Shown here: positions 1 to 64,000 of the stretch, in pieces
Layout of the letters: every line of letters begins with the position of its first letter
How positions within the stretch are numbered: position 1 is the first letter of the stretch
Source: Syncephalis fuscata S228
Lineage: Eukaryota > Fungi > Zoopagomycota
Assembly: GCA_025786725.1 (NCBI GenBank)
Contig: JAHLTZ010000015.1
Location: 372,001 to 436,000, forward strand
Length of the DNA stretch: 64,000 nt
Direction of reading: 5' to 3'
The notes under the pieces: generated by a model
Told to the model about the DNA's origin: nothing
Seen by the model: only the letters and a program-made list of their open reading frames with translations
The model's database searches: none
Position numbers and translations under genes: made by a program

Positions 1-3000
1 AACGCCAACTTATTAAGTGTATCACGTGTACAATCACGGGCATCTTGTGTTTTATACCGTAATGATTGACATAGAATAACCACTAATCCAGGTAATTGAA
101 TACGTAATGATGTTTCGGGTAATTGACGTAATATCTTGGCTAATGATAAGGCCATGGGTACACGCATCCTTACACTTTCTTCATCTTTAGGACGTATAAA
201 TGTCATTAATTCAGGCAATAGACGTGTAGTCAATAGCGTGTGAATACGCGTGGCCATTTCAACTGGTACAAATGAACCTGAAGAGGCATCCATAAATACA
301 TCTTCCGCGTCATTTTCTTCCTCCTCTTCATCCACCGTATCATTATCTACTTCTTTATCTTTAGATTCTGGTTCTGGTTCTGGTGCTGGCTCCACTTTAT
401 ACTTTTTCATCGTGGCTACATTAATATCGACTTCTGCTTTGCTTAAATCAAAGTGGAAATGTTCAAGTGTGGACATCAGTGCACGGACCATAATACGTTC
501 GATATCCGGTTTTGTCTTAACTGCTCGTAAGAATTTACGTATTTGTCCATAGTAGGCACTCCATGGAATGGATCCAGCTGCTTCACCCACTGTAATAATC
601 GTGGCATTAATCAGATTGTGATCAGCAATACGATCCGTGTCAAATAAAAAGTGATCTAATAATGGCAAAATAAGCTGAGTGAGGATCATGGCGGATAATC
701 GACCCTGTTGACACATTTGGCCCAATCGTTGAATAGCACGAATACGTCGATGTAATTGAATATGATAGACATTATGAAGAAAACTTGCTTCTTCGTCACC
801 ATCGGCTAATAAACAAGTCATACTAGCAAATAGTGGTAATGATGCTAATTGCTGTGTCATATGAGCAAGTACTAACACGGCTTCTTGTCGAACTACTTCA
901 GCCCGGGTCTTTAAGGCGCGTCTTACACCCGAATAGACAATACGAACGAGTAGTGTTTGCCATGCCGATGATACAGTCGCATCATCTAAATGCAATTTAA
1001 CCTGATCTATAAATCGACGTAATCCATAGGCAGCACTGCCTCGAATGGCCAATTCTTCTGTATCATGCATAGCAAATAAATAACAATAGAGCAGTGGTGT
1101 CCATTGCTGTGTCGACAGTTCAGCGTATAGATGATCATTTACTCGACTGAATGCTGCTAAACGACGCTCAAAATCCGGTTCACCCAATCGTCTACCAGTA
1201 AAAGCGTTTAATTCACCGACAAGTTCGGCCATTGTGGTAAGTGATGGATCGATTTGCGCAAACTTCATCATCACTTCCGCAAGTAGTAGACGGCAATCAC
1301 GCGTGGATAGTCGCGCCAATAATGTAGCAAATTCATTGTAATAACGATTAAATAGAGCGGGCTGTGTACGTAATGCGTCAATTAATGGTAAGAAGCCAAC
1401 AACAATACGAAGAATATCTGCTTTAACATATTCTGGTACATGTCGATTTGGTTTACGCAAGAATGGTACGAGTAACTCGACCAGCTGTTGTACTTGATGT
1501 TCACCATCAACTAGACTTGCCACTCGTGACAAAATACTAATCTCGCGTCTAATTAATGCGGTATCTGATGTTTTATCCGCCGTTTGTCGAACAAGCATAG
1601 TATTGAACTCTACTAATAGCTGTGGTATATAAGGCTTTAGAATACGCCGAGTAAGTGATGAAGCAATATAACTAGCCATTCCTTGTGGTTCATCTACATC
1701 TTTATCAATCAACATAGCATCCAATTCGGGCAAGTCAAGTAACTGTTCAATCAATGTTAATACTGCCGATATCACTGACAATTGAACCTTCTTAGCCGAT
1801 AAACAACTTAGACACTTTGCAATAACTTGATTGTTATAGTCGATCAAATAACTAGCATATTCCGATGTAGATGACCAGGCTACAAACATTTCCAATACCG
1901 CCGATGGTGACTGGGTACTTTCCACGTCAAGTTGTTCAACACGTTCTGATAAAAAGGCTGAAAACATAGCCGGCATGTATTGTTGATAACTTGGCAGTAT
2001 AACATTAAGACGGAAGAAATCAACAAATCGTCGTAGACTTTGTTGGCGTATCTGTTTCATTTGTTCTCGTTCGAATCTATCCTCTTCGTTATCTTCATTG
2101 GAGAGTGATATCATACGTATATGAGCATGTCTAGCTAGATACATTACTATGGAGAATAGCATGGGTAGATGCGGAGTAAGACGGGCACCCAGTTGCTTTA
2201 GCACATCCTCTAAAGCAATTAATAAGCCTATTTGACGACGTAAAGGTATGGCATAAAGTGCTTCAGCTGCTGTTTCATCAAATTCAAATCTATCATTTGA
2301 TGTAGTATCTAACATAACTACCGTTCTAATTTCCGTAAATGGTTCCAACATTAGATCAATAAACATTAGTAATTCCTCTGGTTGAAACGATCCTAATGCT
2401 GCTAGAATAGCCGTTCTACGTGCACCCATACTTGTCTTGGCCGATCCTCGTCCTTTCCTGCCCACCATACGTCCATAGAGAATACGTATAACATAGGGCA
2501 TCAATGGTGATCGATGTTCGCCATGAATAGCTCCTTCTTCGCCAGGTGCCAATGAAAAGGCCGCCAATTCATCACGGAACTTGTAATCATCAAGCAAGTT
2601 GCGTAAATGATCGGCGTAATCAAGTACATTCTTGGGTCGCCACATTAATAAGCAGTCAAGGGCCAGTCCTTGTATCTTCTGTTCCCCTTTACTTAATAGC
2701 TGCCAGTAAATGGCGGATAACTCAGTTGATTTATACAATGAACCAGGATTACGTATTTTGCCAAATAACTTTAAGAAATGAGTCATTCGATCGTGTGTTA
2801 CTCGGGCCGATCTCTCGAGTAATAGTCCTTTGTGATGATTTGTCTCTTCTGCGTCATCTTGTTCAAGTGATGGTCGATAATCTTCTCTATAAAGACGTAA
2901 AAACATGGGCACAAATCCTCGTGAATGTTTCTCGGCCAGTGTAGGCAATTCCGTAAGTGATAACAGTAATTGACGGTAATAATTCCAATAATCAACTCGT

Positions 3001-3424
3001 TCACCCGATAATTCACAATTGGTAACAAAAGCTCTGTAGTAAGCAGTATGTAAATCTTTTGTATATCGACTCTGTGTTAATTGATGAGCCACAGTTAATC
3101 GGGTTAGATTAGGACATGATAATGATAGACCGCCTTGACCAGCTGCCGTCTCTTTGACTGGATGTAATTGTCGTATTTCATTACTAGTCAAGTTATTGCA
3201 AATAGCCAATAGTTCAGGCTTTAAATTGTTTTCTGCTAGTTGTGTTTCATCTTCAAATCGAGATAACTGTTCAATAATAATACGCCACACTATTTCACCA
3301 TCATGAATGGCAACTCTTTTCAAAGCAGCTATTGATTCAGGCCACAACACACTAAGATTAACCGTAAACATGCCTATATATATTTATATATTTATATATG
3401 TATATATGTATATATCATTGTTAA

Positions 3425-3477
<53 letters not shown>

Positions 3478-6400
3478 TATTACCAACCACTTACCTATAC
3501 ATAATCTACTTAAGGCTTCCTCGTATATGGGTGGTAGTCGACCCATCTCGGCTATACTGGCCCATTTACGTAAATAAACAAATTTACCTCGATAATCCCG
3601 AACTGTATTGGGCACTTGTTCCATAAGGGCACAGTCATTAAGTAGTTGACATGGTTCGTTAGATTGACTACTCTGTTCTGTAGCCAGTAATGGAAATTGA
3701 TCATAAAGTGCTAATATTTCAACTGCATATTGACGGGATGCTTGTATAGTCGATGAAAGGGTGAGTTTTAATCGATCAAACTGTGCCACCAGCATATCAG
3801 ATGATAACAATTGAGGATATCTATAATATACATTACTATATTAATATACATATATATATATATTAATGTTATACTATCATTACCTTAACTTCATTAATCC
3901 TAGAAACTGCCCAGTGGCCTTTAATACAAGTGGATTATTTCTACATTGAGGTAGACATTGATGAATCGTATCATTTAATGTATATAGATCTTTAAAGGCT
4001 GTTTCTGTGTTATCACGTTGACATGCTTCAATAACTAGTACGAGTGATTGACCTAACAAGTTCTGTAATAGAGCAGTAGGATTACGTTGTACAAAGGTGC
4101 CGGTATACGTATCATCAATGGACAACTGTAATGTCTCAATAAGTTGTTGTATAAATACTTTTAATGATGACCATAATTGACGCCATGGAATAGCTATATG
4201 GCCCACTAGTTGAAGTAATAATGATAGTTGTGTAATAATAGAATGTGAAGATGTCATCTAATAATATGATTAATAAATATGTATATGGTTATAGTTATAG
4301 TTATGGTTATAGTATTACTTACTTCAATATGGACATCATTCATCATAGTCATTTCACTACTCCAATCGCGTGGTTCTACTAGAAATGATAATAGTGATTC
4401 AATCATCATTTGACGTTGACCTTGACTATCTTTGTTTGGTAATCGTAATTGACCTTGAGGTGTAACAACCGCAGATATGGTGCCTTTGGTTAAATTGAAG
4501 TAATTATACTGTAGAGCCATTGACCAGAATAATAAACAACGATCTTGATCTTGTTTCATATATTGGGCCGTATAACTATTATATATTAATATTAATATAT
4601 AACTATTAATATATAACTATTAATATAACTATTAATACTTACTTGATCATGGATGTTAATAGTAATTGATGACAATGTGGCCATTCTAATCGACCAAGTG
4701 TTTCACAGAATACTAGAATATTTGATGGATGCTATTATTTGATTAGTATTATACTATATATATTATATTATATTATATTATATTATATTATATTATATTA
4801 CTTACTGCATATTGAAATATACGGTCAATGATTGTCTTGCCATTGGATAGAATAACTGACCATGGTGTATACATCAATACAGGAACAAGTAATGAAAGGA
4901 ATGTTGAATGAGATAGAGATGTTTCATTTCCTTCTGTAGTAGATAGTAATTGTTCAGAGATACGTTTTAATTGAATCAATAAAGGTGTAAAATCTATTAA
5001 ATAGGTTAATATATATTATATAATATACTATACTGTAATTTATACTTACCAAGTACACGGCTTCCTTTTCTTACACCAACATATACTCTTAATAAATCCA
5101 TACATCTTAATAGACTTGTAATATTTAATGGTAAAGTTGTACTGGTCTTCTCCAAAGTACTTAGTAGTAATTGCCATAAAGGATCAATATGTTCTCTTGG
5201 TGTATTATGTTCAATCAATAATATGGTTCTACTTAGCATTTGTTGTAATGGCGATACTATTAAATAGATAAGTATTAAATAGATAAGTATTAAATAGATG
5301 AGTATTAAATAAATAAGTATTAAATAAATAAGTATTAGTTAAACTTACCAAGTTGTTGATTTATTAATTCTTGTTCTAATAAAGCATCTATTAATACACC
5401 GAGTATCATTGCAGTACGGGAATGTAACCGATTATCAACATTCTATTATATAATATTAGTATATTCGTTAACTACTATATTATAACATAGATATATCTAT
5501 ATGTAGATTACCTTAACACATTCATAAAACATAACTGCCACGCCATTAATTAATTCAGGATCGTTGTTTGATTGTAGACTTGATAGAATGACTTCAACTA
5601 CTGATCGATAAACATCACCGCGTGCTTTACGTAATAGAAATGAAAATGATTCAGCTGCAAAGTTACGAATATAGGCTCTATTATCATGAGCCTGTAATAA
5701 TGGTTCAATTAGACTAGCGTTTAATTAATTATTAGTAATGTATTCTATATTTATTGTATTACTTACTGATAAGTAGGAATAAGATCAGCCACTAATGATT
5801 TGGATAGATGTTTATACAAATAAGCAATAGCATTAAATGACCACTATATTATAGTTATATATAGTATATTAATTAGATAAATAAATTATATATTATATAT
5901 TATATATTATATATTATATTTATCACTTACTTCAACTACTTCTACATCACGATATTTTAATAGTTTAACGATACACGCCAATACTCGAGGGAAATATGGA
6001 TAAAACTCTTCTTGGAGATCTTTTGATAATACAGTCAAAAGACTATATAATACAGTAATTAGACATTAAACAATATATATACGATATATATATATATGAT
6101 ATATATGATATACAACCAATTACCTAAGAAATGGTTCCAATGCTAATCCATCATCAGCATCAATGAACTGCTCTAGTAAATCTACTATTTTCTCTTTATG
6201 ATATAGTAATTGAGCCAGACTAATAGTATATGGTTCAACTTGCTTCGTAAATTGTCGAAATGCAGTCGTTAAATTCAAATCCTTCCATTCTTCTAGCGAT
6301 TCACGAAAGAATGAATCGCTTTCCTATATAGTATATTATATTAGTATTAGTATTACTTATTATGTTATTAATACATACTTCTGGTGTATCTTGTACTTGA

Positions 6401-6572
6401 TGTACGCGATGTACAACATTAAGTTTAACACTATCGATTCTTGTTTTAAATGTTTGAAACTATAGCAAAGTAATTGGAAATGAGTAACATACTAGCTATA
6501 ATATATTGTAAGTACCTTGAATCGTCTAGAGCCTTCGCCCTTATTGAGCTCCTTCGCCACGTTTCCTCTCAT
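1..6572 (-). CDS. UTP20: U3 snoRNP/SSU processome HEAT-repeat protein Utp20; multi-exon, 3' end runs off the window
   Basis: ATG at 6572. Spliced N-terminus MRGNVAKELNKGEGSRRFK|FQTFKTRIDSV...FFRESLEEWKDLNLTTAF...LAQLLYHKEKI matches the Utp20 N-terminus. Many short GT-AG introns. Later exon has NITHIQLHRRIRAIQRL, and the frame stays open toward base 1. Confidence 0.88.
3426..3476. repeat. (CTA)n microsatellite in a UTP20 intron
   Basis: Direct run of cta units; it produces the spurious poly-Leu ORF 3307..3504. Confidence 0.9.
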
Positions 6573-6802
6573 GATCAGCTAACAAGATATATATATGTAT
6601 ATATATGTTTAAATGGGTGTATGTCTGATATAGAGAGGAGAGGAGTGAAGAGTGGAAACAACACAGTAAAAAAAAGAAGAAAAAACTTGTAAAAATAATA
6701 CATTTTATTGGTCGGTGATTTTTGTTACTTAGTGTATTGTTAATAATAATAAATATATTTAATATTTTAATATTTTATTTAACATTTATTGTAACTTATG
6801 TC

Positions 6803-8562
6803 ATGTGGCGTATAAATAGTCTCCATCACCGATTACTTGTCAGTTCTACGCGCTGCTCGTTTAGTACGAGTGTAGTGGCATTGAGGCGAGTTGATCGACT
6901 ACGTACACCCAACTTTTCTTCGTTGAATAAGCACCGAGCACCTAGTCATTTAACTGGCTATCAATTACGAAAGAAAGCCCGTGAAGAGCAAAAGTATAGT
7001 AAGACGCCGGTTAGTGAAAAGACACGCGGGTTTATTCCCGTACGATTTAAGCTACAACCAGTGGTGTCAGATGTTGTTAAGCCAAAAAATAATAGTAAAT
7101 CGATAACAAAAAACGTAAACAACTTAAAGAAAGCAGACACAAAAACACTAGCTACTATTGAACATGGTAAATCAGTAGAACAGGGGAAAGCATTTGAAGC
7201 ATTGACGACACTTCATCCAGAACTACACAATGGATTAACGATGTTATTACGTGATGCGGGTACACTTGCTGATGATGCTACACCTCGACCGACACCTATT
7301 CAATCACTTGCACTGCCCATACTATTGAAACAAACAGATAATGAACCACGCGATATGTTACTTGCAGCCGAGACGGGTACCGGCAAAACACTGGCCTATT
7401 TACTGCCATTGATTAATAGTTTAAAAATGGAAGAATTAGCGGCTAATAGCGATAAGCAGCGCTCTGTACGTCGTATAGGATGTCCACGTACTATCATACT
7501 CGCCCCTAGTCGACATTTAGTGGATCAAACATTGGCAGTGGCCAAGAAGCTATCTCATTACTGCAAGTTTCGTGCCATAGCGGTTACGCGTGGTGCGCCT
7601 TCCGTTCGACAGGCTTTTGACCAACCGATTGATGTTGTTATCGGTACACCAAAGGCTGTAGCCGATATGCTACGACAGCAAGTATTTACGCTAAAGAAGT
7701 GTCAATGGCTAGTATTTGATGAAGCAGATACGCTGTTCGATAAAGACTTTTATAAAGAGTGCCGCTATTTAGTTGAAACACTACGCAATGGTGATAATGC
7801 TGATGTTGACCAGGTCGATGCATTTGCCACTGATAAACCAGCAGTACCGGCGGTACCAGCAGAATTGGCTACACCATCAACTGGTACTATACTTTTAGTG
7901 GCGGCTACCGTACCTAAAGCGGTTATGGATCGATTGCCTGAATTAATGCCTAATCTTGTACGAGTAGCGACGCCAGAACTTCATCGGGCACGACGTCGTC
8001 TACATCAAAACTTTGTCGATATAAAACAGTTTGGCAGTAGTCGCAATGCCGCTTTAGTATCGACGTTAAATCAGTTTGGCGAAGTAACAATGATATTCTG
8101 CAATCGACGTGAAACATGTGACACAGTTCATGCTATGCTTAAAGAACGAGGTATTGCATCGGCTCTATTCCACGGTGGTGATATTAACGCGGCTCATATG
8201 ACCGAAATGATTGGTGGCCAACGAACACTTCGAGCAATACGTAAGGCAAAAGAGGCTAAACAAGCAGAACTAGCCACAAACAATACAAAGTCCGGACCGG
8301 CACCAGTAACAACTTCAACAACCGCATCACTGCCAGATGTAATTATTTGCACAGATTTAGCCGCCCGTGGACTGATACAACACGAGTACGCCATGTTATT
8401 CTATATGATTTCCCAACAACAGTGGTTGATTATTTGCATCGTATTGGACGTACAGGACGTGCTAATCAGAAGGGACATGTTACCGCACTTATAGGCAAGA
8501 AAGATCGTCAACTAGCTGATAGAGTGCGTCGATGTGTTCGCGATCATGCTATTCTTTCATAA
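6803..8562 (+). CDS. DEAD-box RNA helicase, mitochondrial MRH4/DDX28-like, with an apparent 1-nt frameshift near 8374
   Basis: Q motif PTPIQ, AETGTGKT, DEAD. Motif V DLAARGL[D] is broken, and motif VI YLHRIGRTGR lies in the next frame. Arg/Ser-rich presequence from ATG 6803. Confidence 0.85.
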
Positions 8563-8609
8563 TAGACGTATTGTCTTTTATTAGAACCATTATAATAAAT
8601 ACAATAGAA

Positions 8610-9952
8610 TCAGCTCGTAAATCCAAAAATACTAATGGCCCCCTCATTATGTTTTTCATCTTTGGGATAATCACCCGAATAAGCAAGTAAATACTTTGAT
8701 GGATGCCAGGAACACGTATTAATAGTGGCCACTACGGGTATTTTATAAACTGAATCACCCGTCATAACACACGACTATTGTTGTAAATACGTAAATATTA
8801 GATAACTAGCTTATAAATGACTTACAATATTAATGAATTTATCCTCTGATGCTGACGCAAGAAATTGACCATCAAATGTAAAACTAATGGTTCTTACAGG
8901 CCATCTAAAATGTATTACACAATCAATAGCCGTAATCTAACATAATTAGCCAATTAGCTTACTCCAATTCACAAAATGTATTAACACATAATGACTCTGT
9001 CAAATCCCATAGACTAACAATAGCATCAGCGCTACCTGTTGCCATATATCTAAAATAATATTAATACTCGATTACACAGACTTTATCTACTAATACTCAC
9101 CGTCCACTTGAATCAAAGTCAAGACAGTAGCAATTAGATGTATGAGCGGAAAGTGTCGTTACTTCATCAAGGCTGGGATAGGACAAGATCTTTACTTGAC
9201 CGAGATTGGTGGTAAGAAAGAATTGATCACCAGCACGATTCCATCCAATTTCATTAATCTTTATTAATCCAATTGGGTAAATAGTTAATAGACTGATGTA
9301 GTAAACAAATGAGAGACTTACTTCATAATCTTGTTTAGTTGTTTTATGTATAATTTCATATGTATTTGTATCAATAAATGTAACAACATCATTCTAATCG
9401 ATTATCGCTAAATAAATACTTGAAATTGTGCTATATTGTTATTTACCTTATTGCCAACGGCAATCTGTTTGCCATCAGGACTCCAGCAAATATTAATATT
9501 TTCACCATCAGTAGGAATAATACGTGAACAGCGCGTTGCTATATCCTTTTTAATATCGTATCATACTATTGCACTACTACTACTGCTACTACTTACTACG
9601 GGCATCCCAGATACGCACTGTTTTTATCGCCAGATGCTGTAGCTAAACGGTCTGGGTCGGTAGGACTCCAGCATAGTTGGTCAACCGTATCTGTATGACC
9701 TTTAAGTACAAATGAGTTATGTGGATCCGTCTAGATCGCTGGCCCGTAAGTCTAGTGCTTTTATCTATTACTAGCACTGCTTACTGAACGTTCAGGATAC
9801 CAAATACGCGCCGTTCGATCATGAGCACACGAAGCAAGTCGTCGACCGTCTTGACTCCATCGCACCGACTGTACCCGACTTGTATGGCCTCGCACACATT
9901 CCCGCGTATGTAATCGGTCAAAGATTCGCTGTTTCTGCTCAAGTGAACGCAT
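8610..9952 (-). CDS. THOC3: THO complex subunit 3 (Tex1/THOC3), WD40, multi-exon
   Basis: GHTSRVQSVRWSQDGRRLAS, GHTDTVDQLCWSP, LSAHTSNCYCLDFD, ATGSADAIVSLWD, WHPSKYLLAY, ending EGAISIFGFTS*. Confidence 0.85.
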
Positions 9953-10168
9953 CTTAACTGAATCCTCGTATAAAAGTGGAGTAATACGACGAAAAGTAAC
10001 GTGAATTAGAATCAAAGTGTTGTAAATACTAAATAAACAATCAAATACTGTGTGTGTAACACTATTTTAATACAAATTGTGATCATTTAATTAATTCAAA
10101 ATTTTTAAAGCACATTTTTATTTACAAGGTGCTATCAATGAAAAGAAAGACTACTATAGTCTATTCCG

Positions 10169-11045
10169 TTAATTCTCCGGTGGGGCTACCACGTTGGCAG
10201 ACATTTCATGGCTATTGGTTGGATGAATAGTAGCACTGGTATCAACATTGCTGCTTTGTCCAAGTCCCAACCGCTGCTTGGCCCAATCGACATAAGGAGC
10301 AGCCAAATCATGTAACATGGCCGTGTTTAAAATACTACTTGGAAATCCTTCACTTCTTCCAGATCCGTTTTCGCCTCCATCGGCTGTTGATGTAACAGGA
10401 TGATTGTTACCTAGAACACTGCCCAAAGCGACCCAGCCTTGAAAAGCAGCTGGACGTATCAGATTATTGACAAGCCAGCCAGCAATGGGGAATCGTGCCA
10501 CCGTATCGGCAATGGCCACATTATCGACTTGTCGATCAATGCGAACACAGCCACGTAGTGTGTTACGTAATTCCAATGTGCTTACTTTACAAAGTGGCAC
10601 TTTAACAAATGGAATCATTTTTGGTATGATTGTATGGCGTGTTGTCACTATAGCACGTAAATCACTATATAATAATTAAGTTATTAATTAATTAATTAAT
10701 TAATTAGTGCCACTAATAACACATAATAGTAAATTAATACTTACTCAATTAGAATATCTTGCACTTGACATTCATCGTGAAATAGGGAAGTCCATGTATC
10801 TTGGGCCTTTACAATATTATCGATACCGGTACACACCATCATTGGATGCTCATATATGGCATCTTCGGTATAAGCACGATAGATGGCATCTGACTGGACA
10901 TGCGGATCAGCACTACTCATGTCCAAAAAGACGTCTAATATAATACAATACGGATGTAAATAGGTAAATATAAAGCTATAAGGTAATTTGTCAGTAAACT
11001 ATCCTACTTACTCATCAATATATCTCTTAAATCGGTACGCTTCAT
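10169..11045 (-). CDS. Hypothetical protein, SnoaL/NTF2-like fold suspected; 3 exons
   Basis: Splices cleanly to MKRTDLRDILMN/VFLDMSS...YTEDAIYEHPMMVCTGIDNI...ID/DLRAIVTTRH...; the Y..DA.Y.HP....G...I pattern is SnoaL-like. Confidence 0.55.
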
Positions 11046-11391
11046 AATGATAAATGATAACCAATAAAAGTTGCTAAATTGAATAGAAAAGAAGAGAAAG
11101 TATAAACGACTACCCCACCTGGCCTACAAGTAACCAGGCTTTATAATACTTGTGGCCATCTTTAATGTGAATCATTTACATAAATCAAATGTGACTGACA
11201 CATATATGGTTCAGTTTATTAATAGGGACATCATCACTGACCCCAAACTGGATCCATAAAAATATACTTTGAAGAACAGCGGTGTTATTCAACGAACAAA
11301 ATAACTACCACCTTGCTCATTTAAGCCATAGCCGTTCCTTGTTTGTTTGTATATCCTTTGTAAAAGTACAACAAACGTTGATCGGACTATA

Positions 11392-12950
11392 ATGTACAAC
11401 GGTATTGGTCTGACCACCGCCCGTGGTTCTGGTACCAATGGCTATGTTGTACGCAATCTATCTGCGATCCAACATCGGCGCGAGCCGGTAAAGCAGTTCC
11501 ATGAACTGGAAGAAGAACATCAAGATCGATTCCGCGAAAGAAAGCCAAATGAAGAGATTCTACTCCACGAAAGAAAGCGCCAGGTCGAACTACAATGTAT
11601 GACATTACAGCTCGATTTAGAGGAAAAGAATAAGTAAGTTATTGAACCGTATACAATAGCACTAATAACACCATCTAGTTTAACTGAGGAACAAATAGAA
11701 GAGAAGGTTAATAAATTACGTCAACAGCTACTGTCCGAGTTGGAAGAAGTACAACTAAAGAATGCCAAACTATTAAAAGACCATCAAGTCCATCAATTGC
11801 AGAAAGCAAAAGAACAAGAGAATATACGAGTAAAGGAGCATTGGGCATATCATCGGAATATGTCGAAGGGCAAGCATTTGATCGTGAGTTACAAGAAAGA
11901 AGACGCATAGAACGACGTGAAGCACGTGAAGAACGTGAAAGAGAAAGAGAAAAGGAAGTACAACGACGTCGTAAAGAACGTGAAAGAGCAGCTCGTAAAA
12001 AAGATCGAGAACTAAGACGTAAAGATCATAAAAGTGATAGTAATAATAGTAATACAATTAATAGTAATAATAGTGGTGACCATAGTAAACGTAGTAAACA
12101 AAGTCGTCGTCGTAGACATCGATCACCATCATCATCTTCTTCTTCTTCGTCATCTTCTTCATTATCTGAATCAGATTCTGATACGAGTGGATCTGGTGTA
12201 GCTTCATCATCAGACAACTCTTCAGATGAAAGTGATTATAGTACAAAACGACAATCGCGTTCGGTATCTAAACGCCGTCAGAATAAACGCCGTCAAGTAT
12301 CAAGATCATCTCGTCGACAGGAGAGTCGTACACGACGTACTTCGATATCTCGTCAACGTGATCGTCAAAGTCGTTCAAAGGATCGATCTGAAGGTGAATT
12401 ATCCGCACCACGTTCTCGTTCTCGTTCTCGTTCTCGTTCTCATGTATCGACGGTGGTGAATAGACGTCGATCAACGACACGTTATCGATCACGTTCACCA
12501 GAACCAGTAAATCGATCACGTTACAGTCGTAGATCTCGTTCCAGATCACGTTCACCTGTAACAAGGGATCGTCGTACATCTCGTAATAATTATTCTCGTT
12601 CTCCTAATCGATTAGATCGAGATGCTTATCGTCGTCGTACTTCAGAACCACGTAATAATACAGAAGTGGCATTACCACAGTCATCTCTAGCACCGCCTGT
12701 AGCTGCACCATCAGCCAGACTTTTACGTTCACCACGACGTGATGCAGATGGTGATGTTAAGATGTCACCCGCTAGCCACGCCTCTCCTCCTTCATCGCCT
12801 GTACATCACGATCATCGTGAACGTGATAGAGAACGGCCTGAACATGAACGTAATCGTGACCGAGTACGCCGTCGACCCTCCCTTTCACCAGACTCGTCTA
12901 ATGACAGTGGAACAGAGCGTAGCAGACGTGGCCGTTCAACAAGATCATAA
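11392..12950 (+). CDS. CWC21: Splicing factor Cwc21/SRRM2-like with RS-rich tail; apparent 1-nt frameshift near 11837
   Basis: MYNGIGLTTARGSGTNGYVVRNLS and EILLHERKRQVEL (cwf21 domain); intron about 11634-11678; ALGISSEYVEGQAFD followed by RS repeats. Confidence 0.9.
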
Positions 12951-13109
12951 TAGGATATTAATTGTGTGTGGGTGGGTATGTTTTTGTGTGAAGGAAACAA
13001 GACAAATCGATGAATACATTAAATGGTTTAGTCTTTACTAAAGAAAAAATATGGTTTACTAAACGTGTTTTTCTTCTCTTTTTGTCCATGGTTAACCCAA
13101 GTATTATGT

Positions 13110-13146
13110 GGTAGTAGTAGTAGTAATAGTAGTAGTAGTAGTAGCA

Positions 13147-13182
<36 letters not shown>
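13110..13182. repeat. Compound (GTA)n/(AAT)n microsatellite
   Basis: Direct reading of the intergenic sequence. Confidence 0.85.
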
Positions 13183-13317
13183 GCAATACTAATAACTACA
13201 TCAATAACTACTGCAACTGTAAAATAGTCTTTTGACTAATACTAATTGTTTGTAGTAGTTTGTATGGATAAAAAGAAATAAAAAATAAAAAGCTATTAAG
13301 AATAGATCATTTAAATC

Positions 13318-16300
13318 TTAGGAGAATATCTTGATAACTGAATCAGCTCCACCGGTGGCCAGCCAAGATAACGTTGGATGGAAGCGTACCTGTAGGACAC
13401 CTTCATCAAGCTTTCGACGATGCGTGCCTACTTCTTGAATACATTTGAAGTTACGCATATCCCATAGTTTGACTGCACCGTCATGTCCTGTTAACACGTT
13501 AATTAGCGATGAATTAGTCTAATTAATAGTAAATATAATTAAAAATGGCTTACCTCCTGTAATTAATGTGGTACCCGTAGTATGAATATCAACACTAGAT
13601 ATAGCATCGCTGTGTGCTCTAGTCGATTGAATACATTGACCTATTACAGTATTAACTGAAGTGTATTTATTAATATATTATATTTACCTGAATTAAGATC
13701 AAAACTACGTAAATATTGATCCTCACTAACAGTAATAGCTACAGATGAGGTGGGATGAGTAATTACTCGATTGATTTGGGTGTCAGGTGTACGATCTATT
13801 AATTAACATAAAACATTAATAAATGTAATGTGATTAATACTAATTACTTACCACAGGTGTCGGGTGTTTGACACTCGAGTAATAATTTACCGGTTTCAAT
13901 ATCAAACAGTCGTAATGATGCATTACCATAAGCAACAATCATTTGGTTTGTATTTTGATGACTGAAATCAACCGATATTGGGTTAATGTCACGAGCTAAA
14001 TAGAAAGATGATTAACATTCATATCCCTAATAATATACTAACTTACTGAGATCGTTATCACCGCTTTCTGCTCCTTCATAACTAAATGAGTTACGTAATG
14101 GCGAATGCTCTTCATAAGTATCCCATAGCTTTACAGTTCCATCTGCTGCTGCTGATGCGATTAATTGACGTGTATCATGTTCGAAAGATGATGGCTGTAA
14201 TCGAAGATCCCATATAATATCAGAATGGCCAATAAATTGAGTCCTTAATACCGTTGCATCTATTAATTAGGGAATCAAGTAATCAAGTAATCAATTAGAT
14301 GTTAATATATCATTTATGTCAATTTTAATAAATAATTACCATGAGGTGAATAGAGTTCTGAATTGGTTCCAGGCATATTCCAAACCATAATAGCTGTATC
14401 AGCACCGGCTGAAAAACATTTATTCTGATTGCCACAAATCTGTACAGCATGGATTGCTCCTTGATGACCACGCATTGTTGCACGCGGTTCATATTCCGTT
14501 CTATTCAATAATTAAAATTATAGTTATATATATATATATATATATTAGCTTACGTTCTAGATATAGAAGTGGCCAATTCAGATAAATTCCATATCTTAAC
14601 TAGACCATCTTCGGATCCACTAGCTAAAATAAAATCACGTTCATGGAAATCAATGGTGCGTACTGTATCTAAATGACTAATTATTGTATTATTATTAATA
14701 ATAATTAAAGTTAATATATATATATATATATACCTTTGAAGAATACATCGTTGTCGCCACAACTTTTGTCCGTCTTCCGCATCATCGGTACCGTTAATCA
14801 TAGTCTAAGAATAATAATACATATTAGTTATTATTGAATATTATACCAGGATTAAGTTATATCTACCTGGTCCAAAGTAATTTCTTCAACAGTATCATAA
14901 TCAAAGAAATCGGATGCTTGTGGCGGATTTTTGTGTCCATTTCTCTCGATAACTGTTGTTACGCCACCGCTTGTTTCTGAGGTGAATTTATTATCCAATT
15001 TACCGCTATTATTGATATTCATCGACTGATCTGATAGATAGTTGCCTAGTAGTTGTTTATTATGATAAATAAATGAATAAATTAAAAAGTACTTGCAACT
15101 TACCACTGCATCTTCAAGCATGTTCTCATCATCGATTTCATCAACTTTAACACCAGCTAGAATAGGCGATCTTGGTGATTGTGCTATAATAGTGCTAGAA
15201 GGATGGTTACTGCCACCACTGCCTGTACTATTAGTGTCACCAGCCGCTCCTTCAGCCATAACATCGACATCAGCCGGTATAAATATAGTTTGTCGTTTAC
15301 GGCCTGAATTATAGTCATTTGTGCCGGCGAACGCACTTACACCGTCTAGGGACTTTGATGTAAGTTGAGGCGGTGAACGAATACCAGGCTGGTCGTCAGG
15401 TGTTGGATTAGAGGGACGTCGTGGACGTCGTTGGTTACCATGTGGTGGTGGCGGTGATCCAACTGTACCTATACCGCCACTCTCACCACTATTACTATTA
15501 CCACTGAGGCTGGCATCGACATCAATACGCGGTAAGCGCACCGTAGGTGGTGAATCAACTGGTGGCAGTGTAGGTGACGTTTCCTCGGACAGTTGTGTAT
15601 CATCACGAGCACGTAGACGATATTTGGCATCAATGGCCGCTAGAGTGGCATTTCTAGTCGCCGCATCTACATTAGGTCCTAATCCATTTACAGTGAATTC
15701 GTCCATTGGTAATACAATAGAGCCGGCCGCTGCCGCAGAGGTTGCATTTGTTAATTGTTCATTGCAAAAGCTTGTTAATTGATCCACTTCTTGTAAACAA
15801 CTACATTCAATTATATTTAGTGCGTATTTAGTATTGATTCAATAAACTTACAGTTTTAATACATCTCGACTTTTTACACGCGATTTCTGGGCAGATAGTG
15901 CCGTTTTAATTGATGCATTACTGCCAGACAATGGAGCTGCATCTGAACTTTTAGTACTATTTTCTGTAGCTGGTGTTATAGGAAGCATTGTTGAATCACG
16001 CGCTATTTAATATTAAAATATCCATTAATTAACAAATAGCTATATTAAATTGCATTCACGTACTTAGTGCTAATGATTCTGCTCCCAGTGTTGGCGGTGA
16101 TAAGGCCGATTCAACAGTTGCAGAAGATAAATCTACATTTCCTGACTTAAGTTGTTTGACTCTAATAAATACATAATACATAATACATAATATTAATATT
16201 AATTGAATCACAAAAATGTATTAAATAAATATATGATAATTAAAGTTACTTACCGTTCTAGTCGTAACACATGTTCAAACATCTTAATACGCCGTACTAA

Positions 16301-16568
16301 ATCAATTTTAATTGTATCTTGGCCGCGGCACTCTCCCTCCAGTACCATCACTCGAGCCTAACATGGATACTAGTTAGATAGGCATGTACAGTCGCTAATA
16401 GTCCATACTTGCCTTTAGTTCTGCTCGTTCTATCTCCCACTCGTTGCGTTCACGTTCGAACCGTCGCCATTCTTGTTGCAAATAGTGCAATACTCCTGGT
16501 AATGTATAGGTGGCGGGACCGTTCTCGGAAATCGACGATTTGTGCATATGCGATTGCGTGTGCAACAT
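13318..16568 (-). CDS. Striatin family STRIPAK scaffold (Far8/STRN): N-terminal striatin domain plus C-terminal WD40
   Basis: [41 protein letters not shown]...[13 protein letters not shown]; WD40 repeats ending HRRKLDEGV...[15 protein letters not shown]. Confidence 0.9.
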
Positions 16569-17297
16569 TGCTGTTTATAAAACAGAATAGACAAGTAAGT
16601 GTTGCGTGTTAGCTGATGGCTCGTTATAGTCGTGTATACTAAGTGAACAAAGATTCAAAGGTAGTGGTTGAAAAAGGGCTTGTTGTAGATAGAGTTTAGT
16701 CGACTAAAAGACAGATGACCAGTCTATATACCGCCTTCACAAGCTGATCCTCCATCCCGCTCTATCATCGCACTTACCTAAGGCACAGAACACCGTCTGT
16801 AGCAGTGGTTAAAGGTGGTTAGAGATGTTTTAGTTGAAGGAATAGCAAGTAGCAGAGATGTATACAAAGATAAACTAAGCAGCAAAAAGAGTTGGGCAAT
16901 GACGTAAAAGTATATTCATTCAGCCGCAGTAAAAGTCATTGAATGCTTTTGGTTTACTATTGGCAAACAGCCGTGTTCTAGCTGGGTGCACCGTCCAAAA
17001 GAGAAGTAGCAACGGTTCTGGTTGTAAAGAATAGCTACAGCAAGTATAGTGAGAATCAAAAGAAATGAAAAACTATCTGGTAAAAGTTTATTGGACCAAA
17101 GTATGACCTCCAGTCTAAAATAATGGTAATACGATGAACAATGATAACAATAATAAACACGCTGGCATTCGTATTAATAGTGTTAATGATGTGCTTATCA
17201 ACATAATCAATTATATTGATTAGTATTTTTCATTTCAACTTTTGTATTCTTTCAACGCTTCTTTACACTCTATCTATCTATCTATCTATTTATCATC

Positions 17298-18263
17298 ATG
17301 TCAATCGTTATTCTGATGGTGACTAGTGATGCGTCGCATTCTGAGCGACGCTTTAATAAAAGCATGTCTATTGAGGAATTAAAGGTAGTTAACGAGATGG
17401 CTATAAGAAATGCCCAGTAACTAACAGTTGGTCTTAGACTCGGCTAGAGCCCATCACTGGCATACCGTCGAGTTCTCAGACGCTTTCTATTTACGATAAG
17501 AATCGTTTGGTAGCAAGTGTGGTCGGAGACGATCGTATGTTGGGCTATTTCTCTCCCGAAGACTATATGGAACTCCGAGTGAGTATGACATAGTAGTTGG
17601 CCATGCTATCATTAATCGATACAAAAATAGGTGGGCGACACGCGGCCTGTAAGTGTACGTGAACAATATACGGACGTATCACAAGTTGAGAAATACGAAA
17701 TGCCTGATGAAGAGTACGCTAAACGATCGGGTAAGATTATATTAGTATAATAAATAAAATATTATTAATAACGTAAATTAATGTATCTATTATTATAATA
17801 TAGATTCAATGTTGGCATTTAAACGACGTAATAAATTGGGTCGATTTGCTGATGGTGCAAGTATGTCTTCGATGGGAAGTACTGAAATGGATGAAAATTT
17901 CGGTGAAAAGGAAGCGAGTGAGATTAGTGTTGGTGATCGGTGTCAAGTAGATTTATCGGGCGGAGGCTATCTTAAACGAGGTGTCGTTCGCTTTGTAGGT
18001 AAGTAAATATTCTTTTATTATGTAAATACAAATACGTTTATTTCTAATTATTATTGGTAACAATAGGTAAAACTGAATTCAAGTCAGGCTATTGGATTGG
18101 CATACAATATGATGAACCAGTGGGCAAAAATAATGGTACTGTGCAAGGAAAAAGCTACTTTGAATGTTTGCCCAATTACGGCTCTTTTGTAAGACCGACA
18201 GCGGTAACTGTAGGCGATTTCCCCGAAGAAGATATCGATTTAGATGAATTGGATGAAATTTAG
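17298..18263 (+). CDS. TBCB: Tubulin-folding cofactor B (ubiquitin-like plus CAP-Gly), multi-exon
   Basis: [46 protein letters not shown]-Gly [27 protein letters not shown], acidic DEI C-terminus. Confidence 0.92.
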
Positions 18264-18618
18264 ACAATCGATTGGGTTGCTTAGCATGTTTTAAAAAATA
18301 AAATAAATATTTCTGAAACATTCTAATGGAATATGCTGCTTTTTTTACGTGATTTCAAATTACGAAAAGAATACTAAAACTGCACAATAACTGTTCAATA
18401 AGACGATAAACGACCAGACATGGTATATAATTAGAATAATTGTTTTATTAATGACTTTTTATATTGATATAACTAGTGCTTCTTTTTATTCGCAACTATG
18501 TATAAATACGTAATATATCTATTAGCCTAATAAAACATTGTTATATTCTTCAGAGCTTAAAAAGCTCCATTTTCAAACAATTTTAGGCTGTAACATTTTA
18601 TAAATTATTACTTTTACT

Positions 18619-18960
18619 ATAAGTAAATTAGCTTACTTTGCTATTGTGACTACATACATTTGTATGATTATTTCGAGTAGTTCATTGATTGAAGCCAAGT
18701 ATACAGAAATTGGTAGTAAGCGTTTATATGTATATTATATTTTACAGCTATTTTAATAATGTTTGGTAGCTAAATTTAGAACTACTGGGCCTGGATATCA
18801 ATATCTAAACAATTCTACTAACCAAAAAATACACAAACTAACGAGAATTGATTGGGGTGGTAGTTTTAATTCAGTAAATATTGCTGATGCTACATGGGAT
18901 AATCAACACAGATTTCTTAAATGTGCATGGGATTCTGAAGAAAATGATACTTTTGAGTAA
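18619..18960 (+). pseudogene. Truncated remnant of a secreted-protein gene, possibly kinase-like
   Basis: Signal-peptide-like frame (I)SKLAYFAIVTTYICMIISSSSLIEA begins with ATA rather than ATG. A GT-AG intron follows, then exon AKFRTTGPG...WGGSFNSVNIADATWDNQHRFLKC and a GTAAGA donor with no further exon. Confidence 0.35.
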
Positions 18961-20474
18961 GATACTATTATTATTATTATTTATAAATACTGAGTTATTT
19001 TACTTTGAGTCCCATACTGTTGTATGCTGCATGTACATATAGTTGCTAAATGAATGAGATGAATGAGTTAAGATTTATTAATAATCTCTCTAAACCAAAA
19101 TAATAACTGCAGTAGCTAACACGTATTTACTAGACAATAAATTAGTATATGATTTAAGGAATATGTGATACGGAGTGCCGATTAGCAATGTTAAAGTTAT
19201 TGAGCATATATGCATAAGCAGATGGCTGACATAAGTCGGAATTTTTAATAATAAGCTAGAACAAAAATAAAAATAGCATTGGATAGAGGGAGGCTAAATA
19301 AGTATAAAATGATATAGAAATAATAAACATATGGTAAGTATAAAAATGATATCAAAGTTATAGTTTATATAGCGTAATGAGGGAATAAATAAATCATATA
19401 AGGACATACAATGAACAGAATGTGTCTAGTATATCATAGAGTAATATATAATAGTATAGTATAGGACGGGAATGATATAGCTGAATAGAGTATATATGCA
19501 TACTGGATAATAATCTACAATAACGAGTATTTGATGACTGATGTCACTCACCACCCATCATCATGTTCAATAGATTGGATGTTATTAAATGTTATCTTTA
19601 TTTAATTAATAAATAATGTAGTATATACAAGTCATAAATTGAATCGCATTGTACATATAAAGACTGTGAATAAATTGAAATACAGATGAGGGAATTGTTC
19701 AAGTAATGGAATAAAAGAAAGAATAAAAAGCAACCGCATAAAATCAAGTATAGTTATAGAATAATGTCATTAGTAAAACAATGACAGCATTACCAAAAAG
19801 AGTATTTTGTAGATTAATATCTAAAAATCACTGTTGCATAACACTTTTAAGGCAACATAGTTAAAATTTGACATCAATACATTCATAAAATTAATGTAAT
19901 GTTCTACTAGCTATATAAATAATTAAAATGGATACATTTTAATAGGTCTGAGTTCATTACAACTGTGTACACGCACTATTTGGCCTTTCAAAAATAATTA
20001 CAATTTATCAATAAAAATACATGTAATGATAAAGCGATAATTCTTACATCAGTATTCTACAAAGTCATGCAAAGTATGCAACAGTTGTTATAAATGATAC
20101 AAAGATATAATGTGTAAAATTAGTATTAGTAATGTTGAAACATATGTTTTTATTGAAGAAAAAATACAAACTACAAACGAAACATCTATATAGAAAAGAA
20201 AACGTTTATTAAAGAGTGTTTAAGCTGTAATGAACGCCATTACAAAAAACGAGGTGCGATATAAGAAAAAAAGGATTTAATTAATAAATAATGTTTTGTT
20301 TTTAAAATTTAAAACAGTCTATTTTGGTAAATTCACCAACTTTCTTCGTGTACATTTAAATTATTACAGAAACAGTTAAAATTATTTTAAATAGTATAAA
20401 AACTATATAAACTAAACATTTGCTTTATTGTTGCAGTTATCGCATTGCTCAAACTGGTAATTGACATATCAAGT

Positions 20475-22402
20475 TTAGTCGTCGTTGCATTCTAACACGT
20501 CGTAGATTGGCTGAATGTCGATGGGCACGCTAGAAAGATGATTTAGCGCATCTTGTGTATAGTCGCGATTAATACCATATTTAGATAGGAATGCTTGAGC
20601 ACGTGATTTGTCACCATCTCCTTGAATGAGTAGAATTTCGCGAGTAAGTGCACTGACGGCTGCTTCCATACGACTGAAGTTGACGCGGAATCGCTTAGTA
20701 GCAGCATCATACTCAAAGCCACCCTGATCGATCAAAAAATTAAGCTGGGCAGCTTGCCCACGGCCATGTGCTTCGAGTAAGCCAAAACGAATAGAACGGA
20801 ATGCCGATGCCAAATAGGTGACGTAGAAAGATTCGAGTGTAATGCCTGTAATAATGCCCTTCTTCAACAAATAGGCAGCAGCAAACAAACCGGTAATATC
20901 TAATTGGCTTTAATCAATATTATTATGTTAAATAAATAAATGGTACCAACCTGCTTTTGCTTCCTCTAATGTGCTATGCAATTCTTGTAGACGACTGCGC
21001 ACAGTCACATCTGGCTTATTAATAACATGATGTGGACCATTGCTGTGAGCTACTTCGTGCAACAGAATGTGAGTGAAGAAAGCGTCAAAGTTAACGTGCT
21101 TTAATTGATCCTCGGCCAGAACAATACGGGCAATTGGTTCTAGAATACGCGAAAATTTGCCTATATATACTAATTAGTGTTTTTATCTATACTAATATCA
21201 AATTAGTTACCTTCTTGTACATTTTTGATAATTACTAGTTTGGAGCCACCTTCCTTAATAGCACGCTCGTCATTTGGCAAGTTGTAGGCAGCAGTCATAG
21301 GAACGGCAGTGTCTCCAGATGCATAAAGCTGGTTGACAACAACAATGGGTGTAGCGCGCAAATCAGTATTCTTGTAGTTATCGGGTATGGGCAGTTGTTT
21401 TTCCACGTCGCTTAGTGTGTCCGTGAATTTGTGTAGCATGGCAGAGCTTTTAAAATCACGAGCGTGAATGTACATTTCATAGGCTGATTTGTAGGCAAAT
21501 AGAGCATCGGTATATACTTCGTATGGTCCACAGGTAACTAGTGGCGATGGTCAGTATATAGGTATGGTTAGTAAAATGGCCATCTTACCTTCTAAGGCGC
21601 TGTCGTTGCTAATGCTTAACCAGTCAATTTCACTGGGCAAATAGTTGTTGCTAATAAATGCCTCGCCACGGGATGCAAGGAATTTACGTAATGATGCATT
21701 GGATACAGTAGTAGATGCCTCCTTCATTAGTTTGGAGGCAGGTGCAAGAAATTCAGCGTATTCTTGTGAGAATGGCTTTAGATGTAGCTTGCCTGCGGCG
21801 TCGCGGCGAACAACATGATAAAATCCTTGTGCTTGATCACGCTCTGTTGGGCTAAGTGTAGCTGTCCAGCTTTCAAATTCTTCACGTGTCATATCCTCTG
21901 GGTAGAAGTTGCCACCATCGGGACGGGATGGAATACCCGGCAAGAATGGCTCATTATGCTCAACTCGGTCCCAAGGACCTTTGAAAAGGCGGAAAAGCTG
22001 CAATGCTTTCGTATCATTGCCATGTTCTAAGTTCTTTTCAAGTGCCTCGTTGCCGGACCATGCTTGATGAAGATAAAGCTGATTGAGCAATTTTCCTGCT
22101 TTGACCAACTTGCGAATGGCCGCCCGGTCCCCGCTTGGTAAAGTTTTAAGGTCGATACCAAAATGAACTGGTGAAAATCGAGCTAGACGTTGACCGATAG
22201 TAAGACTCATGGTGGCGGCAGAGTTATTTAAAGTAGAAAGCGGTTGACTTGAGACGTTTGGGAGAAAGGCCATGGGTGTTACGCAATAGGTTAAGGCGGA
22301 AAAGGCGGCGGCTGAAGCTAGCCAAGTGACGCACCGAGCCAGACGGTGGCTTTTGGCCATAGAAGTGCGGTGTAGCTGATTTATATGGACGCTTTTCTCC
22401 AT
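20475..22402 (-). CDS. Peptidase family M49 (dipeptidyl peptidase III-like), HExxH type; 4 exons; hydrophobic N-terminus
   Basis: GGNFYPEDMTREEF, CGPYEVYTDALFAYKSAYE, AYNLPNDER, KNVQEGKF, LLHEVAHSNGPH, LEEAKADITG, FRSIRFG..EAHGRG. Confidence 0.88.
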
Positions 22403-23528
22403 TTTAAAAACAGCTAATAATAAGTATATACGGCGAGGATAACAGATAGTAAAATAGCCAAAGCAGTTTTACAAACACTGAATGTTAAGGCTAATTGATT
22501 TGCACAAAGTATCAGCAAGAACTACGGGCTAATTTAGTAAATAAAACGATATTACTTGTCGGAACAAACGTAGTGTTTAATATCGTAAAGAGGAAGACGT
22601 TGGTGAATATCTCAGACAACAGAATATTTTACTTGTTATTTATGAGTATGAATGACACAGTGGTACATTCAAAGAAGGCATGCTCGTGGTGATACAAGAA
22701 ACCGGTTCTGTAGCCACCAGCTTAATCATTATAGCTGAGCAAATTTAGCCTATAGCAATATTAATATTAATAATATGTTATGTTTGTATTGCTATGTGAT
22801 AATGTCTGCACTGTTATAATTTAATCAATTTAATGTGTTGTTGGTAAGGCTGTAGTAAATATAAAATTTATACTAAATCTAAAAACATAATTAAAAGCAA
22901 TATAATTCTTTATCAATGTTCTTTTCGGCTTAGTACCACCATTCTGTGTACTACAACAGCGCTACCGCACCGGTTATTACCGCTTTGTGTTTTCTTGTTA
23001 TAATGCTACACTTTTGTTACCAGAATAAAGCAAAAACAATATAAACACTTTGGATAAAACACAGTAAATATTAGAAAGTAAGACAAAAAAATGTTGATAT
23101 GAATAAAGTATATTGTTTATTATTCGGTTTAAAATATTGTTTAGCATATATTATAACTATAATAAAGGCAAGACAAAAACGTTATATAATATCAAAAATA
23201 GACATCTACTCATTAGGCAATATTTAAATGACTAAGGTAAATATAATAAAGTTAATAGCATTGTGTTAATGATACTTTTATGTCATCTGGTGAGCAAGTA
23301 GTTTAGTCACAAAATATAGCGTGTTTATATTCGCTATTTTAGCTGTCTTACTAATATTGCATGTTGGTAGCTAACACAAGTGGTTGGTAAAACTAGCGTT
23401 GCGCTGTCATATGATTGTTGTTAAAAAATTAATTCAATGCAAATTGAGTGTTTAACTCAATATTTTTTAGTCTTATCTCCTATTGGATCGAAGGTATAGC
23501 CGTAAGCTAAAAAAACTATATAGCTAAC

Positions 23529-23787
23529 TTTTTACATTGTGTTCATAATATATAGTAACAAAAATAAACATATAATGCTTTTTATAAATAACGTGTAATG
23601 CTGTATTGCCATTTACCTTTAATAATAAGGCAGTGTATCAGTGCAATACTATGATTTTAATATGAAATACTATAGCTGGTATATGCATGTATTTTTGAGG
23701 TACTTTTGTGCTTAAAATAGATCAATATCAATAGTCGTTTCAAGCAAATATTAATAATTTGGCTGCAAAACACTTTAAAGGCTACAG
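23529..23787 (+). repeat. ~260-bp non-coding block duplicated near-identically at 26085-26344
   Basis: tttttacattg...cactttaaaggctacag is present at both sites with few differences. Confidence 0.9.
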
Positions 23788-24768
23788 CACTAGCTATAGC
23801 CTAAACTATATTTCACTCAGTGCGTTAAAGTATAATGTATGGCTGTGTAGCCAAACTATTGTTTTGACTATTGGTATTAAAATGCCAATATTTAAAAAAA
23901 CTATTTTATAATGTATTAGTAACAAAACTGTCAGCTTACAATTAATAGTTTAATGTCTTTAATCAATAGCTATTGCATGATTCAAGCTATAAACATTAAT
24001 GTTCCATCACATTTGTTATTGGTGTACTATACACTTTTCAATTTGTTAAAAGGTAGGTGGCGCTATAATATGTCTATTTTATTTGCCAAGAATATAAAAA
24101 TATAACATCGTTTAGACCAGTTAAAAACTAGTTGATAGTTGATAGTATGATGCTTTCCGACCCAAGGCCCTGCACAGCAAGGTAAGCCATGAAAAAATAG
24201 AAATCTATAAATATTACATCACAGTAGCCAATCAAATAATAAGGATTTTGTAAAACAGCCCTTATCCGTTGCATTGAAAATTCTGACGCAGCTCTAGACC
24301 TTTATTCTAAGAAGTAACAGTCGCTGCCTTGCGTAATTTACTAGCAACCAAAATGCACTATTATCAAATGTAAACAAATTTATTAGTATGTTGAATACTT
24401 TAGAAATTTATTATCTCAAATGCAGCATAAACACTAAAATTACCGTTAACAAATAAAAGCATTAACTCAACATTTATATATATATTGTTGCATTACGTCT
24501 ATAATCCAAATTTAATTATATTTTTGGAATAGGCAATACGATGCATGGATTGCTAAAATTAAATTTCATGTTTGATGATATGAATAGATAGCTGTAAATA
24601 AACAGATCTAGTTTAGTTTATCAAGCTCGCTTACACTGGCTATATAAACCCGGACTTTCGGTATTTTTTTAAACCATTATTCACAGCAACCTCTCATTTA
24701 AGCACATTATCAAGATTTAAACCACTTTTTTGACCATTTTCTACTAAATTTAGCTAAATTTTAACAAA

Positions 24769-25824
24769 ATGAATCCAAATACTTTATCATTAGCCTCCGC
24801 TGCACTTATCGTGCTTGCATGCATATCCTCTAATGCTCAATTGGCACAGGCTATGCCCAATTATCCAACTTATCCAGATTATGGTGGCTATCCAGTATCT
24901 TATCCTCCAGTAACTACTACTGGTGCAGCCTCCTATCCTCCGGTAACTACTACTGGTGCAGCTTCCTATCCTCCAGTAACTACTACTAGTGCAGCTTCAT
25001 ATCCTCCAGTAATCACTACTAGTGTAGAACCATATCCTCCAGTAACTACTACTGATGCAGCTTCCTATCCTCCAGTAACTACTACTGGCGCAACCTCCTA
25101 TCCTCCAGTAACTACTACTGGTGCAGCTTCATATCCTCCAGTAATCACTACTAGTGCAGCTTCCTATCCTCCGGTAACTACTACTGGTGCAGCTTCCTAT
25201 CCTCCAGTAATCACTACTAGTGCAGCTTCCTATCCTCCGGTAACTACTACTGGTGCAGCTTCCTATCCTCCAGTAACTACTACTGGTGCAGCTTCATATC
25301 CTCCAGTAACTACTACTGGTGCAGCTTCCTATCCTCCAGTAACTACTACTGGTGCAGCCTCCTATCCTCCGGTAACTACTACTGGTGCAGCTTCCTATCC
25401 TCCAGTAACTACTACTAGTGCAGCTTCATATCCTCCAGTAATCACTACTAGTGTAGAACCATATCCTCCAGTAACTACTACTGATGCAGCTTCCTATCCT
25501 CCAGTAACTACTACTGATGCAGCTTCCTATCCTCCAGTAACTACTACTAGTGCAGCTTCATATCCTCCAGTAGTCACTACTAGTGTAGAACCATATCCTC
25601 CAGTAACTACTACTGATGCAGCTTCCTATCCTCCAGTAACTACTACTGGCGCAACCTCCTATCCTCCAGTAACTACTACTGGTGCAGCTTCATATCCTCC
25701 AGTAACTACTACTGGTGCAGCTTCCTATCCTCCAGTAACTACTGCTAGTACAACTTCCTATCCTCAGCCCACCAAATACTCAGCTTCTCGTTCTCCAGTA
25801 AACGCTTACCAAGCTCAATATTAA
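24769..25824 (+). CDS. Secreted Pro/Thr/Tyr-rich mucin/extensin-like protein with about 26 x 11-aa repeats (SYPPVTTTGAA)
   Basis: Signal peptide MNPNTLSLASAALIVLACISSNAQLAQA; 33-bp tandem repeat; upstream TATA (ctatataaac near 24640); no introns. Confidence 0.85.
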   Translation: MNPNTLSLASAALIVLACISSNAQLAQAMPNYPTYPDYGGYPVSYPPVTTTGAASYPPVTTTGAASYPPVTTTSAASYPPVITTSVEPYPPVTTTDAASYPPVTTTGATSYPPVTTTGAASYPPVITTSAASYPPVTTTGAASYPPVITTSAASYPPVTTTGAASYPPVTTTGAASYPPVTTTGAASYPPVTTTGAASYPPVTTTGAASYPPVTTTSAASYPPVITTSVEPYPPVTTTDAASYPPVTTTDAASYPPVTTTSAASYPPVVTTSVEPYPPVTTTDAASYPPVTTTGATSYPPVTTTGAASYPPVTTTGAASYPPVTTASTTSYPQPTKYSASRSPVNAYQAQY

Positions 25825-26084
25825 TATTCAACATTTATCGGTGACATATGCAAGGTTTATATTCTAATTACAAATCACTAGTCGCACAAGTAATCGTTTT
25901 TATAAATTTGCATACACTTTGTTTTGGAATTTGACTTTTTATTTGTCGTATGTCTTTTTGATTGATTCAAATATTTGGTGATTATAATCAAGTTTTAAAA
26001 TAAATGCTCATTTAAAGTAAAAAAATGCCATGCTTATTAGTACAGCTTTAATAATATTATTACCAGTAAATTACACTAAAGTCT

Positions 26085-26344
26085 TTTTTACATTGCGTTC
26101 ATAGTATATAGTAACAAAAATAAACATATAATGCTTTTTATAAATAACGTGTAATACTGTATTGCCATTTACCTTTAATAATAAGGCAGTGTATCAGTGC
26201 AATACTATGAATTTTAATATGAAATACTATAGCTGGTATATGCATGTATTTTTGAGGTACTTTTGTGCTTAAAATAGATCAATATCAATAGCCGTTTCGA
26301 GCAAATATTAATAATTTGGCTGCAAAACACTTTAAAGGCTACAG
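26085..26344 (+). repeat. Second copy of the 23529-23787 block
   Basis: Direct sequence match. Confidence 0.9.
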
Positions 26345-28096
26345 TTTTATTATTTTAAAAGCAACATAAAAACTAGGATAACTTTTAAAAAATAAATGTA
26401 TTAAAAATCTTATTGTACTACACTTATAAGTTAAATTTTAATTACAATTTTTAAGGCGAAAAATAAATGTATGAATTACTAAAATAAACATATACATAAT
26501 GGAATGTACAATGACTCAGATCCTCGTCATCCAGGCGCCACCTATACAGTTCCTTCCCCCAGACTCTATTTACCCAACTAAATGTTAATAGCTGGCTCTT
26601 ACCAGTGTCATAAAAAAACTTATGCTTTAGTTTCAAGTCACTATTGATACGGGGGATCATCTTTATAAATGTGTACGCGTTCTATTTGAAATTTGATGCA
26701 CCGTTTATTGTACGCTCTTTTGGTCGATTCAGATATCTACTAAGCATACTTTAGTTTTTAAAATAAACGCTCACTTAAAGTAAAAAAATACTGTGCTTAT
26801 ATTTTTAATAATGTTATTACATTGCATTACACTAAAAACTATTTCTATATTATATCCACATCTTAATGTATAATAATATAAACATATGTTATAATTTCTA
26901 TGGATAATGTATAACACTACATTGTTATCTATATTTAATTGTCTACTGTTATACTAGTGCAGCCACTGTAACATTTAAAAAATACTATACCCGGTGCATG
27001 CACGTATCCTTAAGGTACTTATGTGCCCAAAACAATTCAGTATTAATGGCTGTTTCAAGCAAATACTAATAATGTGATTGCGAAACACGCTAAAACACCA
27101 AGAATAATGCAATTTAGAGTTGTGTTTAGCGCTGTAGCTTTTAAAATGTAATGCATGGCTATATAGTTGGATTGCTGTTTTAAATATTAGTATCGACTAT
27201 TAATATACATAAAAAGAAGCAATTTTACAACATAATATTAAAAAACTGCCAGTTTATATTACCAATCTAATGGTCCTAAGCAACAAGCATTGCATAATTC
27301 AAGTCATAGGCGGTAGTGCATTATTACATTCGTTATTAGTTTGTTATACACTTTCTTCATTGGTTGACAGATAGATGGCGCTATAGATAGGCTTGTTTTA
27401 TTTGCCATGAATATAGAAACCCCCCATTTAAACCAATAAAAAACTAGTTGATTATTTATAACTTGGCATTTTTTAATTCAAGCCCTTTCATAGCATGTGG
27501 AATACGAAAAACATCAATGATGATATAGGAATATTACATAAAATAGCCAATCAAATAATAGGGACACTTGTGAAACAGGCCTTATTTTTTGAACTGGAAG
27601 CTCTAGTGTAGTTTTAGCCCCTTATTCTAGGAAATGACAGTCATAGCATTGCATACTTTACTATTAACCAAAAGAAACATTATTATAGAATTTAGACAAA
27701 GATATTAGTATATTGAATACTTTTAAAAAGCCTAGTTGTCTTAAAAGCAGCATAAAAACTAAAATCACTATTAACGAATAAAAGCATTAATATTCAATAT
27801 TTGTTATAGATGTTATTGTATCACATATATAAGCCAAATTTAATTACAAAATTTGAAACAAGCGATACGATGCACGAGTTGCTAAAACCAAATTTCATGT
27901 TTGCTAATGTGAATAGATAGCTGTAAATAAACAGGTTTAGTTTAATTTATGAAATTCATTTATATCGGCTATATAAACCCAGATCTTCGGTATCTTTTTA
28001 AATTATTATATGCAATAGCTTCTCATCCAAGCACACTAGCAAGATCTAGACCAGTTTTTAATCATCTCTTACCACATTTAGTTGAGCTTCAGCAAA

Positions 28097-29731
28097 ATGA
28101 ATCTAGGCATTTTATCGTTAGCTTCCATTGCACTTATCGTGCTTGCATGCATATCCTCTAATGCTCAATTGGCACAGGCTATGCCCAATTATCCAACTTA
28201 TCCAGATTATGGCGACTACCCTTCAACTTATCCGGATTCTGGCGATTATCCTTTAACTTATCCAGATTCTGGCGACTATCCAACTTATCCGGATTCTGGC
28301 GACTATCCAACTTATCCAGATTATGGCGACTATCCAGTATCTTATCCTCCAGTAATCACTACTAGTGTAGAACCATATCCTCCGGTAATCACTAGTGTAA
28401 AATCATTTCCTCCGGTAATCACCACTGGTACAACCTCTTATCCTCCTGTCGCCACCACTCGCATAACTTTATATCCTCCAGTCACCACCACTCGCAAAAT
28501 CACCACTACTAGTGCAACTTCTTCCCCTCCTTTCACTACCACTCGCAGAATCACCATCACTCGTACATTCACCAACACCCGCACAGCTTCTCCTCCTCCA
28601 GTCACCACTACTAGTGTAGCTTCTCCTCCTCGCATTACCACTCGCACAATTACTAATACTCGTACATTTACCAACACCCGCACAGCTTCGCCTCCTCCAG
28701 TCACCACTACTAGTGTAACTTCTTCTCCCCCTGTCATCACTTCTATTACAACTTCTTCTCCAGTCACCACTACTAGTGTAACTTTTTCTCCTCCTCGCAT
28801 TACCACTCGCACAATCACCAACACCCGTACAATCACCAACACTCGTACATTTACCAACACCCGCACAGCTTCGCCTCCTCCAGTCACCACTACTAGTGTA
28901 ACTTCTTTTCCCCCTATCATCACTTCTATTACAACTTCTTCTCCAGTCACCACTACTAGTGTAGCTTCTTCTCCTCGCATTACCACTCGCACAATCACCA
29001 ACACCCGTACAATCACCAACACTCATACATTTACCAATACCCACACAGCTTCGCCTCCTCCAGTCACCACTACTAGTGTAACTTCTTTTCCCCCTATCAT
29101 CACTTCTATTACAACTTCTTCTCCAGTCACCACTACTAGTGTAGCTTCTTCTCCTCGCATTACCACTCGCACAATCACCAACACCCGTACAATCACCAAC
29201 ACTCATACATTTACCAATACCCACACAGCTTCGCCTCCTCCAGTCACCACTACTAGTGTAACTTCTTTTCCCCCTGTCATCACTTCTATTACAACTTCTT
29301 CTCCAGTCACCACTACTAGTGTAGCTTCTTCTCCTCGCATTACCACTCGCACAATCACCAACACCCGTACAATCACCAACACTCATACATTTACCAATAC
29401 CCACACAGCTTCGCCTCCTCCAGTCACCACTACTAGTGTAACTTCTTTTCCCCCTGTCATCACTTCTATTACAACTTCTTCTCCAGTCACCACTACTAGT
29501 GTAACTTCTTTTCCCCCTATCATCACTTCTATTACAACTTCTTTTCCTCCAGTCACCACTACTAGTGTAACTTCTTCTCCTCGCATTACCACTCGCACAA
29601 TCACCAACACCCGTACAATCACCAACACTCATACATTTACCAATACCCACACAGCTTTTCTTACTCCAGTTACCACCACTTTCATGGTTTTTGATGTCCC
29701 AGCCCCCACACACCTAGCTTTTCTTTCTTGA
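28097..29731 (+). CDS. Paralogous secreted Thr/Pro/Ser-rich repeat protein (YPDxGDY repeats, then 60-aa higher-order repeats)
   Basis: Near-identical signal peptide and MPNYPTYPDYG start to the 24769 gene; 180-bp periodicity across 28861-29460; homologous promoter region. Confidence 0.85.
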   Translation: MNLGILSLASIALIVLACISSNAQLAQAMPNYPTYPDYGDYPSTYPDSGDYPLTYPDSGDYPTYPDSGDYPTYPDYGDYPVSYPPVITTSVEPYPPVITSVKSFPPVITTGTTSYPPVATTRITLYPPVTTTRKITTTSATSSPPFTTTRRITITRTFTNTRTASPPPVTTTSVASPPRITTRTITNTRTFTNTRTASPPPVTTTSVTSSPPVITSITTSSPVTTTSVTFSPPRITTRTITNTRTITNTRTFTNTRTASPPPVTTTSVTSFPPIITSITTSSPVTTTSVASSPRITTRTITNTRTITNTHTFTNTHTASPPPVTTTSVTSFPPIITSITTSSPVTTTSVASSPRITTRTITNTRTITNTHTFTNTHTASPPPVTTTSVTSFPPVITSITTSSPVTTTSVASSPRITTRTITNTRTITNTHTFTNTHTASPPPVTTTSVTSFPPVITSITTSSPVTTTSVTSFPPIITSITTSFPPVTTTSVTSSPRITTRTITNTRTITNTHTFTNTHTAFLTPVTTTFMVFDVPAPTHLAFLS

Positions 29732-30092
29732 GTCAGCTTTTACCAAAATCAGTATTAGTAGCCAATCTCTACCAGTGGCTTATTTAAAACTTATAAGATC
29801 TAATTACCTTCTATTATTAAAATAAATGCCTTTACAATGTAAAAAATCACGTTTATTAATGTATTTTGATAATAATAATAATAATAATACCAGCATATTA
29901 AATTAAAATTATTTCTACATTGTATTCGTATATTAATGTAAATCTTATACTACACGCATAAACGTTTAACGAATCATTATTCGACACAGAAAATAATTAT
30001 GTAAAAAAATTATGTAAATATTTCCCACGATTACTTTAATTTAATTTCCGAAAAGCTTGTAAATGTTACACAAATCCTTTTTGGTTTTATTG

Positions 30093-30944
30093 TACTTTGA
30101 CTCCCATATCTGGAGTCCCCAAAATAGCAAATCTTTTTACGCAATCAATTGTAATGCTTTGGATAGCTGAATTACGTTTAAAGCATTATTCACAATAAAT
30201 ATTAGCGTAGTATAATAACATTATCATTTCCATAGAATAGAATTGATTAGATGTAACAGAACATTGTATTAGTAATAATTTTAAGCATTTAAATAAACAA
30301 TGCAACATACTATTTGATTTTTTTGAAACATTTGAGACTAATTATTGTCGTTTGCCATGCGCAGAAAGATTGATCGAATATTAATAAAAGCCATTGATCG
30401 CAATTCCATGTCGTTCCGCATTTGTTGTTATTGCATCTACATACAGCATGGATTCTTGCGCTTAAATGGTCTCTTTTATTTTACAATATGCTACTATTGC
30501 ATTTTGGGCATATTTGCAATGTAAAATACTTATCTATGGTGGCAAAAAATTAGAACGACTAGCGTTTCTGACGCTTACAATTCTCTTGAGAATTATTGGT
30601 ATCAAATTGGTAGGCGCAGTCTCTTTGCTAACCATTGATGAAGCAAATGGCCTTCACCATATGCAATAATGATAGGTTGAGTGTCTTTACCAGAAAGATC
30701 TTGTGGCGACAGTTGTAACCAGATGATACGGCATGCCGTTGAGGTTACTTGAAAAGATATTAGTGTAAAATAAGAGAAATAAAGACTAGGGATTGATTAA
30801 TATTTTTTATTGATATTCAAATACGCATGTTATTTGTATGTTATATTTAGCATTATTGTGTAATATATTACTGAATAGAACAATAAGATAGTAATAAGAA
30901 AAAAATAGTGAAATGAGTCAATAAAGAATGTGGAAGTCAAAGTA
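30093..30944 (-). mobile_element. Non-autonomous inverted-repeat element with TA flanks, carrying a Fanzor remnant
   Basis: TGTACTTTGACTCCCATAT (30091-30109) matches the reverse complement of 30928-30946, TGTACTTTGACTTCCACAT, at 17/19. TA sits just outside CTTTGAC at both ends. Confidence 0.6.
30338..30710 (-). pseudogene. Fanzor/TnpB-like nuclease C-terminal remnant (RuvC-II, zinc finger, RuvC-III)
   Basis: Reading across frameshifts: PIIIAYGEG/FASSM...APT...L/TIDKYFTLQICPKC...*...RIHAVCRCNNNKCGTTWNCD/MAFINIRSIFL. Compare the family pattern IAYG..DEY.TS..C..C...C....C...WNRD..A..NI. Confidence 0.8.
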
Positions 30945-30983
30945 CAGTAGCTCCCCTTTTTAACAAAATATTATTTTAGAAGC

Positions 30984-32106
30984 TATTTTACTTTGAGGTT
31001 CTATCCTTAAACTTAACGACAGAAAAATTAATAATTCGAATAATAAACCGCCGATCAGTTTTTACTACTGAAAAGTGCTATTTGTTGAAGCGTGTCATAT
31101 CAACTCCGATTGAATTAATCAGTTTTGATTAATTTGCACTATTTTCAATATTTGATATAGTGTTAATAAATGTTAAATAGTATTTCATGTCACTTACAAT
31201 AGAATATAATAAATAGATAAATGTTAATATATGTTATTGTTGCTGTAAAGTATTCAAAGCAGTATAATTGATATCTAATGTCACTCACCATCAGTTCCGT
31301 GTTTAGTAGAATAACAAATGTGTAGCTCAATCAAGTAAAAAATGTCAATTTTGATCTTTTGACACTAAATCACATGAGTCTACCAATAAAGTATTTAATA
31401 TATGGAAGTTATTATACGTTGACTCCTACGTTTTTTATTTACGCATTTCACTCCTTTTCTTTAAATACAATTAAACACTTATTCGTCACTATAACATGTA
31501 TAATATTGTATCCAACATTAATTGAGTCATGTGTAATTATCAATACAATAGTGTAATTAATTAGTTATATTTATTATTGCTTTAATATATATATATATAA
31601 TGTCATTATAATACTAATTGTTCAAAATGTCATTTATTTAGTTAGATTGGCTATAGGAAAGTGGTTGTTTAATAAACGACTTTATAATAATTATATTAAT
31701 ATTGATGTTACAGCACAAGTATGCCCAAAATGCGATAGTAGCATATTGTAAAATAAAAGAGACCATTTAAGCGCAAGAATCCATGCTGTATGTAGATGCA
31801 ATAACAACAAATGCGGAACGACATGGAATTGCGATCAATGGCTTTTATTAATATTCGATCAATCTTTCTGCGCATGGCAAACGACAATAATTAGCCTCAA
31901 ATGTTTCAAAAAAATCAAATAGTATGTTGCATTGTTTATTTAAATGCTTAAAATTATTACTAATACAATGTTCTGTTACATCTAATCAATTCTATTCTAT
32001 GGAAATGATAATGTTATTATACTACGCTAATATTTATTGTGAATAATGCTTTAAACGTAATTCAGCTATCCAAAGCATTACAATTGATTGCGTAAAAAGA
32101 TTTGCT
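30984..32106 (+). mobile_element. Second Fanzor-derived element copy (zinc finger/RuvC-III remnant plus 3' region), opposite orientation
   Basis: 31713-32106 is the near-perfect reverse complement of about 30126-30515 (TAQVCPKC...WNCD). 30984-32045 recurs inverted at 40718-41778. Confidence 0.8.
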
Positions 32107-32207
32107 GCCCCAGGGAGATTAACATAAATGTCAGCCACTGAAGATAATACAATAATAATTATTTGTTTATTTACTTTGATATAACTAACTACAAATGTAA
32201 CGTATTA

Positions 32208-34583
32208 TTAATGTTTAATCTCGTCGAGAAGTACTTGATCCGGATTAAGTGCACGGAATAGATCAAAGTCAAAGGAATTATCCTTGGGACGGATTAAGCG
32301 TTGGCACATCATATCAATGGCCGTCACACTAAGTATTGTCTGAACGTAGGCATCAATAAGATCATCAAGACCAACACCCAATTGATTGAAATCTTTTCGA
32401 TCCATTAACATAAGCCGAGAAGACTCTGTAGTCCATGAACCGTCGGGAAGCTTAAGACTTAGATTAGTGCCTAACATTTCCCATGAAGTGGCTAATTAAT
32501 TGCGAAAAGTGAAGTAAAATATTAATATTGTAATAAAGTATAGATTATTATTATTGTCACTTACCATTTGGGTCATCATCAAGGTGACGAAGCAATGGTT
32601 TGCGGGCACGTCTTCCGTAAATGGCAATTGGACGAAAGCCAGCTTCATCACCAGCAACCATAACGCGTAGATCGTTGGCAAACGTATGGTTCTTTCGGTT
32701 AGGTACAGTGCCGACGTGATAAAAACGACCAGAACGTGTTTGCGACGACCAACTTGCATTACCAACAAGCGATTGAACAATAAATTTTTGGTATTTATGC
32801 TTTAACGACATAAACATATCAAGTTCATTTTGATTTGTAATGGTATACACGCCTTGTCCTAAATTTTCATGATAATATTGCATTAGAATGCTACACATAA
32901 TAAAACAAATACACTGTAAACAGTATGCTCGATTCTTACCTGCATTGCTATATGGCACCTTAATAACAGCATGTCCACCAAAGCTTTTGACTAATAGTGG
33001 AATTTCTTCAAGAGTAACATTACGTTTTGTAATAGGCGTGCGTACTTGTAGGCCAGTACCATTAAGTTCAGCATTAAGAAATTCATAGGCAAGGGCGGCA
33101 ATTTGTTTGTTACGGCCACCGGCAAGACACACCAGCGCACTATTTAATATTTGTGTGCGCGTCCTGATTGGAATACGTGTCCATGGACGTTGAGTTACAT
33201 AGCGGAAACAAGCACGAATAGCATGCCACTCTATTGTGTATAGTAAATTGATGATGGATAGTAAATAATAAATGATTAGTAATTTTTATTATTATTATTA
33301 TTATATTTACCGTTATTTTCATCACGAATTTCCATCACAGCATCATCCGTCCATCTAACTGGTGGATCTGGGTCTGTTTCCAAATATTCAACAAGCCAAA
33401 CACGCTCATTATATACATCAGCCATTGCGGCCGCATAGCCACTTGCTTCCATTGGATTTTTGTCAAATACAACGGCCAAATCACCTTCAACTTCCTTATT
33501 TAGGTACTTGGAAGGAGTAGAATCGGAATCAGTGGTGGCGGCCGTTGTGCTATCGGGCAGTTTGTCCATTACACGGGATAATAAATGACGAAAGGCTGTA
33601 CGCATAACAGTGCCATAGCCTCCAAGTTCGTCTCCTTCATGAAGTAGCGGCATTGATTTCTGTCCAGATGGGCAACTATTCGTCTCGACAACAATCATTT
33701 GTCGTTTGCCATTGGCAGTTGTTACATTAAATAAATCAGCACCTAATTTCAATGCATAAATTCACAAATATATAAACAATAGAGTAATGAAGCTGTACTT
33801 ACCTCCCCACATAAAATATTGGGGCTGATAGGCGAGGGCACGACGGAGCGTTACAATATCTACATTTGGATTAAGATGAGCATATCGATGCAGTATACGC
33901 TCATTGCCCAACGAGAAGAAGGAACCAACTAGCGGATGGATACCGGCATTAAGTACTCGTGGATAAAAATGCTTTTCAGGCTCAAAATCACCTGCCATAA
34001 TTGCTTTAGTATGGCATGATTTTAACGATGAAGCTTTGCTAGTAGCGTCGTTTATCTTGTCTTTTGGACTGACCGTCTCGGGCAAAGGATGTGCCCAATG
34101 AATTTGACGATGTGATTGAGTGGCCGGATTATCGGGTGCTTCAACAGGGCAATTACTTGTAAGTAGGCGTGGATGGCGTTTATTAGTTGATTCCGGATAA
34201 TAGCCTGTACTTGTAACTGACGATCCAGACTGTGGCTCTATATCGTAGCTGGCCATTTCACTATCGCTACTCATGGGCGATGTCGTTGACGCTGATGACA
34301 CTGTCGAAGAAGTACGTGCGTGGCCACCATTATCGTTGCCGTGGTATTTATGATGGTGATCCAAAACGACAGAGGCTGCAGCATCTTGCATCTCTTGAAA
34401 ATCGGCACCGGGCACATTGTGCGATATTAACGGCAACTGATGCTGATCCGTATCACCTTGAAGATTAAGTAAAGAGGACTCGCCATCGGTTAGGCTCTTT
34501 TTGCGCTCATCGCTCCAACTAAGCGCAGCCAATGTAAGTGCGAGATGTTCATCGATATGGTGTGGCTCTTGGTCATTCGACAT
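32208..34583 (-). CDS. Conserved uncharacterised ATP-grasp-like protein, multi-exon, low-complexity N-terminus
   Basis: VETNSCPSGQKSMP, CLAGGRNK, AVIKVPYSNAG/QGVYTI, FIVQSL, DLRVMV resemble ATP-grasp motifs; exons joined by GT-AG introns. Confidence 0.7.
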
Positions 34584-34950
34584 GATGCAGAGTAAAGGGA
34601 AATACGTTTTGCTTGAACGGTAGTAGTCCAATAAGGCGGGCAGTACTATACGAATATGAAACCTTGTTTATCAGCAATCTTTTTTTCCCTATTGATCTTC
34701 TGCTTGTGTTTTTTACCGTGCTGGGAACCACTTGTTGCAGAAAAACCAACAAGGTTTTACACTAGTTAGAATCAGCAAGTGAAACATTTTTATATTAATT
34801 TTATTTACCAATAGTAATAATGTTTAATAGCTTAGGTGGCTAAAATTATACTATGGAGAGAAGACTAAAGATAACACAGTTTACGTCGATTAATACGTAT
34901 CTTTTATAGTATAAATTGACTGACTAATTTATTTATATTATAATTAATTA

Positions 34951-35048
34951 CATTTTATTGGATGGAGATAGATAAGCGAATTGTTATGATGTCACAGTCG
35001 TGTACCAATCATTTAACATCCGCTTATCTATCTCCATCCAATAAGATG
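34951..35048. repeat. Intergenic inverted repeat: 24-bp perfect stem, 42-nt spacer
   Basis: ttattggatggagatagataagcg (34955-34978) / cgcttatctatctccatccaataa (35021-35044). Confidence 0.9.
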
Positions 35049-35569
35049 CCTAAATGATTACTAGTATACTATTTTTAAATGATGGGGCGCGTATTGCAAA
35101 AATATCGTCACGTAAGAGAAATAAGCTAAGGCAATCAATACTCGTTATCCTAAACTTGTTATCATTCCCATGCTATATTCATTCTATCTTTTACTAATTA
35201 TGCACCATTAATAAAGCTGTTTATTATCAAACGTATTTATCATAAATGTTGAGTATAAAATAGTAATGATATAGATGGATAAAGCATATATGGGTACTGG
35301 ATAATACATCTACAGCAATGAATACTATTTATTATTATTTAACAAATTCATAGTGCTAGCAATAAATTATTAATACTTGTAAATAGTTACAAATAAAATT
35401 CTACCTTTCAATTAGTAAAACGCTATCTATTTTGTAACTTCTTAACACTAGCTCCATTTATTTCTATCGTCTCACGTACTTTTTTATTTAATTCTAGTTT
35501 GCACTTCATTGGTATTAATCATCACATGTTAATATAGTGACTGCAGTAATAAAAACTATCTTCATTTAT

Positions 35570-37775
35570 TTAATTAGGCAGTCGGTCTCGTAGCCATTGC
35601 ATAATTTCATCGGTACCTCGTTGGATAACATCGCGTCGTGGTAAACGAAGAGCATTTCCCTCAATCGACAAATGTTTGATGGTTTCACACCGGCCTAATT
35701 CAAATGGCAGCGATTGGAGGTCGTTATCAGCAAGATCAAGTGCGTGTAAACCGTAACAGCCTTGTACGTCCAATTCGGTCAAATGATTGCCGCGCAGTTG
35801 TAATGTTTGTAGACGTGGCACCAGCAAACTATTGGGTGTTCGGCCAGTCAAACGATTATGGCTAAGGTTAAGAATGGTCACTTGAGGAAAGACACGAGAG
35901 GCAGCAGCCGCATCTGGAAACTGGGTAATCTGATTACGCGATAGATCAAGTTGTCGCAAATTATACATTGGTGCTAATGAAGCATCAGAGGGGAATTTAG
36001 TTAATCGATTGTGCGTCAGCGATAGCGAGGTAAGTGTCGACGCAAATTGTGAAGCAAGTGCTGGAAAGCTAGTAAACAGGTTATAGTTAAGCACTAGACT
36101 AACTGGCTCGAATGGCAATGGTGGAAGAATGGGGGCACGTGCTGGGTCATCATCAGATAGTTGAAGCCGTATAAGTTTTAGTGTATGTGACACCATGTCG
36201 GGGGGACTAATATCGATTTCAACATTAGGTGGACCGGAAGGAATAACTGGTTTAGTGACCACAGGTACTGCAGCTTCTTCTTTTACAGCTACAGGTGGGG
36301 TAGGTGTTGATTCAGTGGCTTTTTGATTGGTTACTGGTGTTGGATTATCATCTACAATAGTTACACGAGTAGTGGCTTCTACTATTGTTTCAACTTCATT
36401 GCCTGCGGTGGATTGGTGGGCCGATGGAGTCGGAAGTGAGGCCGGTTCTCGAGGTGCAATAACTGGCGGTGAGTTTTCCTCTAATGCAATAGTTAGTACA
36501 AAGTGGAAAGTAACACAGTTAAGGCCACTTACCTCCTTCAGAGATTCTATCGCGTAATCGTTCGAGTATTGCTTGAGCACCTGAAGCACGTGGTAGAACA
36601 CGAATTGGATTACCATCGAAAAGAAACGATTTCAGCGTTTCTAGCAAGCCAAGATGCGGTGGTAAATTAATAAACTCATTGGATGAGATATCCAACCGAT
36701 TAAGCACAGATAGTTTAAAAATACCGGCTGGCCATTCACTAAATAGATTCTGGTGTATATCCAACGTTAAAAGCTTGTGTGTTGTAATGAGTATATCGTC
36801 AATATGATATAGTCGGTTGGCAGATAGAAACAATTCTTGTAATTCTGGTAGTTCGATTGGTGCTGCTGCATCGGGTCTAGTTAAACTAGTTAAGCGGTTT
36901 CGACGTAGATCAAGATGCTGTAGTCTGGCAAACTGTAGTGGCTGGCCATTCGATACGTCAAAGGCTGCGGTAAGCTGATTAACGCTTACGTTAAGTACTC
37001 GAAGCGAATTAGCATTGGTTAAACTGTAAGGCAATGGTGTTTTCAATTGATTATTATTCGCTTGAAGATGCGTAAGCTTGTACAGTTTGCCGATAGCTTC
37101 AGGCAATGCTTGGAATCGGTTATGGCTTATATTTAGAACTTGCAACGATTGTAATTTTCCTAAATAATCATTATCTAACATCTCGAGTTCGTTGTTTTGC
37201 AGATCAAGATTTACTAATGGCAGAGAGTAGACTTCAGCGGGCAATTCTCGTAACTTGTTATTTGCCAAATTGATGTAGGTCAGGTTTTTCAATTGGCCAA
37301 TAGAAGCTGGTAGCAATTGAATACGATTGTTATGAAGCTAAGTTACATTTAGTATTGTGTAATGTCATTCACCTTATACTTACATCCAAATGTACTAGCG
37401 TTATAAAATTGCCTATTTTTTCATCAACTGATTCGAGCTCGTTATCGGCTGCGTTTATCGTTTCGAGGTCAACGACATCCCACCAGTTATTATTTGTGCT
37501 TTTACTAAGGTCCACTTGACTTTGTTCTTGACTGGCACTTGGGTCGTGCATATTCCACACAGTATCAGGAATAGTTGTTAGGCCACGATTAGAAATATTG
37601 AGCTTGCCTAATAAATATAATGTTTATCAACAGTGCTAAGCATTTGAATTCAGCGCTACGAACCTGTTTGGCGCGCTTGTTCAATAATACGCGGATGGAC
37701 ATGGCCTGCAACATTATCAACTTGTGCACCGCCAAATGCACCTTGATTGCCGGCTTGTTGTCTAAAACGCGACAT
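35570..37775 (-). CDS. Leucine-rich repeat protein, LRRC40-like; 4 exons
   Basis: IEQARQTG/KLNISNRGLTTIP, NWWDVVDL, many LxxLxLxxNxL repeats, C-terminus GNALRLPRRDVIQRGTDEIMQWLRDRLP. Confidence 0.85.
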
Positions 37776-38159
37776 GATAATCAATAGTCTGAGAGTAAGC
37801 GGCTTGGTGATAGATGAACAAAACGGTAATGGTGATTGCAATATTGCTTGTAGATGAATTTGTCCATGCAGCTGGTACAAGTTCATCGACCGTTTAAATC
37901 GCAATATGACTTGGCTCGATGTACATCGATAGAAAGTGAATCTATCATTGTAAATGTGTACGCTTCCATTTCTCATTGGCTTAACTAAAACCAACCGTTG
38001 CATGTTAGACATATTGATTGCTCGCCTGTCGTCCTTTCTTCGCTTTACCACGCTTCTTTCTTTCTTTTTTTACCTGTATCAGCTATTTATCTGCTGTTTC
38101 TAACGTTTCTTTGCTCTGCTCCTACGGTGACTAGCTACGATTAAGTCGAAAACAACACC

Positions 38160-39057
38160 ATGGCCAATCCTGTACGTGTCTTGTTGTTGTTTCAGCATTC
38201 TTGCTTAGTCCAACTATACTTAACAGTTAACCATTGTATTTATGAACTTTGAATTGCTTATAGATGATCAATGTTGTTATGATGCTGGGTATTATGCAGC
38301 TGGTAAGTGAATACAACTAGGTTTAAGGAATAAAATAAACTCAATATTATTTTATAGACAAAATGGTTTGATATGGAAGATCCATCTACTATCTTGTAAG
38401 TCTATAATATTTGATTAATAGCATTAGTTATTTATCAAATGATATTAGCTATTTCCGTATACTTTATGTATCGGTCCAAGCTACACTTTGTTTGGTTGCA
38501 TTAGCAATGATTAAGAAAGTCCAAGCAAAAAACGACCAAACACCACTGCGCTATCAAGAGGCACAACAGCCATTCTCGCAAGAGTAAGTGCAATAGCAGA
38601 TAATCACGGCCATAATACTTATATTATTATAGACCTCCCAACTTTATTACCACCACTGTATGCGAGTATGATCAACAACAGTTCTGGCAACAAATTAAAC
38701 AAGTAGGAACTTCGGTGGCTTTGCTCGGCTTTATTCACTACAAGTGGGGATACGTCCAGCCGCTTTTGCTGCAGTCTATTCTACCAGTCAAGTCTCTATT
38801 TGATAGCCCGGCCATTCAGGTGCATTTGCTAGGAAAACCAGCCGAGGGCGAACTTAAACGTCCCTGGAAGGCTGCTTCACCATTTGGGTAAGTATTATTA
38901 GGTGTGCAATGTAGCTAAAATAGTAACTAACCTTTTATGCAGTGCTTTCGGTAGCGGTGCTGCGGCCACTAATCCTACTGGAGTCGATGGCGTTGTTGAT
39001 GAGCGCAAGGCACGCCGAAAGGTGCAACGGGATAACAAGTCCAAGAAAGAAGAGTAA
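38160..39057 (+). CDS. PHO88: Pho88/Snd3 ER membrane protein (SRP-independent targeting), multi-exon
   Basis: KKVQAKNDQTPLRYQE, TTTVCEYD, FIHYKWGYVQPLLLQSILP, HLLGKPAEGELKRPW, KKEE* C-terminus. Confidence 0.88.
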
Positions 39058-40708
39058 ATCACACTTTAAAAGTTTTTGCGTTAAATCGGGCACAATGTCG
39101 TTTAACATGTTCTACTTGTTCTTGCTGTAGAGCTAACAATGGCAAATAAATAACAAATTTATTCATAATAATGCAAATATCATAATGTTGTGACAATTAA
39201 TAAATAATTTAATTGTTATTTTTAATGTTTATTATCCTAAATGCTCTAGTCTTGGATCAAGCAGTAACAAGCTAATTTAACCAATATTTATAGCATTTGC
39301 CATATAGACAATATACTACCTTTATACAGGCGCGGTCTACAGACAAGCAACTCACTCATCAAGTACTATTTTTCTCAATATTCTAACTAACAAAGTCATT
39401 AAATAATGCTTTTTTGTAACGCATTGTAATAATATTATTAAACTATTAATAACACCACCTTTTTACTTTGCATAAACATTTTATTTTTCAATTAAAGTAT
39501 ACTCACCAGATATTTGAATTGCTCGAAAAAGCATGTGATAGATAAAAAATTAATGTCAAAAATAAAGTGAATGTCTATTTAGAAAATAATTCCTAATATG
39601 AATGGTAATCTGAGCTTGGAGTAAGAATTGTTAGGTGGCTTGAACTAGTAGAAGATACTAAATCATAAAAGCTGGTGAAGGCTGGCCATTGATAATCAGT
39701 CAAATAACCGGGCACAACTTGTGTCAATTAAACTCTAAAGATGCAGACAAGGATAGATCGTTATTGAATCGTTTTTATTTTTTTTACCATTTATTACTAT
39801 TATTACTACAAGGTACAAACCGCCATGCTTTTTCTAATTATATATATATTCATAATAAACAGCATTGTCTTAACTGCTTATATTCGCACAAGCTCGCTAT
39901 TACTATTTTTTTTCGCATTGCATTCTTATTCAATCACAGCATTGATTATAAAGTAAACTTTGTCTTTCGCCATCATCTTCTTGGATGTGCTCGCCTGTCT
40001 AGCAGCATTAAGTGCTATTATTGATGTTTTAGACCTAACACCATGAACCTCAAAGACCGTCAGTATTGGTGCTTAATACAAACGAACTCTTGTCCTATCA
40101 TATCTGCTGATGTGCATTTGAAAGTAATTAAAAAACATATGCTTTTCTAGCTCTTTCAATTGGAGCTGTCTTTGTATTAACAATACTGCAATTAATGCTA
40201 CACAATATATACAATTTATTTATTTTTCAGCGCGACTTGGAACAGTACACAAAAAAGTGGAAAAGTTTTGGTATTTGTGCTGAAGGGTGCCGCAGATAAT
40301 TTGTCCGTGTCACAATGCACGAATATCACGTTCAATTCGACGGACAATTCTGCCACTGATTCATTGCCTTCGGTTAGTTCTATCTTTGATGATGTTGGCG
40401 CACGTGAGTTTGATTTTGAAATTAAGGGAATCAGTTACCGTATCGTTGCCTCAGTTGCCATGACTATGACAGCAACTATTAATTTATAGCGGTAGACCTC
40501 CATGCACATAAGTTCATTTATTCATTTAACTATTTTTAATTTAGTAATAGCTGTAAACTAAAAATAAATGAATAAACCATTATAAATTTGATTTGAAAAC
40601 TGTTTACCAATCAATATAGCAATGATCTAACTTTTAATGTTATTTACTGAACATAAATAACTACATAAACGATTTAAATAGATGATGAGTCTATTGAATT
40701 AATTTGTG

Positions 40709-41778
40709 TTTAAATCATATTCACAATAAATATTAGCGTAGTATAATAACATTATCATTTCCATAGAATAGAATTGATTAGATGTAACAGAACATTGTAT
40801 TAGTAATAATTTTAAGCATTTAAATAAACAATGCAACATACTATTTGATTTTTTTGAAACATTTGAGACTAATTATTGTCGTTGGCCATGTGCAGAAAGA
40901 TTGATCGAATATTAATAAAAGCCATTGATCGCAATTCCATGTCGTTCCGCATTTGTTGTTATTGCATCTACATACAGCATGGATTCTTGCGCTTAAATGG
41001 TCTCTTTTATTTTACAATATGCTACTATTGCATTTTGGGCATATTGTGCTGTAACATCAATATTAATATAATTATTATAAAGTCGTTTATTAAACAACCA
41101 CTTTCCTATAGCCAATCTAACTAAATAAATGACATTTTGAACAATTAGTATTATAATGACATTATATATATATATATTAAAGCAATAATAAATATAACTA
41201 ATTAATTACACTATTGTATTGATAATTACACATGACTCAATTAATGTTGGATACAATATTATACATGTTATAGTGACGAATAAGTGTTTAATTGTATTTA
41301 AAGAAAAGGAGTGAAATGCGTAAATAAAAAACGTAGGAGTCAACGTATAATAACTTCCATATATTAAATACTTTATTGGTAGACTCATGTGATTTAGTGT
41401 CAAAAGATCAAAATTGACATTTTTTACTTGATTGAGCTACACATTTGTTATTCTACTAAACACGGAACTGATGGTGAGTGACATTAGATATCAATTATAC
41501 TGCTTTGAATACTTTACAGCAACAATAACATATATTAACATTTATCTATTTATTATATTCTATTGTAAGTGACATGAAATACTATTTAACATTTATTAAC
41601 ACTATATCAAATATTGAAAATAGTGCAAATTAATCAAAACTGATTAATTCAATCGGAGTTGATATGACACGCTTCAACAAATAGCACTTTTCAGTAGTAA
41701 AAACTGATCGGCGGTTTATTATTCGAATTATTAATTTTTCTGTCGTTAAGTTTAAGGATAGAGCCTCAAAGTAAAATA
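40709..41778 (-). mobile_element. Third Fanzor-derived element copy, inverted duplicate of 30984-32045
   Basis: About 1.06 kb of near identity; the same 65-aa incidental ORF is called at 31359(+) and 41403(-). Confidence 0.85.
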
Positions 41779-41993
41779 ACTCCATTTCCAATAAACATTA
41801 AAGTATGATATCGGTGGATAACTATTATCAAATGACTACATTTGATACCCAAATTGCTCTAAATAATTGTTCTAGATTTTATTCAACATGTGGTCTGAAC
41901 TATAAAGCTCACTATACTACTTTAATTACTATGACATTAATGATGAAATGTTATAATATCTGTTTATTAATAAACCAACTAAAAAGCAAATAT

Positions 41994-43527
41994 TTAGTGC
42001 ATCCATGACTTTTCCGTTGGCACAGTCCACTTTGTAGTGACCTTCTTGCGTAGCGTAAAGAATTCGACACCACCATCGCCTGTAATATCCATATCACCGA
42101 AACTACTGGCATTGATGCCGCCAAACGAGAATGGCTCACGTGGCACAGGTACACCAATATTCACACCCATCATACCGGCTGAAAAGCGTTTAGTAAACCA
42201 TTCAGCAACAGCACCGCTGCTTGTATAGATACAGGCAGCATTGCCATATGGATTGGCATTTTCAATTTCAATTGCTTCGCTCGCCGATTGACAAACATAG
42301 ATCGAAATGACTGGGCCAAAGATTTCGTCGTGAAGTGCACGATCTTTAGGCGATTTGTGCAGAATTACAGTTGGTCCAACCCAGCTGCCTGTGCGACTGG
42401 CCCAGCCACGTCCATCAACAAGGATCTGTGCACCTGTCTTTTCGGCTTCATCGATATAGCCGATGATACGGTCGCGTGATAATGGGTCAATAACTGGACC
42501 CACTTGACGAGGTCCAGTACCTGGTTGGAGAGAACTAGCCTTAGCACAAATACGTTCAAGTAGCTCAGGTTGTTCGCCAACAAGCAATAGTACCGATGCG
42601 GCCATACAGCGCTGACCAGCACAGCCAGAGAATGAATTGACAACATCCTGTGCTGTCATTTCAAGATCACAATCTGGCACGGCAACCAAATGGTTCTTTG
42701 CGCCGCCCAAAGCCAAACAGCGCTTGCCCAATGTTCGGCATTGGCGTGATACGATGTCTGCAACGGCTGTCGTGCCGACAAAAGTCACTGCTTTTACTTT
42801 GGGATGCTCGATAAGAAGCTGCGCTGTATCTTTATCGCCATTAACCAAGTTGATAACACCAGGAGGAAAGATTTTCGAGGCAATACATGCAACGCGGTTA
42901 AGTGTAAGTGGTACTTTTTCCGATGGCTTTAAAACTACAAATAATAATAAATCAACTACTATTATTACTATTGCTATTACTACTTACCAATAGTATTGCC
43001 ACATCCAACAGCAATGGGCAGTGTCCACATAGGCACCATGATAGGAAAGTTAAATGGTACAATCGATACGACAACACCTACAGCATCGCGTCGCTCTTGG
43101 CATTGAACACCGCGACTGACTTCGGCCGCGCGACCAGCAGCCACCTGTGGCAAACCAATAGCATACTCAACAGTCTCGATGCCTTTACGTACGCTGCCAA
43201 TAGCCTCGTCCTTTGTCTTGCCATGTTCTTTCACGACCAGCTCAGCAAGTTCGTCCTCATGAGCAATCAGCGCTTGATGAAAACGAATAGTATACTGGGC
43301 GCGATCCTTGAAGGTACGGTTGCTCCATGGGATGAAGGCATCAGACGCTGACTTCACAGCCGCGTCAACCTCGGCCTTCGTAGACAAAGGCACTTGAGTT
43401 ATAACATCGCCAGTATGTGGTGTTGTAACATCCAAATAACGCTTCTTTTCATCATCAATAGAGCTATCGAGCGGTACAAACTGATTGTTATAAAAGTTGG
43501 AAGTTGTTGAGGAATGTCGGCCGTCAT
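41994..43527 (-). CDS. Methylmalonate-semialdehyde dehydrogenase (ALDH6 family); one intron; apparent 1-nt frameshift near the start
   Basis: PFNFPIMVPMW, LGGAKNH, GCAGQRCMA, EIFGPV, GVNIGVPVP. ATG 43527 is one base out of frame with SNFYNNQFV. Confidence 0.9.
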
Positions 43528-44689
43528 TTTGTTATGGCGTTGAAAGCAGTAGTAAAGTGATAGTATTGTAGTAGAATAATGAGCAAAGATACAGGAACGA
43601 TAAAACGAAGAAGAGCGAAAGGCGTACGTATGCAGAAGACTTGACCCTGACGTACATGTCTTGTCACGTGATCGTGTCAGTGAGAAATGTGAGTTTTATT
43701 GATTGGATACTAAATGTATATGGAGATAAACAAACAAATTACCAATGTTGTTCTAATATAGCTGTATTTTATCTCTGTTAATTTATATAAAATAAAATCA
43801 ATGAATCTTTTATAAAACAAGATTTATTTTGAATTTTAAAAATGATAACTTTGAGAATAATTATAATTTTAAGATTGTATTGCAATGCTACCATAAAATC
43901 ATAGATTGGTGAGAATGTGTCAAAATTTTAACATTGATATCAACCCACGATTCCGTAATTCGGCTTTGACGTATTTTGGTTTAAGTTATTGCTGATTTTG
44001 ATGCATAAATTTATAATAAGCCATTATAATTATGCTAAATAAATTATTATTAATTAAGCTATGCTAAACAAGTAATTCTTGCATCAGATCACCACTGCTT
44101 TGTATGTTATAAACCATCTCTATACATTCAGAATCAACTAAATGATTTGATAAATAAATTTAGTGTCTTTACATTACTTCATAATCAATTGCCAAATTAA
44201 TACTCAAGTCCAATGCTTCATTATTGGGAATATCACTATGGAACAGCCAATAATTAATAACAGGAATTGACTGATGGCGGTAAGGCTTGTATTAATGATT
44301 GGTAGCACAGGGCTAGAAATAAACCGGTAATTCTTGTAGTTAAGCTGCAATGGCAAGTAGAATGATCACGTGAACCAATCAATATATTGCATGATTTAAT
44401 CATTGTAACTGGCTTATGCACAACAGTGTAAGCATGCAAAGAAACTCAATTTATTAATGTTGCTTTTGTATATGTGTTGTGCAGTTTGAAAGAATAATAA
44501 ATGGCTTTTATTTACCGGCTATTAATAAACCTTGTAGTCATCTATAAAATGAAGAGAATGCAGTTTGGTGTCAAAACAGACCTAATTCCATAAAAAGATT
44601 ATATCGGGGTTTGTTCAAAGGCAATGCACTATCTTACGAGTTATGCGCAGCTTGAAAGGATGTAGATATTGGGGATTAAAATGTTTTGG

Positions 44690-45739
44690 TGAAGACAACA
44701 GTAAAAGCACAAAGATGCATCGTCATTGCCTTCGTAGAACCCATAAATTTAGTCTGCGTTGTATGGTTGAATCATGCACAGCATAGTAAAGAATAGTACA
44801 CGGATTTCTACCATAGATGTACCGAATAATTGAAATTGCCGCGTTCTTTGTTCAAATGACAAACAGGTTGAATTAAAAATACAGCAACGGGCCTCATCAT
44901 TTTCGTAGAACCAATGAATTCTGTTTGCGTCATATGGTCGAGCTGGGGATTAATTTTTCGGTGAAAGCAATAACAAAACACAAAGACGTACCATCATTGC
45001 TTTCGTAGAACCAATGGACTCGGTTTGTGTTGCATGGTCAAATCATGCACAGCACAGTAACAACTAGCATGTGGATTTTTTACCATAAATTTATTGGATG
45101 ATTGAGATTGCCGCGTTCTTTGTTCAAAAACCAAACAGGTTGAATTAAAAATACGGCAATGGGCCTCATTCTTTTTGTAGAACCAATGGATTTAGTTTGT
45201 GTCATATGGTCGAGCTGGGGATTGATTTTTTGGTGAAGGCAATAACAAAGCACAAAGACGTATCATCACTGCTTCTGTAGGACCCATAGATTTAGCCTGC
45301 GTTGCAACCCATAAATTCAGTTTGGGTTGCATGGTCAAATCATGCACAGACAGTAAAGAATAGTACACGGATTTCTACCATAGATGTACCGGATGATTGA
45401 GATTGCCGCGTTCTTTGTTCAAATGACAAACAGGTTGAATTAAAAATACGGCAATGGGCCTCATTCTTTTTGTAGAACCAATGGATTTAGTTTGTGTCAT
45501 ATGGTCGAGCTGGGGATTGATTTTTGGTGAAAGCAATAACAAAGCACAAAGGCATATCATCACTGCTTCTGTAGGACCCATAGATTTAGCCTGCGTTGCA
45601 ACCCATAGATTTAGCCTGCGTTGCATGGTCAAGTCATGCACAGTACAGTAAAGGCAAGTACACGGATTTCTACCATAGATGTACCGGATGATTGAGATTG
45701 CCGCGTTCTTTGTTCAAATGACAAACAGGTTGAATTAAA
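44690..45739. repeat. Tandem repeat, about 4 units of 270-295 bp with internal sub-repeats
   Basis: Anchor attgccgcgttctttgttcaaa recurs near 44835, 45107, 45402 and 45697. Confidence 0.9.
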
Positions 45740-46104
45740 GGCTTGGTTGCACATTAGCATGTCATTAGTACATTGATATACGCATACTTCAAATCATCAT
45801 GTGAATACCTTTGAAGACTACCGTTGCATGTATAGAATGCACACTACAGCTATTCATCCATGCCTGCTAAATCGTCATATTAATGTATTTTATTGGTTTA
45901 CACTGTATTCAATGGTATATTCAATAGAATACACTGCTGGTGCTTCACAATAAATTTAATATAAATAGCCCACAAAATACACACAACTAACTAGCAGTAT
46001 CATCATCACATTCTGCTTTCTGCCAAATACTCACTCTACCTACTTTGCACCAAACATACTCTGTCGTTCACTCTACTTGTTTGTCTTAACAAATCAATCT
46101 CACC

Positions 46105-47469
46105 ATGAAGCTTTCTATTGCCGTCGTCTGCACCGTCTCGTGGCCCTTGTAGCCAGTACAGCCATGGTGGATGCTAAGCCAACTTTGGTTCGTCGTGGTA
46201 TGTTGTAGTCATAATAAATTTGATATGTTTACTAACACTATGTTCAACCAACGATGGTATTAGCTGGTAAGTTGTGATTAGGGATCATTGTTCCAGTGCT
46301 TACCGTATGTTATACAAATAATGGACATGGCAAATAGTTGGTAAGTGTTGATTGCACATAGTTATTGGCACAATAATTAATTGTTGTTTTTAATGTAAAA
46401 TAAATAAAATAGCACCATTGGCTAAAAGTAGGTTTAATATAAAACAAAATTATATTGCTGATACTAATATTGCCTATCTATACTAATAGGAGGTAAATAG
46501 CAATAAGAATAACTAATTAATTATGCACTAAATATATATCGCACATTTTGTATTTAATAACTTGTATTAATAGCTCGTAAGTGACATTGTACATTTATTA
46601 ATTATACACTAAATATATACTGTGCACTTTGGTGTTTGATAACTCGTATTAATAGTTGGTAAGTGGTATTGTATACCAATTAACTACGCACTAAACATAT
46701 ATCATTAATCGTGTATGGTTGGTGACTGTATTAATAGATCGTAAGTGGTATTGTATATTAATTGACTATACATTAAACATATACCATACATTTTGTATTT
46801 GATGAATTGTATCAATAGGCCGTAAGTAGTATTGTATACTAATTGACTATACACTAAATATATACCGTGCACTTTATGTGTTTAATGACTTGTATTAATA
46901 GGTGGTAAGTAGTATTGTATATTAATTGACTATGCACTAAATATATACCGTACATTTTGTATTTGATCCCTTGTATTAATAGGCCGTAAGTAGTATTGTA
47001 TACTAATTGATTATACACTAAATATATACCGTGCCTTTTGTATTTGATCCTTTGTATTGATAGCTCGTAAGTGGTACTATATTAATTAACTATAGGCTAA
47101 TTATATACCGTACATTTTGTATTTGATCCCTTGTATTGATAGGCCGTAAGTAGTATTGTATATTGGTTGACTATACACTAAATATATACCATGCACTTTA
47201 TGTGTTTAATGACTTGTATTAATAGCTGGTAGGTGGTATTGTATATTAATTGACTATGCACTAAACATATACCGCACATTTTGTATTTAATAACTTGTAT
47301 TAACAGCTAGTAAGTGCTATTATATATTAATTGTCTATGCGCTAAATATATACCGTGCACTTTGTGTGTTTGATGACTTGTATTAATAGCCAGTAAGTAG
47401 AGTTATATAATGTTAACTTATACGCTAATCGCATAATATTTTATATATGTATCGGCACTGATAGTATAA
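46105..47469 (+). CDS. Micro-exon gene (17 exons, 14 of 3 nt) encoding a 51-aa secreted precursor with Kex2-type dibasic sites
   Basis: Exon 1 46105-46197. Then CTG 46264, TTG 46338, 15 nt 46413-46427, GAG 46490, CTC 46574, TTG 46656, ATC 46738, GCC 46819, GTG 46902, GCC 46983, CTC 47064, GCC 47143, CTG 47226, CTA 47307, CCA 47390, and TATAA 47465. Each internal exon is flanked by YAG and GTA(A/G). Splices to ...VDAKPTLVRRAVAPLAKRALDRRGPRPATI*. The signal peptide needs one base restored near 46135. Confidence 0.85.
46490..47398 (+). repeat. Tandem array of about 11 intron+micro-exon units, period 79-84 bp
   Basis: Consensus gtaagtRgtattgtata...cactaaatatataccg...ttgtattaatag-NNN. Confidence 0.92.
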
Positions 47470-49469
47470 TTGGACTGCAAGTTATATATATTTTAGGTAT
47501 ATATTCGGCAAGAATCAAGATCATTTGACAACTACGCCATTCAGTCCATTCATATATCAAGTTCCATCCAATGCCCCGGTTTATTCAACCCTTAATCGAT
47601 GGACTCCTTATATTGCCAACATGTTTCTATTTTTCTGTACATGCTCAGCTATGCAGACTTAGTAATAAACATATGGTTTCATTTTAATTATGTTTGATTA
47701 AGCTATTATAGCTGTGTTTATATTCTATTTGCTTACAAAGACTAACATTAATTGATTAAATATATTGACAATAAACTTGTACAAATGCGCTATGTTAGTG
47801 AACAATGTAAACTAAAGTAATTGTAATAGCATTATTATTCAAATAGCAATTAGTATGTAGTCATTATTACTGAATAAAGTCGTCATTTGATTAACACAAA
47901 ACCACTACTAAATTACTGCTTATTCACGAACGATATAGATTGTATATAACAGCGTTACTATATCATTTGACTTGAATGTATGCAATGTTGTGAAATAGAT
48001 ACTGTATCATTGAACATTGTATAATTGGCACTTTTATGCTATTGGCTATAATGTTATTCAATTTAGCTAGTTAAACAATTGTATATTAAATGGACTGAGT
48101 GTGCGTACTAGTCAATGATACTGCTAGAGACAAAGGATATTAAGTGGAAAGGAAGCAAGATGGATGAAAATGAACAGTGAATGTCATTGGAATGAATGAA
48201 CAACGCAAGTAGTCGAATATCACTAATCAATATGCTGTAATTAAGTATAAGAAAACGAAATATTACATTGTAACTTTAATAACACTTTTACTTTTGTAAA
48301 TAAATTCTACTGAAATGCAAATGTTAATAATTAAAACAATTTTATATTATTTATCAGCTCAAATAAAAAGTAGACAAATGACTTGTAGGCTTGTATTGCT
48401 ACTATAAAACTCATGATATATTGTGTAAGAACATAGAAAACTGCTACAATGAAATGCAAATAGCCATTTTAGCTGCACATGACTAGTTGTTTGTTCATTT
48501 TTGAATTCAATAGGTTTTATTATGCTTTATACCTCAATAAGCTAATTATTTATTTACCAGCAGAATTAAAACAACATGGCTTTATCAACAATTTACAACA
48601 TCGGACCTAGACAACCATATATAATTCTACAATTATCCAGTACGTAATAAACAGATATTTTTATACATACTCGATTTACTTCATAATGATATTGAATTGC
48701 TATAGATGAATCTATCTTATACATGCTTATTCTATTACTTTGCACGTACTTTATGAATAGATACAATTATCATATTAATCCGATCTATCCCAGCCACTAT
48801 GATAGTATTGTATATCTTTGTTGATATCATTAACAAAATACTAGCAGTATCAGTTATATGTTGACATAAAAGCACTACTACCATATAACAACTCATGGAT
48901 CCTGATAATGACTAGTCTATTCATACAATACTTTTATTTCTCTAATTCTTTATTCATTTCCCTCCCTTGTATATTCATTCTATTATATATCGTTCTATCC
49001 TGTACTGACCACACTCTATTTAAAACTACGTTTGTATAATTCTAGCCTTATTTGCTATAAACTTTGACTCATGTCGCTCATTGAGCCATATAAATTATAG
49101 CTTCTTTTATTCATTCATTCCGTTCTATGCTATCCTATGCCTCACCAACTATTAATTATTAATAAAGGCTGTTTCTTTGTCATTAGTCATATTCTTTGTA
49201 GAATTCAACATGGTCCACTTAAATATAGTATACTTTATTATTAATAGCTATACTTTCTTTAATTATTCGCTTAACTATATATTGTTTTATTTTTCGCAAA
49301 ATAAAATGTGAGTCTCTAATAATGATTATAAAGCATACCATAAATAAATATCAAACACAATCTATTTAATTATACAAATTATAAAAAAAGAATACAACAA
49401 CAAAGTTTAATAAAGGCGTCTTTTTCCATATTAACGATAGTTCTACACGTCAGGATAAACCATCTTCTA

Positions 49470-52400
49470 ATGACCGAACAGCGTTGGCCCGATAGTAATC
49501 CTCCATTCCACGTCGGTATCATTGTTGATACGTCGATAGACGACGAGAAACGATACCGTCGGTCTCTTTCACTACTGGCTCGTCTTGAAAGTTCGGGAAA
49601 ACCGCCCGAGCCAGAGGAATTAACCGAGTTTGCCGAAGCATTGCAAGTGGTTAAAGACACAGCAAAGCGGGGCAAGATTATTACTGAAGATGTTATACCA
49701 CTCTGTGTTTGGTGGTTATCGTTAGACTCAGTCGCACTATGGTGGCTATCGATATTTGAACAAGAAGCGGAAAGTTTAACGGCTGTTGGTAAGTTAATGG
49801 AACCAAATATGTATTTAGTATATTAAGTATAATCGATAGCGTTAAAGAAGGGATTTATTCATTTACAAAGCCTTATTACTGAACTTGCCGATACTAGTTT
49901 ATCTGAGATTGCTATTACAGCTATTCGCTGTGCTCACAAACTAGTACCGCACGCCTTTCTACGCTGGTAAGTTATTACAATACATATTGATGTTATAGTT
50001 ATTTATGTATTTATATTTAGTTGTGTGGCAGATGATGATGACGGCAAACTATGGCATATTGTACATCAAGTCTATGAGTCAGTTAAATTACGTGTACGTT
50101 CTCGGAACCCACAGATGCAACTTGTAGCCATACGGTTTATTACACTATTTGCACAAATATTTACACAGCGACTTACAAATCCTAGAGTAAGTCGAGTGTT
50201 GCATTAACAATAATAATAATACAAATTAACTATTGATGAATCAATATTAAAGATGCGTCGCTATCCACATGATGTATCAATTGCTCTTTACAAAGGTGGT
50301 AATCAAGGATTTAAAACGGCCAAGTGTGAACAATATGCAGAAACGATATTAGATGAATTACTGGCATTTATATGTGATCCTGGCGTGTAAGTATAGTCGA
50401 TGAGTAGCTATAGATGACAATTATCTTATTATTGATTATTAGTACTTATCCAACGGGTATTATTAATTGTGTATTTATCTATGCACGTTCACGTTGGAAA
50501 CATGCTGTTGCGGCAATTGAAAGTCTTTTACATATCTGTAAAAATATGCCCATTCACTGGTCTACAATGCAGCGTCGATGTGTTAGAAGAACAATTCTGG
50601 CAGGATTTAGCACGTTATTTCGGTATGGATCATAAAGTATTCAATATATACCTAATCACTTACATTGCCCTATTTAGATATGCAGTTTCAAGATCCGATA
50701 GAAAAACACGAGACTTTATATTAAAAGCGATTGAGGAGATTGAGGAGACAGCTCTTGTAAAAACACTTATACTATGGGAGGAAGGCAAACGACGTGGGCA
50801 CGCCTATCCAAGTACGTATAATATGAATAGATAACTTTTCTTTAATGTTTATATACACCATTGAACAGGCTCGAATGAAGCAACTACCGCTGAAATGACA
50901 TTAAACGGCGATTCTATTACGAGTAAAAATGAACGAATAGGTATTGGATCACGATCAGGCCGAGTAAACGCCACGGGGAATAATCGAGCCTTTGGTAATC
51001 GTGAGCCAAGTAACCTGATATTTGTAAATAAGCGAGATCCTCGACGTAAAGATGGCCGATTCTACGGTCGCTTGCATGTAGTCGATCCTTTTAAACAAAA
51101 GGGAAAAAGAAAGAAGCCTAAAGATAAAAAGGCAACGCTTGATGAAGATACGCTTAAACCATCTGAATCTAGCAATTCTATAGCTGAATCAATTCCCGAA
51201 ACACCCAGACCAATCATTGGCATGTCCTATGATCATTGCATTTTATTTATGAAGAGTACTATTGATCGGATTCTATATGGCCGACTTGTATCACTAATTG
51301 TGCCATCACATCTCAATTGGCGGGTGGCACTTGATCGATGCGCTGCCTTTCTCATAAGCCGAGGCGAAGAAAGTGACGAGGCACTAGCTTTGGTGAACAA
51401 CGAGGAGGATCTTGATATAGCACGTACCCATCTGGCTCAGTTTTTTGCTAGTGGATTTAATGATTGGTAGGTTGATTAGTAATCAATAATAGCTATTGAT
51501 ATATCAATGCTTTATATTTAGGCACCAGCATGCTTTATACTGGCTATATCTAGAGTGGTATGAAGATAAAGAGGTAATTGCTAGAGAGAGAGAGAGAGCT
51601 GACTATTAAGTGTTAATAAGCTATGAATTAACTAGGCTTATAATCAATCATTATGCCTGCAATTAAAACTATTGTTTGAAAATGAGACATTCTCAGAAAT
51701 TGTTGTTGGACAATTTATTCTAGGTATTCCAGAACTAACTAATGATGCTGGATATTTACTGCAAACATTCTGTAATAATATAAATTGGTAGGATTGTATT
51801 AGGTAACATTAAGTGTATTAATTAGAGCTATTAAATAGGTGTTATATGATATTGCAATGTCTACGCCGATGGTCATTAACTCAAGGAAACTCAATGTCGG
51901 TAGCATTCCGTCAGTTTTGGATACTTAGTATACAGCAAGGTAAAATTACATATTAAATTATGTTTATTATGCAGCATAACCAATTAATATTCTACACAGA
52001 TACTGATGAAATCCGGTTTGATGTCAATCGTGAGATTACACGTTGTATAGAGCGTAATCCACGTGCTATAATAGAAGCAAAACAGTTAGCTGAACTTGGT
52101 CTAAAAGCCATGACCAACAATGAAAATAGCATATTAATTGACTGGATAAAAGAATTAGAAAATAGATCAGAAAAGACAATGTTATTTGCTGAATCAAATG
52201 ATGAGCAAAAGCTAGATATAAAGGATAATAGAGAAGATAGAGAACAGAAGATGGTAAAACACTTTTTAGATATTATATTTCGTACTATGACACGGCGAGT
52301 CAATATTATTACACCGTATGTAATGAACACCTTTCCTACGATTTACACTGATCACTATACAATTTAATATCATTAGACTACTTCAGCACTATGCAAACTA

Positions 52401-53510
52401 TTCAATACGAACACAAATGGCCATTAAGGCCGGTATTATAGAAACAGTATTAGAGATTGGTCAATCGTGTACAGAATTAATATCGACTCTTTGTGAAGCG
52501 CCAAAAGATGCCAATGACTTGGTAGCATGGATTATTCGACTATTTGTTTCGGATGGTAAGTGCTAGAGGGTGAATACTAATGTTATTGGGCATTAAGTAT
52601 TTATTATAATTATAACTAATAGGTCGTCCGAGTCAAGAGTTGCGTAATGCTATTCTTGATATGGAAGCAAGAGAAGTCGAAGGGGCAGCCATTATCTCCT
52701 GGATGTTAGTAACGGCAGTTGATCATGTAAGATTTATTTGATACAATGAAATGAATAAAATACTTGAATCTAATGAATCTGATCATAGCATCACATTGAA
52801 TCAGCCGTATTAAAAGTACTAGGTGCAGCTAATAGTATGGATCAACTGCCTAGTATGATACATTCTATGATATTTTGGCTTGAGCGAGATTTAAATATTA
52901 AATCAAGTGATTTATTTTTAATGACTATTAAGAATACTTCTCGACAGAATGCAAAGCGAATTGGCAAAGGTAATTTTTAAACAAAATTGAGTAATTAATC
53001 AATTAATTAGTTATTATTATTATCAGTGATTGATCAATTTATTCTTATGTCTGATATATTTGATCGAAGTGTTATTCAAAATTCTCTAACCCGAGCTTAT
53101 AATATTCGGCAACCACCTGTGCTATTAATGCGTGCCGTAAGTATAACAATAGCATTTGATTACATTATTTATTCATTTAATTAATATTTTATTTTAGACT
53201 ATGCAGATTATGCGTGCCTATCCAGAAATGCTTGATGTTTCCCTTGATTTAATGGATTCACTTATCCAACGACCAGTTTGGGAAGTACCACAATTTGAAT
53301 CAGGCTTTATTAGATTTGTTAAAGTAAGTGATGATTTACTTATAATGGTTGTATTAACTCTAATACAATACAATACAATATAATACTTAGATGTGTCAAC
53401 CACGATCATTAAAATTGCTAAAAAGATTATCAATTAGCCGTAGAAATAGATTGCTTGAAGAACACTCTGACCTGAAAACTGCTTATTTGTTTAATGAACG
53501 TCTCTCATAA
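49470..53510 (+). CDS. Divergent symplekin/Pta1-like protein, many introns
   Basis: C-terminal PVLLMRA/TMQIMRAYPEM...LIQRPVWEVPQFESGFIRFVK/MCQPRS resembles the symplekin C-domain; HEAT-like N-terminal exons; consistent GT-AG junctions. Confidence 0.6.
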
Positions 53511-53713
53511 CTATATATATACGCACATACACATACATAATTCTAATGGATCGGCATTGAAGCATTAATAAATACCATAGCATGACGTCATTAGCTAAAA
53601 CAAGCACAGTGTAACTTAAAGTGGTGTCTTATCTATTTGGCTTTTCTCCGTCCTTCGTATTTGCCAGTCTCTTTATTTTACGCTCTCTTCACTTATCTGT
53701 ATTACTGTCTACC

Positions 53714-54482
53714 ATGGAATCACGTACCGTTGTAGTTGCTTTAAATGACTCACCCGTTACACTCTACGCTCTAAATTGGGCTCTTTCTCATGTGTTTCGT
53801 GTCTCAGATGACACTTTACAATTGCTTCATGTTGTCAAATTACCTGAAGAGCAGTCAGAAAATAGCGATTACTGCATTATAGGTACCTATTTCAGTGCTA
53901 TTAGTATTTTATATTCTATTAAGAGTATATAGTGCTGCTGTTGTCAATGATGCTAATAATACAAATGAATAGCAACACCTAGGCCACCAGCCGCATCAAA
54001 GCGTACCTCGCTACAACGATCCACTGTCCAAGGCTATGAGATCATTCAACGTGGCGAGTCTGTCGTTAAAGCAGCATTTCCAGACACCACTGTAAGTATT
54101 GTATAAGTACCTTTTTCTTTTACTATATCATTATTATAGATCAACTATAAAACGGAAATTGTTTACAATAATAGTATAGTCAATGGAATATTGGATTTTG
54201 TTCACAATCCACAGCAGACATCAATTCTTGTACTAGGGAAAAAGGAACTACCGTATGTATATGAGTGAGACGCAGCTATTAGAGGTCAGCTAATGAAATA
54301 GGCTAATGAATAGACACGATACACAGTCATCATTTACACAACAACAAAATACAATCAAGTTTTGTGTTCATAATGCGCACTGTCCAGGTAAATAATTCAT
54401 TTGATACTTAAACTATACAAAGTAATAATTTTCGTTTTTACTATTCTTCATAGTTGTTGTAGTACGCGAGCAAAAGAAATAA
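53714..54482 (+). CDS. Universal stress protein (USP) family, multi-exon
   Basis: MESRTVVVALNDSPVTLYALNWAL...LQLLHVV; C-terminus FCVHNAHCP/VVVVR. Confidence 0.8.
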
Positions 54483-54504
54483 GTTTTATTTTATTGCATC
54501 AACA

Positions 54505-55032
54505 CTATTGTTTGTATCGAAGAATATCAAATGCAGTGAATGTACATTCTTCAATCTCTTTTTCTTTATATTCAGTACTTGTCACTTGCGATTCTGGACT
54601 GCCTTTGTTTCTAAACCAAATTTTCCTTTTTAATTAACATACCGGGATATTAGTATTAGTAGTATGTGCAAGTAGTTTATATCTTTATACACAATGTATA
54701 TATTGATATGATACTTACATTGTGTGGATCTTGTCGGCTGGTCCTTGTGCTACGCCTTCTACCGTACCATAAGCTTATCAATATTATTATTAATAAATAA
54801 ATTTTATTAGTTTAGTGTTAGTATTAGTGTTATTAGCTTTACTAAGTCCATTGTCGTCTTTTAATACTTACGTGTATTGCGTATCCAACCTACTAGACCA
54901 AGTGTACTGGCGCGGTTAGCCGTGTATCTACGATAATAGACACCTTGTATAGTAAAGTATAATAAGCGACAAATAGTTGTAGTCATTCAACTCAACTGAA
55001 CTGCATACCTTGTACGCGACCAAATATTTCAT
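54505..55032 (-). CDS. Acylphosphatase-like protein; the N-terminal phosphate loop looks damaged
   Basis: YRRYTANRASTLGLVGWIRNT, GTVEGVAQGP, GSPESQVTSTEY...FTAFDI. Confidence 0.7.
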
Positions 55033-55200
55033 AGTGTAACTCAACTAACGCTGTCATAGTGTAATAATGATAGTGATAATAAAAGAAGAAACAAATAAAA
55101 CATGAATATTCATAAATCCTTTTATTTATTAACGACAAAAAGAAAATCATCATTTATTTGTATAATGATGTGATAACAACAGGTATTACTATTATTATGA

Positions 55201-58200
55201 TTACGCTTGAGTCATAATGATTGTTTCTTGAGGAGCACGTTCAACAGGACCACGAATCATACCAATGGCCTTGCCGTGTAAGAAGCTTTCCATTTCTTCA
55301 AGTGTACGTTTTTGTACACCACCAGATACCGGCAAACGTGACTCACCCGTAAGTGCTCGATCAACTTCTCGTGCACATTGTCGTCCTTCATTGATGCCCC
55401 AAACAACTAGGGACTGGCCACGACGACAATCGCCTGCGGCAAATACCTTGGCTCGACTTGTTGCGTAGCCACCCTCGCTACTTTGTTCTGATGTACGAAT
55501 GTTTGTACGGGCATCTTGTGCCAGACCCAGCTGCTTAACAACCGATTCCTCAGGACCAAGGAAACCCATAGCTAGCAGTATAAGATCGGCTTCAAAGAAC
55601 TCTTCAGTACCTTCTAATTCGCGCATTTGCCAGCGACCTTGATCGTCGCGGGTCCATTCAACGCGAATGGTATTAATACCACGTACATTGCCTTGACCAT
55701 CCGAGACAAATTCCTTACTAAGTACGCAGTATTCGCGTGGATCACGGCCATGCTGTACTTCAACTTCAGCGTGGCCATAATCCACCTTAAACGTACGCGG
55801 GAACTGTGGCCATGGATTATCCTTAGCACGGGTAGCCGGTGGCTGTGGCAGTAATTCGAAATTAGCGATTGATACGGCACCGTGACGTAATGAAGTAGCA
55901 ATGCAATCACAGCCAGTATCACCGCCACCAATAACGACGACACGTTTACCGCGAGCACTTAAGTAGCGTTCATCGGTAAGCTGTGAGTCGAGTAGACTTT
56001 GAGTATTACGTTGTAAAAATTCCATAGCATAGTGAATACCATTTAGATCACGATTAGGAATGGCCAAGTCACGTGGCCATGTCGCTCCTGTAGCTACTAC
56101 CATGGCATCTACTTTATTAAGTAGCTCTTCGGCATTGATGTCCACGCCAATATGAGCATTTGGTACGAATTCAATACCTTCAGCAGCCATTAAATCGATA
56201 CGACGTTGCACAACCTTCTTATCGAGTTTCATATTTGGAATACCGTACATTAATAGACCGCCCATACGATCATTACGGTCATAGACGGTTACCAAATGGC
56301 CAGCTCGATTCAATTGATCAGCTGCGGCTAGGCCGGCTGGTCCACTGCCAACAACAGCTACTCGTTTGCCGGTGCGTGTCTTGGGTGGTTGTGGTGCTAG
56401 CCAGCCTTGTTCGTAGCCATAGTCAATAATGGCAGCTTCAATGCTTTTGATGCTGACTGGCATTTCATTAATGCCTAAGACACAGGCGCCTTCACACGGA
56501 GCTGGACAGACACGGCCGGTAAATTCAGGGAAGTTATTCGTCAATAACAGTCGATCAAGTGCATCGCGCCACTGATCTTTAAAGACAAGTTCATTCCATT
56601 TTGGAATAACATTGCCAATAGGACAGCCTGAGTCTGACTGGCAGAAGGGCACACCACAGTCCATACAACGAGCTGCTTGTACTTTAAGCGCATCAGCATC
56701 TAAACGAGCACTAATCTCCTCCCAATCCTTGACACGCTTCCGTGGATTACGGTATGGATCACCACGACGTTTATACTTCATAAATCCACGTAGTCGATCA
56801 ATAACTTGAGCTCGCTTCTTGGCCATTTGCTCATCTACCATGGCATCTTCAATATCGCCAAGTGAAGACGCATTGGCGGCCGTTACTTCAACCTGCTTCT
56901 CTTTTACTTCTTCAACAATCTTCTTAGCGCTAGCCTTCTTCTGTTCTTCTAATACAATCTTATAATCGATTGGCATAACTTTAACAAACCGTGTTACTTC
57001 TTGATCAAAGTTGGCTAATAAACGAGCAGCAACTTCAGAGCCTGTATAGATATGATGTTCGTTGATTAATCCACGTAATTGAGCAATCTCTTCTGTATCT
57101 TCAAGCTTTTCTAACTCAACCATTTCCATATTGCAACGTGATGCAAATTCGGTATCTACATCAAGTATGTAAGCAATACCGCCGCTCATACCGGCAGCAA
57201 AGTTACGGCCAGTTGAGCCAAGAATAACACAGCAGCCACCAGTCATATACTCGCAGCCATGATCACCGACACCTTCAACGACGGCAATAGCACCCGAGTT
57301 ACGTACACAAAAACGTTCAGCTGCCAATCCGCGGAAGAAAGCCTTGCCACTGGTTGCACCGTATAAACATACATTGCCGATGATAACGTTCTTTTCAGCG
57401 GCAAATGTTGATACGCGTGGTGGATAGATGATAAGTTGGCCGCCCGATAAGCCTTTACCAACATAGTCGTTGGCATCACCTTCAAGCTCAAGTGTAATAC
57501 CCGATGCTAGGAATGCGCCGAATGACTGGCCAGCCGATCCTTTAAGATTAACATGTACTTGGTCGGCTTCAAGTCCTTTCTCGCCATGTCGACGTGATAC
57601 ATGGTAGCTAAGCGTAGTACCTAAAGCACGATCGGTATTGACGACTTCAGCATCAATCTGTACACGCTTTCCTTCGAACAATGCCGGCTCAGATTCGGCA
57701 ATAAGTCGATTATCAAGTCGCAAATGTAGCATGTGCTCTTGTTTGCGTACATTGAATGTAGCAACATTTGGACGTAATGTATGTGCCGGTGTCAGAATTG
57801 GCGATAAATCAAGCTGGCGTGTTTTAGCGTCCATGGCCTTAGTATTAACTACTAGTCGATCACAACGACCGACCATTTCGTTAATAGTACGGAAGCCTAG
57901 ACGGGCCATGATGGTACGTAATTCTTCAGCCACATAATAGAAGAAGTTAACGACGTGTTCTGGACTGCCTTTAAACTTTTCACGTAATGCTGGATCCTGT
58001 GTGGCAATACCTACTGGACAGGTATTCAAATGACATTTACGCATCATGGTGCAGCCAAGTGCAATAAGCGGCGTAGTGGCAAATCCCCACTCTTCAGCAC
58101 CAAGTAAACAAGCAATGGCTACATCACGACCAGTCTTAATTTGTCCATCGGTTTGGACGACAACACGGCCGCGTAGATCGTTAAGGACCAGTGTTTGGTG

Positions 58201-61200
58201 CGTTTCAGCCAATCCTAGCTCCCAAGGAAGACCGGCGTATTTGATACCGGTCCAACGAGAGGCACCTGTGCCGCCGTCATGGCCTGAAATAAGAATATGG
58301 TCGGCTTTGGCTTTGGCAACACCAGAAGCAATGACGCCAACACCAACTTCCGATACAAGTTTAACAGATACACGGGCTCGTGGATTTGAGCATTTAAGAT
58401 CGTAAATCAATTGCTTCAAGTCTTCAATTGAGTAGATGTCGTGATGTGGCGGTGGTGAAATAAGGCCAACACCAGGCGTAGATTTACGAGTATCTGCAAT
58501 GGACTGTGACACTTTGTAGCCAGGTAATTCACCACCTTCACCTGGTTTGGCACCTTGGGCCATCTTGATTTGAATCTCGTCAGAGTCACTCAAATACCAG
58601 CTGGTTACGCCGAATCGACCTGAAGCGACCTGTTTAATAGCTGATCGCAATAGATCGCCATTTTCATCGGGTACACTTGAACGACGTGGATCTTCACCAC
58701 CTTCGCCGGTATTGCTTTTACCGCCAAGTCGATTCATTGCAGCGGCAAGTGCTGTGTGCGATTCGTATGAAATACTGCCATAGCTCATAGCACCGGTACA
58801 GAACCGTTTAACAATTTCAGTCCATGGCTCAACTTCATCAATAGGAATAGCTCTGGCTTCATTGAATTCAAATTCAAGTAGGCCACGAAGTGTACAGCGT
58901 GCTACCTGAGCATGTGCATTACGTGCATAGTCCTCGTAGGCACGTTGGTTCTTGCGACGCACTGCATCTTGTAGACTGGCAATGCCAGCTGGGTCGTTAA
59001 TATGTGAATCACCGCCATCACGCCAATGATATTCGCCCGATTCAGGCAGTGTCATAGTGTGCACTGTATCGCGCGTAGGATAGCCAAACTCATGCAAAGT
59101 AATAGCATCAAGCGCTAAACTTTCAAATCCAATACCTTTAATACGTGAGGCAGTACCGGCAAAGCAGCGATCGACAACAGTTGCATCAATACCAAGTGCT
59201 TCAAAGATTTGGGCACCTTTATACGATTGCAGCGTTGAAATACCCATCTTCGACATAACTTTAAGAATGCCGTTGTTGCTAGCCTTTTTGTAATTGGCAA
59301 CAACCTTGGATTCAGGTAGATTATCGCGTAGTGCATTCTCTCGACGTAGTTTAAGCATTGCCTCGATGGCCAAGTAAGGACAGATGGCATCAGCACCATA
59401 GCCAAGCAGTACACATAGATGATGTACTTCACGTGCTTCACCTGTCTCGACAATAAGCGCCACCTTATTGCGTTGCTTATTACGTACAAGATAATGATGG
59501 ACAGCACCTAATGATACTAGTGTTGATATAGCTACACGGTCCTTCGACATCATACGATCACTTAAAATGACCACTTTATAGTTGTCGAGTATAGCTTTCG
59601 ATACTTGAGCACAGACTCGTTCAAGACCGTCCATATAGCCGGCATGGCCTGCTTCACGGGGAAATGTAATATCAATCGTAATAACTGGCCATTTTGGCAT
59701 AAACCGCTGCATGTTACGAATGCACTCAATCTCCTCTAGATCAAGTATAGGTGAGCGCAACAGAAGTCGGTGACATTGATTAGGACTCTGTTCTAGAATG
59801 TTGCCACCTGGGCCGACGTAGCACTCAAGTGACATAACAATCTCTTCACGGATTGGATCAATAGGTGGATTCGTTACTTGGGCAAATAGCTGTCTAAAGT
59901 AATCGTATACCAAGCGTGGTTGACGTGATAAACAGGCCAACGGCGAGTCGTTACCCATCGATCCTAGTGCTTCTTTACCGTCATTAGCCATAGGTGAAAT
60001 AAGTAGATTCAGTTGTTCAAGTGTATAGCCATAGGCTAGCAAACGTGGATCTTGCGCTACACTTGTTGTATCCAATAGGCCGCGTGGCCATTGATTGCTA
60101 CGACGGGCCCAATCACATAGATTATCGAGTGTAATCATTTGCTCGTTGGCCCATTGAGCATAAGGGCGACGACGGGCCACGGTCATTTTAAGCTCACCGT
60201 CATCGACAATACAGCCTTCTTTCGTGTCGACAAGTAGCATTTTACCAGGCTGTAGACGACCTTTGGTCACCACTGTTTCTGGCTCAATACGAATGGTACC
60301 AACTTCTGATGCACAAATCATTGTATCGTCATTAAGAACGTAGTAACGACAAGGACGTAAACCATTACGATCAAGGCAGGCACCACAATAACGTCCATCG
60401 GCAAATGTGAAAAGAGCTGGACCATCCCATGGCTCCATTAAACAAGCAGCCCATTCGTAAAAAGCCTTCTTTTCTGGATCCATATCTGGATTATCTTGCC
60501 AGGCCTCAGGTACCATCATCATAACGGCTTCAGGCATAGAAAGAACGCCGTTAACAACAAGTAATTCAAGCACATTGTCGAATGAGGCCGAATCCGATCC
60601 ACCTTCTTCAATAATTGGATAGAGCTTCTCCAGATCCTTGTGGAAAAGCGATGAGCGCATTTCACCTTCACGGGCACGCATCCAATTGATGTTACCGCGC
60701 ATGGTATTAATTTCACCTAATTATTAATAATGATAATAGTGTATTAATAATTAATTAATTAATAAAACTGTATAAATAAATTACCATTATGTGCACACCA
60801 GCGCATTGGTTGAGCTCTGTCCCAACTGGGAAAAGTATTGGTTGAGAAACGAGAATGCACTAAAGTAAAGTGCGTTTCATAAGCTACATTACGTAAATCG
60901 TAAAAGTAGTTGTAAACTTGACGTGGTGCCAATTGACCTTTGTATACAATATTGCGCGAAGAAAGCGAACAAACATAGAACCAGTCTGTCTTTGGGATAC
61001 GATGCGTGGCATGTTTACGCAATACGTATAATTGGCGTTCAAATAAAGCTGGATCAAATTCCTCCGAATCAAGCACAACAAATGGCTGTTCCATCGCTGG
61101 TTCACGAGACTTTGAAGTAGGGCCGAGAATAGTCGAATCACGAGGGACAGAACGCCAGCCAAGTACACGAAGGCCATGATCACGAGCCAATCGTGCAAAT

Positions 61201-61643
61201 GTGAGTTTTGACTTTTGACGCACATCATCTTGTGGTGACAAATAAACAATACCAACGGCATATTGACCAGGTGCTGGCAATTTAACACCAAGTTCACGAT
61301 CAGCTTCTTGTGCAAAAAACTTGTGTGGTACACCTGTCATGACACCGGCACCGTCACCATCGCGGAAATCAGATCCAACTGCACCACGATGCGTCATATT
61401 ACATAGAATTGACTCGGCTTTGTCAAGCAATTTATGCGATGCTTGTCCCTTAATATTGACGATAAATCCGACACCACAGGCATCTTTCTCTAATGCAGGG
61501 TCATAGAGACCTTGCTTGGCCGGCAACGACTCGGCCCATATCGTCTTATCACGCACAACATTTTCTGCCGTATCCACTGTTGATACAGCTTCAATGGCCG
61601 ACTTCATTTCCTTTAATGATAGTGAAGATGATGGCTGGATCAT
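55201..61643 (-). CDS. GLT1: NADH-dependent glutamate synthase (fused alpha+beta), 2 exons
   Basis: EKDACGVGF amidotransferase start, HNG/EINT junction (intron about 60718-60784), [46 protein letters not shown]. Confidence 0.97.
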
Positions 61644-63596
61644 GTATAGCAATGATGATATTCGTTATTACTTAACAATGAATAGCTTCAATAAATGAAA
61701 CAAGTTGAATTAACTATTCACTATTTAACGAGTATTGTGAAATGAAGGGTGGTAGCTTAAACAACCAATTGAATGACACTTTTACGCCACACAAACAAAC
61801 ACAAACTAGAGTAGTAGTAGTAGTAGCACTGCAATGATTAATAATAATCCTCAAAGCAGGCAATAACAATAAGTTTTCTTGTAAACAATAACAATAGCTG
61901 ATTTGAATGATTTAAATCAAATCCAAATTACGTTTTTTGTAGTAGTGTTGCTATTTATGTGGCTCGTTAATCGACAGAGCGATGCTTCAGTGTGTTGCTG
62001 CACTTTTGTGAAATAACAAAGCACAGCGTTTTGATGTAGAATAGAAGGATGTGTAAAGTGTTTAAAGAAGGGCAAACAATCCACACAGTAGTTTGATAAG
62101 ACAGTGTAGACAATAATACTGCCACTGCTAGTAGAAAGCCTTCTTTTTTACGCAAGTAGATACGTGAGTGTATGAATATGGGTATGTGAGTGGGGTGTGG
62201 GTGTGGGTGAGCGTGCGTATCTCGATACTACAATACAAGGAAATGAGAACGAGACAGATAGAGTAAGTGAAGTGACAAGAGAACAGTCCGGCAAATAGCT
62301 TGTTGCTGCTGCTGTAGTAGTTAAGTAATAGGTTAAACCATAGTCGTGGCAAATGTATCAGGTTAGCCAAGACAGAATTGTATCACATATTGGTTACTTA
62401 CCACGTAAGAAACAGTTCGGTAATATCAACTAAGTGCAATAAATGAAAGTAAGGAGCGCAGAAGGTAGCTATGCAAAAGACAACTACGCCGAAAGACTAA
62501 GAGTTACAAAGAAGTGAAAGGCAGATTGGTTTACAGCGTATGAGCGTAGAATACGACTAAAAGTAATCGTTTAGAAGAAGAAGAAACTAGATAAGCTGGG
62601 GAAGTAGACAAGTCAATAAGTGGAGAGTACTTGGTTAAAGCAACGTAGTAGCAATAAAGTGCGTATTTGCACTAATAACAGTAGAATAAATGGTAATTGG
62701 GTTGGGTTGTTAGTGAACGTAGTAGCAATAGTGGTAGAAGAAGAAGAAATAAAAAGCCCCGAACCAGAGTCAGGCAGTAGGAAACAAAAGCGAAACTCAA
62801 ACTTTATCGGCAACTTGGTTAAGTATTTATACAAGATAACGATAATAGATAATGAGAAGTGCCGAGGGCGGTGATAATTTATTGATATTGATGATGATGA
62901 TGCTGATGATGGTGGTGGTGATGATGATGATGATTTCTGATAACATCTCTGTGATGTGTGTTTGCTGGGAACGGCACTGATTGCCGAATCTAGTAGCAGT
63001 CCATTTAATGTTTGCCAATGGAGGCAATGGTCGAATAAAAAACGCGTCAGTCCTTCGGTCACACGCAACTATACATATACACACATGCTCTTTTAGTCTA
63101 ACTGATTGGTTCATCGGCAGATAAGCATGTGATATACGTTGGAAAACAAAAATGCTCATCACTATTCTCCGTCTCTTTACTTTGCCGACATATTCACCGA
63201 ATAATACTCGCTCTCTTTCTCGCTTCCTCCATTCTAGAGCTCTAGGCCTATGGCTTATCGCTTTAATTATGGGGAAATAAAGCGTGGTAATAAACTACTG
63301 GGTTTATCAGCTATTGGATCAGTAAATCTAGAACCATCGGAAGATCTCGGAACACTGGTTTGAAATAAAGTCGTGGTGGGTAAGGTGCTCGAACAATGGC
63401 CAGCCCCGATTTTACCCGAGTTGGACAGTCGGTAAAACGACTTTTCCTGCCAATACGCTAATCAACTCCGCCTGTTTTAGTTGGAATCTTGCTCATATGA
63501 CCATGAGAATAAAATATGACGATCTTTGTATAATAAAATAATGCCTATTGATAAGCAATCTATGTAACAACGTATATAGAAAATGTCTTTATTAAA

Positions 63597-64000
63597 CTAA
63601 AGAACATGTTGATTGGGTGCAAGACAAGCTTGCTCCCATCCTTGTAATACGCGAACAATACGATTATTAACACGCAATTGCTCGACGCCATCAACAGCCT
63701 GCACAAACGTTGATGGTTCATAGACACCAACAACAATTCGACGAATCCACGGTGTTGCGAGTAAGCGCTGTGTGCAGCTTGGCTTACCAGAAAGACGATG
63801 CACACATGGCTCCATAGTTGTATACATGGTAATAAAACTTGAACCATCAGTTGTAACGGATGCTAATGCTATTTTGTCGACTATATCGGATGATAGCTTT
63901 AATAAACAGCATTCCTCAGCGTGCGTATTACCAGGCAATTCACGTGAATAGCCTGTGGATACTATTGTCATAGAGTATTTATCTTTTTCCAACTGGCACG
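63597..64000 (-). CDS. Cytidine-deaminase-fold riboflavin biosynthesis deaminase (Rib2-type domain); 5' end outside the window
   Basis: STGYSRELPGNTHAEEC and YTTMEPCVHRLSGKPSC zinc motifs; VVGVYEP. Confidence 0.85.
   Translation of the reverse strand, partial: CQLEKDKYSMTIVSTGYSRELPGNTHAEECCLLKLSSDIVDKIALASVTTDGSSFITMYTTMEPCVHRLSGKPSCTQRLLATPWIRRIVVGVYEPSTFVQAVDGVEQLRVNNRIVRVLQGWEQACLAPNQHVL

Follow-up and report, generated by a model that had tools for sequence, protein, structure and literature searches.

A putative secreted-peptide gene family of Syncephalis fuscata with tandem arrays of 3-nt exons

The micro-exon locus and its surroundings

The analyzed stretch of DNA, referred to as the window, comprises 64,000 nucleotides and was assigned to Syncephalis fuscata by its glutamate synthase, which is 100% identical to the protein of this species. 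Its positions 45300-55000 match contig JAHLTZ010000015.1 (GCA_025786725.1) exactly. S. fuscata is placed in the Zoopagomycota and is a mycoparasite, living as a haustorial parasite on other fungi. The public annotation contains no gene at the micro-exon locus. At the syntenic place of S. plumigaleata no ortholog was found; symplekin and aldehyde dehydrogenase are adjacent there with no room between them. A scan of the rest of the 64-kb window revealed no second micro-exon array. Among the further content of the window are two Thr/Pro/Ser-rich ORFs (24769-25824 and 28082-29731) built from 33-bp and 180-bp coding repeats; they have no Pfam match, and our guess is that they might encode mucin-like surface proteins. 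A leucine-rich-repeat gene on the minus strand (35570-37316) consists of two overlapping ORFs, owing to an intron or a break. A deaminase ORF (63597-63992, minus strand), with Inv-AAD (AID/APOBEC-like) as best Pfam match, is also found in S. plumigaleata.

The features of the micro-exon gene are as follows, with L003, L124 and L126 denoting paralogous array genes.

44704..45739, no strand assigned: 272/295-bp tandem repeat upstream of the gene
45960..45967, + strand: TATA-like box TATAAATA, in a region conserved in 4/4 array genes and absent from intronless copies
46101-46107, + strand: CACCATG start context
46105..46197, + strand: coding part of exon 1, predicted signal peptide and first pro-segment ending in RR; 93 nt here
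about 46134..46137, + strand: one-base break, one base fewer than in 6/6 paralogs
46264..46266, + strand: 3-nt exon 2, pro-spacer
46338..46340, + strand: 3-nt exon 3, pro-spacer
46413..46427, + strand: 15-nt exon, pro-spacer up to K; 14/15 identical in L003, with a 21-nt counterpart in L126
46490..46492, + strand: 3-nt exon supplying, with its first two bases, the rest of the R codon of the KR site; starts with GA in the window, L003 and L126
46512..47400, + strand: 81-bp tandem array of 10.9 copies with one intron and one 3-nt exon per unit; coding for the variable mature peptide
46574, 46656, 46738, 46819, 46902, 46983, 47064, 47143, 47226, 47307 and 47390, + strand: starts of the 3-nt exons of the array
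47465..47690 (end approximate), + strand: last exon with two coding bases, the stop codon at 47467-47469 and the family-conserved 3' UTR
47664..47669, + strand: AATAAA, invariant in 6/6 family members aligned

A base-by-base check confirmed the 16 GT-AG introns (62-81 nt) between fourteen 3-nt exons and one 15-nt exon that had been proposed in the original prediction. The donors are GTAAGT (12), GTAGGT (2), GTATGT (1) and GTAAAT (1), the acceptors TAG (15) and CAG (1). Read in phase 1, the joined exons reproduce the predicted chain of 20 residues with its clean stop, the TAA at 47467-47469, and the three elements said to frame the gene (a TATA-like box at about 45960, the caccATG start and an AATAAA at about 47664) were all located. 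In total, 15 of the 17 exons measure 3 or 15 nt and account for the whole coding sequence past the exon-1 leader, exon 1 by length still being the larger part of the coding region in this short copy. The exons have a GC content of 64% vs 27% for the introns. The motif YAG-NNN-GTAAGT occurs 12 times in 6 kb vs 0.04 expected (maximum of one in 300 Markov resamples); 11 of these units lie within the 81-bp tandem repeat and are thus not independent, so that their count alone proves little. An Rfam search gave no credible match, none coming near the gathering score. NACHT and ankyrin domains were not found in the gene, its exons being too short to hold them and exon 1 lacking a Pfam match.

Paralogous genes and the state of the window copy

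The family was searched with the exon-1 frame alone and then with the database protein found by it, resulting in five S. fuscata models and a sixth from a cluster look-up. All models obtained from the protein searches were S. fuscata ones derived from the genome, and none spans an array. Against 1.84 billion representatives, phmmer gave no match for the exon-1 frame. Pfam yielded nothing for exon 1, P0121 and P0123, and the PDB nothing for P0121 and P0123. Three of the paralogs are array genes with 16 (L003), 38 (L124) and 29 (L126) 3-nt exons, next to the 14 of the window, a series of codon-sized exons being a trait of the nank type of Tuber. L003 is located on the same contig as the window gene, about 95 kb away and inverted. 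Promoter region, exon 1 and 3' UTR are common to all four, while each has its own array. The 272/295-bp repeat is also present upstream of L003 and L126, having been duplicated together with the gene; its copy at L003 contains a 54-codon gene model. With 94 nt (L003), 97 nt (L124) and 94 nt (L126), the first exons of the paralogs are all intact and in phase 1, which confirms the predicted frame. The frames were checked by translating the exons as defined by their coordinates, with the exon-1 break of the window kept unfilled and one 2-nt exon of L124 read as X. Apart from this 2-nt exon, the chains of the three paralogs are open in phase 1 and stop where the last exon starts or shortly upstream of it; the last exon behaves as UTR with indels between paralogs. 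Public gene models misread all three beyond their first exons.

A SINE-like element of ~390 bp, whose tRNA-like head contains A and B boxes and whose tail is A-rich, is found in L003 (11253-11569), L124 (9505-9869 and 11100-11488) and L126 (8746-9150). ARAGORN recognized no tRNA in it. Its identical position within array introns of the three paralogs suggests a target preference, and insertion there with a 16-bp target duplication in L126 means that retroposition is active.

Of the predicted dibasic sites, only two are conserved: the RR ending exon 1, kept in 4/4 array genes, and the KR that follows the short spacer, kept in 3/4, with its R each time completed by a first array exon that starts with GA. 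The internal RR is peculiar to the window copy, which leaves the proposed separate peptide GPRPATI uncertain. Beyond the KR, the peptides of the array genes are unrelated to each other: the predicted mature peptide has 12 residues and is Arg/Pro-rich in the window, about 13 and Gly/Phe-rich in L003, and 28 and Ala/Asn/Ser-rich in L126; that of L124 is about 40 residues long and contains six Cys at even spacing. Judged by motif, the intact paralogs have a putative signal peptide with a hydrophobic core and an A-x-A-type end, which is broken in the window copy. The core of the original prediction, a fungal secreted and dibasic-processed peptide gene of phase-1 3-nt exons, is supported by these three intact array paralogs and by three intronless copies in the same frame, with secretion and Kex2-type cleavage remaining predictions from motifs.

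The original prediction had restored one base in exon 1, and the intact paralogs indeed are one base longer at about 46134-46137. As assembled, the frame from the ATG at 46105 runs into an in-frame stop at 46150-46152; a second ATG, at 46164, shares the frame of the chain but has most of the signal peptide ahead of it. The public GCA_025786725.1 record, being identical to the window at this locus, provides no independent check of the break. Exon 1 matches L003 at all 93 aligned bases, also at synonymous sites, against a difference of 12% in introns 1 and 2. Consequently, the break must be of very recent date if it is not an assembly error, and we assign about even odds to the window copy being a very recent pseudogene or an assembly artifact. 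The chance that the family is real but this copy dead, with a genomic break that limits its output to 15 codons or, from the second ATG, to 31 residues that would not be secreted, falls only a little short of one half. Besides the in-frame stop at 46150, it is favored by a nearby 6.3-kb glutamate synthase gene without any such break, by further damaged members of the family, and by the loss of the last acceptor shared by L003, L124 and L126, in place of which the window uses an AG ~35 nt downstream, with the stop at the same offset after it. Next to the mismatch-free exon 1, the 32/32 intact splice sites, the intact chain and the occurrence of one-base losses in 3/7 family members, two of them in base runs, argue against it. 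One-base losses in base runs are typical of long-read consensus errors.

Three members of the family are intronless and retrocopy-like, located near three contig ends with the same neighbours:

L125, 7065-7325
L127, 4211-4470
L128, 7568-7830

The identity shared with the array genes breaks off where exon 1 has its donor site, and from there the frame runs on to a TAA; in L125 it continues for 54 triplets and the TAA lies ahead of the homologous 3' UTR. L127 carries a one-base break. The homology begins ~140 nt before the ATG, just past the TATA position, and stops ~20 nt past the AATAAA, followed by an A-rich stretch, and the upstream region common to the array genes is missing. The products are Cys- and Pro-rich and gave no Pfam or PDB match. 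From these sequences, the copies look like retrocopies of spliced mRNA that were later duplicated with their neighbours near contig ends; an intronless ancestor instead of retrocopying stays a formal alternative for their origin. In the micro-exon register, 42 of the 54 triplets of L125 belong to the family vocabulary vs 31.7 +/- 4.1 (maximum 39) in control genes, lending weak support to an array origin, to which codon bias may contribute. The parent array gene was not found. Adjoining the intronless copy in L125 (about 3945-2700, minus strand), as well as in L127 and L128, is another paralog in decay, which has lost its start codon and accumulated numerous C>T and G>A changes.

Based on the retrocopy-like copies and on the Tuber precedent, we infer that splicing of the arrays would be complete or near-complete. 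A different use of the same structure, with transcripts keeping subsets of micro-exons so that one gene gives a peptide library and alternative splicing is the main diversifier, has been reported for Tuber nank (PMC4986451, PMC13449251); for the present family we consider it possible, but rather doubtful. All exons are symmetric. No triplet of the window ends in T, so that 0/91 skip pairs make a stop, and on paper the 4096 skip combinations of its last 12 exons result in 2,280 distinct C-terminal peptides with no premature stop. In L124, by contrast, 61/703 skip pairs give stops. Moreover, full-inclusion chains read as coherent peptides, as in the six evenly spaced Cys of L124, and up to 54 triplets after exon 1 in an intronless copy suggest near-complete inclusion.

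With respect to function, hypervariability and lifestyle make an outward-acting role on host fungi or bacteria (as effector, antimicrobial or recognition ligand) the most likely one, with a probability somewhat above one half. It is improbable that the peptides are intraspecific, pheromone- or hormone-like signals rather than weapons or host-directed effectors. Signal peptide, dibasic sites and short products do resemble alpha-factor-type precursors of the KEP literature, but repeated identical cores are missing and the mature parts, 12 to 40 residues long, are unrelated among paralogs, which an arms race fits better.

Triplet variation and arrays beyond Syncephalis

Within the 81-bp repeat of the window, the columns of the three exon positions belong to the most variable ones, with a pairwise diversity of 0.51-0.71 as compared with 0-0.3 for most intron columns, and the AG and GT(A)nGT columns flanking the triplets show zero variation. 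YAG and GT are kept in 77/77 array units scored in S. fuscata. Unit pairs of L124 with a flank divergence of 3% reach 69% in the triplets, which is close to random. Divergence between nearest units, flank vs triplet, amounts to 12% vs 36% in the window, 13% vs 50% in L003 and 8% vs 40% in L126. A satellite drifting neutrally cannot produce this pattern of fast triplets and conserved flanks. It can arise either by diversifying selection on new triplets or by a homogenisation of the introns that is purged wherever it changes the peptide. Both of them require coding triplets. Stop avoidance in the four S. fuscata arrays is a weak signal (one stop, the terminal one of L124, vs 3.6 expected). Gene anatomy, frame, family and selection on the triplets are shown by the sequences, and we judge the micro-exon structure of the window to be real and coding.

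A generic pattern of three consecutive 3-nt exons was searched in metagenomes, 185,579 prokaryote genomes and viral contigs. At least 120 metagenome stretches match, and variable arrays, defined by at least 6 units and at least 4 different triplets, account for 46/120 among the metagenome matches listed. The prokaryote genomes gave 39 matches, mostly cyanobacterial CRISPR-type repeats and none of them variable (0/39); viral contigs gave no match. In 44/46 variable arrays with at least 8 exons (a set that includes L003) among the matches listed, the triplet is more diverse than both flanks. Stops in phase 0 number 1 vs 23.9 expected across 29 metagenome arrays (516 exons), those in phase 1 59 vs 56; within 14 low-GC metagenome arrays, phase 1 contains 0 vs 11.2 expected. 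Where kinase, NLR and HET loci were checked, the large exon that follows is open in the stop-avoiding phase. Seven further loci (L022, L039, L065, L071, L075, L104 and L107) are tandem repeats in which phases 1 and 2 are open; their triplet being mostly TAA, they were set aside as non-coding mimics.

These data bear on two readings of the window to which we give hardly any credence. One is a non-coding minisatellite whose unit holds splice-like words by chance: the locus is a tandem repeat, and CRISPR arrays and simple satellites match the generic pattern too. However, such mimics have invariant triplets, as reflected by the 0/39 and 46/120 variable loci, five further exons of the window lie outside the repeat, and triplet hypervariability, GC contrast, the conserved coding leader and the intronless copies would be left unexplained. 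For a CRISPR array or non-coding satellite, the variation is likewise misplaced, as it sits in the 3 nt between AG and GT, opposite to the CRISPR mimics. The other, a phase-0 reading from an ATG at 46171 as hydrophobic membrane protein, draws on 84 open codons after exon 1 and on a window exon 1 divisible by three, but exon 1 is in phase 1 in all intact paralogs, the frame goes on in that phase in the intronless copies, the last exon is UTR-like with paralog indels, and the hydrophobic look is expected from shifted codons ending in T or C.

The metagenome arrays are hosted by several gene classes and share no DNA similarity with the S. fuscata pieces (120 loci compared). NACHT-ankyrin NLR genes were found at five loci (L031, L089, L116, L118, L120) and HET-domain genes, with the arrays upstream of the HET domain, at three (L015, L018, L100), in both cases among the matches listed. 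L031 (5245-7830), which as far as can be told lies outside Tuber, has two arrays of codon-sized exons between its ankyrin repeats. A cluster of 14 low-GC loci, which we take to be Glomeromycotina-like, places phase-1 arrays upstream of protein kinase domains (L004, L010, L082 and others; WNGF/WNFZ/WNGA contigs). Several of these kinase-gene arrays read as Tyr/Asp/Trp/Gly-rich segments recalling antibody loops. Eight loci (L007, L009, L020, L057, L060, L087, L095, L102) are P-loop GTPase-like by a weak Pfam match, with up to 38 exons after the GTPase-like domain. An array of 59 micro-exons is present at L017. In five small, putatively secreted precursors (L016, L050, L032, L045, L063), exon 1, with a predicted signal peptide in the first four, has its end exactly at KR or R, and the array starts the mature peptide, in phase 0. 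As these loci have no DNA similarity to the S. fuscata gene, the design is convergent or very old.

It is conceivable, though still tentative, that codon-sized exon arrays form a general, portable and mostly unannotated fungal diversification module, used for secreted peptides in at least two lineages and for the variable parts of NLR, HET, kinase and GTPase proteins. Each such gene would be a peptide library, changed by unit turnover from one generation to the next and by combinatorial exon skipping inside a single cell, and might serve fungal recognition and attack like the hypervariable loops in animal immunity. The scan suggests that a mechanism so far tied to truffle NLRs is widespread and resides in nonself-recognition genes, which bears on the origin of fungal recognition diversity. 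The chains of 14-59 consecutive 3-nt exons also probe how the spliceosome handles exons too short for their own definition. Since a simple genomic pattern detects the arrays, the claim can be checked on existing genomes and long-read data.

Proposed mechanism and relation to known systems

Taken together, the window gene is very probably a member of an S. fuscata pre-pro-peptide family with a mature peptide encoded by tandem micro-exons. In this model, exon 1 would supply an ER signal peptide and a pro-segment ending in RR, a few micro-exons a short spacer ending in KR, and an array whose units of about 80 nt comprise an intron and a 3-nt exon would spell the mature peptide. The spliceosome would take out the introns one by one. 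With all introns in phase 1, a codon would combine one base from one exon with two from the next, so that skipping an exon also alters the neighbouring residue. Cleavage of the Kex2 type after RR and KR would free one variable peptide of 12-40 residues. Gain or loss of a unit would add or remove one residue with no frameshift, and exon skipping may contribute further variants. Intron sequence would be homogenised across units while selection acts on the triplets, giving near-identical leaders and unrelated peptides among paralogs. As nearly all residues of the mature peptide come from 3-nt exons in a tandem repeat, very fast peptide change is possible. If spliced as proposed, the peptides are invisible to gene finders, and the array genes of S. 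fuscata hint at a hidden class of fast-evolving fungal secreted peptides, candidate mycoparasite effectors or antimicrobials.

Among known systems, the original prediction had pointed to KEPs, which are defined by highly repeated cores between Kex2 sites (PMC7329392). KR/RR sites in a small fungal precursor are shared with them, as would be the ER signal peptide, judged by motif. The S. fuscata precursors, unlike KEPs, would release one non-repeated variable peptide, the repeat being in the introns and not in the protein. As the segments between the dibasic sites are mutually unrelated and have no repeated cores, the family is not KEP, which corrects the original prediction on this point.

The micro-exon genes (MEGs) of Schistosoma have exons of mostly 6-81 nt (commonly 15) and introns of 0.1-5 kb and are reported to be flatworm-restricted (PMC4350168, bioRxiv 2023.06.21.545858). 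They have in common with the S. fuscata genes that the coding region lies mostly in symmetric exons of very small size, that paralog families evolve fast in a parasite and that transposon insertions lie nearby; a signal peptide, judged by motif in S. fuscata, would be a further shared trait. The S. fuscata genes differ in their 3-nt exons, in introns of about 80 nt (62-81 nt in the window, far from the long introns of MEGs) that are tandem-repeat units, in the dibasic pro-region and in their fungal origin. Homology to Schistosoma MEGs was neither found nor expected.

In Coprinopsis cinerea, fungal spliceosomes were found to include exons of 1-3 nt, long reads revealing 27 three-nt exons in 26 genes (PMC12230235). 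These are about one per gene, in contrast to the consecutive arrays of 14-59 considered here.

A fungal precedent is provided by the NACHT-ANK (nank) genes of Tuber melanosporum, which are reported to have tens of codon-sized exons that are alternatively spliced (PMC4986451, PMC13449251, PMC10197012, PMC3689799); a 2026 paper (PMC13449251) still treats the case as a lineage-specific strategy. The statement of the original prediction that it knew of no fungal case made almost wholly of 3-nt exons is softened by Tuber, yet it holds for secreted peptides in the literature we covered. There, among papers mostly open without subscription, we found no report of an array-encoded fungal secreted peptide or of arrays in kinase (including arbuscular mycorrhizal), GTPase or HET genes. 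Both systems are fungal and use tens of 3-nt exons for diversifying a protein segment, and L031 displays the nank layout directly. In Tuber, the segment modified by the arrays is the sensor region of a large receptor inside the cell, whereas those of S. fuscata make up the whole mature part of a small, putatively secreted peptide, are in phase 1 with split codons and occur in another phylum. The S. fuscata family therefore belongs neither to the Schistosoma MEGs nor to Tuber nank: codon-sized arrays as such are already known from Tuber, while their secreted-peptide form and their breadth across fungal genes look undescribed.

What the first reader, a model, noticed from the sequence alone, without database searches (positions are those of the whole stretch)
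46264..47392. Architecture permits a combinatorial peptide library: all exons phase 1-1, and no skip can create a stop
Seen: all 15 internal exons are multiples of 3 and in phase 1, so each codon is the last base of one exon plus the first two bases of the next. The last bases are only G, C or A, never T, so no junction codon can be a stop. Skipping both shortens and recodes the product: omitting GCC 46983 gives ARPATI, CTC 47064 gives GRPATI, GCC 47143 gives GPPATI, CTG 47226 gives GPRPTI. Skipping GAG 46490, GCC 46819 or GTG 46902 removes a dibasic site. The theoretical space is 2^15 splice patterns. Inference: one locus may release a mixture of peptides for signalling or host interaction.
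Basis: partly seen in the sequence, partly recalled or inferred. Interest (0 to 1): 0.85.

Follow-up and report, generated by a model that had tools for sequence, protein, structure and literature searches.

The report
One-codon exons in fungal peptide gene
A tiny secreted-peptide gene of the fungus-parasitising fungus Syncephalis fuscata appears to encode its variable part one codon per exon, in a tandem row of fourteen 3-base exons. This architecture has so far been reported only for truffle immune-receptor genes; nothing here shows that the exons are alternatively spliced, and this copy carries a frameshift.

Summary
The architecture is real. After a first exon ending in phase 1 come fourteen 3-nt exons and one 15-nt exon, each flanked by YAG|…|GTRRRT. 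No exon ends in T, and none of the 32,768 skip patterns gives a stop.

The window is Syncephalis fuscata (Zoopagomycota). A paralogue 95 kb away on the same scaffold has the same build with 16 three-nt exons.

Several results argue for true exons rather than a neutral minisatellite:
- The three exon columns are the least conserved of 89, while splice signals are about 0.9–1.0.
- There is no AG between branch site and acceptor.
- Codon usage favours phase 1.
- The product reads as a Kex2-type prepropeptide (…RR/AVAPLAKR/ALDRR/GPRPATI).

- "Never T" fails in the paralogue.
- Skipping GTG 46902 keeps the RR pair.
- This copy has a 1-nt gap in its signal-peptide exon.

[quoted passage not shown] The new parts are the phylum and the gene class. 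No transcript data could be reached, so the combinatorial library remains untested. Both copies lie on a 3.65-kb segment absent from the syntenic sites of two sister species.

The parts
44199..47852 (+). 3.65-kb duplicated segment carrying upstream 272-295-nt repeats and the whole gene
   Evidence: blastn to L001 8408-12302 at 82-89% identity; the edges of homology are seen; the segment is absent at the syntenic sites in L124 and L125
45960..45968 (+). TATA-like box (TATAAATAG)
   Evidence: identical in the paralogue, about 140 nt upstream of the ATG
46105..46197 (+). exon 1: signal peptide plus pro-segment ending Arg-Arg, donor in phase 1
   Evidence: matches P0001 residues 1-31; identical to the paralogue except for one gap
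46137..46138 (+). site of the 1-nt gap relative to the paralogue (frameshift; premature TAG at 46150-46152)
   Evidence: alignment A2 column 198; frames
46198..46263 (+). intron 1, 66 nt
   Evidence: GTATGT, TACTAAC, TAG; the same intron is used by the JGI model of the paralogue
46264..46266 (+). 3-nt exon CTG
   Evidence: tag|CTG|gtaagt; junction codon GCT Ala; ATG in the paralogue
46338..46340 (+). 3-nt exon TTG
   Evidence: tag|TTG|gtaagt; junction codon GTT Val; ATG in the paralogue
46413..46427 (+). 15-nt exon
   Evidence: tag|15 nt|gtaggt; reads A-P-L-A-K in phase 1; one difference from the paralogue
46490..46492 (+). 3-nt exon GAG
   Evidence: donor gtaaat; junction AGA completes Lys-Arg; triplicated in the paralogue
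46574..46576 (+). 3-nt exon CTC
   Evidence: junction GCT Ala
46656..46658 (+). 3-nt exon TTG
   Evidence: junction CTT Leu
46738..46740 (+). 3-nt exon ATC
   Evidence: junction GAT Asp
46819..46821 (+). 3-nt exon GCC
   Evidence: junction CGC, first Arg of the RR pair
46902..46904 (+). 3-nt exon GTG
   Evidence: junction CGT, second Arg; skipping it keeps RR
46983..46985 (+). 3-nt exon GCC
   Evidence: junction GGC Gly
47064..47066 (+). 3-nt exon CTC
   Evidence: junction CCT Pro
47143..47145 (+). 3-nt exon GCC
   Evidence: junction CGC Arg
47226..47228 (+). 3-nt exon CTG
   Evidence: donor gtaggt; junction CCT Pro
47307..47309 (+). 3-nt exon CTA
   Evidence: acceptor cag; junction GCT Ala
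47390..47392 (+). 3-nt exon CCA
   Evidence: junction ACC Thr
46493..47389 (+). eleven tandem introns of 76-81 nt (the 81-nt unit is intron plus one codon)
   Evidence: TRF periods 81, 164 and 324; GTAAGT, CACTAAA and TAG conserved; branch site 42-44 nt from the acceptor with no AG between
47393..47464 (+). last intron (first AG after the branch site)
   Evidence: gtaagt ... cgctaat ... gatag; an alternative acceptor ends at 47496
47465..47469 (+). start of the last exon: TA completes Ile, then TAA stop
   Evidence: with the alternative acceptor (exon from 47497) the frame runs on to TGA 47526-47528
47664..47669 (+). AATAAA, likely polyadenylation signal
   Evidence: conserved in the paralogue

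Best explanation
This is a genuine, very small protein-coding gene of Syncephalis fuscata, and its variable part is encoded one codon per exon.

Gene structure. Exon 1 encodes a signal peptide and a pro-segment ending Arg-Arg. It is followed by 15 symmetric phase 1-1 exons (fourteen of 3 nt and one of 15 nt). A last exon supplies two bases and a stop. Each 3-nt exon sits in a tandem unit of intron plus codon, about 81 nt long, with near-consensus signals: GTAAGT, a CACTAAA branch 42-44 nt from the acceptor, no AG between them, and YAG.

Splicing (inferred). Short fungal introns are recognised across the intron. Each unit can therefore be removed on its own, leaving three bases behind.

Product (conceptual). 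The message reads ...LVRR/AVAPLAKR/ALDRR/GPRPATI. That is a Kex2-type prepropeptide whose released peptides are spelled by the microexons.

What the array does (inferred from the comparisons). It acts mainly as an evolvability device. Unequal recombination between near-identical introns adds, removes or reshuffles single codons without ever breaking the frame. The triplets themselves change to saturation. Exon skipping may add variety at the transcript level, as published for truffle nank genes, but it is not shown here.

Status of this copy. It has a 1-nt gap in exon 1 relative to the intact paralogue. It is therefore either a recently disabled copy or an assembly error.

Shown: the anatomy, the paralogue, the conservation pattern, the lineage-specific location, and the existence of the same architecture elsewhere.
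Inferred: splicing-in of the triplets, secretion, Kex2 cleavage, and any role toward the host.
For: - Anatomy.
- Organism and paralogue: GOGAT is 100% identical to an S. fuscata protein on the 571,950-bp contig. Exon 1 hits P0001, and its locus L001 has the same build with 16 three-nt exons.
- Conservation: in 23 aligned units, the exon columns have pair identities of 0.28, 0.46 and 0.28, ranking 1st, 6th and 1st of 89 columns. The intron mean is 0.80. The lowest 3-column window is exactly the exon, at 0.34, and the next lowest that does not overlap it is 0.53.
- AG exclusion: 1 AG in 942 nt between branch site and acceptor, against 15 in 592 nt upstream of the branch.
- Spacing: the AG-to-GT distance is always 3, while intron lengths vary from 76 to 81 nt.
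- Codon usage against the GOGAT gene: phase 1 scores 22.8 bits with 11 of 11 codons ending in C or T, against 13.2 and -3.4 bits for the other phases. In the paralogue the scores are 6.2, -2.1 and -16.9.
- Paralogue comparison: exon 1 is identical apart from the gap, introns 1-2 have clearly more differences than exon 1 and the 5' UTR (about 12-15% by my count of alignment A2), and the first seven post-exon-1 codons carry three non-synonymous differences. Three identical GAG units with 96%-identical introns show unit duplication.
- The class is real. A metagenome scan recovered a PNP_UDP-NACHT-ANK gene followed by at least 29 such exons, the published Tuber architecture. It also recovered kinase genes whose flanking exons and arrays are all in phase 1, with 1 stop observed against 21 expected. 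Exon identity is below flank identity in 67 of 70 arrays.
Against: - No transcript, cDNA or peptide evidence could be reached for S. fuscata.
- This copy has no gene model and a frameshifted exon 1.
- The JGI model of the paralogue reads through the first microexon.
- Only two family members are known, both on a young duplicated segment absent from sister species. That also fits a repeat-borne, non-functional sequence.
- Tandem copies inherit splice signals, so counts are not independent.
- Among Syncephalis unit pairs with both flanks close, there are only 5 pairs: exon divergence 0.20 against flank divergence 0.07, not significant.
- Zero substitutions in exon 1, including at synonymous sites, may reflect gene conversion rather than selection.
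- The last acceptor is ambiguous (47464 or 47496).
Confidence: 0.65

Rival explanations
1. The main function of the array is to produce a combinatorial mixture of secreted peptides from one locus, by stochastic or regulated skipping of codon-sized exons.
For: - All exons are symmetric, and all 32,768 skip patterns are stop-free in this copy, giving 17,493 distinct peptides.
- Some skips remove dibasic sites.
- A few units have weaker signals (gtaaat at 46493, gtaggt at 47229, cag acceptor at 47304) and could be skipped more easily.
Against: - There is no transcript evidence.
- The intact paralogue has four T-ending exons and eight stop-making skip junctions, so stop-proofing is not a conserved design feature.
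- Near-identical consensus signals, an AG-free branch-to-acceptor zone and unstructured introns point to efficient inclusion.
- Frame-specific stop depletion in related arrays means the triplets are usually translated in their genomic order.
- Exon skipping is generally rare in fungi (my own background knowledge).
- This copy has a broken signal-peptide exon.
Confidence: 0.25
2. The window copy is a dead duplicate. Only the paralogue at L001 (or other unseen copies) is functional, and the array here is decaying neutrally.
For: - A 1-nt gap in exon 1 gives a stop after 15 codons.
- No gene is called here in the public annotation.
- The copy lies in a lineage-specific 5.9-kb insert at a rearranged site.
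Against: - All 15 internal exons still have intact AG and GT.
- There is no stop in phase 1.
- The promoter, 5' UTR and exon 1 are otherwise identical or nearly so to the paralogue.
- A single-base gap may be an assembly error, and an in-frame ATG at 46164 remains.
Confidence: 0.35
3. The repeat is an ordinary minisatellite inside one long intron, or inside non-coding DNA. Its copies merely inherited splice-like motifs from a duplicated intron end, and the triplets never reach a mature mRNA.
For: - It is a tandem repeat with 79% matches and higher-order periods.
- A direct exon 1-to-last-exon splice would also keep the frame.
- Some hits of the same pattern elsewhere are unrelated repeats, including CRISPR arrays.
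Against: - A neutral repeat should vary evenly. Here variation is concentrated in exactly the three bases between an invariant AG and GT.
- AG is excluded downstream of the branch site.
- The AG-to-GT spacing is fixed at 3 despite intron indels.
- Codon usage and the dibasic sites fit phase 1.
- Analogous arrays elsewhere are in frame with their flanking coding exons and depleted of stops.
Confidence: 0.1
4. The conserved 80-nt units are the functional part: intron-encoded small RNAs such as snoRNAs or mirtron-like hairpins in a non-coding host gene. That would explain conserved introns with unconstrained tiny exons.
For: The pattern of conserved introns with variable exons is also the signature of snoRNA host genes (my own background knowledge).
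Against: - No Rfam family matches with meaningful score in 44500-48000; the two matches under E = 1 fall far below their gathering scores and lie upstream of the gene.
- Five units fold worse than their shuffles, z +0.6 to +2.1.
- The best-conserved columns are the splice signals, not C/D or H/ACA boxes.
- The units are too short to hold a snoRNA plus splice signals.
Confidence: 0.03

Closest known systems
[quoted passage not shown] 2012, Fungal Biol 116:261; known to me only through citing papers)
   Same: Both have tandem 3-bp exons, each with its own splice sites, in a fast-evolving fungal gene. Alternative splicing is the reported source of diversity. My scan recovered this architecture in L019: PNP_UDP-NACHT-ANK followed by at least 29 microexons.
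   Different: - The phylum differs: Ascomycota there, Zoopagomycota here.
- The gene class differs: a large intracellular NLR there, a roughly 50-residue secreted prepropeptide here.
- L019 reads in phase 0 and this locus in phase 1.
- Splicing is untested here.
Schistosome micro-exon genes (MEGs) (PMC4350168; DeMarco et al. 2010 from my own background knowledge)
   Same: Both have a signal-peptide exon followed by many symmetric micro-exons. Both encode a secreted product at a parasite-host interface. In MEGs, variation comes from exon skipping.
   Different: - MEG exons are 6-36 nt and are not tandem copies of one intron-plus-exon unit.
- MEGs are animal genes with exon-definition splicing.
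- There is no homology.
Fungal Kex2-processed secreted peptide precursors (alpha-factor-like, KEP proteins; my own background knowledge)
   Same: Both have a signal peptide, a pro-region, and dibasic KR/RR sites that frame short peptides.
   Different: - Known precursors carry repeated copies of one peptide in ordinary exons.
- Here the peptides are unrelated to each other and are encoded by 3-nt exons.
- Cleavage is not shown.
Isolated 1-3-nt exons in fungal genes (Coprinopsis cinerea long-read annotation, PMC12230235)
   Same: It shows that fungal spliceosomes include 3-nt exons: 27 such exons in 26 genes.
   Different: Those are single conserved exons in ordinary genes, not tandem arrays of duplicated units.
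Introner-like elements and introns born from tandem arrays (van der Burgt et al. 2012; Zhuo et al. 2007; my own background knowledge)
   Same: Both involve many near-identical introns created by duplication.
   Different: - Introner-like elements are dispersed among unrelated genes. No copy of this unit occurs outside the two arrays in about 94 kb of S. fuscata DNA.
- The human tandem-array introns are not separated by codon-sized coding exons.

Membership tests
Codon-sized microexon arrays (Tuber nank type) | Tandem series of 3-nt exons, each bounded by canonical acceptor and donor | tested here: met
   14 exons with YAG|NNN|GTRRRT; 16 in the paralogue
Codon-sized microexon arrays (Tuber nank type) | Array embedded in a NACHT-ankyrin NLR gene | tested here: not met
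   The gene has only a signal-peptide exon and a 2-nt terminal coding exon. The neighbouring genes are aldehyde dehydrogenase and symplekin.
Codon-sized microexon arrays (Tuber nank type) | Alternative inclusion of the microexons seen in cDNA | not testable with these tools
   No S. fuscata transcript-derived sequences are in the collections.
Codon-sized microexon arrays (Tuber nank type) | Sequence homology of units or flanking exons | tested here: inconclusive
   blastn of the locus against the 120 metagenome loci, including NACHT-ANK-type L019, gave no meaningful hit. No Tuber sequence itself could be compared, so homology to the published family remains untested.
Schistosome micro-exon genes | Signal-peptide exon plus a run of symmetric micro-exons of 6-36 nt | tested here: not met
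   Symmetry and a signal peptide are present (in the paralogue), but 14 of 15 exons are 3 nt, and they are tandem duplicates.
Kex2-processed fungal peptide precursors | N-terminal signal peptide | tested here: inconclusive
   It is intact in the paralogue (P0001 residues 1-24, judged by eye; no predictor was run) and frameshifted in this copy.
Kex2-processed fungal peptide precursors | Several dibasic sites separating repeated copies of a peptide | tested here: not met
   There are three dibasic sites (RR, KR, RR), but the segments between them are unrelated. The paralogue has two sites.
Introner-like elements | Near-identical introns dispersed in unrelated genes | tested here: not met
   Only 12-16-nt chance matches occur outside the two arrays in the window, L001 and L122.
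Intron-encoded small-RNA host gene | Known RNA family or stable hairpin within each unit | tested here: not met
   Rfam found nothing meaningful: two matches under E = 1, both far below their gathering scores and upstream of the gene. Fold z-scores are +0.6 to +2.1.

The most novel reading that the evidence does not exclude
Codon-sized exon arrays may be a general fungal device for making hypervariable protein segments. They would have arisen independently in at least three lineages and three gene classes: a secreted prepropeptide in Zoopagomycota, kinase genes in Glomeromycotina-like fungi, and NLRs in truffle-like Ascomycota. In Syncephalis the functional copy would release a splicing-generated mixture of short peptides toward its fungal host.
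Probability: 0.2. Interest if true: 0.85.

Novelty: new variant of a known kind. Interest (0 to 1): 0.62.

Why it matters
If the triplets are spliced in, this locus does three things.
- It extends the truffle "codon-sized microexon" phenomenon to an early-diverging phylum and to a secreted peptide.
- It gives a compact 1.4-kb natural substrate for asking how a spliceosome handles fourteen consecutive 3-nt exons.
- It shows a way to evolve peptides by adding, deleting and swapping single codons through intron recombination without frameshifts.

It also exposes a blind spot in annotation. Gene callers mis-model or miss such genes: the paralogue's public model reads into an intron, and this copy, which also has a frameshifted exon 1, has no model at all. 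The metagenome scan suggests that many more exist in fungal genomes.

Tried and rejected
- Exact look-ups of three window ORFs found nothing.
- The organism came from the GOGAT search instead.
- A search of 1.84 billion representatives with the kinase exon of L102 gave family members. None carried microexon-encoded residues, so it gave no direct proof of splicing.
- The Rhizophagus irregularis locus of the best named hit has no array.
- Arrays made only of GGA, with variable "introns", looked like purifying selection on exons. They are CRISPR arrays next to cas2 and were removed.
- Rfam and hairpin tests were negative.
- No dispersed copies of the unit were found.
- The metagenome loci share no sequence homology with this locus.
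- A possible degenerate upstream array (repeat D7) is a chance match.
- No terminal inverted repeats or target duplications were evident at the ends of the 3.65-kb segment.
- Syntenic sites in S. plumigaleata and S. pseudoplumigaleata hold no orthologue.
- The primary paper, Iotti et al. 2012, is not held.
- My first reading of a long C-terminal tail after the gatag acceptor was a miscount. The frame stops after one codon.
Full report
WHAT THE WINDOW IS. The window is fungal, not human. It carries a fused NADH-glutamate synthase, a DEAD-box helicase and an LRR protein. The glutamate synthase is 100% identical to a Syncephalis fuscata protein on a 571,950-bp contig. The coordinates of that gene place the window at GCA_025786725.1 JAHLTZ010000015.1, where record position equals window position plus 372,000. 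S. fuscata belongs to Zoopagales, Zoopagomycota. From my own background knowledge, the genus consists of obligate haustorial parasites of Mucorales and Mortierellales.

THE OBSERVATION. The described anatomy is there.
- Exon 1 (46105-46197) ends ...CGT CGT G.
- Intron 1 (46198-46263) has GTATGT, a perfect TACTAAC branch and TAG.
- Fourteen 3-nt exons and one 15-nt exon (46413-46427) follow, each bounded by YAG and GTRRRT.
- In order, the triplets are CTG TTG [15 nt] GAG CTC TTG ATC GCC GTG GCC CTC GCC CTG CTA CCA.
- No exon ends in T.
- No pairwise junction is a stop. None of the 2^15 skip patterns contains a stop, and they give 17,493 distinct peptides.
- One claim is wrong: skipping GTG 46902 keeps the Arg-Arg pair, whereas skipping ATC 46738 removes it.

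The motif count is 15 against 2.7 expected, and the triple motif occurs 6 times against 0 expected. These counts are far above chance. Because the units are tandem copies (TRF period 81, 10.9 copies, 79% matches, with higher-order periods of 164 and 324), the counts alone do not show function.

The frame that defines phase 1 is broken in this copy. The ATG at 46105 runs into TAG 46150-46152. The frame that joins the microexons opens only downstream, with an in-frame ATG at 46164.

Searching exon 1 by reference found one protein, P0001. It is a 50-residue S. fuscata gene model whose first 31 residues are a typical signal peptide plus ...LVRR. Its locus, L001, lies on the same scaffold about 95 kb away, in the opposite orientation. 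L001 is a paralogue, because only L001 8408-12302 matches window 44196-47845, at 82-89% identity.

L001 has an intact exon 1. The window lacks one base between 46137 and 46138. The public model of L001 uses intron 1 in phase 1 and then reads through the first microexon into the next intron. The window copy has no model at all.

ARE THE TRIPLETS REAL EXONS? Five independent signatures say yes.
1. Conservation. In an alignment of 23 units from both loci, the three exon columns have pair identities of 0.28, 0.46 and 0.28, ranking 1st, 6th and 1st of 89 columns. Intron columns average 0.80, and GTAAGT, CACTAAAT and TATTAATAG are about 0.9-1.0. The lowest 3-column window is exactly the exon, at 0.34; the next lowest that does not overlap it is 0.53.
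2. Branch-site geometry. The branch site lies 42-44 nt from the acceptor, and that zone holds 1 AG in 942 nt against 15 in 592 nt upstream. This is a classical AG-exclusion zone.
3. Spacing. The AG-to-GT distance is always 3 although intron lengths vary from 76 to 81 nt.
4. Codon usage. Scored against the glutamate synthase gene, phase 1 gets 22.8 bits, with 11 of 11 codons ending in C or T, against 13.2 and -3.4 bits for the other phases. In L001 the scores are 6.2, -2.1 and -16.9.
5. Structure. The units fold worse than their shuffles (z +0.6 to +2.1), and no Rfam family matches with a meaningful score in the locus. This suits efficiently spliced introns and argues against small-RNA precursors.

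One caveat applies. Among Syncephalis unit pairs whose two flanks are both close, there are only five. Their exon divergence of 0.20 against a flank divergence of 0.07 is not significant.

THE PRODUCT. I read the junction codons one by one in scripts, for description only. The window copy would give ...LVRR / AVAPLAKR / ALDRR / GPRPATI. The stop comes from the first AG after the last branch site: the exon starts at 47465 with TA and is followed by TAA. An alternative acceptor ending at 47496 would add a ten-residue tail.

L001 gives ...LVRR / DDAPLVKR / a 14-residue Gly/Phe-rich peptide.

Both read as a signal peptide, a pro-region and dibasic Kex2-type sites. The peptides after the conserved Lys-Arg differ completely between the copies. 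Secretion and cleavage are inferred, not shown.

EVOLUTION. Between the paralogues, the promoter, 5' UTR and exon 1 are almost identical; exon 1 has no substitution. Introns 1-2 carry clearly more differences (about 12-15% by my count of alignment A2). The first two microexons and the 15-nt exon carry three non-synonymous differences in seven codons. The arrays are 78-82% identical. The 3' part is 89% identical.

L001 holds three identical GAG units with 96%-identical introns, which shows growth by unit duplication. It also has a roughly 340-nt insertion in one intron.

Four L001 exons end in T, and eight skip junctions there would be stops. Stop-proofing is therefore not a family rule.

Both copies sit on a 3.65-kb segment (window 44199-47852) inside lineage-specific intergenic DNA.
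- At the window site, aldehyde dehydrogenase and symplekin are 5.9 kb apart. In S. plumigaleata they are 180 nt apart.
- At L001, the adh_short and GT22 genes are 5.5 kb apart. In S. pseudoplumigaleata they are 121 nt apart.
- The segment has no match in either sister locus.

The family is therefore young and has been copied or moved. That is typical of effector-like genes, but it is also compatible with repeat-borne DNA.

THE WIDER CLASS. I scanned the metagenome collection for three ATAG-NNN-GTAAGT sites 60-85 nt apart.

Some hits are unrelated. Invariant repeats are one kind. Four cyanobacterial CRISPR arrays are another, because their repeat happens to contain the motif.

Most of the rest share the signature seen here. 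Exon identity is below flank identity in 67 of 70 arrays. Unit pairs whose flanks differ by 2.8% differ by 40% in the triplet.

Stops are depleted in a frame-specific way.
- In AT-rich contigs, phase 1 has 1 observed against 21 expected, and phase 2 has 50 against 51.
- In the other contigs, phase 0 has 7 against 18.

Three gene contexts were identified.
- L019 is a PNP_UDP-NACHT-ankyrin gene followed by at least 29 microexons.
- L120 has an array between ankyrin exons, with the donor, the acceptor and the stop-free reading all in phase 0.
- A set of AT-rich contigs places arrays between a short first exon and kinase exons. The donors and acceptors I checked are in phase 1: the upstream exons of L101 and the kinase-exon acceptor in 6-7 of 9 contigs. 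The best named relative of the kinase is from Rhizophagus irregularis.

None of these loci is homologous to the Syncephalis locus.

WHAT IS KNOWN. Searches for tandem 3-nt exons found nothing at first. One review sentence then led to Iotti et al. 2012. [quoted passage not shown] Four papers cite this. The primary paper is not held.

The kind is therefore known, and L019 acts as a positive control for my scan. The new elements are the phylum, the gene class (a prepropeptide of about 50 residues), phase 1-1, and possibly the kinase context.

Isolated 3-nt exons are documented in Coprinopsis. Schistosome micro-exon genes are the nearest animal analogue.

HOW IT MOST LIKELY WORKS. Short fungal introns are defined across the intron. 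Perfect GTAAGT donors pair with U1 through intron positions, so the three exon bases are free to vary (established knowledge of splicing; inferred for this locus). Each unit is removed and leaves one codon's worth of sequence.

The architecture lets unequal recombination between near-identical introns add, delete or reorder codons in frame. Unit number (14 against 16), unit order and triplet identity all differ between copies that are nearly identical elsewhere.

Skipping may add transcript-level variety, as reported in Tuber. Uniform strong signals, and the stop depletion seen in the class, suggest that inclusion is the rule.

LIMITS.
- Exon 1 was searched. The 3-nt exons are too short to search.
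- I left out any search with the joined sequence.
- I put no base at the frameshift.
- No transcript data for S. fuscata were reachable.

VERDICT. The locus is best seen as a new variant of the codon-sized-microexon architecture, in a young, duplicated, probably secreted-peptide gene. This particular copy may be disabled.

Noticed in passing
window 44704-45739: Tandem repeats of 272-295 nt (2.4-3.2 copies, 80-92% matches) lie directly upstream of the gene's promoter. They are shared with the paralogue (L001 about 8880-9630) and are part of the duplicated 3.65-kb segment. Their role is unknown.
   Followed up: partly
L002, L006, L096, L099, L101, L102, L112, L115 and about 30 other AT-rich metagenome contigs: These are Glomeromycotina-like kinase genes whose N-terminal region seems to be encoded by 7-30 consecutive 3-nt exons, all in phase 1. 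The conceptual peptides are rich in Trp, Asp, Asn and Tyr. I found no report of this.
   Followed up: partly
L019 5340-7818 (also L082, L116, L120): A PNP_UDP-NACHT-ankyrin gene is followed by at least 29 codon-sized exons. Arrays also lie next to RelA_SpoT-type and ankyrin exons. These look like environmental relatives of the published truffle nank genes.
   Followed up: partly
L003, L023 6881-9209, L046, L117: These are CRISPR arrays whose 37-nt repeat contains ATAGGGAGTAAGT, with cas2 adjacent in L023. They are false positives of the splice-site pattern and mimic 'invariant exons with variable introns'.
   Followed up: yes
L001 11240-11580: A roughly 340-nt insertion with a G-run lies inside one array intron of the paralogue and stretches that intron to about 420 nt.
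   Followed up: no
window 41994-43527 versus 49463-53885: The aldehyde dehydrogenase gene is inverted relative to symplekin when compared with S. plumigaleata. The microexon gene therefore sits at a rearrangement breakpoint.
   Followed up: partly
window 30287-31945 and 40818-41357; L001 7847-8240: A dispersed repeat family (about 82% identity) lies in AT-rich islands (GC about 0.28) of the window and next to the paralogue's segment.
   Followed up: no
window 28001-30000: There is a strong GC skew (-0.57) with long open frames on both strands (549 aa on plus, 414 aa on minus) and no Pfam match for the plus-strand frame. It looks like a compositionally biased repeat gene.
   Followed up: no
L020, L025, L030, L040, L055, L068, L074, L087 (one soil sample, Ga0210392): These contigs consist almost entirely of 80-nt units with variable triplets, up to 32 per contig. 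They are stop-free in phase 0 and rich in Tyr, Asp and Gly. The gene context is unknown.
   Followed up: no
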